From: an uncultured virus (IMG/VR IMGVR_UViG_2660238032_000003)
Taxonomy: Duplodnaviria > Heunggongvirae > Uroviricota > Caudoviricetes
Direction: 5' to 3' (one strand)
IMG/VR virus record: IMGVR_UViG_2660238032_000003
Length of the DNA: 64,000 bases
Positions 1 through 64,000 of this stretch are shown here, in pieces. The translations under genes were made by a program, and so were the position numbers. Under the pieces are notes generated by a model, which saw only the letters and a list, made by a program, of their open reading frames with translations, had not been told where the DNA came from and made no database searches. Numbering within the stretch: position 1 is the stretch's first letter; each line of letters opens with the position of its first letter.

Positions 1-17
1 TCATAAAGTTATCTCCT
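1..17 (-). other. RBS and ATG of the next gene, running off the window (probably mutL)
   Basis: Minus strand AGGAGA (12-17) then ATG at 4-2, just after the mutS stop. The mutL identity rests only on the usual mutS-mutL order. Confidence 0.45.
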
Positions 18-28
18 ATTTATCATTT

Positions 29-2710
29 TTATTGAAGTTTTTTTGCATCTGTAACTACTTTATATAAAGTGTTCATAGCTTCCATAGGGTTAAGATTTAA
101 TATGTCTACATCACTAATCTCTTTTATAAAATTTTCTTTTTCCATAACTTCAAAGTTAATTTGCATATTGTCATTAGAAGCATCTTTATGCTTTTTATTG
201 TGTTTTTTATTTGATTCTTGTAACTCTTTTATTTCAGATTTCAAAAATTTTATAGTTTCTTCATATTCTGAATTTTGAGTTTCAATTTTTAATATTTTCT
301 CTTCATTATAGTTACAATTAGTTTCATTTACATCTATATTTTGTGCATTAGAAATAACTTTATCCTCTTCATTTTTAATAGAATCAGCAGCAATTTCTTT
401 TGTGTTATTTGAAACCATTGAACATGATGATAATTTATTTATATCAAAGGTATTTTTACTTTCTAAATCCTCAAGAATTTCTCTGGCACGATTAATAACA
501 TTCTCAGGAAGTCCTGCAAGCTTTGCAACTTCTATACCGTAAGATTCATCTGCACCGCCCTCTACTATTTTTCTTAAAAATACTACACTATCTTTTAACT
601 TTTTAACTGCTACAGAGTAATTTTTAACTCCAGGTAAAATCCCTTCAAGTTTAACAAGTTCGTGATAATGAGTTGCAAATAAAGTTTTGCATCTTAAATT
701 TTTATTTTTAGTTATATATTCAATAACAGACCAAGCAATTGAAAGTCCATCATAAGTTGAAGTTCCTCTTCCAACTTCATCAAGTAAAACTAAACTATTA
801 CTTGTAGCATTTTTTAAAATATTAGAAACTTCCCACATTTCAACCATAAATGTAGACTTTCCACCTGCTAAATCATCAGATGCTCCTATTCTTGTAAAAA
901 TCTTATCACAGATAGATATGTTTGCACTAGTTGCAGGTACAAATGAACCCATTTGAGCCATCAATGTTATAAGTGCTACCTGTCTCATATACGTAGATTT
1001 ACCAGCCATGTTAGGTCCTGTAATAAGAAGTAATTCCTTATCAGTTTGATTTAATGCAGTATTATTTGATACAAAATCGCCCTTTCCAATCACTTTTTCA
1101 ACTACAGGGTGTCTTCCATCAGTTATTTTAATTAATCCATTTGTATTTATTTCAGGTTTAATATAATCATTTTCTAAAGCAACTAAAGCTAAAGTTGAAA
1201 TACCATCTAAATCTGATATTATCCTAGCGCTCTTTTTTAATCTGCTTATTTCTTTTTCAATTTTATCTCTTATTTCAACAAATATAGAATATTCTAAATT
1301 AATAAGTTTTTCTTCAGAACCTAGAATTTTATCTTCCATAACTTTAAGTTCTTCAGTTATAAATCTTTCAGCATTAGCTAATGTTTGCTTTCTTATATAT
1401 CTACCTTCTGGAATAGAGTTATAATTTGATTTACTTATTTCTATATAGTATCCAAATACCTTGTTATAACCAACTTTTAAAGACTTAATACCTGTAAATT
1501 CACGTTCTCTATTTTCAAGAGCAGCAATCCATTCTTTTCCGTGAAGTTTGCTTTGACGTAATTCATCTACTAAATTATTATATCCATCTTTTATTATGTT
1601 TCCTTCTTTTAATCCTAAACCAGGATCTTCTTTAATAGAATCATTTAATAGATCTCTTACATCAATCAATTCGTCTAAATTTTCATAGTATCCCTTTAAC
1701 AATTCAGAACTAGTATCTTTTAAAAGTTTTTTAATGCATGGAAGTTTATCTAAAGATGATTTAAGAGACAACAAATCCTTAGCATTAACATTTTTATTTG
1801 ATATTTTTCCTACAATTCTTTCAATATCATAAATTTCTTTTAATGCGCTTCTTAAGTCTTCATTGAAACCTATTGAATTAAATACTTCTTCAACTCCACT
1901 TAATCTTTTTTCTATTTCGTCTTTAACTATAAGAGGTTCATCTATCCATTTTCTTAAAGTTCTTCCCCCCATAGAAGTTGCACTTTTATCAAGAACCCAA
2001 AGAAGAGATCCTTTTTTAGTTTTTTCTCTTATACTTTCTGTAAGTTCTAAGTTTCTTCTTGAATTTCCATCTATGGTCATATAATTTATAATTTCATATT
2101 GTTCTAATAAATTGATATTCGTTAAACTCATCTTTTGAGTTTCATTTATATATTTAAGAAGTACTTTACTTGGAATTTCTCTTTCTATTGTTAAACCACT
2201 CACTTCTAAGTCTGAAAACTGCTCTATAAGTTCTTCTTTTGAAACTAAAAACTCATTAAAATCTTTTTTAGTTATAAGAACAGGAAGTACATTGTTTATT
2301 TCTTCTAATAAATCTTCGCTTATATTATTATCAACTAGTATTTCTTTTGGAGAAACCTTTGAAATTTCATCTAATAAGCTCATCTTAATATTATTAAAAG
2401 ACGTTGTTTTAAATTCACCAGTACTTATATCAGACATTGCTATTCCAAATTTATCTTCATGTTCAGATATTACCATTAAATATGTATTATCATTTTCTAA
2501 ATTAGAATTACTGTCTATAAATGTTCCAGGAGTTATTACTTTTACAACTCCTCTTTTTACTATTCCTTTGCTTTGCTTGGGATCTTCAAGTTGTTCACAT
2601 ATAGCAACCTTATATCCTTTAGTAACAAGTCTTGGAATGTATGCAGCTGCTGCATGATGTGGAATACCACACATTGGTGCTCTTTCTTCAAGTCCGCAAT
2701 TTTTCCCTGT
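29..2710 (-). pseudogene. mutS: DNA mismatch repair protein MutS, 5'-truncated
   Basis: Walker [37 protein letters not shown] and SYGIEVA motifs. MutS-like sequence extends upstream of the ORF ATG ([17 protein letters not shown]) to 2710, then breaks. The N-terminal TPMM..QY and GDFYE motifs are absent. Confidence 0.9.
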
Positions 2711-2717
2711 AAAGATT

Positions 2718-2750
2718 AAAAAAGCCTTCCAAAATAAAATGGAAGACTTT
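2718..2750 (-). terminator. Intrinsic terminator of splB
   Basis: Minus strand AAAGTCTTCC-10 nt-GGAAGGCTTT followed by a T-run, immediately after the splB stop. Confidence 0.8.
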
Positions 2751-2753
2751 CTT

Positions 2754-3776
2754 TTAAATAATATACTTTATAACACTATTTTCAAACAATTCATTTATTT
2801 TAATTGTAAAAAATGATTTAACCTCTTCTAGCTGTTCTTTAGTATAAACATATTTTCCATATCCAAATTGACCGTACTTATATTTACGTTCTTCATCATT
2901 CATTGGTAAAGTATTATCAGGAAATACTTCATTTATAACATTTTTCGCTCTTGTAGTATATCTATGTGTTATAACTTCAAATGATAATGGATATTTTAAA
3001 TCCTTAGGCATCTTATCATGTAATTTTATCAGAAGTTCATTGTAATCTTCTTTCCAATTTTCATATAAAAATACTGGAGCTATTATAAATCCAATTGGAT
3101 ACTGTGCTTTTGCAACTTTTTCACAGGCTTCAAGTCTTAAATCATAAGAAGATGTTCTATTTTCAAAATCATTTATTACTTTATTCGTATTTAGAGTAAA
3201 TCTAATCTCTGTCTTTCCTTTATGATCTATATTCAAAAGTGTATCTACATCATTATATTTAGTTACAAATCTAAATTTACCTTTTTCTTCATTTGCAAAA
3301 AATTCAATAGCTTTTTCTAAAGAATGAGTATATGGTTCTACTGGTATAGGATCTGAAGTAGCCGCACCTTCAAATATTGTTATCTCAGGACTTCTCTCAA
3401 CAATATGTTTCTTGGCTTGATTTAATATATCATCTATGTTTACATTAACTTTAACAAACGGTTTAGTACTTAAGTTAGTATTAAGATAACAATATTCACA
3501 ATGCCCTGTACATCCAGAGAGAAGAGGCAATTGATAGTGCGCTGATGGTTTACATGACTGAAATTTAAAACTCTTTTTAATTCCAACTACTAAGGTATTT
3601 TTACCTTCTCTATAATAACTATAAGTATCATCTCCTGGAATATGTTGTTTCACCCTATTTCCACTTATATTTATAACCTCAACATTTTTATTATCTTTAA
3701 ATGTATTATATATACTTTGACCCATTTCATAATCTAAACTTCCCTTTTCAAATAATATTCTTTTAGGAATAAACAT
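2754..3776 (-). CDS. splB: Spore photoproduct lyase (radical SAM)
   Basis: CxxxCxxC motif ([11 protein letters not shown]), [15 protein letters not shown] and [15 protein letters not shown] at 3776 follows a GAGGAG RBS. Confidence 0.95.
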
Positions 3777-4069
3777 ATATGATTTTTCTCCTCTCAAAAA
3801 GTTGATTTTATATATTTTCTTTTTGTAAAATTTCTTTTTCTTATATAAAGCAATGGTTAGTATTTATTTTAATAGTAATTTTCAAATATATTGTTTAATA
3901 TTTAAAAATCTTAAGTATAGAACTCTAACTATAATCTAATTTATATTTTTAGTTAAAATTATATATTTATACATATTGAAAATTATTTTATATATTATAA
4001 ATACTAACTTATGATCTTTTAACGCATATAATTAACTACATACTATTAATACTCATATGGTTGCTAAAT

Positions 4070-4105
4070 AAAAATAACTGCTTATTTAATAAAACAAGCA
4101 GTTAT
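4070..4105 (-). terminator. Terminator after the pan operon
   Basis: ATAACTGCTT/AAGCAGTTAT inverted repeat with a T-run on the minus strand. Confidence 0.65.
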
Positions 4106-4176
4106 AGTGGTTAATTATTTATATAAATTACAGGTGGTTTTAAGACCTATTATATATTTTGAATTTACATATCATT

Positions 4177-4551
4177 TTATTCATTAAATTCATAATTTGT
4201 AATTTCTTTTATTGTATTATCATCATTTACAAATACAACTTTAGGTTTATATGTCTTAGCTTCGCTTTCTATTATTTGAGCATAAGCTATTATTATAATC
4301 TCATCACCAGGTTGTACTAGTCTTGCAGCAGCTCCATTTAAACATATTATGCCTGAATCTCTTTTTCCAGGAATAACATAAGTTTCAAGTCTTGCACCAT
4401 TGTTATTATCAACAATTTGTACTTTCTCATTTTCTAAAATTCCAGCAGCATCAATTAAAGTTTTATCTATAGTTATACTCCCCATATAATTAAGATCAGC
4501 CTGAGTTACTGTTGCTCTGTGTATCTTTCCTTTTAACATATTAAGTATCAT
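4177..4551 (-). CDS. panD: Aspartate 1-decarboxylase
   Basis: [16 protein letters not shown] self-cleavage site, [15 protein letters not shown]. Confidence 0.97.
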
Positions 4552-4696
4552 TTTAATCCCCCTAGTTTTCAAACTATTACTTAAACTTATACTATATTTT
4601 AAGAATTGTGGTATATAAAATAAGTGAAGTGATATTATATTTATTGTTTTATTTTACTTATAATATATAAATTAAATATTAAAAATAAAGACTATT

Positions 4697-5539
4697 TTAT
4701 ATACTAAATGTAAAATTATCTATAAGCCTTGTTTTACCTATATAAACAGCTATAGCCACTAAAATATCTCTGTCTATAAATTCAATATTTTCTAGCGAAT
4801 TGTTGTCAACTAATTCAACATAATCTATTTTGGCTAACTGTTCACTGTTTATTGAATCTTTTATTATATTTTTAACTATATTAGCTTTTCTTTCTCCATT
4901 TTCTAATGTTTCTTTAGCTTTTAAAAGACTTCTATTTAGTATTAATGCTGCATTTCTTTCTTTTTGTGAAAGATAAGTATTCCTTGAGCTTTTAGCTAGT
5001 CCATCCTCTTCTCGAATAATAGGACATGGTACTATTTCAATATCCATATTTAAATCTCTAACCATTCTTTTTATAACAGCTACTTGTTGAGCATCCTTTT
5101 GTCCAAAATAAGCTCTATCTGGCGTAATTATATTAAAAAACTTTGAAACAACTAAACAAACTCCATCAAAATGTCCTGGCCTTTTTAAGCCACAAAGTAC
5201 ATTGGTAAGACTTGAAACACCTATACTTGTAGAATTATTATCAAAATACATTTCCTCAGGACTTGGGTTAAATACTATACTAGCTCCAGCATTTTTACAT
5301 AATTCTAAATCCTTATTTATATCTCTAGGATAACTATCATAATCTTCATTAGGTCCAAATTGAGTTGGATTAACAAATATACTAACAACTACTTTATCGT
5401 TTTCTTTTACGGCTCTTTTTATTAAACTTTCATGGCCTTCATGTAAAAAACCCATAGTAGGTACATAACCAATGCTTAATTCTTCCTTTTTCCAATCTTT
5501 AATTACTTTTCTTATTTCACAAATTTCCTTTGTTAACAT
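4697..5539 (-). CDS. panC: Pantoate--beta-alanine ligase
   Basis: PTMGFLHEGH, SIFVNPTQF, RPGHFDGV, FGQKDAQQ, GLAKSSRN, RLIDN. Confidence 0.97.
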   Translation of the reverse strand: MLTKEICEIRKVIKDWKKEELSIGYVPTMGFLHEGHESLIKRAVKENDKVVVSIFVNPTQFGPNEDYDSYPRDINKDLELCKNAGASIVFNPSPEEMYFDNNSTSIGVSSLTNVLCGLKRPGHFDGVCLVVSKFFNIITPDRAYFGQKDAQQVAVIKRMVRDLNMDIEIVPCPIIREEDGLAKSSRNTYLSQKERNAALILNRSLLKAKETLENGERKANIVKNIIKDSINSEQLAKIDYVELVDNNSLENIEFIDRDILVAIAVYIGKTRLIDNFTFSI

Positions 5540-5557
5540 AATTTATACCACCTACTC

Positions 5558-6385
5558 CTAATATAACTTTTGCAATTCTTTTTCATCTATCTTAAAACTA
5601 TGTTTATCTTGTGGAAACGATCCTTCTCCAACTTCTCCAATATAGATTTGAATTGCTTCCCTCATTTGAGCTCCTAAATTTGCATATTGTTTAACAAATT
5701 TAGGTATAAAGTCATCAAACATTCCTAGCATGTCTTGATACACTAGAATTTGACCATCACACTCATTTCCAGCACCTATTCCTATTGTTGGAATAGAAAT
5801 TTCTTTTGTTATAATTTCTGCAACCTTTTTAGGAACACATTCAAGTACTATTGCAAATGCTCCAGCATCTTCTATAAGTTTTGCATCTTCTATAAGTCTT
5901 TTAGCCGCCTCTTCACTTTTGCCTTGTATTTTAAATCCACCAAATGCATTTACAGATTGAGGAGTTAAACCTAAGTGCCCCATTACAGGTATTTGTGCAT
6001 CTACTATTGCTTTAATTTGTTTAATTACACTAGCTCCACCTTCAAGTTTAACAGCATTTGCACCACCTTCCTTTATCATTTTTCCAGCATTTTTAACTGC
6101 TTCTTCAACAGAAGTATGATAAGAAAGAAATGGCATATCGCTTACTATTAAAGCATTCTTTGCCCCCTTTTTTACAGACTTTGTATGATATATTATCTCA
6201 TCAACAGTTACTGAAAGTGTATCTTCTTCTCCTTTTATAACCATTCCTAAAGAATCGCCAATTAAAATTCCATTTATACCACTCTCATCAATGATTTTAG
6301 CCATGGAATAATCATAAGCAGTAAGCATACTTATTTTTTTACCTTTATTTTTAAATTCTTGAAATGTTGCTATTGTATTTTTCAT
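5558..6385 (-). CDS. panB: 3-methyl-2-oxobutanoate hydroxymethyltransferase
   Basis: [41 protein letters not shown]. Confidence 0.97.
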
Positions 6386-7299
6386 TACTCTATTCCCCCT
6401 AAAATTTCATACACTTTTTTATATTCATTTGAATTATGAATTAAATCTTTAAGTGCAAAGTCTTCATTAAAATTATTTAAAGTATTAGTTTTTTCTTTTA
6501 ATGCAACTAAATTTAATAGATTAAGTGATAATTTTTTATAGATCTCTTTATGATCTTTATTTATTGAAGAGAGATGTTTTTTTATAGGTATAATATCACC
6601 TCTTGATACCGGTCCTGTTAAAGATTTAACAAATCCATTTTCAAAAATATTATTAATATTACCGTTTATCAATGGCTTTAAAGCCTCAAGAGATTCTTTT
6701 TCACTTAATCCAAATTCCTCAAAATAGTTTGTACCTATTTGCAATAACGATAAAACTAAGTTAGAAACCAATACAGTTGCTAAATGATATGATGAAGATG
6801 ACTCTATATTTCTTATAAAATATTTATTATTTAAGGATTTCATAAGAGCTATTATTTCACACTTTTCATCAACATTATTACTTTCAATTGAAAAATAAAT
6901 TGTTTCTAAATCCTTTAAATTAGTATTTTGATTTGAAAATGCATATATTGGGTGTATAGAATAGGTCAATGCACCAGAATGTTTTACATTACTTAATAGA
7001 TTTGATGATAATGAGCCACTAGTGTGACAAATAGATTTGTTTTTTAAATTAAGATTAAAGTTAGATATTTCAGTATCTATAATTGAAATTGTGTCATCAG
7101 GTGTTGTAATAAATAATATATTACTTTCTTCGATAATATCTTTTAACGAAGAATAAACTTTTGATTTAGTAATATTAGCCGCTTTCATAGTATTCTCTAA
7201 ATCTCTTCCATAAAAACCGATTACATTAAGCCCTTTATGAGTAAAGTAGCGTCCAAGAGATACACCTACCTTCCCAGGACCAATAAATCCAATATTAAT
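6385..7299 (-). CDS. Rossmann-like + DUF2520 oxidoreductase (PanG-type ketopantoate reductase candidate), ATT start
   Basis: The frame extends 37 codons upstream of the tracked ATG and includes [10 protein letters not shown] (GxGxxG). GGAGG lies 7 nt before ATT at 7299. Also HTSGS, SIHP and LTGPVSRGD motifs; first gene of the pan operon. Confidence 0.8.
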
Positions 7300-7324
7300 A
7301 GTACCACCTCCTAAAATTAAGTGT

Positions 7325-7430
7325 GATACAACATCCTAATTCAATCTCATTCATACAGATATGAGTTGTATAATTTAAATGAAATGATAAAACTCTGGTG
7401 AGGTTCTATTAAGATACCACCCAAAGATTA
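7325..7430 (-). promoter_or_regulatory. Structured pan-operon leader (possible pan RNA motif)
   Basis: Imperfect hairpins upstream of the pan operon RBS, e.g. CTTTGGGTGGTATCT-TAAT-AGAACCTCACCAGAG. Confidence 0.35.
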
Positions 7431-7566
7431 TTTTACCATTTAATATATAATTTAACAATAAAAATATTGTATCAAGTTAAATAAATTGAATTTTGTATAT
7501 TATATTATACAAAAATATCAAAAACTATTAGAAAATATGTTTTTATGTAAAATAGATATTCTATTA

Positions 7567-8031
7567 TTATATTATCTCTTCTACACAGCATACATCTTCA
7601 ATATTATGAAGTTGAAGAGTATAATCTGAATGATTGCATTTTTGAGATAACTTTAATGTCATTGTTAAAGCTATTATACGATCATCTTTATTCGTAGTGG
7701 CTTTTTTTACTTCAATATTAGATATCTTAGTTCCATCAGCTTGTACAGTTTTCATAAAATTAGCAACCCCTTTAATATCTCTAAGTTCTGTATAGACATC
7801 CATGATCCTAGAGTGAGTTCTTGAATATAAATCTAATTTATGAAGTCCTGTAACTACAGCAAGCATAAATATACATGCTATAATTGCACCTTCGTAAAAA
7901 CCTATTCCAATGGCTAAACCCATACATGCACATGCCCAAAGACCAGCTGCTGTTGTAAGACCTGTAACTTGATTTTTTCCAACTACTATGATTGTACCTG
8001 CACCTAAAAAGCCTATACCACTAATAACTTG
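7567..8031 (-). pseudogene. MgtC/SapB family membrane protein, 3' fragment interrupted by the prophage
   Basis: Starts abruptly at QVISGIGFLGAGTI and contains GLTTAAGLW and a C-terminal ACT-like domain. The N-terminal TM helices are missing. Confidence 0.85.
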
Positions 8032-8037
8032 GAAAGG
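8012..8037. other. Putative prophage attachment junction
   Basis: MgtC similarity ends at 8031/8032. Imperfect inverted arms CCTATACCA / TGGAAAGG flank a short core (CTAATAACT). Confidence 0.55.
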
Positions 8038-8145
8038 GTACAAATTTATATGTATCTAGGCTTGTCCTATTATATCTTAATTATAGTGTTTTAAAGGATT
8101 GCAGGGGATTTTGTATTTTATGTTATCTATGTTTATTTTATTATT

Positions 8146-8215
8146 AAGGGAAAGCGTGAGGGAAACAAGGGAAGCAAGGGAAGAATTGATAAAAACAAGG
8201 GAAGGATTAAGGAAA
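8146..8215 (+). repeat. AGGGAA direct repeats (putative integrase arm-type sites)
   Basis: AGGGAA at 8147, 8159, 8168, 8177 and 8198; CAAGGGAAG occurs three times, about 120-170 bp inside the junction. Confidence 0.6.
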
Positions 8216-8248
8216 TTTATTTATAAATTTAATTAAAATGAAGCTACC

Positions 8249-8280
8249 AAAAAAGACCAGGATTATAACTCCTGGTCCTT
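8249..8280 (-). terminator. Terminator at the prophage end
   Basis: GACCAGGA/TCCTGGTC stem with a T6 run on the minus strand. Confidence 0.75.
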
Positions 8281-8449
8281 ATCTACAAAATACTTTATAT
8301 ACTTCATACAATGCATATAAAGAAATTATACCTATAAATAGCCATCCAATTGCTATTATATTACTTGTTTTCTTTGGTTTTAGCTTAGTACTATCTGCAA
8401 TTATTTTTAAAGATTCACTAATTTCTTTTAATCTATCTTCTTCACTCAT
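8279..8449 (-). CDS. 56-aa single-TM hypothetical protein (not in ORF track)
   Basis: GAGGAG RBS; MSEEDRLKEI...IIAIGWLFIGIISLYALYEVYKVFCR; followed by a terminator. Confidence 0.65.
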   Translation of the reverse strand: MSEEDRLKEISESLKIIADSTKLKPKKTSNIIAIGWLFIGIISLYALYEVYKVFCR

Positions 8450-8513
8450 TAAAATTCTCCTCTTAAAAATGTTCCTAACATAACTTATTAATAGTGCTTT
8501 TTATTTATGATAA

Positions 8514-10838
8514 TTATTTTATTGGTTTTGGTAATTTTGATATAAAACTAGAATATCCACCACTATAATAAATTAAATTTAAACTACTATATTGCTCCAT
8601 ATTTTTCAAATCATCAAATTCAAAATCTCCTAATTTATTTTTAAACTTTTCAAAATCTTTCTCACTAGTACCTGTTAAAAACATAAATGAAGTTCCTGCA
8701 TCTATAAGCGTATCTATAAGTATATTTATTTGTTCCGTTCCTTGACAACTAAATATAAATTTACACCCAAATTTTCTTGTTTGAGGTAAAATATCATCAT
8801 TGGCTAACATTTTCATAGCTGTTTTAGTTTGAAATACTTCATCAATAAATATATGTGTTTTTTTAGGCTTTTTATGCAATGCTCCTCTTACCTCTGTAGC
8901 AATCCAAATCTTACTTAATAAGAAAGTTGTTATAACATTTTTAGCATGTTTTTTAAAACTATCTTGTGGCATTTTAAATATTATAACTTTTCCTTTTTCG
9001 AGTTCATCTACAAAGTTAATATTATTAGATCCATCTTTATTAAACATATATTTAAGTTTAAAATCACTTCTCAATAGAGATATTCTATCTAATATTCCCT
9101 CAATTTTACTTTCTTTAGTTCCTATAACTTCAATTTCTGGAGTGTCTTTTGTTGCTTTAGAATATTCATTAAGAGCTTCCATATCCTCTACTTCTTCACT
9201 TAGATATTCCTTATCTTTTTCACTTAGCATATTTAAATATTCTATTCTAGCCTTATGACTTTCTAAACATCTAATTACTTCCTTTATAGAATTTTCTCCT
9301 GTACTAAAAACTATAGTGGCAGCGGAACTCAAATATCTTCTCATTCTTGATTGTAACGGTTGTTCTGGATTAACTGCATCTACAAATTCCACTATTTGTT
9401 GGCTCTGCAAATTTGCCAATTCACTCTTTTTAAAAGAATTCATATCTTTAGAAATATTCAATTCATTAAAAGCAAAACCCTGAATATCACTTTCATTAAT
9501 TAAATCTAGTATAACAACTTTATCATCAGGTAAATAACTTATAATTTCATCACTAAGTTCGCAATTTTTAATAAAATCAATTACAACTCCGCCCTCTTCT
9601 CTTAAGTTAGCAAATCTATAATAATTAGCTCCAAAAGTAGACTTTCCTGCTCCTTGTGCCCCTACCAGAACTAATGGTAAACTTCCTTTATCGTAACTAT
9701 CTTCAATATAGGCCATAGTATTGCTACCTTTATATTTAACATTACCTAATTGAATATATCCTTCTTGTAACACTTCCGGTATCTTAGTTTCTTCTATATT
9801 AATGCTATCTATCTTATGTTCTTTTAACAATTCATACCCTGGTACTTGTATGAAATTTTTACACTCATCAACACTACATAAATTAGTATCTATTTTGTAG
9901 GAATAATCTTTAAAATTAAATCTATTATTTATTTTTTTCTTTACTTTTTTATAAACTAGCTCATTGTCTTCTCTTAATGTATTGAAACTTTGACATACAG
10001 ATATAATATTATTGTTCATTCTAGTTTTATCTATAGAATCTGAAATAACGGCTATTTGTGTACTTATAATGTTAGAATCTTTCTTTTTTAATGTGTTATT
10101 AGATAATGTTGGTTTTTCTTCAAAAGCAATCATAATCTTTTTATATAAATTATTATCATCATAATCATTGTTCCCAATAAAATCATTTAAAACAGCTACT
10201 ATTGTATCCAATGTACCAACAATAACACCTACTATAATTTTTAGTGCAAATTCAAATGTTATTTTACGATCTAAGGGTTTTTTGTCATTAAATTTTTGTA
10301 ACATAGAATCATATTTTTCACGCCATCCAAATTGAGAGCATGGCATAAAATTATACGCTATAGTTACTCTATCATCATCTTTCATTATATTTACTACATT
10401 TAAAATTTGATTAAGTGGTTCATTATTTCTTTTATCTACTTTAAGACTTAAAGCATCATCTTTTTTATACCCTAATTGATATACTAATTTATTTTCTGTA
10501 TATTGAGGTATATCTTCTATTTCTTCAATTGTAGCTTTGGACCATGTTTCATTAATTTTTTCTTTAATTATATCTTTATGAACTTTAGGTACTAAAAAAT
10601 AAAAACTTATATCTTTTTTAGTAATATCAATTACATAACTAATTTTAAAATCAGATTCTATAAATATCTTTTTTTCTTCTCTATGAACTCTTCTTATGAT
10701 TCCCTTATAAGTATCACTCATTGTCTTAGCTATTTCAGATGTATTATAATTTCTCATACTTTTGTGTGGCAATATCTTTAAGTAAATATATACTGGATGA
10801 ATTATCTCAAAATACTTACTTAATGCTAATGATTTCAT
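8514..10838 (-). CDS. Large P-loop ATPase of the VirB4/TraD/HerA-FtsK superfamily
   Basis: Walker A GAQGAGKST, VVIDF, Walker B HIFIDE, QTRKFG..FIFSCQ; one hydrophobic segment. Confidence 0.75.
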   Translation of the reverse strand: MKSLALSKYFEIIHPVYIYLKILPHKSMRNYNTSEIAKTMSDTYKGIIRRVHREEKKIFIESDFKISYVIDITKKDISFYFLVPKVHKDIIKEKINETWSKATIEEIEDIPQYTENKLVYQLGYKKDDALSLKVDKRNNEPLNQILNVVNIMKDDDRVTIAYNFMPCSQFGWREKYDSMLQKFNDKKPLDRKITFEFALKIIVGVIVGTLDTIVAVLNDFIGNNDYDDNNLYKKIMIAFEEKPTLSNNTLKKKDSNIISTQIAVISDSIDKTRMNNNIISVCQSFNTLREDNELVYKKVKKKINNRFNFKDYSYKIDTNLCSVDECKNFIQVPGYELLKEHKIDSINIEETKIPEVLQEGYIQLGNVKYKGSNTMAYIEDSYDKGSLPLVLVGAQGAGKSTFGANYYRFANLREEGGVVIDFIKNCELSDEIISYLPDDKVVILDLINESDIQGFAFNELNISKDMNSFKKSELANLQSQQIVEFVDAVNPEQPLQSRMRRYLSSAATIVFSTGENSIKEVIRCLESHKARIEYLNMLSEKDKEYLSEEVEDMEALNEYSKATKDTPEIEVIGTKESKIEGILDRISLLRSDFKLKYMFNKDGSNNINFVDELEKGKVIIFKMPQDSFKKHAKNVITTFLLSKIWIATEVRGALHKKPKKTHIFIDEVFQTKTAMKMLANDDILPQTRKFGCKFIFSCQGTEQINILIDTLIDAGTSFMFLTGTSEKDFEKFKNKLGDFEFDDLKNMEQYSSLNLIYYSGGYSSFISKLPKPIK

Positions 10839-11032
10839 TTAACCGCCGCCTTAAAACATTGTAATAAATAGTAGATAATTATAGATGTTGGAACATATTT
10901 ACCTGCTTTTTTTTGACCTGATATATACAATAACATAGCTCCCATACCTACTATTAAACATGGCCAATAACTAAATTCAGCTATTTGAGTTAAGGTGCTT
11001 TTACCTAACCATCCAAAAAAATCTTTTATCAT
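10835..11032 (-). CDS. Small two-TM membrane protein
   Basis: 65 aa with two hydrophobic helices; overlaps the ATPase start (ATGA). Confidence 0.7.
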   Translation of the reverse strand: MIKDFFGWLGKSTLTQIAEFSYWPCLIVGMGAMLLYISGQKKAGKYVPTSIIIYYLLQCFKAAVK

Positions 11033-11046
11033 AAAAAACTCCTTTC

Positions 11047-11445
11047 TTAAAATGCACTATCTATTTGATCAAAAATCCATGTTAAAATATATAAACATGC
11101 ATACATTAAAGAATATTTAATTACAACTTGTCCTATTTCAGAAGCACTTCCACCCTTTTTCATTCCACTTCTTATAATCTCTACACTTGCACATATAATT
11201 GCAATCCATCTTCCACCTTTCCTAACATAATATAAGAGTTTATTTCCTAGTTGATCTATTCCATCGTCCGCAAATGCTAATTCTGATTTACTAATAAACA
11301 TTAATGCTATAGCAAGTCCTACTACCATATGTTGCTCAAATTTCTTACTATCTTTCACTCCTAAGTTTTCTAATTTTATATCTAATGTATTTTTATCACC
11401 ATTTTTCCATTGTAAATATTGCTGATGATTCATTACAGTTTTCAT
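11047..11445 (-). CDS. Membrane protein with TrbC/VirB2 pilin-like layout
   Basis: Hydrophobic stretch ending in AFA/DD (cleavage-like site), then two TM helices; GGAGG RBS. Confidence 0.55.
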   Translation of the reverse strand: MKTVMNHQQYLQWKNGDKNTLDIKLENLGVKDSKKFEQHMVVGLAIALMFISKSELAFADDGIDQLGNKLLYYVRKGGRWIAIICASVEIIRSGMKKGGSASEIGQVVIKYSLMYACLYILTWIFDQIDSAF

Positions 11446-11513
11446 ACTTCCTCCTGAATAAAAATTACTTTATTGCAAATAATATGAGTATAAAGTTAAG
11501 GACGGTGATTATA

Positions 11514-11591
11514 ATGACAGTCGAATTCGCAATAGTTTTGGGTTATACAATTGCATACGGTGTAATGGAATTTGCAGCTCATTTCTTATAA
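11514..11591 (+). CDS. 25-aa hydrophobic peptide
   Basis: AAGGACGGTG RBS then MTVEFAIVLGYTIAYGVMEFAAHFL, on the strand opposite the module. Confidence 0.45.
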   Translation: MTVEFAIVLGYTIAYGVMEFAAHFL

Positions 11592-11683
11592 AATTTTTAT
11601 TTTCTCATTAAAATAGGAATATTTTTAAATATTGTTTGCATATACTTAGAGTGTAACTCGTTACGCTATAAGTTAAATCACCT

Positions 11684-11715
11684 AAGTCTACCTATACATC
11701 AGGTAGGCTTTTTTC
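11684..11715 (+). terminator. Terminator hairpin
   Basis: AAGTCTACCT-ATACATC-AGGTAGGCTT followed by a T-run on the plus strand. Confidence 0.7.
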
Positions 11716-11952
11716 TTACAATTCAGCCTTTTCTATGCTAAATTCTATTCTTCTGTTCTTATGATCTATCTCAAAGTTTCTATAATAATATCCCAAACAT
11801 TCTCCATCTAAAAATTCTTCATATAATGAATCATTTGCAAAATTTTCTTCTAACCATGTTTGCATAAATTGATCTAATAATCCACTTTCATTAATGTCTG
11901 TTTCTTCGTTTAATTCGTTGTATTTATTTTCTAAATAATCATATAAACTCAT
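11716..11952 (-). CDS. Acidic hypothetical protein
   Basis: 78-aa ORF with GGAGG RBS, downstream of the ParR-like gene. Confidence 0.65.
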   Translation of the reverse strand: MSLYDYLENKYNELNEETDINESGLLDQFMQTWLEENFANDSLYEEFLDGECLGYYYRNFEIDHKNRRIEFSIEKAEL

Positions 11953-11963
11953 TACAATACCTC

Positions 11964-12155
11964 CTAAAAATCTAATATATTAACATCTTCATCAACATTT
12001 TCTTTTATTTCGTCATCATCTAGCTTTACATCCTTTAAAGCCTTTCTCAATAGATCTTTAATATCTGCTGACTTGTCATCTAAAGAATTAAGATATTTAT
12101 ATAATTTCAAGTCCTTTGAAGTCTCTTTAAAGCTTACACTTATTTTTCTTGCCAT
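11964..12155 (-). CDS. ParR-like ribbon-helix-helix adaptor
   Basis: RKISVSF strand plus two helices and an acidic tail; overlaps the parM stop. Confidence 0.65.
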   Translation of the reverse strand: MARKISVSFKETSKDLKLYKYLNSLDDKSADIKDLLRKALKDVKLDDDEIKENVDEDVNILDF

Positions 12156-13027
12156 ATTGATTCCCCCAATCTTTTAAAACCTTTTGCATTATCAAAAACA
12201 GGATCATTACTAATAATTAAATTTTCTAATCTATTTTTAAATGCTTGTTTAAATGTAATACCTCCACCACCAGTTAGTAATACATATCCTTTAGAAGTGT
12301 TAAAATTAAACTGTAAATCTTTATATATGCTATTAAAATGTCTTTGTAATATAGGTTTAATAAAAGTAATATCTTGTTGTTTTCCTCTAAGAAATAAACC
12401 TTCCCTTAATATCAATTCACCATCTTCTAACTTATAATCTTCTGTATAAGTTGTATTAACATTATCTATAATATCCTTATATACATTTAACATCCCTACA
12501 GGTATTGTTTTAACAAATCTTATCTTTTTATCTTCAAATAAGCATACATCTGTGGTTCTTCCACCAATATCAACAATTATTAAAGGTTTATTACCTATCA
12601 TTTTCTTTTGTTCAATGGTTAAATTGTAATAAGCAGCAGCACCTTCAGGAGCTACAAGAACATCTGATATAATAATTTCCCTTTTGATACCTTTGTATAT
12701 CACTGTCTTGCCTCTGTTATCTTCAATATACTTTTTAAAATCCTCTTTATTATTTTTAAACTGTTGTATTGGTAATCCTAAAACAATTTGAAAGAAATTT
12801 TCATTTGAACTTCTAGCAAGTGCTGAAAAAAGTAAAGGCAAAGTATTCTCTTTTTGGCTCTTATTCCAATCTGTAGAAAACTCTCCATCTCCTATATATA
12901 AATCAATTCCCTCATAATTAATTTTATTTTCCTCCGAAAAGTTACTAATATCTGAAATTCTACTATAAAAGAAATCATTTTCAGATGTATTTACTCCAAA
13001 ATTTCCTAAATCTACTCCAATTAACAT
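12140..13027 (-). CDS. parM: ParM/StbA actin-like ATPase
   Basis: GVDLGNFGVN (phosphate 1), GLPI, PEGAAA, VDIGGRTTD (phosphate 2), LTGGG, NAKGF. Confidence 0.9.
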   Translation of the reverse strand: MLIGVDLGNFGVNTSENDFFYSRISDISNFSEENKINYEGIDLYIGDGEFSTDWNKSQKENTLPLLFSALARSSNENFFQIVLGLPIQQFKNNKEDFKKYIEDNRGKTVIYKGIKREIIISDVLVAPEGAAAYYNLTIEQKKMIGNKPLIIVDIGGRTTDVCLFEDKKIRFVKTIPVGMLNVYKDIIDNVNTTYTEDYKLEDGELILREGLFLRGKQQDITFIKPILQRHFNSIYKDLQFNFNTSKGYVLLTGGGGITFKQAFKNRLENLIISNDPVFDNAKGFKRLGESIWQEK

Positions 13028-13147
13028 ACTTTTTAACTCCTTATTTCTTACTATGTTATACTATATGCTCCACATGTAAGAAAATTTCCTAATTTTAAAA
13101 AATATTTTTGTATTTTAAGAAAATTATATAAAAAATATGATACCTAG

Positions 13148-13348
13148 TTATTCTAAGTACCATATATCATTAACATTTTTATTTAATTTGTTTGCAACTT
13201 CTAATGCTTTTTCTAATGTTGGTCTACTGTATTCATTTTCCCATCCACTATATGTTTTAATACTCATACCAAGGAATTTTGCAAATTCTCCTGGAGCCAT
13301 TAGATATTCTCTCATCCGTATCTCTTTTAATTTGTTCTTAACTCCCAT
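13148..13348 (-). CDS. XRE-family HTH regulator
   Basis: NKLKEIR...EFAKFLGMSIKTYSGWEN..SRPTLEKALEVA. Confidence 0.85.
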   Translation of the reverse strand: MGVKNKLKEIRMREYLMAPGEFAKFLGMSIKTYSGWENEYSRPTLEKALEVANKLNKNVNDIWYLE

Positions 13349-13396
13349 AATATCACCCTAAATTTATATTACCATATTATTACATTAAAATCTATG

Positions 13397-14308
13397 TTAC
13401 CATGAATATTTCCTTTTAAATAAATATCTACAACATTCTTCTATCCAATAATAATAAACTAAATCAGAATATCTAGGTTTACGTGGATTATAACTGTTAA
13501 ATATATGATTTATAACACGATTCATATATTTTAATGTATTTACTTTTCCTGTTTCAAATTCTGTTGAATAAGCTATTGCAGAACTCAGTAATTGTCTATA
13601 TAAATTTCTTTCTTTATATATATAATCTATAAACATTTTTTTAGCTTCATCTGTTCTATCCTCATAAATGTCATATAACATCTTAATATAAATATATTTA
13701 CTTGTTGTATCATGTATATTTACTTCTTCTATATCTAAATCTTGTAATACATTTGTTATAATTGTTCTAAATTCTTTATTATATGTCTCATCTTCTACGA
13801 GTTTTATCCCACTCTTTAATGCCTCATTTAATAATTCACTTGGATCAAAATATTTATGCAGATCTTTTTGTCTATAATAATCCATATAAATTTTAATTAA
13901 AAATTTTTCATTTTTTCTTAGTGGTTCAAAATAAGGTTCTGTCTTATAGTCATAAAAGTCCCAAAAAAACTCACATCCTTTATGTTTATGACTACATACT
14001 GCATATTCAAGTTCATTCATAGTATGATAATACCTTTCTAAATATTTTCTATTTCTTTCTTCACATTTGTCTACTATTCTAAATTTTATATTATCTTCAC
14101 CAATATAATTATATAATTCCTGTAACGCCTTACAGTGATGATTATTTTTTCTTAGATATCTTAAATGTTCATTTTTTCTTTCTTTTAGATTTTTAATTGT
14201 ATTACCTATATATATAATATCTGAATACGGAGAATATATTATATATATAATTGCCATTCCTTCCTCTGTATTTAAATTTTTATAGTTTACTTCAAATAAA
14301 TCTTTCAT
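13397..14308 (-). CDS. GIY-YIG nuclease-domain protein
   Basis: IIYII...YIGNT...ERKNEH...LQ..YN motif in the N-terminal third. Confidence 0.8.
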   Translation of the reverse strand: MKDLFEVNYKNLNTEEGMAIIYIIYSPYSDIIYIGNTIKNLKERKNEHLRYLRKNNHHCKALQELYNYIGEDNIKFRIVDKCEERNRKYLERYYHTMNELEYAVCSHKHKGCEFFWDFYDYKTEPYFEPLRKNEKFLIKIYMDYYRQKDLHKYFDPSELLNEALKSGIKLVEDETYNKEFRTIITNVLQDLDIEEVNIHDTTSKYIYIKMLYDIYEDRTDEAKKMFIDYIYKERNLYRQLLSSAIAYSTEFETGKVNTLKYMNRVINHIFNSYNPRKPRYSDLVYYYWIEECCRYLFKRKYSW

Positions 14309-14388
14309 TAATTATCACCATCTAATTCTATTAGCCATTTACTTTATATTAATTTCCAATAATACGAAAATTAAACACTTGCTTAAAT

Positions 14389-14424
14389 AAAAAAAGAACT
14401 ACTTAAATAAAAAAGTAGTTCTTT
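14389..14424. terminator. Terminator hairpin
   Basis: AAAGAACTACTT/AAGTAGTTCTTT inverted repeat with an A/T run. Confidence 0.7.
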
Positions 14425-14435
14425 ACAATTAAATT

Positions 14436-15512
14436 TTAATTACATTTAGAACATGGTCTTAAGCTCTTTGCTTTAGCATCTTCTAAAGACATTTCACTTG
14501 GAGATTTCATATTACTGCAATCCTTGCTTGAATGATAAACCTTTGAAGTTTTATTCGCTACCCAAACACTATTGCTTTTTGTCTTAGTCTCTGAAGTGCT
14601 ATTGTTAGTTGTATTTCCTGTATTAGTTCCACTTGCATTAACATTAAAATTTATATTATTTCCATCTGAACTAGATATTATAGTTCCACTTACATCTGTC
14701 CTTAATATATTAATATTTTTTGCATTTAGTTTATCAATTGTTTCTTGATGAGGATGACCATAATCATTTCCTTTACCACAAGAAACAATAGCATATCTTG
14801 GATTTACTTTGTCTAAAAATGCTTGAGAAGTTGAAGAATGACTTCCATGATGACCTAACTTAAGTACGTCTGCACTAATATCTAATTGCTTGGCTAATAT
14901 TTCGCCTTCACTTAATGCTTCTGCATCTCCTGTAAATAAGTAAGATGTATTACCAAATCTTAATTTACACACTATTGAATAGTTATTCATATCTTGATAG
15001 GTAGCACTATTAGGAGCTAAAAATTGTAATGTAGCATTACCTATAGTTAATGTATCACCTATAGTTGGTGCTGTAAGTTTTAAACCTTTATTTTGTAATG
15101 CCTTTATCATATTTTCAAAAGTCTTAGTCGTATGATTAACTTTAGGAGCATAAAATTCTCCAATTTCAAAATTATTAATTATACTTGTCATTCCTCCAAT
15201 GTGGTCTTCATGTGGATGTGTGGCAAGTACATAATCTAGTTTGCTTATTCCAATAGATTTTAAGTAGTTCAATGCTTTGTTATCATTACATCCTGCATCA
15301 ATTAAAATATTCTTTCCATCAACCTGTATAAGTTCGCTATCCCCTTGTCCTACATCAATATAGTGGACTTTCATATTTCCTACTGAGGTTTCTTGTGTTT
15401 TAGTAGTTTCAATATTAGTTTTGTTAATAGCATTAGCTTGTTTACATCCTAAAGTAAATGTTGATAACAATACTGCTAAAGATAAACTAAGTAGTTTTTT
15501 AGCATTTTTCAT
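14436..15512 (-). CDS. ComEC/Rec2-like metallo-beta-lactamase-fold lipoprotein
   Basis: Lipobox LGC; DVGQGD, THPHEDHIGG, FTGDAE, GHHGS, YGHP; C-terminal YH..C..CxxC domain. Confidence 0.9.
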   Translation of the reverse strand: MKNAKKLLSLSLAVLLSTFTLGCKQANAINKTNIETTKTQETSVGNMKVHYIDVGQGDSELIQVDGKNILIDAGCNDNKALNYLKSIGISKLDYVLATHPHEDHIGGMTSIINNFEIGEFYAPKVNHTTKTFENMIKALQNKGLKLTAPTIGDTLTIGNATLQFLAPNSATYQDMNNYSIVCKLRFGNTSYLFTGDAEALSEGEILAKQLDISADVLKLGHHGSHSSTSQAFLDKVNPRYAIVSCGKGNDYGHPHQETIDKLNAKNINILRTDVSGTIISSSDGNNINFNVNASGTNTGNTTNNSTSETKTKSNSVWVANKTSKVYHSSKDCSNMKSPSEMSLEDAKAKSLRPCSKCN

Positions 15513-15666
15513 TCATTCATCCCCTCTTAAATTATTTTTATATTTTAATTGTATATTATTACTAAATTTTGTCAATATTCTAAATAAGATATTAAAATTG
15601 CCCAATAAAATAGAGGTGTATAGATTTTTCTATATTACCTCTATTTTTATTATGTTTAACTATGTG

Positions 15667-16155
15667 TTACCAACACTTCTCACAAATTTTATGTTTTACT
15701 TTCGCATCATTAACTGTAGTTTTTATAGCTTTGTTTGGATTCATCTTGCCACAATTAGGTATCTTATGATATTTATCTCCTGTTGCTGATAAATAAGCGA
15801 TTTGACTATCTGTAACAAAATCTCCAGTAGATGAACTTCCAGTGTTTGTAGTCCAAACACCATTGTTGTTTAAATAATAATTTCCAACATAGCAATTCTG
15901 AGCCATTTGTCCATTAGACCAACAATAATACCAGTTACCATTGTCATTAATCCAGCCAGTTTTCATATAACCATTTGAATCAAAGTAATACCACTTTCCA
16001 TCTATTTGTTCCCAACCTACAGAATATGAACTTCCTTGTGTATACCACCATCCAGTATTATTTTGTTTCCATGCTGCATTAGCTTGTACAGGATTTAACA
16101 TTGCTAATCCACAAAATACAAGCAATGCTGAAAGTAGCTTTTTAAAGTTTTTCAT
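15667..16155 (-). CDS. Secreted choline/cell-wall-binding repeat protein
   Basis: Signal peptide (ANA/AW), GWEQIDGKWYYF-type repeats, C-terminal YH..C..CxxC domain. Confidence 0.85.
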   Translation of the reverse strand: MKNFKKLLSALLVFCGLAMLNPVQANAAWKQNNTGWWYTQGSSYSVGWEQIDGKWYYFDSNGYMKTGWINDNGNWYYCWSNGQMAQNCYVGNYYLNNNGVWTTNTGSSSTGDFVTDSQIAYLSATGDKYHKIPNCGKMNPNKAIKTTVNDAKVKHKICEKCW

Positions 16156-16288
16156 TTTGTTATCCCCCTATTTTTATATTTACGTGTATTATTTTACTAT
16201 TAATTGCAATTAAGTTCAATATAATTGTAATTAATTAACTATAAATGTTATAATATGTCTATAAGCAATTGAAATAGGGGATGAGAAA

Positions 16289-16960
16289 ATGAGTAAATCA
16301 ATAATAAAAATCAATGGAAAAATCGATAAAATACTTAAAACTAATAAAGATGGTTCTGCAGTAGTTTTATTTAAAAATGAAAATGAGGATATTTTTAATT
16401 TACAATCATCAATAATTATGGTCGAGATAACCAAAAGACAATGGCGAAATTTTAAAAACCTTCCCGATATATTAGATTTATATTTGAATATTTATGGAAA
16501 ATTTGAAATAAGAACATTAAAAGAAAATAAAACTTATATTTATGTGAAATCTATTGCTATAAAAAAAGTAGGCTTAAAAGAACAAAAACAGATATTAGAT
16601 CATGATGATAAAATAGATAAACACTATAAACAAGATGTTTATTTTCAACAAAGAGATTATGATAATATGTGGTTTAAAAGATTAGAAGAAATTGAATTTC
16701 AAGACGTTGATATAAACAACGTTAAATTAGTTGAAAAAACACATTTAAATTCTAGAATATCAATATTCAACATAAAAAATATGAGCAACTATAAGGATTT
16801 AACACCTATTGCGATAAGAAAAAATGAGGAGGGTACTTATGAACTTATTGCAGGATTAAAGACTTTTATAGTAGCAAAATTATTTTCTCGAAATGTTAAA
16901 GCGTATATAACTGATTTAGATAGAGAATCCTTTAAAGAAAAATATTCATTAACAATATAG
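16289..16960 (+). CDS. Hypothetical protein with a possible ParB/Srx-like C-terminal domain
   Basis: PIAIRKNEEGTYELIAGLKTFIVAK resembles the ParB-N PI.V....YEIIAG.RR motif but lacks the arginine patch. Confidence 0.5.
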   Translation: MSKSIIKINGKIDKILKTNKDGSAVVLFKNENEDIFNLQSSIIMVEITKRQWRNFKNLPDILDLYLNIYGKFEIRTLKENKTYIYVKSIAIKKVGLKEQKQILDHDDKIDKHYKQDVYFQQRDYDNMWFKRLEEIEFQDVDINNVKLVEKTHLNSRISIFNIKNMSNYKDLTPIAIRKNEEGTYELIAGLKTFIVAKLFSRNVKAYITDLDRESFKEKYSLTI

Positions 16961-17067
16961 ACAAGTTTTTTATTTAGATAATAAAATTAAAGCAGTAAGT
17001 ATTTCTTTACCTACTGCTTTTATTAATATAATTTTTAAAATAAAATTTAAGTTTTATATTATTGTTT

Positions 17068-17397
17068 TTAATCTCCCTCTGTATAAAGATATTTAGATGC
17101 CACATAACCAGTATTTCCATTGGAATCTGTTACTTTACTCCATTGATAACCATCAGCAGTTCCTGCATTCAAACTCTCAATGCCAACAGATTCATTATTA
17201 CTAAAATATTTAATACGATTTGAATTTACTGATTTAGATTCTCTAAATGCAACTCTAGTACCATCTATATGCCCCCAAAATCCTGTAGCTGGATTATTGT
17301 AAGAAGCATACGCTACTGTAGAAAATGTTGTTGGCATAATAAAAGTTGTACCTAAAATGGCTAAACTTAAGAATCCAAACAAAAATAATTTTTTCAT
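17068..17397 (-). CDS. Secreted SH3b-domain protein
   Basis: Signal peptide (AYA); VAFRES...WSKVTDSNGNTGYVASKYL; GAGGGAGGG RBS before the ATG at 17397. Confidence 0.75.
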   Translation of the reverse strand: MKKLFLFGFLSLAILGTTFIMPTTFSTVAYASYNNPATGFWGHIDGTRVAFRESKSVNSNRIKYFSNNESVGIESLNAGTADGYQWSKVTDSNGNTGYVASKYLYTEGD

Positions 17398-17733
17398 AAT
17401 ATCCCTCCCTCTTAACCTTTTATATATTTTAACATATTTTCTATAAAATTCAAATAAAAATATGTTCTTATTAATCAACTTGAATTATATTAATATTTTG
17501 AATTGTGCTACAAAATAAGGACAGTACATAGAACTTAATCTACATACTGCCCTTAAAGTAAATTTTATTTACAAATAATAACTCCATTTTTTAAGAATAC
17601 ACATAGATATATTATCTTTAAATAATTATTAATTTTAACTTTTTAACATATAATTACATATAATATTATAAATTATATTGATTATTTATTAGTTTATTCT
17701 TATAATTAAGTTAAAAGAGGAGGTGATTGTTAA

Positions 17734-17958
17734 ATGTATTTTTCTAATTTTATAAGTTTTCTATCACAGTTAGGTACATTTATGGTTATTTTTTCTCTTT
17801 TTTATTTTTTGTTTAAATTCATTTTTAATATAATATTAAAATATTTTATTAAAAATGATTATATTATGTTAAAAAAGATTTACATTAGTGATTGTTTAAG
17901 TATACTTAGTAGTTTGATTTTTATATTTAAGTTTATAACAATATATCCCTGTAAATAA
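17734..17958 (+). CDS. Small membrane protein
   Basis: GAGGAGGTG RBS; two hydrophobic helices. Confidence 0.55.
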   Translation: MYFSNFISFLSQLGTFMVIFSLFYFLFKFIFNIILKYFIKNDYIMLKKIYISDCLSILSSLIFIFKFITIYPCK

Positions 17959-17979
17959 GCAATGTACTATACTCATTGC

Positions 17980-19062
17980 TTATTTTTCTATATTTAGTTC
18001 ATTATCTAGTTTATTTTGTTTTTCCGGAACTTCTATTTCTAATTTTTCTTGATTTTCTTTAAAGTCTTTAACTAATTGTTTTAGTTCTTCATCATCTTCT
18101 TTTTCTTTCATAATCTTTTCATTTACTTCCATAACAGTTGATATTAATTTAGGTAAACCTTCACTTTCTATGTCTACTTTAGCTCCCAAAAATTCAAAAT
18201 TAAAATGTGATCCAAACAGTGCTGTTATTATTGTTCCACAAATTAAAATAGTGAACATTTTACTTTTTAATTGTAGTGGTCCTTTAGATTGTACATTAAC
18301 TTTTAATATAATATCATCCTTATTAAACTTCCACTCAGGAAATTTATTACAAATATAGTTCATAAGTTTATCATTATTATTTAAAAAACTTAACATATCT
18401 GAATATGGTATATTAGATTTTTTATTAATTCTATAGGTAAAATACCCTTCATCACCTTTTATATAAAATTGTGATAACATACGGTCTATGAATATATTAT
18501 ATTTATTTGCATCTGCTACTGCACTATGTGAATAAATAATATTTAATAAGTAGGGATCCCATTCACTTCTTTTAAATGTTTTTAACCATTTGACCTTTCT
18601 ACGCTTTTTTATTATTATTTTTTTTTCTTTATCATCTGATTCATCTAAATAATCAAGTAAACTTTCAAAATCTGTTTCTGATTTATCCTCTTCATATATT
18701 TCTATATCGTCATCTAAAATTTCTCCTATTGCAATCCATCTAGATTTTTCATTAGGAATTAATACAATATCTCCTTTTTTTATATCATAAACAAACTTTT
18801 TAATCTGATTCATTATATATCCTGGTTTATCAACATCCTTATAGCATTTTTTTATTTTTTCTTTCCACTGATCTTCTGTCGCACTTTTTATAAAGTTCAA
18901 ATCACTAATTTCATCCCATTCAATTCCTACAAAATTTTCATTTGTAAAATCATCATAATAATTTCCACCTTGAGTTCTTATAAACCAATAATTACGATTT
19001 TTAGGGAATACATTAATTCCAATTTTATTTAAAAGACTTTCTTCTTTAATGCTAAGCTCCAT
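17980..19062 (-). CDS. Hypothetical protein with a PUA/EVE-like N-terminal domain and a C-terminal TM helix
   Basis: YWFIRTQGG..FVGIEW...IKKGDIVLIP..IAIGEI..RRKVKW, then a hydrophobic helix and a coiled tail. Confidence 0.55.
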   Translation of the reverse strand: MELSIKEESLLNKIGINVFPKNRNYWFIRTQGGNYYDDFTNENFVGIEWDEISDLNFIKSATEDQWKEKIKKCYKDVDKPGYIMNQIKKFVYDIKKGDIVLIPNEKSRWIAIGEILDDDIEIYEEDKSETDFESLLDYLDESDDKEKKIIIKKRRKVKWLKTFKRSEWDPYLLNIIYSHSAVADANKYNIFIDRMLSQFYIKGDEGYFTYRINKKSNIPYSDMLSFLNNNDKLMNYICNKFPEWKFNKDDIILKVNVQSKGPLQLKSKMFTILICGTIITALFGSHFNFEFLGAKVDIESEGLPKLISTVMEVNEKIMKEKEDDEELKQLVKDFKENQEKLEIEVPEKQNKLDNELNIEK

Positions 19063-19270
19063 TATTTTTCACCCCTATTTATAAAATATCGAATTTTAAT
19101 AAGATTAATTGTACATAATGTATTTGCTATTTATTATATTTACATAATACTACAACTTGTCCAAGTTTTCCATAAAAAGAAAAAGAGTAACAAATAAGAT
19201 TTCTCCTATCTGCTACCCTTAAATGTTTTCTAATTTTATGTGTAATTTAGCCACACATATTATAACATAT

Positions 19271-20062
19271 TTAATTATTGCCTGTATAATCAGCATTTAA
19301 AAACATAGCTGCTTCCTTTGTCCTTCTTCTGTAAAGTCCTTCTATTCTTTTACCTCCACCATTACTCCAAGCAACAAAATTAGCTGTAATTGTGTTTTTA
19401 TCTCTTATTCCAGCAACGATATTTTTATATAGTGTAGAACCTAACAATCCTGTTGTGCCACAATTGTATGAAAATGAAACCAAAGCATCAAATTCATGCT
19501 GTTTTAATGCAATACCTTTAAACTCTAAATCTTTTTTTATTACTGGAGCATACTTTTTATTTATCCAATCTTTTAATAACTCTGTTGCCTTTTCTTCTGT
19601 AATCGTATCTGGTAAATCTTCTATTTCCTTTCCTGTAAGTCCATAACCTAATGTTTTAACTCCTACGCAATCTATATATGGAGTAGCAAAATAGCCTTCC
19701 CATGATTTAATAAAATCTATACATATAGTACTAACAAGAGTATCTTCTATCCATGCACCACTAGTATTGAACTTATATTCTTTACCATCTATTGTATAAG
19801 TACCATCACGATACATTTCTCCTTTATAACCATTGCTTACAGGATTTAAATAAAACCACTTACCACTATAGGGACTTTTTAACCAACCAGTAGCCATAGA
19901 ACCATCATTTTTTAAGTAGTACCATCTTTCATCTTTATCCTGTATCCAACTTGTTTGCATTATGCCTTCATCATTTAAATAGTACCATTTTCCATTATTT
20001 TCATACCATCCTTTTATTATTTTTCCATTTTCACCTTGTACACACCATTTCCAATTAGACAT
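19271..20062 (-). CDS. Endolysin: N-terminal choline-binding repeats + GH24 lysozyme
   Basis: GKWYYL repeats; IKSWEG...PYIDCVGVKTLGYG; FDALVSFSYNCG; GLYRRRTKEA. Confidence 0.92.
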   Translation of the reverse strand: MSNWKWCVQGENGKIIKGWYENNGKWYYLNDEGIMQTSWIQDKDERWYYLKNDGSMATGWLKSPYSGKWFYLNPVSNGYKGEMYRDGTYTIDGKEYKFNTSGAWIEDTLVSTICIDFIKSWEGYFATPYIDCVGVKTLGYGLTGKEIEDLPDTITEEKATELLKDWINKKYAPVIKKDLEFKGIALKQHEFDALVSFSYNCGTTGLLGSTLYKNIVAGIRDKNTITANFVAWSNGGGKRIEGLYRRRTKEAAMFLNADYTGNN

Positions 20063-20119
20063 TTTACATTCCTCCTTATTAATATAAAAGAAAAAAGGTA
20101 GCTAAAAATGCTACCTAAA

Positions 20120-20293
20120 TTACTCTTTAATTTCTTTTCTATCTTTACTAAAATAAAATGCTATAACCATTGTATAAATTGTTATAAATTCTGTTGTAAT
20201 TGTATTTTTAATTGCTAGTACAGCAAAAACTATAGTCATTATTACAGCTATAAGCCATCTTGCACTCGTTATTTTATTTAACAATCTATCCAT
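20120..20293 (-). CDS. Putative holin, 57 aa (not in ORF track)
   Basis: MDRLLNKITSARWLIAVIMTIVFAVLAI...VIAFYFSKDRKEIKE; two TMs; directly upstream of the endolysin. Confidence 0.7.
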   Translation of the reverse strand: MDRLLNKITSARWLIAVIMTIVFAVLAIKNTITTEFITIYTMVIAFYFSKDRKEIKE

Positions 20294-20305
20294 AATAATT
20301 AACTC

Positions 20306-20506
20306 CTACCTTTCAATTTTACTTTTAATTTCTTTTACATCTTCTTTAATATCCTCAACAACATTAAATTTATCTGCCATCTTATCTAGTAATTCTTGAT
20401 ATTTTGTTTCTCTTTCCCCTGTAGTTTTAAGTACATATACCAGTAGGCATGCAAACATTCCATATCCTAATCCTTGTCCTAAAGCTACTCTTATTAATTC
20501 ATCCAT
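20306..20506 (-). CDS. BhlA/UviB-family holin-like protein
   Basis: QGLGYGMFACLLVYVLKTTGERETKYQ..I.EDV.EIK. Confidence 0.85.
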   Translation of the reverse strand: MDELIRVALGQGLGYGMFACLLVYVLKTTGERETKYQELLDKMADKFNVVEDIKEDVKEIKSKIER

Positions 20507-20578
20507 ATAACACCTTCCTTATTTTTTTATATAAGAAAAGACACCTACTTAACGTAAGTGCCTTTAATAAACTTTATA

Positions 20579-21574
20579 TTATTCTCTTATTTCAAATCCA
20601 ACAACTTTATCATGTACTAAATACTCTGCATTTCCTTTTGCATTTGTTATTTTAAATATTGGATTTTCTGTTTCATCTAAATCTCTAGAAATAAACCATT
20701 TCTTGAATTTTTCAATTTGACTTTTATCTGCTCTTTTAATATTTCCATCTACCATTTCTATGTATAAGCTTCCATTTTCTATAGATGGTTCTTCTGGATT
20801 AACAATATCTTCTTTAGTTACTGTAACTTCACAAGTGGCTTTAACATCTGTTCCTTTAATTTGTACTGTTACTATACAAGTTCCCTCTTTAATGCCAGTT
20901 ACTTTACCATTTTCATCTACTTTTGCAATTGCTTCATCAGAGCTTAGCCATTCTACATCTACAGCTGATGGAGTAGTTATAGCTGTTAATTTCTTTGTGT
21001 TATTTTCTTTTAAGTTTAATGATGATTTATCTAATGATATAGTTGAAATATTTTCATTATAAAGTTTTAATACTTCATTTTCATCTATATCTACTGCATT
21101 TATTGTAAGATACTCATCAGTATTATTTACAAGTTCCAAACTGTGTTCCTTTTTATTTAAATCTAATTTTTCATAAACTAAAATATTTTCATTACTATTA
21201 GTACCATTATTTATAACATATTTATCTATTTTCTTTCCATCAATAATTATATCAACATCTTTAGACGTTGTTTGCCAATATCCACAAATTAATCTTAATT
21301 TATCACCCGTAAAATTAAATTTTATTTTAGATCCGCTATAGTTATATCTTGAATGTAGAGTTTCTGCCCAGGTTGAACCATAATGCCATCCTTCGCCTAT
21401 ATAAGTTATTTGTTCATCTCCACATTTATACCTTTTCCATCCATCTTCTGGTTGAGTTAATTGCTCTCCAACAGTAGCCGCATTAGCTATAACTCCATTT
21501 TGAATTGCTCCAATTCCCATAATGGTTAGTACCATTACAAACATTACAAATATCTTTTTTAATTTTTTATTCAT
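20579..21574 (-). CDS. Secreted Ig-like (Big_2) domain protein
   Basis: Signal peptide, beta-sandwich domain, WLSSDEAIAKVDENGKVTGIKEG. Confidence 0.85.
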   Translation of the reverse strand: MNKKLKKIFVMFVMVLTIMGIGAIQNGVIANAATVGEQLTQPEDGWKRYKCGDEQITYIGEGWHYGSTWAETLHSRYNYSGSKIKFNFTGDKLRLICGYWQTTSKDVDIIIDGKKIDKYVINNGTNSNENILVYEKLDLNKKEHSLELVNNTDEYLTINAVDIDENEVLKLYNENISTISLDKSSLNLKENNTKKLTAITTPSAVDVEWLSSDEAIAKVDENGKVTGIKEGTCIVTVQIKGTDVKATCEVTVTKEDIVNPEEPSIENGSLYIEMVDGNIKRADKSQIEKFKKWFISRDLDETENPIFKITNAKGNAEYLVHDKVVGFEIRE

Positions 21575-21615
21575 TATTTCTCCCCTATACTATCTTTTAT
21601 TGATTATTTATTATT

Positions 21616-22836
21616 TTATTCAACTACAAGAACTGGGATTTTTATTATAACTTTTCCTGATGGTGGGATATCTCCAACATTAACTACAATATTTTTATAT
21701 GTTGAACTTGAATCTACTTTACCTTGAGTTGTTATTACTTTACTAGGTATGAATTGAATGTGATTGGGTGCATTATCTTTAATAACTACTGATTTAGCTA
21801 TTTTATCACTTGTGTTAGTAATTTCTATTGTATAAGTAAAATTGTCTCCAACATATACAGAATCCACATCTGCTGTTTTTATAACTTTTAATTGCGCCTC
21901 TGCTACTCCCTTAAATATTATAGATACTTGACCACTAGCATTGTTAGTATTATCACCTTTAGCATAAGCAGTATTAATTATATACTCTTGCTCTGGATTT
22001 GTTGGTTGTTCAGGTTCTACTGGAACATCTTTTTTAGTAACTGTAACTATACAAGTAGATTTTATATCAGTTCCTTTAATTTTTGCTGTTATTGTTGCTT
22101 GTCCTTCTTTTATAGCTTTAACATTTCCATTAGAATCAACTGTTGCAACTGCTTCATCTGAGCTTGACCAGTTTATATCTACCGCTGAAGGTGTAGTTGT
22201 TGCTGTTAATTTTTCTGATATACCTTCTTTTAAATTTAATGATGATTGACTTAATGATATCGATTGATTTTCTTCATTTGTATTTACTAAATAACCATTA
22301 TAATCTGTATCTATCGCATCTATACAAAAATATGCTCCACTATTATCCTTATTAACTATTTTCACAGAATGTTTAGAGAAATTTAACTCATCAATTTCAT
22401 ATACCATAACTTGATATTTATCTGATGAACCTTTTTCACTAAAATTTCCAATTAGTTTATTGTCGATATAAACATCTACAGATGGTGTACTAGACCACCA
22501 ATAAGGTGAAATTACTCTTAATTTGCTACCATAAAAATTAAATTCACAATACTCATTTTCAGTATTAATTCCATATACACAATCTGTTATTGTGTTATTA
22601 TAGCACCATTCTACACTATTACTATTAAACCAAGATTCACTATCATGTGATAATTTAGTACTGTATGTTATATTACTGTCATTGTCATCATATCTTTTCC
22701 AACCATCTTCTGGTTGTAACAATTGTTCTCCAACTGTTGCCGCATTAGCTATAGTTCCATTTTTCATTATTCCTACACTCATAATAGTTAATACCATTAC
22801 AAACATTATAAGTATTCTTTTATAATAATTTTTCAT
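21616..22836 (-). CDS. Secreted Ig-like (Big_2) + DUF11-like domain protein
   Basis: Paralogue of 20579-21574; WSSSDEAVATVDSNG; C-terminal KTAD...VGD.FTYTIEITN. Confidence 0.85.
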   Translation of the reverse strand: MKNYYKRILIMFVMVLTIMSVGIMKNGTIANAATVGEQLLQPEDGWKRYDDNDSNITYSTKLSHDSESWFNSNSVEWCYNNTITDCVYGINTENEYCEFNFYGSKLRVISPYWWSSTPSVDVYIDNKLIGNFSEKGSSDKYQVMVYEIDELNFSKHSVKIVNKDNSGAYFCIDAIDTDYNGYLVNTNEENQSISLSQSSLNLKEGISEKLTATTTPSAVDINWSSSDEAVATVDSNGNVKAIKEGQATITAKIKGTDIKSTCIVTVTKKDVPVEPEQPTNPEQEYIINTAYAKGDNTNNASGQVSIIFKGVAEAQLKVIKTADVDSVYVGDNFTYTIEITNTSDKIAKSVVIKDNAPNHIQFIPSKVITTQGKVDSSSTYKNIVVNVGDIPPSGKVIIKIPVLVVE

Positions 22837-23281
22837 TATATATTATTTCTCCCTTATTTCAATTATTGAACGCGTCCATAAAATATTTTAACTTTATATA
22901 AGATAAATTCCAACAATAATCGTAATACAAATTCCTTTATATCTAAGAAATTTAGTAAATTTTTACTTTTTATCATATAGTTGATTTTAAGTAATAAAAA
23001 GACTACCTTTATACGTATAATTTTTTTTGATTTACAAATAATAAATATTGTAAGTGAATTCTCCATCAGTTTAAACTTTTTGTAATTTACTAATAACCTT
23101 ATCTAAATTCACAGAGAAAATTATTTCTCATGTAAAATAGTAGAACTAATTATATATCTATTCAGCATCCTTATTTTAACTAGTTCTACTATTATTTTAG
23201 TAATATATTCAATAAAAAAAGACTATTTCTAGTCCTGATTTATTGTCTGCTATTTGATTTATCCTATATTCCTATTGCGAA

Positions 23282-23440
23282 CTAAACTACTTTCACTGGT
23301 CTTACTTCTGTATATTCTACTTTAGTTATCTCTGTATATTGCTCTGTTGTTATTTTCTTATAACTTACAAAGTCCCAAACGTCTGTATTATTGTAACATC
23401 CCCAATAAAAATATCTTTCTACTTTTTCAAACCAATTCAT
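23282..23440 (-). CDS. XkdX-family protein, 52 aa (not in ORF track)
   Basis: MNWFEKVERYFYWGCY...FVSYKKITTEQYTEITKVEY; coupled to the upstream stop. Confidence 0.8.
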   Translation of the reverse strand: MNWFEKVERYFYWGCYNNTDVWDFVSYKKITTEQYTEITKVEYTEVRPVKVV

Positions 23441-23748
23441 TATACATTACCTCCTAAAGCTATTTGTTTTGTTAAATCTGCTAAATCTTTTTGTAGTTGC
23501 TCTATAGCTAAATCTTTTTTAGCTATTTCTTTTGTATTTTGTGCAAGTTCTTCTTTTAGTAGTTCCATTTGTGATTTAGGTATATCCTCTAGTATTGGTT
23601 GTCCTGTTTTAATATCTACACCTTTAAGTAGTTTGTTATCTGGAATATCAGCTTGAAGTGCTTTTATTTCTCCTATTGGTTCATAAAAAGTACCTTCTTG
23701 AACAAAGAAAGCATTTCCTGTACTATCATAAACTATTAAATTTTTCAT
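23440..23748 (-). CDS. Tail-fibre-associated protein
   Basis: IVYDSTGN N-terminus and coiled-coil C-terminus; lies between the fibre gene and XkdX. Confidence 0.6.
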   Translation of the reverse strand: MKNLIVYDSTGNAFFVQEGTFYEPIGEIKALQADIPDNKLLKGVDIKTGQPILEDIPKSQMELLKEELAQNTKEIAKKDLAIEQLQKDLADLTKQIALGGNV

Positions 23749-23770
23749 ATTTTAATTACCTCCTAGTTGT

Positions 23771-24541
23771 TTATTCAAAAAATATATATGTTACATTTGA
23801 AGTTACATATTTATCAGAAAATGGGATTTTCATAGTATTACCAGATATTATTGGTTGGAGTAAACTTGATCCTGTCCATACTGCATTATAATTTACTAAA
23901 GTTGAAACATTAAAACCAGCTGATGATGAAGTCTTAGCATAAACCAAGCCATATGAAGGATTAAAGTTTAATGTTATAGTTACATAGTAAGTATTTGAAT
24001 ATCCTGACTCTGGTTGAAAATCTTTATTTACTCTTTGAAAACGTATATCAGTAGTGCCATCAAAGTTAGTATTTCCAGAGGTGAATCTTTTTCCTCCCAT
24101 ACCAGCTACAGTAATATTAGCTATCTTCCCAACCAAACTAGCTAAAGTTTCATTTCCACTAGCACTTACATTTTTAGCATTTAAATTAGCTGCTGCTGTA
24201 TTCTTATCTGTTTGTATTCTATTTGCTATTTCATTAAAAGTATTATTGCCGCTTACATTTCCAACCTTACCAGTAACTACGGTCTTTCCATTACTGGCAA
24301 ATGTAAAAAGTTCCTGTATTCCTGCCTGTACATTCTTTGCAGACATACCACTTATTGTAGTTAAATTAATCTTACTTGCATTTAAATCTATATTATCTAC
24401 TTTGTTCACAATATCTTTCATTGATGTGTCATTATTTTTCATCTCTCTATCTATAATTTCAAAGTTTTCTACAAAGTCTTTCCTTCTTACATTATCAGTA
24501 CCTTCTGGTAGTTTAAGTCCATAATTTGTACTTGTCCTCAA
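23771..24541 (-). CDS. Tail fibre / receptor-binding protein
   Basis: TNYGLKLPEGTD..NFEIID baseplate-attachment motif, NVQAGIQELF, beta-rich C-terminus. Confidence 0.75.
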   Translation of the reverse strand: MRTSTNYGLKLPEGTDNVRRKDFVENFEIIDREMKNNDTSMKDIVNKVDNIDLNASKINLTTISGMSAKNVQAGIQELFTFASNGKTVVTGKVGNVSGNNTFNEIANRIQTDKNTAAANLNAKNVSASGNETLASLVGKIANITVAGMGGKRFTSGNTNFDGTTDIRFQRVNKDFQPESGYSNTYYVTITLNFNPSYGLVYAKTSSSAGFNVSTLVNYNAVWTGSSLLQPIISGNTMKIPFSDKYVTSNVTYIFFE

Positions 24542-24554
24542 TGTTCATTCCTCC

Positions 24555-25172
24555 TTAATCGTAAATTTCTAAATCGTCCCACTTGATATATTCTGCTCTA
24601 TCAAAGCTTAAGTTTTTACCATCTAGGTAATTCCAATTTGTATAAGTGTATTTAAATTTATAATCTAAATGAGCTGGCTTAATATCCTCTATCGCATTAA
24701 TAAGATTTTGCATGTTACGCGGGATTCCTTTAATGCCTACAAATTGTATTGTAAATTCATATGGTCCAGTATTTTCTATTACATTAACTTCACCGCCACT
24801 AAATTTACTAGCTACATCTTCTATTAATTTTTTTGTGCAAGTCCCTTGGCCTGCCTTTTTTGCTTTTACTATTTCCCTCCTTTCCTGATATGACAAATTA
24901 AAGTTAGTTTCAATTCCATATTTATTTTCCCAGTAAATTAATCCCCAAGTAGCTGTCTCTATATGAAATTGTTTTTTTATATCGTCTGTATAATACAAAA
25001 GACTACCTATTTCAACACTCTGTGCATCATAGACAGCCTTTATTTCAGGTAAATTATATATTTCTTGTGGTATATATTTTCTAAGGTCTACAAAATACTT
25101 TTCTAAATCCTCTTTGGTGGGAATATTCTCTGCATATTTAGCTAGTCCATACTGACTTTGTCCATACCGCAT
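24555..25172 (-). CDS. Baseplate protein (YmfQ/DUF2313, XkdU-like)
   Basis: TATWGL.YWE, ERRE.V.AK, IKPAHL. Confidence 0.85.
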   Translation of the reverse strand: MRYGQSQYGLAKYAENIPTKEDLEKYFVDLRKYIPQEIYNLPEIKAVYDAQSVEIGSLLYYTDDIKKQFHIETATWGLIYWENKYGIETNFNLSYQERREIVKAKKAGQGTCTKKLIEDVASKFSGGEVNVIENTGPYEFTIQFVGIKGIPRNMQNLINAIEDIKPAHLDYKFKYTYTNWNYLDGKNLSFDRAEYIKWDDLEIYD

Positions 25173-27983
25173 TTACACTCCCTCCAATTCATCCCAAGTT
25201 ATAATTTTCTTTTTTTCTAAAATATTAACTCTATCTAGTATTTTATCTTGAATTTCTACTACTCCACTTAAAGCAGATGGTAAATTCGTGCTATATTCCA
25301 AAGACGTACAAGGTGTTATTGCATTATTCAACTGGATATAACCGTCTGTGAATGTTTGTAACTCATCTTTTATGTTTAATTTTTCCGTAATTGGATTAGC
25401 TAGTTGGTGATAAAGAACTGTTAGATTTGTTTGAAACCATTTCTTTAATCCAATATCATCTAATGATTCTAGCTTCGCTTTATTGATACGTAACTGAATC
25501 ATTTTGCTTTTATTATAGGCTATCCCCTCTACATCCTTATTCCATAACCAATCTGCGGTGTAAATATTAAAATTATTACAGATTAAGGAAGAATCGGGCA
25601 CACCGTCGAGATAGTAATATTGAAATTCTATAGTATTAGGGGTATTTACATCGGTAGCTGTAACAGTCCAACCAGTTATGGTTTCTAGTTGTAATTTTGC
25701 AACATTCTTAGTTCTCTCATTCTTATCATAATCCACTACATCAGCAGTTCCACTAGGTAATCCACAGTGAGGAGAAGGCAATAGAATTTCTGTTTTATCT
25801 TCTTTATATGTTTCATACGTTGTAGCTGTTGTGCTTTCTAATAATTGAAATTCTGCAAAGGTAACTGTTTGACTGCCAACTATTTTATTTTGAAGTGAAA
25901 CAGTAACTTGATTATTATTTCCAGTATTAAAGGTAAGTGTATTTCCATCAGTAGATTTTATTCCCATTACATAAATACCAGAGTTAGAACTGTGTTTACA
26001 TGAAACAGTATAATCTGTATTTTGTTTTACTTTTATTATTTGGTCTATCCCAGTCCATTGATTTCCTGTAAACTCTCCAAATTTTTCAAAAGTAATATTT
26101 CCTCGTTTTATCCAAAAACCAAGTTCATTTTCACCGTTTCCATTTTTTATTAAATTCTTACCTTTTGTTAAAATACTAATTTTATTACCTTCCAACTCGC
26201 CTGTAGATTGTATTCCTTCAAAATATGGAGGAATTTCTTTTACTTCGCCCTCAAGAATCACAATAGATTTTTTTAACTCATTTTTATCATTATCAGAATT
26301 TTCCCATCCATTAACTTCTTCCCCTACTTTATCTTTAATAATTTCATCATTAAGTCGTATAATAAATTTTGAATTAGGCAAAACTTCTATACTTCTTGAG
26401 TAAGTGTTTGCTTTTGTAAAAATTCCAAGTTTAATTTTTTTATTATTGTAATTTATAATTGTATAATTTGTATTAGTTTTATACAAATCTAACGTTGTGG
26501 TTTCTATAATCCTATTTTCAGAAGACAAATAATTAACATTTCCACCATTCCATAAATTTTGTAATGTCTTTCCTTTTAACTGCATATTGTGAACATACTC
26601 ACCTATACAATTATCCAATTTTGTTAATGTACTATCTGTTTCTATAGGTGTTAATTTATTTTTTAATACCTTATCTACGCTTAAATTTATATCATCTAAT
26701 GTCTTTTGACTTATTTTATCTAATACAGATTTATTATTATGGATATGATTTTGGCTAGTATCTATATCATCTTGCGTTATAAATTTTTTATCATTTGTAA
26801 GTTGAGATAATTTACTTGGAATATCTGTTTTATTAGCTTTATCACTTACTGTATTCCAAAGATTACGTTCAGAACTTGTAATATGTCTAATGCTATCATT
26901 GATGTGATTATAGGCACTATTCCAAGCATCTAATAGACCTTGAGTAATTTTATCTATAATACTTTTATTGCTATGTTCATGCTTCTTAGCATTTACATCA
27001 CTTAATTTTGATTTTTCTGTATTGTCATAATCATTTGTAGATAAGCTTTTTCCTGTAACCTTATCTACTTTACTTGAAAGTTCATTCATTATAGTTGTAG
27101 CAAAGTTAGGATCATTACCTAATGCATCTGCAATTTCTTTAAAGGTATCTAAAGTATCTGGTGCAGTTCCTATTAAATCCTGTATTTTCTTTAAAACTTC
27201 CTCCCTAGTAAAGGTCTGGTCTTTAGTATATCTTTTATTTAACTCTAAATTTACATAATCTAAATTAGCTTTTTTATTTTCTAAATCTATATCTTTAGCT
27301 TTTAAACCTTGTATTTCACTGTCATTAGAAGTTTTGTAATTATTAAAATTACTTTCTATGCTGTTTTCTTTAACTTTAGCTCTATTAACTTCACTTGATA
27401 AATTATCAGATATAGTTTTTTCAGAACCTTTAGCACGATTAATTTCAGTATTTAAATTATCTGTTAATACTTTCTCACTTGCTTTTGCTCTTTCAACCTC
27501 TAAATCTAGATTTTTTTCTATTAAATTCTCTCTATTAATTGCTCTAGTATTTTCTGTAGATTCAGCATTTTTAGCTCTTGTTATCTCACTATTAAGATCC
27601 TTCTCTATATTGTTTTCTCTACTGGTAGCTCTATTATTTTCCTTGTTTAATTCTTCTTGTGTCAGATTAATTGCATCCTGTAAGTTGTTTATATCTTCTG
27701 CTTCTACTTGGTCGCCTGTAGTTTCGTAAGAAATATATAATTGGGGTTCTGTAGAAAATATCTTAATTACAGTTTTCCATGGAGTTAAGCTTGGTGTAGA
27801 TGTACTGTAAGTAGTAATCTTAGTTCCTGTTAACTTGGAGCCTGTGTAGACATTTAAGTTATTAATATTATCGTGTGTCAATTCTGCTTCGTACAAGCCA
27901 CCTACTGGCGTAACTACTTCCTCTACAACATAAATCTTTCCATCAACTCTATTAAATTTTTCATTAAATTTTGTAACATCCAA
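25173..27983 (-). CDS. Long tail fibre protein
   Basis: E..RA...E coiled repeats, APDTLDTFKEIADALGNDPNFATT motif, HxHxNK repeats, carbohydrate-binding-like C-terminus. Confidence 0.8.
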   Translation of the reverse strand: MDVTKFNEKFNRVDGKIYVVEEVVTPVGGLYEAELTHDNINNLNVYTGSKLTGTKITTYSTSTPSLTPWKTVIKIFSTEPQLYISYETTGDQVEAEDINNLQDAINLTQEELNKENNRATSRENNIEKDLNSEITRAKNAESTENTRAINRENLIEKNLDLEVERAKASEKVLTDNLNTEINRAKGSEKTISDNLSSEVNRAKVKENSIESNFNNYKTSNDSEIQGLKAKDIDLENKKANLDYVNLELNKRYTKDQTFTREEVLKKIQDLIGTAPDTLDTFKEIADALGNDPNFATTIMNELSSKVDKVTGKSLSTNDYDNTEKSKLSDVNAKKHEHSNKSIIDKITQGLLDAWNSAYNHINDSIRHITSSERNLWNTVSDKANKTDIPSKLSQLTNDKKFITQDDIDTSQNHIHNNKSVLDKISQKTLDDINLSVDKVLKNKLTPIETDSTLTKLDNCIGEYVHNMQLKGKTLQNLWNGGNVNYLSSENRIIETTTLDLYKTNTNYTIINYNNKKIKLGIFTKANTYSRSIEVLPNSKFIIRLNDEIIKDKVGEEVNGWENSDNDKNELKKSIVILEGEVKEIPPYFEGIQSTGELEGNKISILTKGKNLIKNGNGENELGFWIKRGNITFEKFGEFTGNQWTGIDQIIKVKQNTDYTVSCKHSSNSGIYVMGIKSTDGNTLTFNTGNNNQVTVSLQNKIVGSQTVTFAEFQLLESTTATTYETYKEDKTEILLPSPHCGLPSGTADVVDYDKNERTKNVAKLQLETITGWTVTATDVNTPNTIEFQYYYLDGVPDSSLICNNFNIYTADWLWNKDVEGIAYNKSKMIQLRINKAKLESLDDIGLKKWFQTNLTVLYHQLANPITEKLNIKDELQTFTDGYIQLNNAITPCTSLEYSTNLPSALSGVVEIQDKILDRVNILEKKKIITWDELEGV

Positions 27984-29072
27984 CTACATCACCCCTAACT
28001 CAACATTACCTAAAACAGCTATTTCTTCATCTTTTAGACTTATATTAGAAGCTAAATTGTCAATATTTAAATCTGCATAATCTAATACCCCATAAACGTT
28101 TAATAATAAATTTCCTATTTTAGCTATGCTTATATATTCTGTTTTAAAACTTATACTTTTTAAATATTCCTTTAATAATTCAATAAATTCTTGTTGAATT
28201 TCTCCTAAATTTAATCCTTGTAAAGTTTTTACTTTTGCTGTTATATTTAATTTCTTTTCAGCAGCACTAACAATTGTTAATGATCCAGCTAATATCGGTC
28301 TAACTTCTTCTATATGTTCATAAACATCTTCTATAAGTTGTTTTGTTGCTGCATGCTTATTAGAATCTACTATTACAACTTTAACTACTCCTGCACTAGA
28401 AAAAATTTTAGCTGCCCCTACTCCTGTGACTTCCATTGCCCAATTTAAATAATGATACTTATTTCCAGATGTAGCTGGTGTTCTAGCTTTCTGTAGTATT
28501 CTTTCTCTATAGCTATTATCATCTTCTATATTAACTCCATACTTAACTATTTCTATATTGGAAATACTAGTTACACCACTAATAGATTTAGCTAATATAT
28601 TTATTTCTCCAATACTCACATTGCCAATACTTCCAGGTTCAGTACATTTTGCATTTACCGTAATTTCTCCATTTCCCTGTATATTTACATCTTCTAATAT
28701 TAAAAATTCTATAGATTTTCTTTCTTCAGTTGCAATAGTACAAACTATCCTGTCTTTATATATATTTGTTCCAGGAGTACCTATTATCTTAATTTTTTGT
28801 ATAGCGTAATCTGAATCTTTTCTTGTAACTCCATCCTCTTCACCACAATAGTTCAAATTTTCTTTTATTGCAGTTTGAGGAAACCTTGATTTTAATAAAC
28901 TTACAAGTGAAATATTTTTTATTCTTGCTATTTCTGCCGCTGCTGGTCTTGTATTATCCCAAAACAAATCTCCTTCTATAGTGTTTATATTTGGTGGAGC
29001 ATTGTCTATCATTCTTTCGTGAATAACGTCGGCACTTTCTTTTAAAAAATCAGGTATATCAATTTCATACAT
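27984..29072 (-). CDS. Baseplate J-like protein (XkdT-like)
   Basis: G.IGNV..G.I, EDD.SYRER, SGNKYHYLNWA.EV.GVG. Confidence 0.9.
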   Translation of the reverse strand: MYEIDIPDFLKESADVIHERMIDNAPPNINTIEGDLFWDNTRPAAAEIARIKNISLVSLLKSRFPQTAIKENLNYCGEEDGVTRKDSDYAIQKIKIIGTPGTNIYKDRIVCTIATEERKSIEFLILEDVNIQGNGEITVNAKCTEPGSIGNVSIGEINILAKSISGVTSISNIEIVKYGVNIEDDNSYRERILQKARTPATSGNKYHYLNWAMEVTGVGAAKIFSSAGVVKVVIVDSNKHAATKQLIEDVYEHIEEVRPILAGSLTIVSAAEKKLNITAKVKTLQGLNLGEIQQEFIELLKEYLKSISFKTEYISIAKIGNLLLNVYGVLDYADLNIDNLASNISLKDEEIAVLGNVELGVM

Positions 29073-29078
29073 ATTTTA

Positions 29079-29519
29079 TCACCCCACTTTCTGATTGTTA
29101 GAAAGAATTTTCTTTTGATTCTTAATTGTAGTTATCTCATAATTGTAATAAAGATCATTACCTTTCCATTTAAATGAAAAAGAATCAACACTTTTAGTTA
29201 ATGGATGTACCATTAATGCTTCTTGTGTGATTCTTTTAAGTTCTAATTCTATGAAATTCTTATCTGAAATATCTGAGCCTATAATATCTCTGCCAAATTT
29301 ATTTGAATAAGCCATATATTTATATCTAATGGTCATCATGGCTAGTTGGCACCACTGTACATATGCTTCAAATTCATCTAATATTTTAATGGTCCCATCT
29401 GAATTTTTAATAAACTCTCCTGTTTCAAAATTAATTGCATATGATCCTTTAAATTCTTGTTGCTTATTTCCTTCTAAATTTATGCTTTCTTCATTAACTG
29501 TCGGAAACAAATTAGGCAT
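29079..29519 (-). CDS. DUF2634/XkdS-like baseplate protein
   Basis: FETGEF, QW...A..T.RYKY.AYS..FG, I.EAL. Confidence 0.8.
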   Translation of the reverse strand: MPNLFPTVNEESINLEGNKQQEFKGSYAINFETGEFIKNSDGTIKILDEFEAYVQWCQLAMMTIRYKYMAYSNKFGRDIIGSDISDKNFIELELKRITQEALMVHPLTKSVDSFSFKWKGNDLYYNYEITTIKNQKKILSNNQKVG

Positions 29520-29853
29520 TAGACATCACTCTCCCTATTACAATACATTCATTTCCGATTCTAGCAACTAACACTCTGTTACCTGCTTTTATTGATTTTA
29601 AGTTTTCAGGAGTTCTGATTTCATGAGAATGTGATGATGTACAAGTTGTATTTTCAGTATTACAATTATCATTTAATTTTAGATAGTCTAATAACATATA
29701 ATCAGTTATTTCATGCTTAAAATCATCTAATTTAAGCCCCGTAGTGGTTATTGTACCTAATACTAGACTATTAGAAAACATAGCTTCATTAATACCACTT
29801 TTAAAGTTATTATCCATTACTCTTTTTATATCTTCAAAAATATTATTCTCCAT
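29512..29853 (-). CDS. XkdR-like baseplate protein
   Basis: Position, HSH motif and K.G.RVLV...VIGRV. Confidence 0.65.
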   Translation of the reverse strand: MENNIFEDIKRVMDNNFKSGINEAMFSNSLVLGTITTTGLKLDDFKHEITDYMLLDYLKLNDNCNTENTTCTSSHSHEIRTPENLKSIKAGNRVLVARIGNECIVIGRVMSNA

Positions 29854-30862
29854 AGAATTTAGTTTTCACTCCTTCCCAACTCATTAATGTTAAATCCATT
29901 TTACCGCCTGTACCTAATTCATGAGTTATATCTGTAACATAATAAAAAATATTATATAAACTTACTTTATCACCTGCTCTTATGGTGTTTATATCTTTAA
30001 TGCAAGGCACTGATATACTATCTTCACCACTACTAAATAGTGTGTCAGCTTTGTTTTTAGCCTTAGAATAATCATCTATTTTTTCATCTTGTGCTAGTTT
30101 TTGAATTGTTCCATATTTATCAGTATCTTTTTTAAAAACGCCCAATATAGGAGATAATATTAATTCTTTTTCTTCATTGCTGCCAGAAGTCTTATTTTTT
30201 TTAGTACTTTTCTTCGTTTCTTCTTTGCCTAAAACTTTTACTTGTGTTACAGCTCCATTAAGACTTGATTTATTTTGAATATCATCTACAATACTATCCA
30301 ACTTATATACTAGACTATTACTCCCTAATTCAATTAAATCTAAGATTTCTGACATTCTAAACTTATAAAGACTTCCACCTTTTTGAGCTGTTTCTTTTAA
30401 ATCTTTTTTCATCGTACTAAATAAAGATTCTTTTCTTAAATCCTTTGATAAACCTATGCTTGTTTCACTAAAGTTTCCTACTGGTATGCCCCAATCATTA
30501 CAAATCGTTTTGGCTCTTTGAGTAGCTGTTTGGCCATCCTTCCATAAATATTCTTCTTCACTTTCTTCTATAGAGACAGTTCTTTCTCTGCAAATGATAG
30601 ATAGTTTTTTATTTTTCTTTGAACCATTTATATCTCTAATAGTACCATCAAATATCTTTTTGTATTCATTACTATTAAACATATAGTCATAAAGTTGAAT
30701 ACTATCGCCTTTAACTAGTCCTATGTTTTTTAATTCATCAGTTTCTATTAAAGATAAATTTAAAGTATATGCAATACTATCTATACTTTCTTTTAAAGTA
30801 GCTTCTTCAGAAAGTAATTGTATTTTATATTTATTTTTTAAAACTAATTCTATAAATATCAC
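29843..30862 (-). CDS. XkdQ-like tail hub protein
   Basis: Position; KYGTIQK, IRAGD.V, YYV..ITH motifs. Confidence 0.75.
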   Translation of the reverse strand: MIFIELVLKNKYKIQLLSEEATLKESIDSIAYTLNLSLIETDELKNIGLVKGDSIQLYDYMFNSNEYKKIFDGTIRDINGSKKNKKLSIICRERTVSIEESEEEYLWKDGQTATQRAKTICNDWGIPVGNFSETSIGLSKDLRKESLFSTMKKDLKETAQKGGSLYKFRMSEILDLIELGSNSLVYKLDSIVDDIQNKSSLNGAVTQVKVLGKEETKKSTKKNKTSGSNEEKELILSPILGVFKKDTDKYGTIQKLAQDEKIDDYSKAKNKADTLFSSGEDSISVPCIKDINTIRAGDKVSLYNIFYYVTDITHELGTGGKMDLTLMSWEGVKTKFYGE

Positions 30863-30869
30863 CTACTTT

Positions 30870-31559
30870 TTAAACTTTTACTATATAATCCATATGAACA
30901 TAACCACCATGGTCACCGTAATAAGTATGTAGCCATTGTCCTTCAACTCTATAAGCCGTTACTATTTGTCCTTTGTATAATGTACCAATAATATCATTTT
31001 CAGTTCCTGGACCACTTCTAACGTTTAATGCACTTGCAGTAACTTTAGCTTTATCACCGTCTTTAAATTTTGATTCTTGTGAAGGTCTATTATCTTGTAA
31101 GCCACCACTATAACTATTTGAGCTAGTACTAGTTATAGTTTCTATCTTTATTTCTCTACTAGTTCTAAAAGTTATATTAAAATAAATATCTTCTAATTCT
31201 CCAGCAACAAATTCATAAGTGAATTTACTTATAGATACTAATTCATTTACATCTATATCCGTTATTATTAACCTTAATGGTTGTTCTATATCTTGCCAGC
31301 CTTCTATTAACTTTTTACTATTCAAAGGTGTATCTAAATACATTTCTCTGCAATAAGATTCATCATACTCTTTTGGAAATAAAGAATTAAAACTTATTTC
31401 TCTTATTTTTTCTCCTTTTTGATTTATATCAACTTCACCAAAGTCTAATATATCTGCTGTAATGTATCTTTTTTCTTTCGATAACGATAAAGAATTTAAA
31501 GGGTTAACTGGAAAATGGAATTTATAATTTTTAGCTTCATCTATTAAATATATATCCAT
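30870..31559 (-). CDS. XkdP-like tail protein with a C-terminal SH3b domain
   Basis: FPVNP, FNSLFP, PLRLIIT; C-terminal LNVRSGPGT...GYVHMDY. Confidence 0.8.
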   Translation of the reverse strand: MDIYLIDEAKNYKFHFPVNPLNSLSLSKEKRYITADILDFGEVDINQKGEKIREISFNSLFPKEYDESYCREMYLDTPLNSKKLIEGWQDIEQPLRLIITDIDVNELVSISKFTYEFVAGELEDIYFNITFRTSREIKIETITSTSSNSYSGGLQDNRPSQESKFKDGDKAKVTASALNVRSGPGTENDIIGTLYKGQIVTAYRVEGQWLHTYYGDHGGYVHMDYIVKV

Positions 31560-31595
31560 GTAAATCCCTCTCTTTTTTCTATTTCTGAATACATA

Positions 31596-31697
31596 AAAAG
31601 CACCTACAACTAGTGTAAGTGCTTTAAAAATATTTCTATAATTATTATACTATATTTTCAACTTGTATTTTATCAACTTTTTCTCATTTTCTTATCA
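31596..31697 (-). promoter_or_regulatory. Late-promoter motif copy 1 followed by a terminator-like hairpin
   Basis: TGATAAGAAAATGAGAAAAA (31678-31697), TATAAT at 31644-31649, hairpin AAAGCACTTACA..TGTAGGTGCTTTT. Confidence 0.6.
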
Positions 31698-32288
31698 TTA
31701 TTTTAAATTAAATTGAACATAACTTTTTGATCCAGAATTTTTATTCTTTATAAGTTCAGGCTCGGTATCTTTAGGTACTTCAAATACTATCTGAGTTTTT
31801 TTGAATACATTTGGATTTAACGGTTTATATATTCCTATATAACTATCATCATCATGTTCGTTCTTCACATTTAAATGGTTTGTTATAGTACTTTCTGCAC
31901 TATAAGTTTTTTTATTATTATCAACTAATAGAAAATCATCTGCACTATATCCTGATTCCAAAGTAGCATCATTAGCAGCAATCTCTATATCTACTACAAC
32001 ATATTTATTATCTGTTATAAAACTTTTACTAGTTCCTTTTATTTTTATTACTTCGTTATATCCTAAAGTTTTTAATTGATAGTTTCCGCTTTTTCCAACT
32101 TCATTAAGTTTATAGCCTTTATTATTTTCTTCTTTTTTTATATTATCTGTTTTGGTATTATCAACTTCAATTATGCTATGGATTTCTTTTTCTGTGTTTT
32201 TATTTACCTTATTATTATTTGTACACCCTACTAAAGAAAATCCTAATATAGATATTAAACTAAAAATCAATAGTTTATGTTTTTTCAT
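31698..32288 (-). CDS. DUF4352-like lipoprotein (moron)
   Basis: Lipobox VGC; DFLLVDNNKKTY, LNP....QIVFEVP. Confidence 0.75.
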   Translation of the reverse strand: MKKHKLLIFSLISILGFSLVGCTNNNKVNKNTEKEIHSIIEVDNTKTDNIKKEENNKGYKLNEVGKSGNYQLKTLGYNEVIKIKGTSKSFITDNKYVVVDIEIAANDATLESGYSADDFLLVDNNKKTYSAESTITNHLNVKNEHDDDSYIGIYKPLNPNVFKKTQIVFEVPKDTEPELIKNKNSGSKSYVQFNLK

Positions 32289-32328
32289 TTATTATCACCC
32301 CTCATTCTAAATTATAACATATGCTTCA

Positions 32329-35300
32329 TTATTTTTTAATATTTGTAAGGACTTCTTTAAGCTTTCTTCCCACTTCATTTGTTACCTCACAAACTATTCC
32401 ATTAACATCTGTATCATTATTATTTACTTGAACATCAACTTGAATATTATTTCCACCAGCACCAATAGTTTGGACTTGTGGATTATAAATAGGTGCTTGA
32501 CCTAAATTGCTTAAAAATGATTTAGTTTCTCCATTATTAAGCACTTTTTCTCCACCTTTAAAGTCATATAAACTTCTTCCTAATACTAGCTCCATGCCAC
32601 GCTCGCCTACTGAGTTAATACCTGACATTGCATTATTCGTTCCAGTATAATTTTGCTTTCCCCATCTAATAGTTTCTCTTGATAAACTATTAGGAGCACC
32701 GACTAAATCAGTTTCTATTTCACTTGCTGGTTTTGTAATTTTACTACTTGAGTTATTTGGGTTTTGTCCTACCATTCCAACAACACCATTAGTTTGTATT
32801 TCAGCAAACTTTGTTCCAAATGTAGTATTATCCCACCATTGCTTTAACCTTCCCCAAAAAGTTAAAATTTGACCTGTGTTAATATCTACACTTGTTTCTA
32901 AATCTCCATAAGCCTGTTTTAACATATCAATCCCTTGACTTCTAGTTGCATCTGCGGCAGCTATAGTTTCATCACGTTGTCTTGCTGCTTCATCAATCAT
33001 TTTATTTGCTGTTTCTTCTGCTTTTTGACCACCTTCTGCTCTTATCTGCTCTGCTATATTAACTCTTGCAGCATATTCAGCATTAGCTGCATCTACAGTT
33101 TGTTGTCTTTGTTCATTTAACTTTTGAACTATATCAGCAGCAGTTTCAGCAGTTATTCTTCCTGTTTGGTCTTTTATTCTTCCTAAAATAATTGCACTTT
33201 CTTTTTCAGTTTCAGAAAGAGAAGTTATTGCTGTAGTTCTCATTGAAGCTTGAAGTTGAGATATTGTACTATTTTCTTCCTCAGTTGTTGTTCTATTTTG
33301 TAAACTTGCTTCACTCAATATCCTATTTATTTCATTCATAGCATTTTGAGTAGTTGTTTTTTGTTTACTATAATGATTTTCTATTTGTGTCATAATATTA
33401 TCTTGTTCTTCTGATGTTAATTTAGTATTATTATTAAACATTATTTGTATTTTACTTAAACTATTATTTAAATCCTTATCCAATTCTTTTGTAATAGTAC
33501 TACCCATAGTTGAAAACTTAGTTTTTAAATCATTCGCCAAATCTGTTGATACTGTCTTAGATGTGAATTTCATATTTAATAATGTTCTTTGTACACTATT
33601 GTCCATTTCCATATAAGCACCTACAGCTTCTTTTGTAGCATCAGATATTTTTGTAATTTCTTGGCTCATTCCATTCATTCCTGAAACATTTGTAGAATCT
33701 TTTAAATAATCTATTTTATCTGCAAATAAATCCACAGCTGGAACAACTTCTTTACTTAATTGTTTAGCTGCTACTACTCCGGCAATTCCTATTCCAGCTA
33801 TAACTAATCCTGTTGGAGATAATAAAGCTGGTATTATTTTAGATGCTAGTCCTAAGCCTTGCATTGCACCAGTAGTTTTCACAAGTGCCTCTGCGGTTGC
33901 AGCTGTTTTAAATCCACCTAATAATTTTCCAAATGTTCCTACTGTAGTTCCTATTTTATTAATTGCAGACATTCCAACAAATGCTCCTGTTAATCCTAAG
34001 AAAGCACCTCCTGCTGTTTTAATAGTTCCTATATTATTACTTATAGTATCTACAAATTTTACAACTGAATCTGTAATATTAGGTATTTTAGCAGTAAACC
34101 ATGTTACGAATTGTTTAGCATAAGGTGCTAATTTTTCCCCAAGTTCTATTTTCATTCCTTCTACAGCACTTTTAAGAATAGTCCATTGTCCTGCTAAATT
34201 ATCTAATTTAGTTTTTGCCATTTCATCAGCAGCGCCTTTTGTTTCTGTAAGCTTTTTACTTAAATCGCCTAAACTTTGTCCACCTTGATTCATTAATGCA
34301 AGCACACCTGACATTGATTCAGTACCAAATACAGTTGAAATAATATCTGCTCTTTTTTGACTTGTAAGTTTCCCTAATGATGAATTTAAATTATTTATGA
34401 CTCCGTTTAATGGTTTCATATTTCCTTGAGCATCAAAAGCATTAATTCCATAAGCTTTCATAACTTTAGCAGCTTCTTTAGTTGGACTTGCAAGCCTTGC
34501 CATAGTTTGTCTTAAAATTGTACCTGCTTGGCTACCCTTTATATTAGCATTAGATAATAATCCACTTGCTGCCGCAGTATCTTCAAAACTTATTCCTAAA
34601 GCCTGTGCAACTGGTGCTGCATATTTCATTGTTTCTCCTAAATCAGTAACATCAGAGTTTGTAGCACTTGCTGATAGTGCTAATACATCTGCTACATGTG
34701 ATGTCTGTGATGCATCTATATTAAAAGCTCTCAAAGTACCACTTTCAATATCTGTTGCAGCTGCTAAATCCAAACCTCCTGCACTTGCTAAACTTAACAA
34801 TCCTGGCAATGCAGAAGTAGTTTCCTTAACACTAAAACCAGCCTGTCCTAAAAGTTCTTCTGCCTGAGTTACTTGTACTGCTGACCATGCTGTACTAGCT
34901 CCTAAGCTTTTAGCTGTGTCTTTTAAAATCTTCATTTCGGTATCTGTTGCTTGTGTTACTGCTTTTACATTAGATAATCCCTGTTCAAATTCACTAAAAG
35001 TTTTAATAGATGAACCTATTCCTAAGCCACCTAATGCTACAGTTCCTGCTAATCCTATAGATATTACCTTTTTAGCACCCGTTTTTATCCAACTATTTAA
35101 TTTGCTTTGAGCTTTATTTATAACAGATGTCGCTTCATCTTTAGCTTTAATTCGTGCTGTTGCTGTTTTATTACTTAACTTTTCTGTCTTAGATTTTATT
35201 TTATCTATTGCTGTTGATGCTGTATCTCTAAGCTTTACACTAGGACTTGCTGTTAACTTATCTAAATCTCTAACTTTTTTCTTAACTTTTTCAGTGCTTT

Positions 35301-35388
35301 TTTCTACTTCTGTTAAGACTTTTTTAGACTGTTTGTCTCCATCAACTTTTATATTTATTCCTAATCTGTAAACTTCCTTTTTGGCCAA
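32329..35388 (-). CDS. Tail tape measure protein
   Basis: TP901-type core (FE..LSNVKAV, LGETMKYAAP, GIKGSQAGT-like segment); long helical protein. Confidence 0.93.
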   Translation of the reverse strand: MAKKEVYRLGINIKVDGDKQSKKVLTEVEKSTEKVKKKVRDLDKLTASPSVKLRDTASTAIDKIKSKTEKLSNKTATARIKAKDEATSVINKAQSKLNSWIKTGAKKVISIGLAGTVALGGLGIGSSIKTFSEFEQGLSNVKAVTQATDTEMKILKDTAKSLGASTAWSAVQVTQAEELLGQAGFSVKETTSALPGLLSLASAGGLDLAAATDIESGTLRAFNIDASQTSHVADVLALSASATNSDVTDLGETMKYAAPVAQALGISFEDTAAASGLLSNANIKGSQAGTILRQTMARLASPTKEAAKVMKAYGINAFDAQGNMKPLNGVINNLNSSLGKLTSQKRADIISTVFGTESMSGVLALMNQGGQSLGDLSKKLTETKGAADEMAKTKLDNLAGQWTILKSAVEGMKIELGEKLAPYAKQFVTWFTAKIPNITDSVVKFVDTISNNIGTIKTAGGAFLGLTGAFVGMSAINKIGTTVGTFGKLLGGFKTAATAEALVKTTGAMQGLGLASKIIPALLSPTGLVIAGIGIAGVVAAKQLSKEVVPAVDLFADKIDYLKDSTNVSGMNGMSQEITKISDATKEAVGAYMEMDNSVQRTLLNMKFTSKTVSTDLANDLKTKFSTMGSTITKELDKDLNNSLSKIQIMFNNNTKLTSEEQDNIMTQIENHYSKQKTTTQNAMNEINRILSEASLQNRTTTEEENSTISQLQASMRTTAITSLSETEKESAIILGRIKDQTGRITAETAADIVQKLNEQRQQTVDAANAEYAARVNIAEQIRAEGGQKAEETANKMIDEAARQRDETIAAADATRSQGIDMLKQAYGDLETSVDINTGQILTFWGRLKQWWDNTTFGTKFAEIQTNGVVGMVGQNPNNSSSKITKPASEIETDLVGAPNSLSRETIRWGKQNYTGTNNAMSGINSVGERGMELVLGRSLYDFKGGEKVLNNGETKSFLSNLGQAPIYNPQVQTIGAGGNNIQVDVQVNNNDTDVNGIVCEVTNEVGRKLKEVLTNIKK

Positions 35389-35406
35389 GCTTTCACCTCC
35401 TTAAGA

Positions 35407-35450
35407 ATAAAAAATAAAGGGGGAACTATTTTTATTTAGTTCCCCCTCTT
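35407..35450 (-). terminator. Internal terminator before the tape measure gene
   Basis: AGGGGGAACTA/TAGTTCCCCCT stem followed by a T-rich run. Confidence 0.65.
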
Positions 35451-35624
35451 TGATTTTTCAATTTCTTTATTCTGTTTTTGTACTTCATAGTCACTAAATA
35501 CCATCATTAATTTTTGTGAAATTTTATTATTAGGTATTCCATAAAAAACATGTGGCATTATATGATGCATAGTGAAAATATTGTAAAGGCGAGTTATTAT
35601 TCCTCCTCGCCTGATAAGTTTTTT
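35436..35624 (-). CDS. -1 frameshift extension of the tail assembly chaperone
   Basis: Slippery A AAA AAC at 35624-35618, downstream stem AGGCGAG/CTCGCCT, -1 frame open to TAA at 35436. Confidence 0.75.
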   Translation of the reverse strand, partial: KKLIRRGGIITRLYNIFTMHHIMPHVFYGIPNNKISQKLMMVFSDYEVQKQNKEIEKSKRGN

Positions 35625-36040
35625 ATGTCTTCTGCATCACTTAGTTCATCATTATATCCACTAAGATCTAATACTTTATTAACTAAATTTGTCCTTTCTC
35701 CAGCTAATAATTTTCTTAATATAAATTGCTTTCCATCACTCAAACTATACTTTTCTAATAACTTAGGATTATTCCAATCAAAATTAGTAGTAGCACCTAT
35801 AATTAATGCAGCATCATATTCTTCTCCATTTAACTTTTCTTCTGCAACACCTTTTATCTTTCTTTTTGAAGTACATTTTTCTCTTATTTTTTTAATTTCT
35901 ACAGTATTAAGACCTTTTAACTCTACTGGTATTCCTATTCTTTCAATAACTACTACAGCCTTAGGAACCTCAACTTCTCCTAATAATTTTTTAATTATAT
36001 CCTCTTCTTGCATTTCTAAAACATTATTTTCTGTATTCAT
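35597..36040 (-). CDS. XkdN-like tail assembly chaperone
   Basis: IREKCT, W.NPKL, LLAGE...L...VLDLSGY; follows the tube gene. Confidence 0.85.
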   Translation of the reverse strand: MNTENNVLEMQEEDIIKKLLGEVEVPKAVVVIERIGIPVELKGLNTVEIKKIREKCTSKRKIKGVAEEKLNGEEYDAALIIGATTNFDWNNPKLLEKYSLSDGKQFILRKLLAGERTNLVNKVLDLSGYNDELSDAEDIKNLSGEEE

Positions 36041-36100
36041 AATTAATAATTCCTCACTTTCATCTTTTAAAATTCTAATAAATAAAAATAACTGCTAATT

Positions 36101-36523
36101 TTAATCAGCAGTTATTGGATCAAGTAAATCAAACCCACTAAATACAAAAGGCATCTCTTCTTCTATTACTTCTCCAGGTTTAAAGTTTACTAAATTTATC
36201 TTTGTAAATTGACAATTCTTTAATCTTATTCTTTCAGCTCCATAAGCTTCAGGATCATCTAATTCGGTCAATAACTCAAATCTATTAAATCCTTGTTGAG
36301 TCATTTCTGATGTAACCTTCCATCCTTTAAGTGTTCCTGAACCTTTTTTAAGTCCACCCTTATATCCTATCCAATCACTGCCCACAGTTGGAGTCTCTTT
36401 CATATCTCTTTCTACATCAGCAGTACATTCAGATACTTGCGGATATTCCTTTCCATCTTTAAAAACTCTTCCATAAGTACCTGAACAAATTCTACTTGAA
36501 TCAAGTTCTTTTTTTGTAGACAT
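36101..36523 (-). CDS. Tail tube protein (XkdM-like)
   Basis: GTYG, LDDPEAYGAERI, EEEMPFVF. Confidence 0.9.
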   Translation of the reverse strand: MSTKKELDSSRICSGTYGRVFKDGKEYPQVSECTADVERDMKETPTVGSDWIGYKGGLKKGSGTLKGWKVTSEMTQQGFNRFELLTELDDPEAYGAERIRLKNCQFTKINLVNFKPGEVIEEEMPFVFSGFDLLDPITAD

Positions 36524-36543
36524 TAAAACACATCCTCTCTATT

Positions 36544-37959
36544 CTATTTTAAATTACCTGTACTGAAAATCTTCTTTATGACATTTATATATTCAGCATC
36601 CCACTTCCAGAAGAATTCATCTGATTGAGCGTTCTTTTGTAATTCTTCATCTGTTTCTATATTAAATTTAGCTATAATGCCCAATTTTTGATAAGTTTCA
36701 AAGAATGTTTTTAATCCACACAATGTTACTGTATGTCCTGTTTCATCATTTGAAATTTTACCTATATAGTCCTTTCCAGCACCTGCTGTTTGCTTGTTTA
36801 CTGTATTGATAAATCTAATTGCTCTAATATTACCTAATGCTTCCTCTTTTTCATTCTTATAGTTTTTATAAGTATTTACATCATCTACAATAACTACTTC
36901 ATTATCTATTACATCAAATACTATAGTTCCAGATTCTAATGCACTTTCTATTTCAGTTCTTGATAAACGAGGTTCTACACTATCAAATATGGTAGTTTCA
37001 TTACAGACAGATTCTTTTAAATTCTTTCCTAGTGCTAAAGCAGCAACATATACAGCTACTTCTGCTGCTGTGTAAGTAATTCCATCATAAGTAGTTGATT
37101 TTAAGTAAACATTGTGCATTAAGTAATCATTGTACTCTTTTGATTTTGAATTAGCCTGACTTAAACTTTCTGAATTACTTGCTAAAAATGCTAATATATC
37201 AAGTCCTTCTTTTTTGCATTCATTGATCCATGTTTTAACACTTGTGTGTAATCCTACATCTGTAACACCATCTAATGTAAACCCATCTATTCCATGACTT
37301 TCAAATGCTTTCATTGCTTTTAAATATTCAGTATTAGTTATATTAGATGCACCATCATTACCACCTGTAAATTTATCATTTACCATATCCGCTAATGTTC
37401 CTGTTGCATTTTCAACTTTTGAAGCAACAATATAATCGCTTAGAGCAGATTTGTTTATTTTATCTACTATTTCATCAATACTTCCAGTTAAATCACTAAC
37501 TTCAACTAATTGAGTAGTATTTTCATATAAAATAATATCTTTAGCAGACTCATTAATTATGTTTGTTCTTATGGTTACATTAAATGCTCTTGAGCTTGGA
37601 TATATTGTTTGCAACTTAATTACATTAGTTGGAGAACTTTCAGTATTTTTAAGAATTAATTCCCCTGGTTTAGCAGCACTATCAACAAGTCTATAAAGTA
37701 ATAATTCTTTCGGTTTTCCTAATAAAGCTAATTTTCCTAGCTTATATGCTGTAAAATTTGCATTGTTACCAAAAGCATTTTTTAAGTGTCTTTCTTGAGA
37801 AACAGAAACAACTTTATTTACTGGACCCCAATCACTTTTTACTGGCATAGATAAAACACCTTGAATGTTATTAGCTGATTCTTCTGCTACTATTTGCATA
37901 CGGTGATAAAACCCTGGAATTTTAGGTTTATCTTTTTCACTCCATGTACCTTTTGCCAT
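36544..37959 (-). CDS. Tail sheath protein (XkdK-like)
   Basis: PGFY, SDWGP, FTGGNDG, IVDDVNT, IR.IR. Confidence 0.9.
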   Translation of the reverse strand: MAKGTWSEKDKPKIPGFYHRMQIVAEESANNIQGVLSMPVKSDWGPVNKVVSVSQERHLKNAFGNNANFTAYKLGKLALLGKPKELLLYRLVDSAAKPGELILKNTESSPTNVIKLQTIYPSSRAFNVTIRTNIINESAKDIILYENTTQLVEVSDLTGSIDEIVDKINKSALSDYIVASKVENATGTLADMVNDKFTGGNDGASNITNTEYLKAMKAFESHGIDGFTLDGVTDVGLHTSVKTWINECKKEGLDILAFLASNSESLSQANSKSKEYNDYLMHNVYLKSTTYDGITYTAAEVAVYVAALALGKNLKESVCNETTIFDSVEPRLSRTEIESALESGTIVFDVIDNEVVIVDDVNTYKNYKNEKEEALGNIRAIRFINTVNKQTAGAGKDYIGKISNDETGHTVTLCGLKTFFETYQKLGIIAKFNIETDEELQKNAQSDEFFWKWDAEYINVIKKIFSTGNLK

Positions 37960-38181
37960 TTATTCAACCTTCTTTCCTAAAAATTCTTTAACTATCTTTA
38001 TAAATTTAGTTTTATTTAATTCTCTTTCTTTGCAATTAAATAAAGCACCTGTAACTATAATTTTGTTATAGCCAAGTGCTTCAGCATTATCTATAAATGT
38101 TTGTATAGGATATGTTGATTCTTCTACAACATCAGTTTTATCAATTGTTGTAATTTCTTTTTTATCAGCCAAATTCATCAC
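37960..38181 (-). CDS. Phage hypothetical protein
   Basis: 73-aa ORF ending EFLGKKVE, before the sheath gene. Confidence 0.65.
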   Translation of the reverse strand: MMNLADKKEITTIDKTDVVEESTYPIQTFIDNAEALGYNKIIVTGALFNCKERELNKTKFIKIVKEFLGKKVE

Positions 38182-39005
38182 TCCTTCAATATTCCTGAAC
38201 CATAAATTTTATTTATTTTAGGAATTTCTTTTCTTTCAATCATCTTTCTTCTAGAAAACTTAACTGTTAGTTGTCCTTTACTTAGCATATCTGCTTCTCT
38301 ATCTTCTTCTATACTTTCTATAGTAAGATAACGCCTATCAGCTAAATCTAAAGGTATCTTTAAGTCAGTAACAAGCTTATCTTCTATATCTTCTAATAAC
38401 TTATTAATCTCATTTTTATTGGTACTTGCAATATGGCATATAAGAGTTTTACTTTCTTTTATAAGACTATTACTTATTCTTTCTTTTTCCTGGTTTTGCA
38501 CTCTCCATAAAATTGAAGGTACTTCAAAGTTTTGTTTCCAATTATTAAGATAAATAGGCAATTTAATAATGTCTTTGGTGTAATCACTCAGAGCATCTAG
38601 CCACTTATCTGTATTAATTTCATTTTCTTCATGTAAAGATATAACAGTAAATCTTAATCCTCTTGTTATTGCTTGCCATTCTTCATCTATAAGGTCTTGT
38701 CCTATTGTTCCATTAAATATACAAGTAAATGTTTCATTAGTCTTTAAATCCTCTATTACTTGCATATCTAACGTTTTTATTACTTCTTCTACAAGTTTAT
38801 CAAGATTTTTAAAAGTAGTCTTATCCTCATATAACCATATTTCTATAGTTCTTTTAAAACCTACTACTTCTCCATTATCATCATCAGAACCTTGTAAAAC
38901 TACTGCATAGGGTTTCAATGTATCTTTATTAGGTACAGATGGTTCATAGCATCCTTTTAAATTTTTAACTGTATCTAAAAGTTTCTGCCTTATTCCATGT
39001 CTCAT
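38178..39005 (-). CDS. Putative tail terminator/completion protein
   Basis: Position between the neck and sheath genes. Confidence 0.6.
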   Translation of the reverse strand: MRHGIRQKLLDTVKNLKGCYEPSVPNKDTLKPYAVVLQGSDDDNGEVVGFKRTIEIWLYEDKTTFKNLDKLVEEVIKTLDMQVIEDLKTNETFTCIFNGTIGQDLIDEEWQAITRGLRFTVISLHEENEINTDKWLDALSDYTKDIIKLPIYLNNWKQNFEVPSILWRVQNQEKERISNSLIKESKTLICHIASTNKNEINKLLEDIEDKLVTDLKIPLDLADRRYLTIESIEEDREADMLSKGQLTVKFSRRKMIERKEIPKINKIYGSGILKE

Positions 39006-39410
39006 TTAATCACTCCAATACTCAGTAATTATATTTATTACTTCACCCTTACTCTCTTCTAAAGTATTTTCAAAAGTATGAAAACCTTCCGTACCAGGAT
39101 GATTAACTTTTTTAACTGGATGTGCTGCACCTTTCCAATACAAAGTTTTACCATTCTTAGGTGTTATAATATGTGGTTTACTTCCTTCTTCTAGAATTTC
39201 TCCATAACTAACTCCATGATTAAGTGAGATTTTATAATCTCCATTTCCTCCTATAGATTCAGAACTAATACCCTGTCTAGCATTAGCAGTTCTATCTTTC
39301 CAATTAGCACTATTTTTAGCCTTACCTTCTAAACTTTTAGCTATAACTTGGCATAATAAGGTCATTCCTGCTTTTTTCCTATCAATAAATTTAATAACTT
39401 CAAAACTCAT
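39006..39410 (-). CDS. HK97 gp10-like neck protein
   Basis: AKNSANWKDRTANARQGI, YGEILEEG, VNHPGT. Confidence 0.75.
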   Translation of the reverse strand: MSFEVIKFIDRKKAGMTLLCQVIAKSLEGKAKNSANWKDRTANARQGISSESIGGNGDYKISLNHGVSYGEILEEGSKPHIITPKNGKTLYWKGAAHPVKKVNHPGTEGFHTFENTLEESKGEVINIITEYWSD

Positions 39411-39411
39411 C

Positions 39412-39804
39412 TTAATCATACCTTTCAAGATCACATAAGTAACCACAAACAATATTTTCAACTACAATAGGATAAGTAGCTTCTATTTTCATATTTCCTT
39501 CTAAGCACTTAAATTTAATAGCTTCTTTAGGATTAGCTTCTATATCTGCATCTTTATCAGCTAACATTTTGTATTTATTAGAGATATATGATGTTCCTTG
39601 AGTTTTACTATCTATTACTACCTTATTTGAATTATCATCTAAATAAATAATAACATTGAGTTTTTTTACAGTTTCAATTTTCTCAAAAGCTCCATCAACT
39701 TCTTTTTTCTTAATTTGTTTAATGTTTATTTCAGTCGGATTGGCTGATATACCTTTATTAATTACATCTATAATCTTTTTAGCCTTTAATTTAGCCACTA
39801 GCAA
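39412..39804 (-). CDS. Putative head-closure protein
   Basis: Position in the neck cluster; start codon uncertain. Confidence 0.55.
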   Translation of the reverse strand: MLVAKLKAKKIIDVINKGISANPTEINIKQIKKKEVDGAFEKIETVKKLNVIIYLDDNSNKVVIDSKTQGTSYISNKYKMLADKDADIEANPKEAIKFKCLEGNMKIEATYPIVVENIVCGYLCDLERYD

Positions 39805-40118
39805 CCATCTGCCCTTCTCATAGATGTTTTATATCCTGTAGTTTTATTTGGTGTTAAATAAGCCCGTTCTTGTAAATAATCTGCTTGATATATTGCAGCT
39901 AAGTTATTCCAATAATCAGGATCAGCATTTTCTATTTCTATAGGTCCTACTTTTATTTTTTTATCTGTATTAGCTTTCATTAAGCAACCACGCCAACTAG
40001 CTTTTAAAACATTATTGTCATTTACAGCTAATAGATTATTTAATTCTTCATAACTGAATACCGGATATTGGCTTTCATTAAGATTTATTTTTAATGTTTC
40101 TAAAGGTGTAAGTTCCAT
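39798..40118 (-). CDS. Putative head-tail connector
   Basis: LKINLNE..YP.F..EEL motif; position after the capsid gene. Confidence 0.6.
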   Translation of the reverse strand: MELTPLETLKINLNESQYPVFSYEELNNLLAVNDNNVLKASWRGCLMKANTDKKIKVGPIEIENADPDYWNNLAAIYQADYLQERAYLTPNKTTGYKTSMRRADGC

Positions 40119-40120
40119 TC

Positions 40121-40330
40121 TTATTCACCTTCCTGTCCTTCTCCTTGTACCTCTGCTGCTTCAATTTCTTCTATATCTGCATATCGTTTTAATTCTTCTA
40201 CATCTTTTTCAGCTATATAAAATTTATCTCCAATATTTAAAAATTGTCCTACATACTTGATACATTGCCTTGCAGTTCCTTTGTATTGTTTTTCTTCTAT
40301 TGTTTCTTTATTTTCATTCCTTTTAGCCAC
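40121..40330 (-). CDS. Phage hypothetical protein
   Basis: 69-aa ORF after the capsid gene, with RBS. Confidence 0.55.
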   Translation of the reverse strand: MAKRNENKETIEEKQYKGTARQCIKYVGQFLNIGDKFYIAEKDVEELKRYADIEEIEAAEVQGEGQEGE

Positions 40331-40388
40331 TATAAACTCATCCTTTCATAATTAAAATTAAAAGAGTAGCCTTATTGACTACTCTTAC

Positions 40389-41444
40389 TTAACCTACTGT
40401 TGCGAAGAATACCTCATCTGCTCGATCAAAGCTTACTATAGGCATTACAGATACTTTTGTATCAACTGTAACTGGGTCTGCTTTTACCATAGTAGTAATA
40501 GCAGTTCCTGTACCTACCATAGTAGTATCAAGTTTTCCACTTCCATGAGTTTTGTCAAATTCTTCAGGTGTGACACCATAAACTGTATTTCCTAATGTAG
40601 TCCCACTCATAAGAGTTACTTTATTACTTTCATAATATTGAACTGGTGTAGCCTCTTCATATGGGTAATAAGTCGAATCATCTAAGAATACAATTGTTAA
40701 TCCCATAACTTCCTTAGCAAATTGTAAGTAATCTTTTTGAGATAATATTCTGTTTTGATTCATAACATTTCCATTTAAATGATTTTTTATCACTGTGTTT
40801 ATTAAGAAAGTATTATCAAATGTTGATTCTGTAAGCATTAATGTTGTTGGTTTTGGATAATTTTCATCAGTTAATACTTTTTGCCACTTCTTTACATCTC
40901 CAACAATATCAGCTGCAGGATTAGTCCATTTATCAGTTGATGTTAATACAACTTTATGATTTGAAGGCACTCCATAATCAACTACCACATCACCATCATT
41001 AGCATCTGATGAATAGTTAATTACACCATTCTGTAATACTTGTGCTGCCATAGCTTTTGGCATTATTTCAGAACCTTTTACAAGGTTAACTTGTCCATCA
41101 AAAATTTGATCTGAGATTGTTTTAACTAAATTTTCATTGTTACATCCTATAGCAGAAATTAGCTCTCTTCTTGTTGTTTCATCAATTCCAGTTGATTCCT
41201 TAAAAAATGGAATTTCTGTACTTTGTACTGTAATTTTTGCAGATAAGCTTCTCATTTTAGCAGCTACATCAAATGTACTTTGTCTTAATGCAATTGGTTT
41301 CTTTTTAGCACCTTTTGCATTTTCAAGTTTTGTTCCTAACACCTTTTTGGGTGGGAATAATGATTTTTCAAGTGTTGGTTCCATTGGTAATTCTTTCATA
41401 TAAAGTGCTATATTTTGTGAATTTATAAAATCTTTTAACTCCAT
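40389..41444 (-). CDS. Major capsid protein (Phage_cap_E-like)
   Basis: LFP, PFFKES, VDYGVP, G.T.YG.TPEE, DPV; GGAGG RBS before the ATG at 41444. Confidence 0.88.
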   Translation of the reverse strand: MELKDFINSQNIALYMKELPMEPTLEKSLFPPKKVLGTKLENAKGAKKKPIALRQSTFDVAAKMRSLSAKITVQSTEIPFFKESTGIDETTRRELISAIGCNNENLVKTISDQIFDGQVNLVKGSEIMPKAMAAQVLQNGVINYSSDANDGDVVVDYGVPSNHKVVLTSTDKWTNPAADIVGDVKKWQKVLTDENYPKPTTLMLTESTFDNTFLINTVIKNHLNGNVMNQNRILSQKDYLQFAKEVMGLTIVFLDDSTYYPYEEATPVQYYESNKVTLMSGTTLGNTVYGVTPEEFDKTHGSGKLDTTMVGTGTAITTMVKADPVTVDTKVSVMPIVSFDRADEVFFATVG

Positions 41445-41460
41445 ATTATTTATCCTCCTT

Positions 41461-41871
41461 CTATCTACCAAATATAATCATTGGCATTGCTGCTTTTTCT
41501 ATTGCCCCATTAGTCTTATCTAATTTAACAGCACTCTCATAAACTGCACCATGAACCATTACTGATGCAATTTCAGTAGCATTATCTGCTACTCCATCTG
41601 ATGATACGGAGTTTTTGAAATTTATATCTTTATATAATATTCCATGTGCTGTTGTTGAAGCTGGTGTTTCTCCACTAGCTGATGTTGTTACAGCAACTTT
41701 CCCATCAACTGATATTAATATTCCAGCTTCTAATACTTCATCTGAATTTAGGTATGCTTTTACATCTGCCTTTTTAATTTTTATAGGCAATGTAATAAAG
41801 TGATCTCCTGCAATTAATCTAAGCTTTTTATGTGATGCTCCGATTGTATATGAACTTTGATGCATATACAC
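41461..41871 (-). CDS. Putative head decoration protein
   Basis: AG.L, GILY.D, VMVHGAV; between the scaffold and capsid genes. Confidence 0.65.
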   Translation of the reverse strand: MYMHQSSYTIGASHKKLRLIAGDHFITLPIKIKKADVKAYLNSDEVLEAGILISVDGKVAVTTSASGETPASTTAHGILYKDINFKNSVSSDGVADNATEIASVMVHGAVYESAVKLDKTNGAIEKAAMPMIIFGR

Positions 41872-41893
41872 ATTCCTCCTTTAAATTTAATAA

Positions 41894-42520
41894 TTAATTA
41901 GCTGCAAATGAACTAATATCTTTTACTTGTTTCAATGACTCTGCTTTTTCTTTTCCTAGCTGTTGTGCAAAGTTAGTTGGATGAGTAGGTTCTTGTCCGC
42001 CTGCACTTCCACCAGTACCGAATGAACTTGTACCTTTTATTTCTTTTTCAAATAAAAAATCGTGACTTGTTTTAAGTGGTTCAATTTGTTCTTTAAGACC
42101 TATAACCGAATCACCATCTACTTTCAATTTATCTTTGTCTATTAGAGCCATGATTAACTTTTTGTCCTTAACATTGAATGAACCTAAAGACTTTTCTAAA
42201 GCATTGCTAAAATTAATATCAGATAACTGTTTATCATAAGTTTCTTTTTGAATTTTATTATCTAACTCTAACTTTTCAACCTTTTCCTTAAGCCCATCAA
42301 CATCCTTGTATTCTTCTTTGAGTTTAGATATTTGAGTATCTCTTTCTCCTACTTGCTTTTTATATTCCTTAGCTTCGCCATTTACTTGGTCAAATCTAAT
42401 CTTTGGGATGAAGTTACCTGAACCTATATCTTCAAAATCTTTTTTCCCTAATTCTTTTCTTTTATCTTCTGAAAGAGCATTAAATGCTTCTTCTCCGATA
42501 ATGTCTTTAATATGTGCCAT
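41894..42520 (-). CDS. Capsid scaffolding protein (Phage_GP20-like)
   Basis: FIPKIRFDQVN, coiled coil, GL.EQI..LK...FLF. Confidence 0.85.
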   Translation of the reverse strand: MAHIKDIIGEEAFNALSEDKRKELGKKDFEDIGSGNFIPKIRFDQVNGEAKEYKKQVGERDTQISKLKEEYKDVDGLKEKVEKLELDNKIQKETYDKQLSDINFSNALEKSLGSFNVKDKKLIMALIDKDKLKVDGDSVIGLKEQIEPLKTSHDFLFEKEIKGTSSFGTGGSAGGQEPTHPTNFAQQLGKEKAESLKQVKDISSFAAN

Positions 42521-42537
42521 GTTTTAAGTCCTCCTTA

Positions 42538-42630
42538 GTCTCTAATTACAGTTTTTAACGTGCTACTGAACCACGTTAGAGTATTATGCTTAATTATTCT
42601 TTAGTGCCTGCAATTAAGCTAAAAAGGCGA
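42538..42630 (-). ncRNA. Tandem-pseudoknot leader upstream of the scaffold gene (GP20-type cis-regulatory RNA candidate)
   Basis: GCCU/AGGC crossed by GCUUAAUU/AAUUAAGC, then AACGUG/CACGUU crossed by CAGU/ACUG, ending at the RBS. Confidence 0.55.
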
Positions 42631-42659
42631 AAAAATAAAGCCTTATTTTTAAGACTTAA

Positions 42660-43034
42660 CTACTTAGTATTTGTACCTAATACATTTCTTTCAATTCTGT
42701 CCTCTACCCTTCTATTCATCCACATTAAAGCTTCTTCAACATGTGTTAAAGCACAAGCATTTTCTCTACTTGAGAATGGTCCAGCTTGAAAACTCTTTAA
42801 TCTATCTCTTACTATTTCTAATAAGTCAGAATCTATTACACCGTGTTGTGATTTCTCTTCTTTTCTAGCACCTTTTTGGAACTTGATAGTTTCATAAACA
42901 TCATAATTCCCTTGACTATCCATAGAATTACTTTTAATTACATATTCATGATATGCACCTCCTGGACCTTCGCTTCCTATTCTTTCAACAGTGTTTAATT
43001 TCTCTCTTTTTTGAATTGTACTTAATTCTTTCAT
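42660..43034 (-). CDS. tad1: Tad1 (Thoeris anti-defence 1) signal-sponge protein
   Basis: 124 aa; [60 protein letters not shown]. Matches my recollection of C. botulinum prophage Tad1. Confidence 0.92.
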
Positions 43035-43095
43035 CTTTCAATTCCTCCTAAAATAAAAATAAGCCTATAACGTTAGACTTAAACGAGATATTAGA

Positions 43096-43497
43096 TCACC
43101 TCTTTAAACTTTCTATGCTTGATTTTATTTTTTCGGCAACTTTTTCTCCTAATTCATCAATATTAACACCATCAGTTATTGAAATATCTCCTATTTTAAT
43201 TGTACTAGGTAGATTATCTCTAATTACTTGGTGTAAGCCATATGATACCTTATCAACTATCGTTTCTTCATCTTCTGTAAAATCAACTTTATATTCTTTT
43301 ACTATTGCATGTACTACTTCATGAAGAAATGTTTGTTCTTGTTTTTGCTTGCTTTGAATGTTTTTTGCTACTTTTATTTTTAATTTATCGCAATCTATTA
43401 TTCCTAAGCACTGTGATGCATTTAAAACTAATGTTTCATCTGTAAGTTCAACATCATAATCAAAGCTTCCTACTCTTATTTTGTTTGGTATCTCCAT
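43096..43497 (-). CDS. Small HExxH zinc-metallopeptidase-like protein
   Basis: QTFLHEVVHAI...EETIVD zincin-type motif. Confidence 0.7.
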   Translation of the reverse strand: MEIPNKIRVGSFDYDVELTDETLVLNASQCLGIIDCDKLKIKVAKNIQSKQKQEQTFLHEVVHAIVKEYKVDFTEDEETIVDKVSYGLHQVIRDNLPSTIKIGDISITDGVNIDELGEKVAEKIKSSIESLKR

Positions 43498-43799
43498 TCA
43501 TATTCTCCTTTCATTAATTTACTCATAGCCTGTTTATGTTCATTAATTATCATTTCAAGTTCTATTGCAACTCTAGGCCTTCTAGTAATTACAACTTTCC
43601 CACTTGATAGCCATGCTTTTAAATTATTAATTTTAATCTTAAGCTTTCTAGTCTTACAATTATCCAAGCAAATAATATACTTAGCGCCACACTTAGGACA
43701 CTCAAAGTAAGTTTCACCTATCATAGCACCTAAATATTGTTCTTTCACTTGTGGTTCAAATTCATATTTACAATTTGCATTCTCACATTTAACATTCAT
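43476..43799 (-). CDS. Zinc-ribbon hypothetical protein
   Basis: CENANC and CPKC pairs; GGAGGG RBS before MNVKC. Confidence 0.65.
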   Translation of the reverse strand: MNVKCENANCKYEFEPQVKEQYLGAMIGETYFECPKCGAKYIICLDNCKTRKLKIKINNLKAWLSSGKVVITRRPRVAIELEMIINEHKQAMSKLMKGEYEWRYQTK

Positions 43800-43824
43800 C
43801 AATAACCCTCCAATTTTAAGCATG

Positions 43825-43930
43825 AAAAAAGCACCTGAATTACTTCAAGCGCTTAATCATATTTCTTACTATATTTAGTTTATCATATATTTTAAGTAAA
43901 AATTCTCAAGTTTTTCTCATTTTCTTATCA
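43825..43930 (-). promoter_or_regulatory. Late-promoter motif copy 2 followed by a terminator-like hairpin
   Basis: TGATAAGAAAATGAGAAAAA (43911-43930), TTGAGA, TATGAT at 43882-43887, hairpin AAGCGCTTGAA..TTCAGGTGCTTTTTT. Confidence 0.6.
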
Positions 43931-43935
43931 CAATT

Positions 43936-44880
43936 TCACTTATTTTTTTCATACCATTTGTCTAATTTAGAATTACTTTCACCATTGCTCCATGCCTTTA
44001 TTTCTTGCATAGCTGACTTAATGTCAGTATTGACTTCATATGTTATGCATAAGCACTGTGGGTGTCCCACAGGCATTTTATTAGCAGGAAATACACCAGT
44101 TCCTAATCCATAGTTGTCTTGTCCAGCATAATCATCACATACATCTGTTTTTCCATGCATTCTTATTCCATGACTAGGTGATAACTCCCACTTCATGCCT
44201 ATATTAAAAGGATTATTCATAGCTTGTTGAATTTGAGTTTCTCTAAAACTATGAGTAATACTTGTCCTAGCTAATCTTGAAGCTTGATACGATACATTTT
44301 TGCTAAATCCTACTTCATCATTTTTCAATTCTAGTTTTTTTAATGGATTAACATACTTATTTACTTGCTGAGCTAGTTCTTTAGCATTAGCACCTTTTAA
44401 TACATTGACTTTAATTAAAGTATCAATATCCTTTGAACTTTTTCTTGTTATATTCCATAATCTTTTGTCTAAGGTTTTTCCATCTTTATAATAAGCACCT
44501 TGAATAAGCTTACTTACAGTTTTTCTTGATGTATTTAAAACCGAATTATTAAACATAGTTGATAATACTGAATCATCTGTAATTTGATGATAATAAAAAC
44601 TCTCAACTGCACTTGCAATTTGAGAGCTAGTTTCTATATTATCCTTTACCATTGCACTTAATTGAGAGTTTAACTGATTAATATTAACTTGTACTATTTC
44701 ATTTAACTTTCTTAAATAAACATCTTGAGAAGAGGTTCTGCAAGTAGCTATATCATAGCTTAATTGATTTGCTAATTGTTTGTATAAATTTAATAATTCT
44801 TTTTCTTGAGTTTTATTTAACTTTAAAAACTTCTTTCTAGCTTTTAAAACAGCTTCTTGGTAACTAGTCATATTAAACAC
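43936..44880 (-). CDS. Head morphogenesis / minor capsid protein (SPP1 gp7/MuF-like)
   Basis: RLARTS, W.LS.SH, D.CD, HPQCLC. Confidence 0.8.
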   Translation of the reverse strand: MFNMTSYQEAVLKARKKFLKLNKTQEKELLNLYKQLANQLSYDIATCRTSSQDVYLRKLNEIVQVNINQLNSQLSAMVKDNIETSSQIASAVESFYYHQITDDSVLSTMFNNSVLNTSRKTVSKLIQGAYYKDGKTLDKRLWNITRKSSKDIDTLIKVNVLKGANAKELAQQVNKYVNPLKKLELKNDEVGFSKNVSYQASRLARTSITHSFRETQIQQAMNNPFNIGMKWELSPSHGIRMHGKTDVCDDYAGQDNYGLGTGVFPANKMPVGHPQCLCITYEVNTDIKSAMQEIKAWSNGESNSKLDKWYEKNK

Positions 44881-46378
44881 CAGTACTACTATTATTGTTT
44901 ATATCATCTAAATTTTCGTCTAACCCTTTATTAAATTGGTCTGTTTCAGTATTAGTTATTTGAACTTTTTCATCTAATATTTCATCAAAAGCTTTTTCAG
45001 CATCCTCTTCATCCGAAAATTCTTTAAGATATGACTTTCTACTTCTAACATCAGCTTGTACTTCTGACATAGCTAAATTTTTCTTTTCATCAATATCGTT
45101 AGGAATAGGATAATTTTGTTTAATAATCTTAGTATATTTAATTTGTAACCAAGCTTTATTGAATAATCCTGGATAACATACTGAACCTACTTCTATAATA
45201 AAATTAATTAAAGACAACAAAGGTTTTTCCCAATCATTGAATTTTTCTTCCATTCGAGCAATTAAGTCATTATATAAATAAATCATAGCCTTTGCTGATG
45301 GTATATTATTTAAATCACTTATCTTAGGCATGTCTAGTGTTTCTTTCATATCGCTATCTGCTCTATCTAGATAAGAATTCATAGCTTCACTATTTCCTAT
45401 ATTATATTCTTGCTTTTGAATAGTTGCTTGTTTTCCTTGTGCTAATGCTTCATCTGATGTTCTTATAGCATGTAACGCTCCTGGTGCAACATTCAATTTA
45501 TTTACATCCTCTTCTTTTCCATCAATAACGCTTTCAGATCCAAACATTTGAAATCTCAATGCATCTGCAAAATCTGAATTTCTCCTGTTATACTGATTTT
45601 GAGCATCTCTTAAGTCAGTAACATCACTTTCACCAAAAGTATTATTAAGCTCTCCACCATTACGTATTAGCCAACATGGGATAGTAGAAAATCCTGTGTC
45701 ATACTCATTTTTTTCTACTAAATCTGTATTCTTATAAGTTTCTTTTCTATACCAAGCTTGAAGTGCTTTAGTATTTTCATCAACTTTATAGTAATAAGTA
45801 TGAAGATAGTATATTTTATCTTTATCGTCTTCTCTATACACATTCATTTCATCTTCTTCAAAGAAGATAGCTTTTAATAATTTCCCATTCTTCTCTTTAT
45901 AAAAGAAGTTCTCTATGCTTTCATATTTAATTACTACTGGTTGTCCTGGATTAGCTTCTACTCTAAGCAATGCTCTTTTCTTTATAGTAGTTTCTAAAAA
46001 GGCTTTTCTAGTATTATTCCAGAAGCTATTATTTTCAAATACATCTTCTATAAACTTTCTTAAATCTTCACATTTTTCTTTATCTTTTAAATCATCAGCT
46101 TTAAATATCATTGTTGGTTTCTTACCAAACATCCATCTAGCTTGTTTCTTAAGAAGAGGTTTAACCTTATTTCTTATATCTTGTGTAGGCTTATAATCAA
46201 CCTTATCATCTATTGGCCAGTTTTGACCATATAATGCTGGATTTTGTTTTGCTTTATCTAAATCTATTGATTTACCTTTGTAATAATAATAGTCAGTAAA
46301 GACACGTTTTCTTTCTGCTATTTCATTATCAGGTAGCTTAAGTAATGTATCTCTTATACTTTTTGCCTGTTGTTTCAT
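44873..46378 (-). CDS. Portal protein (SPP1 gp6-like)
   Basis: 501 aa directly after the terminase; YYKG, GESD, SAKAM. Confidence 0.85.
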   Translation of the reverse strand: MKQQAKSIRDTLLKLPDNEIAERKRVFTDYYYYKGKSIDLDKAKQNPALYGQNWPIDDKVDYKPTQDIRNKVKPLLKKQARWMFGKKPTMIFKADDLKDKEKCEDLRKFIEDVFENNSFWNNTRKAFLETTIKKRALLRVEANPGQPVVIKYESIENFFYKEKNGKLLKAIFFEEDEMNVYREDDKDKIYYLHTYYYKVDENTKALQAWYRKETYKNTDLVEKNEYDTGFSTIPCWLIRNGGELNNTFGESDVTDLRDAQNQYNRRNSDFADALRFQMFGSESVIDGKEEDVNKLNVAPGALHAIRTSDEALAQGKQATIQKQEYNIGNSEAMNSYLDRADSDMKETLDMPKISDLNNIPSAKAMIYLYNDLIARMEEKFNDWEKPLLSLINFIIEVGSVCYPGLFNKAWLQIKYTKIIKQNYPIPNDIDEKKNLAMSEVQADVRSRKSYLKEFSDEEDAEKAFDEILDEKVQITNTETDQFNKGLDENLDDINNNSSTGV

Positions 46379-47730
46379 TAAAATATTGTTCCTCCTTTTC
46401 TTCCATATGGATCACTAGCATTGTTTTTAACAACACCTTTTCCTTTTTTGTATACTTCATTGTCATAATTATGTTCTTTAAGATTAGATACTTCATATCC
46501 ATCTAATGCATACCAGATTGCACTAAATGTATGAGGATCTATATTGAATTCATCCTTAATAATTTCTCCATCTTTATCAACTGCATATGTTAAATCCTCT
46601 AATTCATCAATTACATCTGTGCATTCTTCAGAACATATAATTTTTTTAAATCTTTTTACTTTCTTTGTATTTTGTAATCTACTTCCTTTAAACTTCTTAG
46701 CACCTAACATATTAAATCCTTCTTGCCTATAGAAAGTAATAGTTTTAGGTTCTGCTGAATCAGCTTTAATTCTTTCCTGAGTTTTTTTAAATTCTTCAAG
46801 TTCTATAGCGGTTTTATCATCTGTCATTTGATTTTTATAATACTGCCAATATATATATAGAATTTTACTATCATCATCTATTGCTAATCTAACTACAGCA
46901 TTGTATGAAGTTTCAAATCCAAAGTCCATTCCAACCCTATACAAAAGCTTTTTAGTATTATGCATCATTTCCAATACTTTATAATGTGGTTTCTTTTCAA
47001 ATTGAGGTAATACCTTTTTACCATTAGTTCCAAATTGCCCTTTTCTTGCAACTCTCCATAGATCTTTATCATGTGTTTTTAAATCATCAAGCTGCAGTAT
47101 ATAAGATTTAGGCAAAAAATAATTATCATCTGCTAATGAATGATGATAATATGTGTTATTTTTAATTACTATTCTCTTTTTATATAAATCTTTATCATCC
47201 AATACAAACAATTTCTTTTTTTTATCTATAAAGAAATACTTATAGCACCAATTACTTTTGGATACTGGATTAGTAGTTAATATCATGTGTAACTTTAAAG
47301 TTGGGTGTCTTAATCTACCTAATAGCTCCTTAAATCCTTCATATTTAACCTCGGAACATTCCTCAATCCATACAATAGAAACATTATTAATAGACTTTAA
47401 TTTTGCTGGTTTATCCATACCTTTAAATATAATCTTACTTCCATTAGGAAATCTTATTTGCATAGGAGATGTTTTACATTGTATAGTATCATCAAGTTCC
47501 ATTTCAGTTATTATTTCTTCAAGTAATGAATAGCATGAATCCCTCATAGTGTCATAAACTTCTCTAACTACTAATGCTGTTCTTTTCTCTTCTAATAACT
47601 TAAGTATTAATTTAAAGGCTGTATTATATGATTTACTTGAACCATAACCACCAACTAAAAAGTAAAACTTATAATCCCAATTAAATATATAATCTTCAAA
47701 GTGTGGATTAATTTCTCTTTCAATGTCCAT
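46378..47730 (-). CDS. PBSX-family terminase large subunit
   Basis: [29 protein letters not shown]. Confidence 0.95.
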
Positions 47731-47732
47731 GA

Positions 47733-48665
47733 TTAATCACGCTCTTTCCTTTTGATTACTATATTTATTTGTTCATCTTTATCTTTTCCTTTTATCTTTT
47801 CAGTTTCAGCTTGTAACTTAGTATTTTGGTATCTCATGTTTTCAATTTGTAACTTAGTCTTTTCTTCATCACTTAATAGATTGCAATGCTTAGTTAAAAA
47901 ATCTAAAGCCTTCATCTTATCTGCTAATTTAAACTTAATACCATCTTTTCCCTCTGCAACTTCATTAATTAATGTTGTATCTACTAAAGAGCTCTCTTTT
48001 AAATCTAAATAATTGTATTCTTTAATTTTTTGTTCTCCTGTATTAGGATCTATAACTGGTACATCTCTTCCTTCTTTATCTTTGGTCCATACTGCTCTGT
48101 ATTTCTTACCAAATTTAACATAGTCACCTATATCTGCAAAGGCTATATCTATATACTTTTGTATTACACTTCTTTTAAGTGCTTCTTTATTAAACTGTAT
48201 TGCTGTTAATGAATCTATCTGTTCTTTTATCTTAGTGTTTCTTAGCAGATTACTTCCATTAGCCATTGCAGTCTCATAAGTACACTTATATACCTTTTGA
48301 TATGCCTTAGTAGCATTAAAGCACTTAGCATATATAACACAAAAGAGCCTTTGCTTATCATTAAGTTCAGTATTTTCTAATACTTCTTTAATTTCATCTG
48401 CAATAGGCTCTTTTATAATTTTTTTATTTTGTTTTATAGTTACTTTTTTATTAGTAACGTTACTTTTACTTTGTACCTTTTTATTTGGTAACGCTCCTTT
48501 TGACGTTCCTAATTCATTATCCCATTTATCTTGTGATTTCCACTTTCTCACCTGCGAGTCTTTAATATCTAATTGTGCTGCTATATCAACTAATTTCATA
48601 GTACCTTTTGAGTTAATATATAATTCCTTTGCCTTATTTCTTAATGGACTTCTTTCTCTAGCCAT
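47733..48665 (-). CDS. Terminase small subunit
   Basis: N-terminal HTH (RKWKSQDKW), [22 protein letters not shown]. Confidence 0.9.
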
Positions 48666-48706
48666 ATCTCACTATCACCACCTCACTCTGTTCAAATTAT
48701 CATCTT

Positions 48707-49594
48707 TCATATGCTGTAAACTGTTACTAAATAAAAATAAGCTAAACATTCAACTACTATACTTAAAATAGCTGATGCAAAGCTTATTAATTTATCGTTA
48801 TTATTTTTTATTTTCTTGGCACATTCAATTATATTTAATATATGTGTTATTGCTACTCCTATAACAAGTAGTGTCATTATATACAAGCTATGACCTTTTT
48901 TCTTTTTTAGATTTATATAATTCTCTTTTAATAATTCTATTACGTTCTTTATACGTTTCACACTTACTTTTCATTTCTTTTACTGTTTTATATTTCTTAC
49001 AGCCAAAACAGCATTTCATACATGGATTTTCTAATGGAGCTATCATTCTATCTTCTCCTTTCACTATTCTTAAAACATTCTTTCCACCCTTTGTATTGAT
49101 CCAATGTTACTTCTACTTTATTACAATTCTTATATCTATCACATGCTTCATTTCCAACTTTGCATAAGCATCTTAATTCTTTCCCTTTCCATCTTGTATA
49201 GCATTTTACTTTCATTGTTCTCACCTCTTTCTGTTTCGTTGAATAATAAAAAGCGCCTAAATTCATAGGTGCTTCAATAAATAATTCTATATACTTTTTA
49301 TTACAATAATACTACATCTATTTTATTTCCTTTTTTATCTGTAATGCCATTACTGCTAACCTTTACTTTTAATAGTCTTTCAATTGCAGGTATTTCCATG
49401 TCCAATAACTTGTAAAACAATCCTAACAGCTTACTTGATACTTCATAATCACTTAACTCTTTAGTATCTACATATCTAATATACACACCGCCATGATAAC
49501 TAATATAAAAATCAATACCATCCAATCCATATTCAATATGGTATTGTATCTTTTCTCCTGCTTTAAATTTAGTTCTACTTCTTTTAACACTCAT
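48707..49594 (-). CDS. Cluster of four small hypothetical genes (about 48707-48877, 48888-49046, 49048-49215, 49301-49594)
   Basis: Short ORFs, two Cys-rich and one hydrophobic; starts chosen by RBS and spacing. Confidence 0.5.
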
Positions 49595-49669
49595 AATATG
49601 CTCCCCTTTGTATAACTAATTGTACAAAAAGAACTCTATTTCTAGAATTACTTTCCATTATAATATATT

Positions 49670-49906
49670 CTATTTTTTTAGATATTCTATAAACTTTTCA
49701 TTATCTAATTCTATATCTTCTAGTTGATTTATTATATTTTTATCTATTATTTCTAAATTTCCTTCTATTTCTTTTATTTTCTCTATATCCTTTATATTAT
49801 CTATACAAAATTTTAATACTTTTTTATATTCGTTTTTTTGTACTGTAATTAATTCTTTATATTGTTTATTAGTTAAATCAATTATTTCTATCTCCTTATT
49901 ATTCAT
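49670..49906 (-). CDS. Hypothetical protein
   Basis: AAGGAG RBS; 78 aa. Confidence 0.55.
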   Translation of the reverse strand: MNNKEIEIIDLTNKQYKELITVQKNEYKKVLKFCIDNIKDIEKIKEIEGNLEIIDKNIINQLEDIELDNEKFIEYLKK

Positions 49907-49944
49907 AATACTTCTCCTTTTTCTATAATATTTGCTATTATAAA

Positions 49945-50439
49945 CTAAATATCTATGTGACCATCATCAATAAGTGCAATATCAATATATTTTATTTTCC
50001 GCAACTCATCATTTTTATCTGATTTTATTTTTATACATTCTTCATTATTATCAATTAATCTTCCAATAATATGTTCATGATCTTCTGGCGAACAACCCCC
50101 ATTTGTAGGTTTCAGAAACATTTCTATTTTATCACCTTTTTTATGTTTATTAATCATTTCTTTATATTCAAGAACATCATGTATTTCCCAAAATCTACTA
50201 CAATTCTTACGTTCTTTATAATGTAATGCACTTAAATTAGTTCTTAACGAACCATCAATATCATAAGTATCATCTAATATATAAAGATTATCATCACCAG
50301 TTTCCTTTTTATAAATTTCCAGTGCTTTATTATAACTTTCTCTTTCTGTTTTTTCAAAAGTGGTTAAAATTTTATTTTCCCAGCAGAATATCATGTGCTT
50401 CTCTACTTCCGGATTTTCATGGAATGGGAGAAATGCCAT
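49945..50439 (-). CDS. Hypothetical protein (moron-like)
   Basis: 164 aa with its own AT-rich upstream region. Confidence 0.65.
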   Translation of the reverse strand: MAFLPFHENPEVEKHMIFCWENKILTTFEKTERESYNKALEIYKKETGDDNLYILDDTYDIDGSLRTNLSALHYKERKNCSRFWEIHDVLEYKEMINKHKKGDKIEMFLKPTNGGCSPEDHEHIIGRLIDNNEECIKIKSDKNDELRKIKYIDIALIDDGHIDI

Positions 50440-50714
50440 ATCTTATCATTCCTTTCAACTTTATATAATTACATTACTTATATTCATAAATTCAATTATT
50501 TAATTCATAATAATATAATTATATAAAATAATGTAAATTCCTCCTAAATATTAAAAATACTCCATACAACCTACAAGACATCCAAGTATAAACTTAGATA
50601 TTCGGTTAATACAGAGTATTTTAACTATTGTATAAAAGGGTAATGAGAATTTATGAGAAAATAACCAAGGTATCTTATAAAACAAGGGGGGAGTTTTACT
50701 GGATACCTCTTACT

Positions 50715-50772
50715 TATTATTATAAAGGTTATTTTTAATTATTTTTCTCAAATTTTTCTCATTTTCTTATCA
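50715..50772 (-). promoter_or_regulatory. Late-promoter motif copy 3
   Basis: TGATAAGAAAATGAGAAAAA (50753-50772), TTGAGA, TATAAT at 50719-50724; upstream of the terminase region. Confidence 0.6.
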
Positions 50773-51504
50773 TTTATTTTCTTCATTCAATTTTTTTCTT
50801 TCTTCTATATTTGTAAATAGACTTTCAAATAAATACCCTAAAAAACCAATTATAGTAGCAGCTGTAGCTAATTTATTCATATCATTTAAAAATATAATTC
50901 CTGAGATTATTCCACTAAAAGCTATTATTAATCTTAACCATTGTCTTAATCCTTTTGGCCAATCAATTAACTTTTTTCTCTTGTTGCTTCTTTTATTCAT
51001 AGTATTTATTGATTTTTTATTATTAATCATCAAATCTTCTTTCATTAATTTGGCTAACATATTGCATTGTATAACATATTGATCTTTACTTTGTTGAAAT
51101 AATCTTTTTTTACTAAATGTAAATTGACTATACTTCGATAACATACTATATATGTTAAATATTTCATCAGTTGCATACAATCTAATTTTCACTGAAACAT
51201 TCATACTTTTTTGATTAATATTATCTAATTCATGTTGATATTTATCATGTGCAATATCATAATCCCAATCTGAATAATCACAATATTTTCTTATATTTAA
51301 AAGTACTTCTAACGCTTCTAAATATGTTTCTTCTTTGTTTTTCATAATCTTTTCTTGTTTTTCAAAGTTTTTTTCCATGTTGAATTTGTTTTTTTCTATT
51401 TTATTATTATATATGTTTTGAATAAATCCACCCAATGTACCAATTAATATACCTGATATTGTAAATATCCCAGTATATATTGCAATTTGTAATTTTGTAT
51501 CCAT
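50770..51504 (-). CDS. Membrane hypothetical protein (moron)
   Basis: One N-terminal TM and two C-terminal TMs; GGAGG RBS. Confidence 0.7.
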   Translation of the reverse strand: MDTKLQIAIYTGIFTISGILIGTLGGFIQNIYNNKIEKNKFNMEKNFEKQEKIMKNKEETYLEALEVLLNIRKYCDYSDWDYDIAHDKYQHELDNINQKSMNVSVKIRLYATDEIFNIYSMLSKYSQFTFSKKRLFQQSKDQYVIQCNMLAKLMKEDLMINNKKSINTMNKRSNKRKKLIDWPKGLRQWLRLIIAFSGIISGIIFLNDMNKLATAATIIGFLGYLFESLFTNIEERKKLNEENK

Positions 51505-51590
51505 CTAATTCCTCCTTCAGATGTAATATTACCAAATAGTACAATTTAAGACAATATAAGAACACCCATATTTCTACAGGTGTTCCAAAA

Positions 51591-52112
51591 TTATTTATAC
51601 ATCCACATAGAATCAGCAATATTTTCAACTAATTCTTCTCTGTGCCTATAACACGTAGGAATGCTTAAATTAAGTTGCATTGCTATATATGGAATGTTTC
51701 TATTATCTCCATAGAAATACTCTATAAATCTTTTATCCTCTTCTCTTAAGCTTTCTATATTAGTATCCATAATTCTTATAAAAGATTGCATTTCCATTAT
51801 CTTAGATTCTGTTTTAATCTTTTGCTTTATCTTCTCTACTTTTCTTTGTTCTAATTTAGTAACCTCATTTTCCATTTGTTTTTCCATATAGGAGCTTCCA
51901 CTAATACTAGCTTGTACTCTTTCTCCACATCCTGCTCCTGGTGGCATTGTATCTAAGCTTATATAATTATGAACATTTCTCATTTGATTATCTATAGCTT
52001 TAATTTGTTCCTCTAATGATTCAACTTTTCTATATTTTTTATTAATTTGTTTTTTATATCTATAGTAACGGTAAAGCTGTCCTTCTGTTTTTTGAAATAG
52101 TTCTTTTTCCAT
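51591..52112 (-). CDS. ArpU/RinA-like late transcriptional regulator
   Basis: TEGQLYRY N-terminus and C-terminal HTH IAMQLNLSIPTCYRHR; last gene of the early region. Confidence 0.8.
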   Translation of the reverse strand: MEKELFQKTEGQLYRYYRYKKQINKKYRKVESLEEQIKAIDNQMRNVHNYISLDTMPPGAGCGERVQASISGSSYMEKQMENEVTKLEQRKVEKIKQKIKTESKIMEMQSFIRIMDTNIESLREEDKRFIEYFYGDNRNIPYIAMQLNLSIPTCYRHREELVENIADSMWMYK

Positions 52113-52129
52113 AGGCTAGTCCTCCTTTT

Positions 52130-52771
52130 TTATACCACAATTTTAATCATTAATTTTTCTAATTCTTCTAATATAGGTTTTTCCTCAAGAGGTTCTCCAA
52201 AATCTATATAATATCCAAACTTAAAATCTTCTTTTAATGTCTCAAATAATGCTTTATCTGGATTCAATCTTATCTTCTTTAAAGTTTGTTTATTTGTATC
52301 TGTTAACATTATGTGAAATGGATTTTTATAATTATATGTTATATACAATAACCAATATAATTTTTGTAAATGAGCTAATTCTTTACCATTAAAATCTTTT
52401 TCTAATAATTTTATTCTACTTCTGCTTTCACCTATTATCACTTTCATAAACTCAATTCTAAGTTCTTTAAATAACTTATCTCTATTACTCCAAAGATATT
52501 TTCTTATTGTTTCTAATATAAGATTACAATCATCATCTGCTAATGGGGCATACATCATTTCAAACATTCTTAAGCTACCTTTTTTAACTTCTTTAAGCAT
52601 TAATCTTATATCTTTAATGTTTATATCATTTCCATATTCATCTTTAGTTTGAGTGCTCCTAAACTTTCCCCAAAACATTTCTTCTTTAGTAGGTAAAACA
52701 AATTCCAAGTAATCTTTATCACTTTCTTCTGTATCCATTCCCCAGAAATGACTTCCTAATAAATATTTCAT
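52130..52771 (-). CDS. DNA polymerase beta-superfamily nucleotidyltransferase
   Basis: GSHFWG...SDKDY (GS..DxD) motif. Confidence 0.7.
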   Translation of the reverse strand: MKYLLGSHFWGMDTEESDKDYLEFVLPTKEEMFWGKFRSTQTKDEYGNDINIKDIRLMLKEVKKGSLRMFEMMYAPLADDDCNLILETIRKYLWSNRDKLFKELRIEFMKVIIGESRSRIKLLEKDFNGKELAHLQKLYWLLYITYNYKNPFHIMLTDTNKQTLKKIRLNPDKALFETLKEDFKFGYYIDFGEPLEEKPILEELEKLMIKIVV

Positions 52772-53079
52772 TAATATCTCCCCTCACTAATATCATCTTT
52801 GGACTTATTCCATACCATTCTTGAGCTTACATAAACATTATCTATCATCTTAAGTATTTGTCCTACTCTATCTTTAAGTGGTGGATTCTTTGGTATTCCT
52901 TTACCTTCATTGCTTCTTACTTCATATAAAATGCTTGACCATCTATCATATACACCTAGTGCTTTTTTATGAAGATTATAGGCCCTTGCATATTCATTAT
53001 CTTTCAATGTATCCATTTCATTAATAAGATCTGTGAAAGAATTTAAATCTTCTGTTGTTATAAAAGGACTATTTAACAT
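52771..53079 (-). CDS. Hypothetical protein
   Basis: 102 aa, GGAGG RBS, coupled to the nucleotidyltransferase. Confidence 0.65.
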   Translation of the reverse strand: MLNSPFITTEDLNSFTDLINEMDTLKDNEYARAYNLHKKALGVYDRWSSILYEVRSNEGKGIPKNPPLKDRVGQILKMIDNVYVSSRMVWNKSKDDISEGRY

Positions 53080-53153
53080 CTTATCCTCCTTTTTGAATTA
53101 CTAAGGCATGTATACTTGCAATAGAGCTTGTACCTTGCCTTGTAATTCTGTTT

Positions 53154-53654
53154 TTATTTGCAAGTTTTAATCTTGTGTATCTTTAAAAAGCTTTTTAACT
53201 CATATCTATATCTAACCTTTTTCTTATTTCCTATAATTTCAATTCCATTTGCTTTACACCATCCTAAAGGTATTGACCTTCTATCAGCAGTATCTATATA
53301 TAACTTTAATTCTTTAGCTTTTATTGCATATGTTTTTTCATAATCTCTAAAGTTAAATATAAAATATGCTTTAATCTTTGGATGCTGGATATTGGACATT
53401 TCTTCTATTTGGTTACTTCTAATACAGTTGAAAGGAATGCTAGCACCTGCATGAGATTTGAGTTCCAATAATACTAAATAATCATTAGTCATTACCTGGA
53501 AGTCACATATATTATGAGCTTGAAATCTTACATTCTCATTTTTAGTTCCGCCAAAATTTGCTGTACCATCTTTAAATCTATATATCCAACAATCTTCAGG
53601 AACTGACTTTTTAAAATCTTCTTCAAATAGCTTTCCCGGATTCTTCTTTACCAT
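53154..53654 (-). CDS. RecU-like Holliday junction resolvase
   Basis: GKLFEEDF, CDF, LELKS, FNCIRSNQ. Confidence 0.8.
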   Translation of the reverse strand: MVKKNPGKLFEEDFKKSVPEDCWIYRFKDGTANFGGTKNENVRFQAHNICDFQVMTNDYLVLLELKSHAGASIPFNCIRSNQIEEMSNIQHPKIKAYFIFNFRDYEKTYAIKAKELKLYIDTADRRSIPLGWCKANGIEIIGNKKKVRYRYELKSFLKIHKIKTCK

Positions 53655-53797
53655 TTGTACCCGCCTTTCTTTACACTCCATCTACGTTTTTTCTTTTCAG
53701 TCTGATATTTTTGATAAGCAAGAAATTCATTTTCTTTACGCTCTCTTCTTTTAGCAATATCTCTTACTGTTTTAGCAGCTAGTTCTTTTGCAGTCAT
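53648..53797 (-). CDS. 49-aa basic hypothetical protein (not in ORF track)
   Basis: AGGAG RBS; MTAKELAAKTVRDIAKRR...GGYKW; overlaps the RecU start. Confidence 0.55.
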   Translation of the reverse strand: MTAKELAAKTVRDIAKRRERKENEFLAYQKYQTEKKKRRWSVKKGGYKW

Positions 53798-53808
53798 AAT
53801 ATCAACTC

Positions 53809-54573
53809 CTACATAGCTATTTGATTATTTACTAATGTTATTTCATCTTTAAGAACAAATGGTACTTCATATTTATCTACTATTTCCTTGGCTATCTCTA
53901 ATTGACTCCTTTTTATTGCTTTATAGCTATTAACCTCAAACTGTCTTTTTATTTCTCTTTGTATATCTCCAAATACTCTAGCTCTTAATGATTTATCATA
54001 ATAAGCTTTTCTGTTATATCCTCCTAAACATTTAACTGCCTTCTTTTTGACTGCTTTTTGAAGTTCTTCGCAGTCTATATTGAATAATGGCATATTGTCT
54101 TTTAGATCCTTTACTTCATTTTCTAGCTTTTGTTGCTTTCCATCTATCATAAAGATAGCTTGAAGTTCTTTAGACATTTTAGGAATTTCTGATCTCATGT
54201 TGAAATATCCATCAACTAATTTTTCATATTGCTCCCATGCAAGATCATCTTCTAGTATTTTTAAAAGTTTTGAATATCCTCTTTCTGATAATAGATAAAT
54301 ATTATTTGCATTCCCGTATTGAGCATTAGTTAATCCCATTTCTAAAACAAGTCTTTTTGAAAGACCTGTTTTTAAATCTATAATATCCACATTGTCTTTA
54401 AATCTTTTTCTATTATTATTTATTAATTCATTTACCTTTTTAACTTCTCTCCTGTGTATTTCAGCAATTTCTTTAGCTAACATTGCTTTTTTACTTTCTC
54501 CAAATCCACCTTCAATATCATGAAAAGTCATTCCCTCAACAGTTATTAATCCTTTTATCATTAAATTATTCAT
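53809..54573 (-). CDS. ORF6N/ORF6C antirepressor-like protein
   Basis: IEGGFG, NNRKRF, YLLSERGYSKL, F.V.SYKAIKR. Confidence 0.85.
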   Translation of the reverse strand: MNNLMIKGLITVEGMTFHDIEGGFGESKKAMLAKEIAEIHRREVKKVNELINNNRKRFKDNVDIIDLKTGLSKRLVLEMGLTNAQYGNANNIYLLSERGYSKLLKILEDDLAWEQYEKLVDGYFNMRSEIPKMSKELQAIFMIDGKQQKLENEVKDLKDNMPLFNIDCEELQKAVKKKAVKCLGGYNRKAYYDKSLRARVFGDIQREIKRQFEVNSYKAIKRSQLEIAKEIVDKYEVPFVLKDEITLVNNQIAM

Positions 54574-54661
54574 TTTTAATCCTCCTTAAATTATCACTTG
54601 ATTATCATATGAGAATATAAAGCTAGTATCGTAACATTTTTATACTCTCACATTTAGTTTT

Positions 54662-55693
54662 TTACTTTTCTATATAGCTCATAACATTTTTAATTATCAT
54701 GTTCACACTTCCATCACCGTTAGGAACTATATCGAATTTATCCTGGTCATTATAGGCTACGTTTGATATATATAAATCTATTTCTCTGTCTATATTAAGT
54801 CTTACTTTTTTAACTTTCTTCTCAACATAAGTCTTGTCTACTCCAAATTCTTCTTCACAACTTCCAGCCATATACACTTTAAAATTGTCTGCTGCTCCTG
54901 GTTCTTTTAATACTTCTTTTGCAACTTCTTCTATATTTATAATGTCCTCTTCTATAACTTTATTTTTAAAAGAATCTCTTATTTTTTGTTGATCCTCTGC
55001 ACTTTGCACATTTTTTCTTATCCAAGTCTCAGAATTATTTATAAAACTTTTTGTATTATCTCTCTCATTAGTGATAAGTGTTGAGTATAAATAATCTGCT
55101 ACGAAATAATTAATTCTTAATTCTGCATCTTCCTTAGTTCTCTTCTTCTTATCTAAGACATAAAGATTAAACAGATTATCTTCTCGATATGGTTTTATAA
55201 AAGCAGCCTTTTCTATTTTTTGACTACTCCCTGGTAGGCCTGCAATCTGTGGTACTATTCCTACCCCTATTTTTTCATCTATAAATTGAATTTCATGAGT
55301 AAAGTTCTTTACATAATCCAATTTTAGTATTCCAATCATTGGTCCTTGATCTGTAGTTAAAGAGACTATAATCAAATCACATGAATCTATGCTTTCATCC
55401 ATTTGCATGATTGCAAACATTTGCTTTGCTAAGCTTTTAGATAATCCTATAAAATCATCATCAATTCCATTTAAATAATCCTTAACTGTTTCTTTAACTA
55501 AACTAGTGCCTTGTTTGAATTTAGCATATTTTAACTCATCATCTTTTAAGCACTTTTCTATATGCTTATATAAGAACTTGTACACTTCCTCAGTTAATTC
55601 TAAAGTAAATTCATTTAAAACTGGTTCTGCTGCATTTCTATCCAAAACATGAATTACAGCTTGATTTATATTAATGTCATTTATATATTCCAT
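54662..55693 (-). CDS. YejK/NdpA-family nucleoid-associated protein
   Basis: AVIHVLD, ILKLDY, QKIEKAAFI. Confidence 0.75.
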   Translation of the reverse strand: MEYINDININQAVIHVLDRNAAEPVLNEFTLELTEEVYKFLYKHIEKCLKDDELKYAKFKQGTSLVKETVKDYLNGIDDDFIGLSKSLAKQMFAIMQMDESIDSCDLIIVSLTTDQGPMIGILKLDYVKNFTHEIQFIDEKIGVGIVPQIAGLPGSSQKIEKAAFIKPYREDNLFNLYVLDKKKRTKEDAELRINYFVADYLYSTLITNERDNTKSFINNSETWIRKNVQSAEDQQKIRDSFKNKVIEEDIINIEEVAKEVLKEPGAADNFKVYMAGSCEEEFGVDKTYVEKKVKKVRLNIDREIDLYISNVAYNDQDKFDIVPNGDGSVNMIIKNVMSYIEK

Positions 55694-55712
55694 TGTTTTT
55701 CCTCCTAAATCA

Positions 55713-56720
55713 TTAAACTACTAATCTTCTATATTCATTTTTCAAATTTTCTTGTGAAAGTTGTGCATAAATCTGAGTTGTAGTTGGAGTAGTATGTCCT
55801 AATATACCTTGTACTCCTTCAATCCTCATTCCACTATTTAATAATCTAGTCGCCTGAGTCCTTCTAAACTTATGCGCATGAACCCTTTCTGTTACATTCG
55901 TCCTATTCTTTATCTTTTTAATAATTAACTGTAGAGCTCTAGTTCCTATTACTTGATATGGTGCTTTTTGTGATATAAACAAATAGTCTGATTCTCCTTT
56001 TCTTGTATTTATATACTGTTCAATATGCAATTTAGCTTTAGTTGAAAAATAAACTATTCTTTCTTTACTTCCTTTTCCTGTTACTTTTATGCTCTGCTCG
56101 GACCAGTTTATATCCTCTAACTTAATGTTATCTATTTCTGATATTCTACAAGCTGTACTATCTAATAATTCAAACAATGCTTTTTCTCGTTCTGTTTTGC
56201 ATCCTTCTCTTAATTTTTCAAGATTCTCTGCTTTGTAAGGTTGTTGAATTATTCTTGGCACCTTTGTTTGTTTTAACTTATAAGCTGGATTGTTAAAAAT
56301 ATATTCCTCTGATTGCAACCATCCGAAAAAGTTCTTTAAATAAGTGATATATCCATTAACAGTACTTGCTTTCTTGCCTTTACCCAATAGAGCTAAGAAC
56401 ATTCTTAAATCCATTGTGTTTATAGTAGAACATGGTTTAGTAAAATACTGATCTAACTTATTAAGAAACAGTCTGTAATTATATAATGTCTTATTGCTTA
56501 AACCTTCTAATTTCTTACAAGCAAGATATAGCTGAGCCTTTTCTTCTATATCGCTGCAAACTAAATCTGTACACTTACTTTGTACTTCGTAGTTATACAA
56601 AGTCTCATCTATAGTTCTCTTAACTTCTAGTTGCATATCTAATTTCTGTTCTAAAAAAGGTAATAACAATGTTAATTTTCCCACTAATTTAATGCTTACT
56701 TCTTCGTTTAGGTTGCTCAT
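55713..56720 (-). CDS. XerC/D-like tyrosine recombinase of the early region
   Basis: CRISE, GKGSKER, HKFRRT, ILGH, TTQIY. Confidence 0.92.
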   Translation of the reverse strand: MSNLNEEVSIKLVGKLTLLLPFLEQKLDMQLEVKRTIDETLYNYEVQSKCTDLVCSDIEEKAQLYLACKKLEGLSNKTLYNYRLFLNKLDQYFTKPCSTINTMDLRMFLALLGKGKKASTVNGYITYLKNFFGWLQSEEYIFNNPAYKLKQTKVPRIIQQPYKAENLEKLREGCKTEREKALFELLDSTACRISEIDNIKLEDINWSEQSIKVTGKGSKERIVYFSTKAKLHIEQYINTRKGESDYLFISQKAPYQVIGTRALQLIIKKIKNRTNVTERVHAHKFRRTQATRLLNSGMRIEGVQGILGHTTPTTTQIYAQLSQENLKNEYRRLVV

Positions 56721-56820
56721 TATTTATTCCTCCCCTTGTGAAATTGATTATTTATTGAGAATAGATACTCAAGACAATAGTGTAGTAAGCATCTACTCCC
56801 TATTCATTTGCTATATTACT

Positions 56821-57126
56821 TTATTCATATTTTTCTTCTGAAATTTCCGCTGCCATAAATTTATCAATATCAAAATATCTTCCTGTTGTAATAAATGGTG
56901 GTTTAATTCCTATATAATTAAATCTTCTAAATTCACATAAGCTAATAATGTCATCAATAATATATATACTTGACTTATTTTCTTTAAGATACTTGCTAAA
57001 ATCATCATAATTAACTAAAATATAATCTTTGTTATATTCATTTTTATTATTAACTTTAGACATGATTACAACATATTCATTGCTATCAAAGTCTACCTTT
57101 ACTACTTTTCCAATAAAATCAACCAT
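56821..57126 (-). CDS. Hypothetical protein
   Basis: AGGAGAGG RBS; 101 aa. Confidence 0.6.
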   Translation of the reverse strand: MVDFIGKVVKVDFDSNEYVVIMSKVNNKNEYNKDYILVNYDDFSKYLKENKSSIYIIDDIISLCEFRRFNYIGIKPPFITTGRYFDIDKFMAAEISEEKYE

Positions 57127-57167
57127 TTCTACCTCTCCTTTTCTACATCCTGTATTAGTATTGTGAA

Positions 57168-57332
57168 TTACTTTTCATACCAATCACAATTTTCCATAAT
57201 CTTTTCTAGTTCTAATCTTGGCTTATCTATATCTAACATTTGACATACTGATTCACAAATACTTGTCAAATCACATTCTAAACAACACTTTCCTGCTCCT
57301 GGACATTCACATTCAAAATTACATTTACTCAT
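57168..57332 (-). CDS. 54-aa Cys-rich protein (not in ORF track)
   Basis: MSKCNFECECPGAGKCCLECDLTSICESVC...NCDWYEK. Confidence 0.55.
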   Translation of the reverse strand: MSKCNFECECPGAGKCCLECDLTSICESVCQMLDIDKPRLELEKIMENCDWYEK

Positions 57333-57369
57333 TTATAGCACCCTTTCATATTTTAGTATTGTGAAGTTT

Positions 57370-58191
57370 CTACAATGCACATTCACAAGGTAGAAAACTC
57401 ATTTGACCATCTATTTCTGGTAATGATTTATTTACCATTGACCAAAATCTTTGACTTCCTATTTTTTCTGTTGGAACTATACCTTTACACCTCATAGATG
57501 CAAATTTAGGTTCTAACTCTTCTAAAAATAAATCTTTTAAAATACTGTAACCAATAGCCTTTTCGGTTTCTTTGGCTTCTTCCCACAACTTAGGATATAA
57601 ACAATAAGTTAAATACCATTGTTGCTTACCTGCCTTTAAGCAGCCTTTACAATTAGCATGTCTAAATAGTTCATATACATTAGGTCTTTTAATTCCTAAT
57701 TCCTCTGTAGATTGTATTGTTCTATTCCAAAAAGCCAATGGAAAATCTGTTTTATATCCTTGGTTTATCATAACTCCAATTCTTCTTTGGATTCTGTTAG
57801 TTTCTTTCTTATCAAATCCATATATTAAAGTTATATCTTCTCTTACTTCTCCTGGAGCTACTGGGTAATTATCTTTTAACCACTTATGAAATGGCTTAGT
57901 TTTTAAGTTATAAGTACAAAGTACTGGACCATTACCAAACTTAAATCCTCCAAGCTCTTTACATACCCTTAATGGTGTTTTATTTTCCCAACCTTCCATA
58001 TTTGCATAAGTTATATCTATTCCTAAATATTTTGCAACTTCATTTTTAAATCTTTTTATGTCATTGTCCTCTACTTCCTCACTAATATTGTGATTAAGTA
58101 GTATTACATTTTCTTTGCCAACTTTTCTAACACATTCTATAGCACATAAGGCTGAAGAATGTCCTCCTGAAAAACATACAATATATTTCAT
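57370..58191 (-). CDS. PAPS-reductase-family / PP-loop protein with Fe-S-type cysteines
   Basis: CFSGGHSS PP-loop, LCTYNLK, HANCKGCLKAG, C-terminal PCEC. Confidence 0.75.
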   Translation of the reverse strand: MKYIVCFSGGHSSALCAIECVRKVGKENVILLNHNISEEVEDNDIKRFKNEVAKYLGIDITYANMEGWENKTPLRVCKELGGFKFGNGPVLCTYNLKTKPFHKWLKDNYPVAPGEVREDITLIYGFDKKETNRIQRRIGVMINQGYKTDFPLAFWNRTIQSTEELGIKRPNVYELFRHANCKGCLKAGKQQWYLTYCLYPKLWEEAKETEKAIGYSILKDLFLEELEPKFASMRCKGIVPTEKIGSQRFWSMVNKSLPEIDGQMSFLPCECAL

Positions 58192-58348
58192 AACTACCAC
58201 TAACATAGTTAATTCCTTGCTAGTGGAAGCAATTTAGCACTCCTTGGGGAGCATCCGTATTACTTTACATATAAACGTCAATAAACACTTATTATATAAC
58301 CTGGTCTACCAGGATTTAGTTATGTTTTACTCCTTTCTTATTAAGCAT
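58192..58348 (-). ncRNA. Structured leader with a 10-codon uORF upstream of the PAPS-reductase-like gene
   Basis: Hairpins CCUGG-UAGA-CCAGG, GCUCC-CCAA-GGAGU and UUGCU/AGCAA, enclosed by AACAUA/UAUGUU. Confidence 0.45.
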
Positions 58349-58390
58349 ATTTTTACCTCACTTTTATTCTGACTTTCTACATATTGTGAA

Positions 58391-58579
58391 TTAAAAATTA
58401 TTTAATTCTTCTAACTTTATTCTACTGAACATTTCAGTTTCCACATCTTGTATTACGAATTGTTTTTCTTTTAAATCAAAGCCTATCTTTATATTGCAAG
58501 TTCCCATTGTTGCTTTTAATGCATTTAGAAAAAAGTTTATGCGTTCTTTAGCTTCTAATTGATCATTATTTTTACTCAT
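58391..58579 (-). CDS. Hypothetical protein
   Basis: 62 aa, coupled to the upstream ORF. Confidence 0.55.
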   Translation of the reverse strand: MSKNNDQLEAKERINFFLNALKATMGTCNIKIGFDLKEKQFVIQDVETEMFSRIKLEELNNF

Positions 58580-58799
58580 TGCCTTCTCCCCCTAGATCTA
58601 TATTTATACGTTCCGAATCTTCAGCATATATTTGTTCTACTTCTCTTTCTCCATATAAATCCCACATGCTTTCATCTTGTCCTAAATACTCATTATCTTC
58701 TGAATAATCTTCTTGTACAAAAGTTCTAGTGTCCAAAAAATCTAAGTTTATATCAACCATTTGTGAACTCAAAACACATCTTAAGTCTTTTAACTTCAA
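58572..58799 (-). CDS. Hypothetical protein
   Basis: 75-aa acidic ORF with a TTG start. Confidence 0.55.
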   Translation of the reverse strand: MKLKDLRCVLSSQMVDINLDFLDTRTFVQEDYSEDNEYLGQDESMWDLYGEREVEQIYAEDSERINIDLGGEGNE

Positions 58800-58820
58800 C
58801 TTCTTTCATCCTTCCTGACT

Positions 58821-59273
58821 TTATATTTCTCCTGTTAATTTAACTCCAGCCATTTCTCCATTATCAGCTTCAAAACAAAGCATAATCCCATTACTCAAAT
58901 GTTTTCCTGTTATAGTTAAACCATTTTCTAAGGCTTGGTTTATTAATTCATTTAATTTAACTTTATAATAAACTGGATCATCTTTTCTTAATCCCATATT
59001 CTTCATCCTTTCCTTAACCAAATCTATATTGAAATTTTCTTCTATAGATAAAATCATATAGCCTTCTTCTAAACCATATTGACCACCTTGTAAAATATAA
59101 GTTATTCTTACTGGTAAGCTATTTCCTGTATATATTTGACCATCAAATTCATTTAATATTATAAAATCTCCTACTTTATAATCTCTATCATTCTTCCTTA
59201 TTTCAAATTTCTTTTTCCCTTCTACTACAGCTTTAAAATATTGTGGTAGAATTTTTAAATAATGAATGTCCAT
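58821..59273 (-). CDS. ASCH/DUF3850-domain protein
   Basis: HYLKILPQYF.AV..GKKKFEIRKNDRDYKVGD. Confidence 0.88.
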   Translation of the reverse strand: MDIHYLKILPQYFKAVVEGKKKFEIRKNDRDYKVGDFIILNEFDGQIYTGNSLPVRITYILQGGQYGLEEGYMILSIEENFNIDLVKERMKNMGLRKDDPVYYKVKLNELINQALENGLTITGKHLSNGIMLCFEADNGEMAGVKLTGEI

Positions 59274-59304
59274 AAGATACTCCTTTAAAATTCACATTAT
59301 CTGA

Positions 59305-59601
59305 CTACTTATAGTCCCATATAGATTCTCCATACTTTTTTCTAATAAAATTACAAGGCACAAAATCATTGTTTTCAAAATCACTCCCATATGCTATTAC
59401 ACATTGGTTACAATTAATCTGTGCGTCACAAGCTTCAATGGAATCTGTTAAATCTTCTTCTTTTACAATCTCTATTGCTTTATTCCAACAATCAATATGA
59501 GCTGTAGTAAACTTTTCTCTAAGTCTACCGCAATGAGCATCTAATGGATGCAACTTTTTATGGCATAAATCACATTCCATATATTCAACTTTATGAATCA
59601 T
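59305..59601 (-). CDS. Cys-rich hypothetical protein
   Basis: CDLC, HIDC and CNQC motifs; AAAGGA RBS before MIHKV. Confidence 0.6.
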   Translation of the reverse strand: MIHKVEYMECDLCHKKLHPLDAHCGRLREKFTTAHIDCWNKAIEIVKEEDLTDSIEACDAQINCNQCVIAYGSDFENNDFVPCNFIRKKYGESIWDYK

Positions 59602-59630
59602 ATTTTTTCGTCCTTTCTGACTATTGTGTA

Positions 59631-59945
59631 CTATATTGCTACCATACAAATTCCTTTATAACTATTTTGAAAGTGCCTAAATGAAAAGGAAAAATCAATG
59701 TTTTTGTATTCTTCTTTCAATTCTCTTAGTACAATTTCAGATATTTCATTTTCAAAGCCATATGTTACATTTCCATAAAAATCAACTGTAGTTGTTGTTT
59801 TTCCTTTTTCGATATTATCTTCAAATCTTTTAATACAAAGTTTTTTAAAATTATTAACTTCTTTTCGTATTGTTTTATTTCTTATTCTTTCAGCCTTCTC
59901 TTTATAAGAAAAATCACTTTTAGATTTCAAAAAACCAAATAACAT
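59631..59945 (-). CDS. Hypothetical protein
   Basis: AAGGAG RBS; 104 aa. Confidence 0.6.
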   Translation of the reverse strand: MLFGFLKSKSDFSYKEKAERIRNKTIRKEVNNFKKLCIKRFEDNIEKGKTTTTVDFYGNVTYGFENEISEIVLRELKEEYKNIDFSFSFRHFQNSYKGICMVAI

Positions 59946-59971
59946 TTATTTTCTCCTTTTTCTGACTTATA

Positions 59972-60382
59972 TTAAAATGGCATATCTCCATCATCCACTG
60001 GAGTTATATCTTCCTCAAAGCTCATTTCATCAAATGGATTACTTGATGATAAATTATTATTTTTGCTTCCGCTCATAAATTCAACATTTTCAACTACTGC
60101 TTCAAGTGTATAAACTGTTGTTCCATTCTTGTCGTATTTACCACTTTGCATATGAGCTTCTATTTGTATTCCTATCCCCTTACTGAAATGTTCTGCTATA
60201 AACTCTGCTGTTTTACCAAACGCAATTATTGGAATAAAATCACTTTCATACTTTTGAGTATTTTTATCCTTAAATCTTCTTTTAGCTGCTACTGTATTTT
60301 TTAATACTGCTGTTCCTGTACCTTCTGTAAATTTTAAATCTATATCTCTTACTAGATTTCCAGTAATGATTAATTTATTCAT
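59972..60382 (-). CDS. ssb: Single-stranded DNA-binding protein
   Basis: MNKLIITGNLVRD, DFIPIIAFGKTAE, acidic tail DDGDMPF. Confidence 0.93.
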   Translation of the reverse strand: MNKLIITGNLVRDIDLKFTEGTGTAVLKNTVAAKRRFKDKNTQKYESDFIPIIAFGKTAEFIAEHFSKGIGIQIEAHMQSGKYDKNGTTVYTLEAVVENVEFMSGSKNNNLSSSNPFDEMSFEEDITPVDDGDMPF

Positions 60383-60746
60383 TTTTGTATTCCTCCAATA
60401 TTATTAATTTTCCGCCCATACTAGCTCTTACAATATCTTCTCTAGCAAATAGACCTTTATATTGTTTTAACGTCTTTAATAGCCTATCTGTAGACTTAGA
60501 ATTAATATCTAATATAGCTTGTACTTCTTCTCTGCTAAAATAATCTTTATTAAACACAATCTCTAAATAATTTTGAAATTGTAATTTTATTGTTTCATCT
60601 AAATCGTGTCCATCTTTACCATGATGTATTGAGTAATGACACTTTTCACAAAGATCTATTAAATTCATTTTGCATTTAATTAATGCAGGTTGCTGACTTC
60701 TTTTTATTTTGTGATGCTCTGTTACTATTCCATTAATTCCGCACAC
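60375..60746 (-). CDS. HNH-like zinc-finger protein (start may lie about 24 nt upstream)
   Basis: (CEV)CG..EHHKI...LCEKCH..IH. Confidence 0.6.
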   Translation of the reverse strand: MCGINGIVTEHHKIKRSQQPALIKCKMNLIDLCEKCHYSIHHGKDGHDLDETIKLQFQNYLEIVFNKDYFSREEVQAILDINSKSTDRLLKTLKQYKGLFAREDIVRASMGGKLIILEEYKNE

Positions 60747-60766
60747 TTCACAAGCTCCATACTTAG

Positions 60767-61390
60767 CTATTTACAACACCTTCTTTTACTAATTTTTTCT
60801 TGTATTGCTGCTATAGCAACTCCTGTTTTGGTTAACTCTGCATCATTGTAAATTAATTTGTTTTTATTCATTATTAATAACTGATGCCTAGTAACTAATA
60901 TTAAATTATCTATATTTAAATTTGTTTTATCCCTATCTGAAAACACTATCGCATAGCCTTTAGGAACTTTGCCATTTTTCTTTTCCCAAATTACTAAATG
61001 TTTTAATCTCCATTTGTTGGATTCTGCTATTTTTATTTCAATATAGCCATCTTTTGTTATTCTCTCACTTCCTACAGGTTTATGATTAAATGGAATTTGA
61101 CCTTTTTTGAACCAAGTTTTTTCGCTTCCTTTTGCATATATTCCTTTCATTCCTTTATTATGTGGTATATTTCCTTTAGGCATATGACCTGTAAATCCTG
61201 TATTTAATTTGTATCTACTTATTGCACCTTTAATCTGATTTATAGTTAACTTTAAATCAAATTTTTCATTTATTATCTTCTGTATTTCCATATAATGATG
61301 TCCTGGAGTTATTTCTTTAAGATATTCTTTTTCTTCATCATTCCAAATATGAAGTACTTTACTTTTACTTCCTGATGGTCTTCCTTTCAT
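60767..61390 (-). CDS. HNH endonuclease-family protein
   Basis: PVGSERI..DGY, KH..IWE..NG.VP, D.DK.N..IDNL. Confidence 0.8.
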   Translation of the reverse strand: MKGRPSGSKSKVLHIWNDEEKEYLKEITPGHHYMEIQKIINEKFDLKLTINQIKGAISRYKLNTGFTGHMPKGNIPHNKGMKGIYAKGSEKTWFKKGQIPFNHKPVGSERITKDGYIEIKIAESNKWRLKHLVIWEKKNGKVPKGYAIVFSDRDKTNLNIDNLILVTRHQLLIMNKNKLIYNDAELTKTGVAIAAIQEKISKRRCCK

Positions 61391-61393
61391 GTT

Positions 61394-61627
61394 TTAATCC
61401 TCTAGCATTTTAGGAATAACTACATTGTCTCTTCCTAATGTCTCCACTTGTAATTTTTTTGCTTGTAATATAACATCTGCATTATTTATAATTTGTGAAG
61501 CTATGCCAGTTACTGCTTTTGCCCTTATTATTTCTTCTTTAAGTTCATCTCCTGTTATATCTTCATCATTCAATCTTTCTAATTGAGCAAACAAATGATT
61601 ATTTAAATCTCCTAATGTATTTCTCAT
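61394..61627 (-). CDS. Conserved phage protein
   Basis: NTLGDLNNHLFAQLERL...EI.RAKA, a motif I recognise from genes paired with this HNH family. Confidence 0.75.
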   Translation of the reverse strand: MRNTLGDLNNHLFAQLERLNDEDITGDELKEEIIRAKAVTGIASQIINNADVILQAKKLQVETLGRDNVVIPKMLED

Positions 61628-61639
61628 ACTCTACCTCCA

Positions 61640-62428
61640 TTACATATAATTAAAAGTTGCTTTAATTTCATCTATTTTTGCATTAAATGCTTTTAATTCT
61701 TCCTCTTTATAAGCTTCCAATGTTTCTAAGTCCTTAAAATATTCTTTACCTGCTTGTACACCATTTTTAGTTATTTTATATATTCCAAACTTTCCTTCTA
61801 AAGTTATTTCTTTAGAGATAATCCTAAAGGTATCTTCTATAACCTTCTTGTTAGTTTCTACAGGCTTTTCTACCTCTTTAGGTATAATTGTATTACTTGT
61901 TTTTTGTTTCTCTTTATAAGCCTTATTTTTAGCTTTAATCTTTTCTCTATCATCTTTTGTTAATTCAGCACATTTTTTGCACCATTCTTCTTTAGTTTCC
62001 TTGAAAATATAAACTAAATCTTTAGTTGGAATATCTTTAAATTCTTTTTTTAATGATTTAACACTATCTGCTTGGTTAAAATCCTTTTCCAATAATGATT
62101 TAGACATTTCAATAATTTTTGGTTTTAATTCATTAATTTTCATAATCCAATCCTCTCCATATTCACTTAAAAATTTTTCTGAATCTTTCATATACTCATT
62201 CGCTTTTATTATTAATTCCGTAATCTCTGTTATACTTAAATCTTTTTTATCAATTAAAGCTGCTGCTATGCATGTATCTAGTGCTTGATTAATTGACCAA
62301 ACCATTTTATCTACTTTTTGATTTATATAATTATTTATTAATAGATTCTTTTCAGGAGATAGAGTTTTTATCCATTTTAGAAGCGATACTGAATCCCTCT
62401 CATTTCTCCTGCGTTCAACTCTATTCAA
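61640..62428 (-). CDS. Hypothetical protein
   Basis: 262-aa ORF starting NRVERRR. Confidence 0.65.
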   Translation of the reverse strand: MNRVERRRNERDSVSLLKWIKTLSPEKNLLINNYINQKVDKMVWSINQALDTCIAAALIDKKDLSITEITELIIKANEYMKDSEKFLSEYGEDWIMKINELKPKIIEMSKSLLEKDFNQADSVKSLKKEFKDIPTKDLVYIFKETKEEWCKKCAELTKDDREKIKAKNKAYKEKQKTSNTIIPKEVEKPVETNKKVIEDTFRIISKEITLEGKFGIYKITKNGVQAGKEYFKDLETLEAYKEEELKAFNAKIDEIKATFNYM

Positions 62429-62432
62429 AAGC

Positions 62433-62744
62433 TCACCTACTTTTCAAAAGTATTTTTATAACTCCTATATGATGCCACCCTCTATTAACAAGTTTCTTGT
62501 TATGTCTCCTGTTTAACTCAATTAAATTCATATTTTTCTTAGCTAATAAGACTATTACTCTTATACATACTTGAATTAAATCTTGGACCTCTTCTGCAAT
62601 ATGACATAAATCGCTTTCTCCTATAGCTTCATCAAGTTCTTTATACTCTTCCTTAAGTTTTTTTCTTATAGAATCCCAATTATCTTTTTGATTATCTTCA
62701 TTAGTTTTAATATTTTTACCTAGCTGCATGAAATTTAGTATCAT
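62433..62744 (-). CDS. MazG-like NTP pyrophosphohydrolase
   Basis: KLKEEYKELDEAI...IAEEVQDLIQV (EExxE...EExxD). Confidence 0.7.
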   Translation of the reverse strand: MILNFMQLGKNIKTNEDNQKDNWDSIRKKLKEEYKELDEAIGESDLCHIAEEVQDLIQVCIRVIVLLAKKNMNLIELNRRHNKKLVNRGWHHIGVIKILLKSR

Positions 62745-63022
62745 TATAAAATCCCTTCTTTCATAACATCAATTTTTAATATTTCTAATGCTCCCTTAAT
62801 AGTTAGTCCAGCTTCTACATTCATAACTGCTAATTCTATTAAATCCTCTAATCTTGTTCTTAAGATTTTATTTTCATTTTCTAAATTAGTAATTTGAATA
62901 TCTTTAGCTTTTATAACTTTCTTAAGATAATTATTTTCTATCTTTGGATCCTTACGTAACATTTCTTCTAATTCTTCACTTTCCTTTAAGTGCAGATTAG
63001 TTTTATTCCTATCCATGTTCAT
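62744..63022 (-). CDS. Coiled-coil hypothetical protein
   Basis: 92 aa, coupled to the replication gene. Confidence 0.55.
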   Translation of the reverse strand: MNMDRNKTNLHLKESEELEEMLRKDPKIENNYLKKVIKAKDIQITNLENENKILRTRLEDLIELAVMNVEAGLTIKGALEILKIDVMKEGIL

Positions 63023-63893
63023 TATCGTTATCCTCCCATCCTAATAATTTCTTTTCTAAATCGTCATAATCATAATCTCTTGCTTCAAAATTATTGAATC
63101 TAAGTGGTTTAGGTTGATTTTTAGAATTAATAGCCTTAGTATTTTTCTTATTATCTCTGCCTTCCGTTTGCCAATTTTGAATTATTCCAACTACATATTT
63201 ATAATTATTTAGTTTTCCTCTTTCCATAGCTTCTGTAGCTGCATCAATCATATTTTTAGAACCATATATTTCAATATCTGCTGATATTTTTTCCATTAAC
63301 ATAGGTGTAACCATAAATCCACATTTTTCAAAATGTTTAAAAACTTCAACATTTGAGACGACTACTGACGATGTTTTTTCTTTATCTCTAGTCTCTTGTT
63401 CTATTTCTATCTCTTGTTCTATTTCTATCTCTATCTTTGGTGGACACTTTTCAGACATTTGTCCACTGCTTGTACTTTCAGGTAAACATACTTCATCATT
63501 TTCTTTTTTTAACTGTCTTTGTTGTTGCTTTTTAAAAGCTCCTATAGATTTAGAACCTATCATATTTTCAATTTGAGTAAGATAAATCTCACCTGATTCG
63601 AATACTTTAACTAAACCTATTTTCTTAAGAAGTTCCATTGCAACTATAACTGTATCTAAATCTGTTTTTGTAATTTCAGAGAGTTTTTTTGCATCATATG
63701 GTATTAATACATTTCCAACTTTTCTTATTAAAATTCCATTATCTCTAAGGGACTTTAAGCAAAGCTTCAAATAAAAATGACTATATGCTATTCCATTATC
63801 CTGTTCCTCTAACCAATCTATTGCTCCTTCTTCAAAGAAATCTTCTTTTAATTGTAACCAATAGAATTTTCTATCCTTTTCATATTTAGCCAT
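63009..63893 (-). CDS. Phage replisome organiser with a DnaD-like domain
   Basis: FYWLQLKEDFF, YLKLCL, EIEIEQEIE linker, YVVGIIQNW, FNNFEARDYD. Confidence 0.88.
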   Translation of the reverse strand: MAKYEKDRKFYWLQLKEDFFEEGAIDWLEEQDNGIAYSHFYLKLCLKSLRDNGILIRKVGNVLIPYDAKKLSEITKTDLDTVIVAMELLKKIGLVKVFESGEIYLTQIENMIGSKSIGAFKKQQQRQLKKENDEVCLPESTSSGQMSEKCPPKIEIEIEQEIEIEQETRDKEKTSSVVVSNVEVFKHFEKCGFMVTPMLMEKISADIEIYGSKNMIDAATEAMERGKLNNYKYVVGIIQNWQTEGRDNKKNTKAINSKNQPKPLRFNNFEARDYDYDDLEKKLLGWEDNDNEHG

Positions 63894-64000
63894 TATCCTG
63901 CCCTCCTTAGTTGAATATTCTTTTAATTTTTGGTAATACTATAACTGTAGTTATTGTTAACTACTTAGTTGAATACTTTTATTTTTTGGTTAGCTCCCAA

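Follow-up and report, generated by a model that had tools for sequence, protein, structure and literature searches.

A Clostridium prophage gene encoding CbTad1 and its apparently exchangeable slot in the head module

Described Tad1 proteins and related sponges

The best described counterpart of the locus considered here is CbTad1, the Tad1 protein of a Clostridium botulinum prophage, whose solved structures reveal a sponge composed of a beta-sheet and two helices with gcADPR and cyclic nucleotides bound, the co-crystals with gcADPR having been published. Tad1 dimers assemble into a hexamer: the 2022 structure presented the dimer and the 2023 work the hexamer, described for CbTad1 in the preprint of Li et al. 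(10.1101/2023.11.15.567273). In that preprint, CbTad1 binds the cyclic trinucleotides cA3 and cAAG at about 14 nM and at 12.5 nM, respectively, and the cyclic dinucleotides 2′,3′-cGAMP and 3′,2′-cGAMP at 31 nM and 24.5 nM, and phage is rescued by CbTad1 on a cA3 CBASS (10.1101/2023.11.15.567273). The structural papers used synthetic genes, and the portions of them available to us describe neither the place of the gene in its prophage nor its wider genomic setting, which is the context supplied here.

Several other systems resemble the present one in part. CmTad1 (8KBB), SBSphiJ7 Tad1 and the phiCPE_00011 product of phage vB_CpeS-1181 belong to the Tad1 family like the tad1 product of the present locus, at lower identity, and CmTad1 differs from CbTad1 in its cyclic-dinucleotide spectrum (10.1101/2023.11.15.567273). 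Acb2 has the PF24729 hairpin domain in common with the tad1 product and is likewise a hexamer that binds two cyclic trinucleotides similarly to CbTad1 (10.1101/2023.11.15.567273), but outside the hairpin it constitutes a separate protein family. With regard to genomic organization, a likeness exists to the anti-signaling hotspot of N4-like phages, a compact locus in which conserved boundary genes enclose varied sponges (Tad2, Tad3, Acb4, Sequestin) together with uncharacterised genes, and which has served guilt-by-position discovery (10.64898/2026.06.04.730250). The N4-like hotspot belongs to lytic Pseudomonadota phages and is bounded by the primase gene and the virion RNA polymerase gene, whereas the slot described here is part of the head module in temperate Clostridium phages; furthermore, swaps in the present slot are exact at the level of the ORF and are accompanied by a shared leader, and no such leader is described for the N4-like hotspot in the available part of that preprint (10.64898/2026.06.04.730250). 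Discovery by means of sponge fusions is reported in the Sequestin preprint from the Sorek lab (10.1101/2025.07.12.664507). Among the papers listed by a limited literature search, no title or abstract opening deals with Clostridium prophage head modules or with a shared leader.

Identity of the protein and its prophage setting

The tad1 coding sequence lies at 42660..43034 on the minus strand of the window, by which we mean the entire 64 000-nucleotide stretch of DNA analysed, and specifies 124 aa from an ATG start at 43032-43034. Its product is the crystallised CbTad1 itself and not merely a Tad1 homologue. In a phmmer comparison against all PDB chains, 124/124 residues are identical to those of CbTad1 chains without a gap or any other difference (E 7.9e-80; 8kbg_D, of 124 aa, 8kbh_D and 8kbe_A, all three named ‘Thoeris anti-defense 1’, and 7uav_A), and on the strength of this E-value and of identity at every position the match is far beyond chance. 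The CbTad1 entries in the PDB are 7UAV/7UAW/8SMD and 8KBE-8KBH; weaker matches were obtained to CmTad1 (8kbb_A, E 4.5e-13) and to a 230-aa protein designated ‘gp184’ (8y6v_I, E 6.7e-6), and no Acb2 chain appears among the phmmer matches in the PDB at E <= 1. In agreement with this assignment, Pfam places PF24729 (Acb2_Tad1_hairpin) at residues 71-110 with 34.9 bits against a cut-off of 27, and PHROGs assigns the protein to an unnamed family, phrog_2428 (2e-32). The gcADPR contacts of CbTad1 given in the Leavitt preprint (F82, R109, N92, R57, R113, G120, F87, H29, G55, R78 and N122) and the guanine contacts Q8, L13 and L119 (10.1101/2023.11.15.567273), which together make up the gcADPR and cyclic-dinucleotide pocket, are all present in the ORF translation, as are R90 and T97, which form the cyclic-trinucleotide site (10.1101/2023.11.15.567273) at the hexamer interface. 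As all 124 residues are identical, the published sites for gcADPR, cGAMP and cyclic trinucleotides apply unchanged, and identity with the solved chains indicates a homo-oligomer with pockets at its interfaces.

The original prediction had read this ORF as a Tad1 anti-Thoeris/anti-CBASS sponge, identical or nearly so to the Tad1 from a C. botulinum prophage that has served for structure determination, with several motifs including DRIER.V.G and its own AGGAGG ribosome binding site. The identity to the CbTad1 chains and the above-threshold PF24729 match, significant hits thus being obtained with both the Tad1 structures and the Acb2/Tad1 profile, bear this reading out; the 124-aa ORF and the motifs are present at 42660..43034 (the translation contains DRIERNVLG), and the AGGAGG sequence is found at 43044..43049 on the minus strand, 9 nt 5′ of the ATG, as read directly from the sequence. 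Carried over from the published mechanism by identity, six pockets at the dimer interfaces would enclose 1′′-2′/1′′-3′ gcADPR or 2′,3′-/3′,2′-cGAMP, and two pockets at the trimer interfaces would hold the cyclic trinucleotides cA3 and cAAG. The protein would sequester these signals without degrading them, so that the Thoeris effector ThsA and the CBASS effectors would stay off and the phage would complete its cycle; sequestration of the signal and relief of Thoeris and CBASS at the native locus are thus presumed from the published CbTad1 work. Because of the 124/124 identity, the gene must be regarded as already known, and the sole new elements are the exchangeable slot in which it resides and the associated leader, which we treat as leads.

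The surrounding DNA appears to be a complete myovirus-type prophage in a chromosome. All genes from ∼20 kb to 64 kb lie on the minus strand, and the G+C content in the window is 23-32%. On the minus strand, PHROGs and Pfam recognise replication and recombination genes (replisome organiser, SSB, RecU), a tyrosine integrase (55713-56720), the small terminase (47733-48665), the large terminase (46378-47730), an SPP1-type portal (44873-46378), the major capsid gene (40389-41471) with a 136-aa head protein gene between it and the scaffold gene, and a sheath gene (36544-37959) that is preceded by the neck and followed by tube, tape measure and baseplate genes. A lysozyme (19271-20062) and the host genes mutS, splB (spore photoproduct lyase) and panD/C/B (29-7188) were recognised by the same means. 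No near-identical DNA for 41800-45000 is present in the phage collection.

The gene had been predicted to lie between minor-capsid and scaffold genes, which holds in outline, the left flank being a head morphogenesis/minor head gene (43936-44880, minus strand; phrog_1657, 1.5e-98) and the right flank the head scaffolding gene (41894-42520, minus strand; phrog_194, 9.5e-43; PF06810, 3.4e-38). It does not adjoin the minor head gene, however, as two genes intervene and tad1 is the third gene of a three-gene cassette. The first is a zinc-ribbon-like protein gene (43476-43823, minus strand; phrog_1315, 1.2e-17), 115 aa as listed, with the likely true start at the ATG at 43799 behind GGAGGG giving 107 aa, and its product has no PDB match below E 0.11. 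The second, immediately upstream of tad1, encodes a 133-aa HExxH protein (43096-43497, minus strand; phrog_1233) in which H59, E60, H63, E78, Q90 and D94 are invariant in 36 sequences. The HExxH protein matches DUF4344 in Pfam with 22.1 bits, below the cut-off, and has no PDB sequence match below E 0.39 and no PADLOC match; its structure model (pLDDT 85.6) gives IrrE/PprI (E 0.085), selecase and Wss1 as the best Foldseek folds, all of them weak, with nothing at E <= 0.001. It is predicted to be a small metallopeptidase-like protein, and we claim no function for it beyond that. The idea that tad1 and the HExxH gene must occur together was considered and rejected: among the 33 sister head modules described below, tad1 is present in 1/33 and the HExxH gene in 6/33 by tblastn (by profile 7/33, including one weak match), and among 68 loci with a Tad1 relative the HExxH gene is a neighbour of the relative in L003 and L023 only.

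The slot between minor head and scaffold genes and its leader

The sister set, retrieved from IMG/VR with the scaffold protein as query (65-100% identity), comprised 33 contigs whose head modules are related to the present one. In tblastn comparisons, the minor head, scaffold, 136-aa and capsid genes are kept in 33/33 of these contigs, relatives of the zinc-ribbon gene are found in 26/33, and tad1 itself occurs only in L071 (100% identity), which is the same record as G001. The distance from the minor head gene to the scaffold gene ranges from 167 to 3664 bp across the set, and the ORFs in this interval form 26 protein groups, among which Pfam recognises AntA and Rha-type regulators, zinc ribbons and the HExxH protein, many ORFs having no match. 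The boundaries of the replaced segment are sharply defined in blastn alignments. In L073, the 86.6% homology that begins at 43881 stops at 43034, on the A of the tad1 ATG; it picks up again at 42659, one base past the stop codon, and between these two breakpoints the slot holds a 132-aa ORF as cargo. The alignment breaks at 43042 and 42656 in L072, which carries a 144-aa cargo of the same family as that of L073, and at 43019 and 42658 in L092, that is, within 8-16 nt of the L073 positions. L088 differs in that its upstream-flank and downstream-flank matches share 11 bp; from its sequence, this contig resembles an ‘empty site’ with one hairpin.

Tad1 is found in the window, in L003 and in L071, and at identical breakpoints an Acb4-family gene is found in L092. 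The 148-aa cargo of L092 matches PF13876 (Phage_gp49_66) in Pfam with 89.8 bits, the family to which Acb4 belongs (Chang et al. preprint, 10.1101/2024.12.30.630793), and a profile of 35 of its relatives matches ‘anti-CBASS 4 (Acb4)’, 9E4W, with E 1.6e-4. In addition, the top 10 Foldseek matches of its AlphaFold model (pLDDT 92.8) are all 9E4W chains, with prob 1.00, a target TM of 0.64 and E-values from 2.8e-3, none of which reaches 0.001. As family, profile and fold all place the L092 cargo in the Acb4 family, a second and unrelated sponge family occupies the identical position. The tad1 gene is an optional cargo in a precisely bounded head-module slot that sisters fill with an Acb4-family sponge. 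Neither a PDB sequence match at E <= 0.1 nor a Pfam family was obtained for the cargos of L072 (144 aa), L073 (132 aa) and L084 (175 aa), and a search of 5.8 billion clusters yielded only 3 relatives of the L073 protein. The Atlas look-alikes of the L073 protein, tail-tube-like clusters with 146-159 shared features, fall below the trusted level.

Upstream of tad1, the ribosome binding site forms part of a conserved 26-nt 3′ leader segment (43041..43066, minus strand), AGGCTTATTTTTATTTTAGGAGGAAT, which comprises the 3′ arm of a hairpin, a U-run and the Shine-Dalgarno sequence. The 79 nt 5′ of tad1 are 85-100% conserved before the Tad1 genes of L003, L004, L005, L007, L014, L015 and L024 despite the Tad1 proteins of these loci being only 66-81% identical, and the leader is also conserved before the non-Tad1 cargos of L072, L073 and L092. 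The exact 26-nt part is present at 9 IMG/VR loci, where the first ORF behind it is a Tad1 (4), a PF13876/Acb4-family protein (3), a Tad2 (1) or a PF15891 protein (1). Three of the Tad1 proteins, one of the four exact-leader Tad1 loci being the G001 record, match PF24729 with 34.9-35.5 bits; that of L109 scores 20.7 bits, below the cut-off, yet is 70% identical to CbTad1. The Tad2 matches PF11195 with 85.1 bits and the PDB Tad2 8V3E with E 2.8e-15. The PF15891 cargo is a 138-aa nucleoside-2-deoxyribosyltransferase-like protein (39.3 bits against a cut-off of 30); its designation as a ‘Sequestin’ was rejected, because Sequestin is PF21825 (10.1101/2025.07.12.664507).

A relaxed leader pattern extends the count to 13 IMG/VR loci, with Tad1 at 5, PF13876 at 4, Tad2 at 1, PF15891 at 1 and uncharacterised ORFs (132 aa and 63 aa) at 2. 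One relaxed-pattern Tad1 reaches 191 aa through an N-terminal extension of 67 aa, and L123 and L125 each have a tandem pair behind the leader, with an Acb4-like gene first and a Tad1 gene second. In metagenomes the relaxed pattern matched 24 loci, at 12 of which the leader was judged by reading to be homologous; behind these 12 leaders are Acb4-like genes (2, one cut), a Tad1 (1), 57-aa ORFs (4), a 63-aa ORF (1), 89-aa ORFs (2, one cut), a 56-aa ORF (1) and a cut ORF (1). The short pattern on its own is not specific, given that the other 12/24 matches are unrelated hairpins and ribosome binding sites before unrelated genes. Neither a Pfam sponge family nor a PDB sequence is matched by the cargos of 132/144, 57, 63 and 89 aa or by the PF15891 cargo of 138 aa.

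A mechanism that would connect these observations is one in which tad1 closes a three-gene accessory cassette placed within a late, co-oriented head operon, and in which the conserved flanks, a leader of roughly 60 nt (hairpin, U-run and strong ribosome binding site) and a trailing hairpin, would let whole ORFs swap by recombination; sister prophages would consequently carry other sponge genes, or uncharacterised ones, at the same place. We propose tentatively, and as a possibility that we hold to be somewhat on the unlikely side, the more general form of this idea: the ∼60-nt leader, from the upstream stop codon through the hairpin, U-run and AGGAGG to the start codon, may together with the trailing hairpin mark a portable sponge-cassette site in Clostridium-type prophages, at which entire Tad1, Acb4-family and Tad2 ORFs are swapped at their start and stop codons. 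The 132/144-aa, PF15891 138-aa, 57-, 63- and 89-aa cargos might then be new counter-defence proteins and the leader a shared regulatory or recombination element. In this sense, what the slot and the leader offer is a lead in the search for new counter-defence genes; they add no finding on tad1 itself. If the pattern holds in a wider census, it would offer an inexpensive way to search by sequence for new inhibitors of nucleotide-based immunity in phages of anaerobes, and would exemplify a cassette exchange between temperate phages that is exact to the ORF.

Relatives of Tad1 outside the sister set occupy comparable positions. In the phage collection, 77 records match the tad1 product, 18 of them covering at least 80% of the protein. 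The nearest phage relative is gene phiCPE_00011 of Clostridium phage vB_CpeS-1181 (66.9% identity), which lies in the same kind of slot as here, between a ‘head protein’ and a scaffold-sized gene that is followed by the major capsid gene. Species-representative genomes yielded 68 loci with a Tad1 relative, the best (81%) from an uncultured Clostridium. As neighbours we took, up to two per side from the nearest four, the closest ORFs that share the strand and have 120 aa or more; the resulting sets for scanning against PHROGs were 100 ORFs downstream (55 loci) and 105 upstream (61 loci), and window proteins were compared by tblastn. A scaffold or major capsid gene lies just downstream of the Tad1 relative at 18/68 loci, and at 15/68 this is combined with a minor head or portal gene upstream. 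The relative adjoins endolysin or holin genes at 11/68 loci and lies just ahead of terminase or portal genes at 8/68, the remainder having no informative neighbour. This tally indicates that Tad1 sits at the module borders of late regions, most often in the minor head-scaffold slot. The joint explanation that 42660-43034 is a Clostridium prophage tad1 encoding CbTad1, with the published sponge mechanism, in an exchangeable head-module cargo slot is almost certainly correct.

Signals and expression of tad1

Three hairpin elements accompany the cassette. The 112-nt gap 3′ of the minor head gene holds, in this order, a promoter-like site TTGAGA-16-TATGAT (10 of 12; 43882..43909, minus strand) and a terminator-like hairpin of 11 pairs (4 G-C) with a U-run (43829..43854, minus strand), located in the spacer between the minor head gene and the cassette. 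The promoter-like evidence is weak, as 24 such sites were found against 15.9 ± 3.9 in shuffles; the 11-pair stem is kept in the centroid fold, and the 136-nt spacer has a z of -1.94. The second hairpin, upstream of tad1 and between it and the HExxH gene, has 8 pairs and a loop of 6 (43060..43081, minus strand) and is followed by a U-run at 43050-43059. Its structure is plausible, with statistics that do not reach significance: the MFE of -9.2 kcal/mol (z -0.60) is no stabler than that of shuffles, covariation amounts to 81.1% of cells paired against 78.9% when shuffled (69/500 shuffles as high, with one pair AU/UA at 8:5), and RNAalifold gave no consensus pair on 19 leaders. The third hairpin (8 pairs, loop of 4, with a U-run; 42630..42657, minus strand) lies directly 3′ of the tad1 stop codon, and the 139-nt spacer from tad1 to the scaffold gene (42521-42659) folds at -32.7 kcal/mol with z -3.42, 0/200 shuffles being as good. 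The downstream and upstream hairpins are alike in sequence as judged from reading, from the folds and from the flank overlap in L088; a repeat search reported no direct repeats flanking tad1 and returned the hairpin elements only as a 16-nt inverted pair (88%). Rfam shows no family at E <= 1 in 42300-44100. Of 24 sequencing runs listed for the stretch, none contains half of its words; the largest share, 0.30, is that of a DNA run, and the sole RNA run has a share of 0.05.

The tad1 gene runs in the same direction as the head genes, and we consider it moderately probable that late transcripts reach it by reading through the weak hairpins. The original prediction had put tad1 under a late promoter, which would suit protection at the stage when structural proteins trigger TIR or CBASS sensors. 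Triggering of Thoeris by capsid proteins has been published for staphylococcal and streptococcal systems and not for the present host (PMC12578639). A lesser but serious possibility is that the cassette is an autonomously expressed moron, which would be driven by the promoter-like site at 43882-43909 or by an unrecognised promoter, be insulated by the flanking hairpins, and be made early or from the resident prophage. The 112-nt gap with its promoter-like site and 11-pair hairpin does set the cassette apart from the minor head gene, and terminator-like elements lie on both sides of tad1, both of which are consistent with independent expression. A transcript initiated at the promoter-like site would however meet the 11-pair hairpin at once, and promoter matches are near chance level. 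The co-oriented and tight packing of the genes from terminase to tail likewise argues against autonomy, as does the position of 15/68 Tad1-relative loci between minor head or portal and scaffold or capsid genes.

Whether expressed with the late genes or otherwise, tad1 is very improbably an inert passenger, by which an intact gene would have no role in a host lineage devoid of Thoeris- or CBASS-type signalling. Its presence in only 1/33 sister head modules indicates that it is dispensable for this phage type, as a passenger would be, but the ORF is intact, has a consensus ribosome binding site and is represented by the exact protein sequence on 17 contigs of a 15-billion-protein collection. 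CD-NTases for cA3/cAAG and 3′,2′-cGAMP have moreover been reported in the genus Clostridium (10.1101/2023.11.15.567273), and the occurrence of other sponge families at the same position in sisters argues for selection on sponge function.

Public records name the protein differently from what had been expected. Automated annotation was predicted probably to call it ‘hypothetical’, which needs correction in that other labels are in use: members of its 90% cluster are named ‘ABC transporter ATPase [Clostridium botulinum]’ and, in one source, ‘Acb2/Tad1 domain-containing protein [unclassified Clostridium]’, and as the former name recurs among cluster members the usual label is a misnomer. The same label is attached to 7uav_A (also 7uaw and 8smd) in the PDB, to phage record MW478292 and to phiCPE_00011. 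That the gene encodes an ABC transporter ATPase, as PDB 7UAV, MW478292, the NCBI cluster members and thus many records say, has practically no probability, for the 124-aa product matches no ABC ATPase family in Pfam at E <= 1 and the solved structures, with gcADPR and cyclic nucleotides bound to a sponge, refute the label, which is a propagated annotation error. As a separate observation on naming, the cluster members of one neighbouring gene are named from C. botulinum and C. cagae.

Genes flanking tad1 in the head-module slot

The two genes that share the accessory cassette with tad1 lie on the same (minus) strand between the minor head and scaffold genes. The first encodes a zinc-ribbon-like small protein (43476-43823, minus strand; phrog_1315) whose true start is likely the ATG at 43799, which is preceded by GGAGGG. 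As relatives of this protein are present in 26 of the 33 sister head modules, the gene is near-core in the slot. The second (43096-43497, minus strand) encodes a 133-aa protein in which the HExxH motif, E78, Q90 and D94 are all invariant on comparison of 36 relatives. Its predicted model (pLDDT 85.6) exhibits only a weak fold likeness, to IrrE/PprI (E 0.085), selecase and Wss1, and the protein looks like a small metallopeptidase of the cassette. The HExxH gene again adjoins Tad1 relatives in two loci from species-representative genomes, upstream in L003 and downstream in L023. On the other side of tad1, the spacer leading to the scaffold gene (42521-42659, minus strand) has a predicted fold of -32.7 kcal/mol (z -3.42), a value equalled by none of 200 shuffles, with a long-range stem over the RBS region of the scaffold gene.

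Tandem and possibly fused sponge genes

Behind the leader that also precedes tad1, locus L115 carries a 191-aa ORF (619-1194, minus strand) in which a 67-aa N-terminal extension is joined to a complete Tad1 sequence (residues 68-191, 72% identity), with PF24729 detected at 34.2 bits. This ORF is either a fused form or the product of a stop lost between two genes. A C-terminal Tad1-like part is also found in longer proteins of 200-230 aa (e.g. phrog_22140 / phrog_23843 and ‘gp184’, PDB 8y6v_I, the last of which matches the Tad1 query at E 6.7e-6 over query residues 16-121), and these are possible fused Tad1 forms. In L123 and L125 (about 330-1194, minus strand), an Acb4-family gene comes first after the leader and a Tad1 gene (71% identity) directly follows it, giving two sponge genes in tandem. 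In large Bacillus phages (e.g. OK499983, MG602477, KX495186), Tad1 relatives are labelled ‘structural protein’ by the depositors, a label that may rest on virion proteomics or on position alone.

Other genes behind the leader

The sponge leader also precedes a 138-aa PF15891 protein (nucleoside 2-deoxyribosyltransferase-like) at L113:304-720 (minus strand), on the same contig as L104. A PDB sequence search with this protein returned nothing below E 0.15; by inference, it may act in counter-defence as a nucleotide binder. ORFs of 57 aa (L137, L139, L141, L146), 63 aa (L122, L138) and 89 aa (L126) matched no family in Pfam; they recur behind the leader pattern on several metagenome contigs, every start lying 6 nt after it.

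Defence-model matches elsewhere in the window

Several of the genes that separate the lysis gene from the host genes (8514-19062) match defence-system models. A 774-aa protein matches mad8 (5.5e-12), a metallo-beta-lactamase-fold protein of 358 aa matches both LmuA (6.8e-22) and DRT-associated MBL (2.2e-21), and a 360-aa protein matches PDC-S02 (8.1e-19). The same interval, which may hold defence cargo at the end of the prophage, also contains one ParM/actin-like and one GIY-YIG gene. In the early region, a 278-aa protein (57370-58206, minus strand) gives a weak PADLOC match to SspD (7.9e-9).
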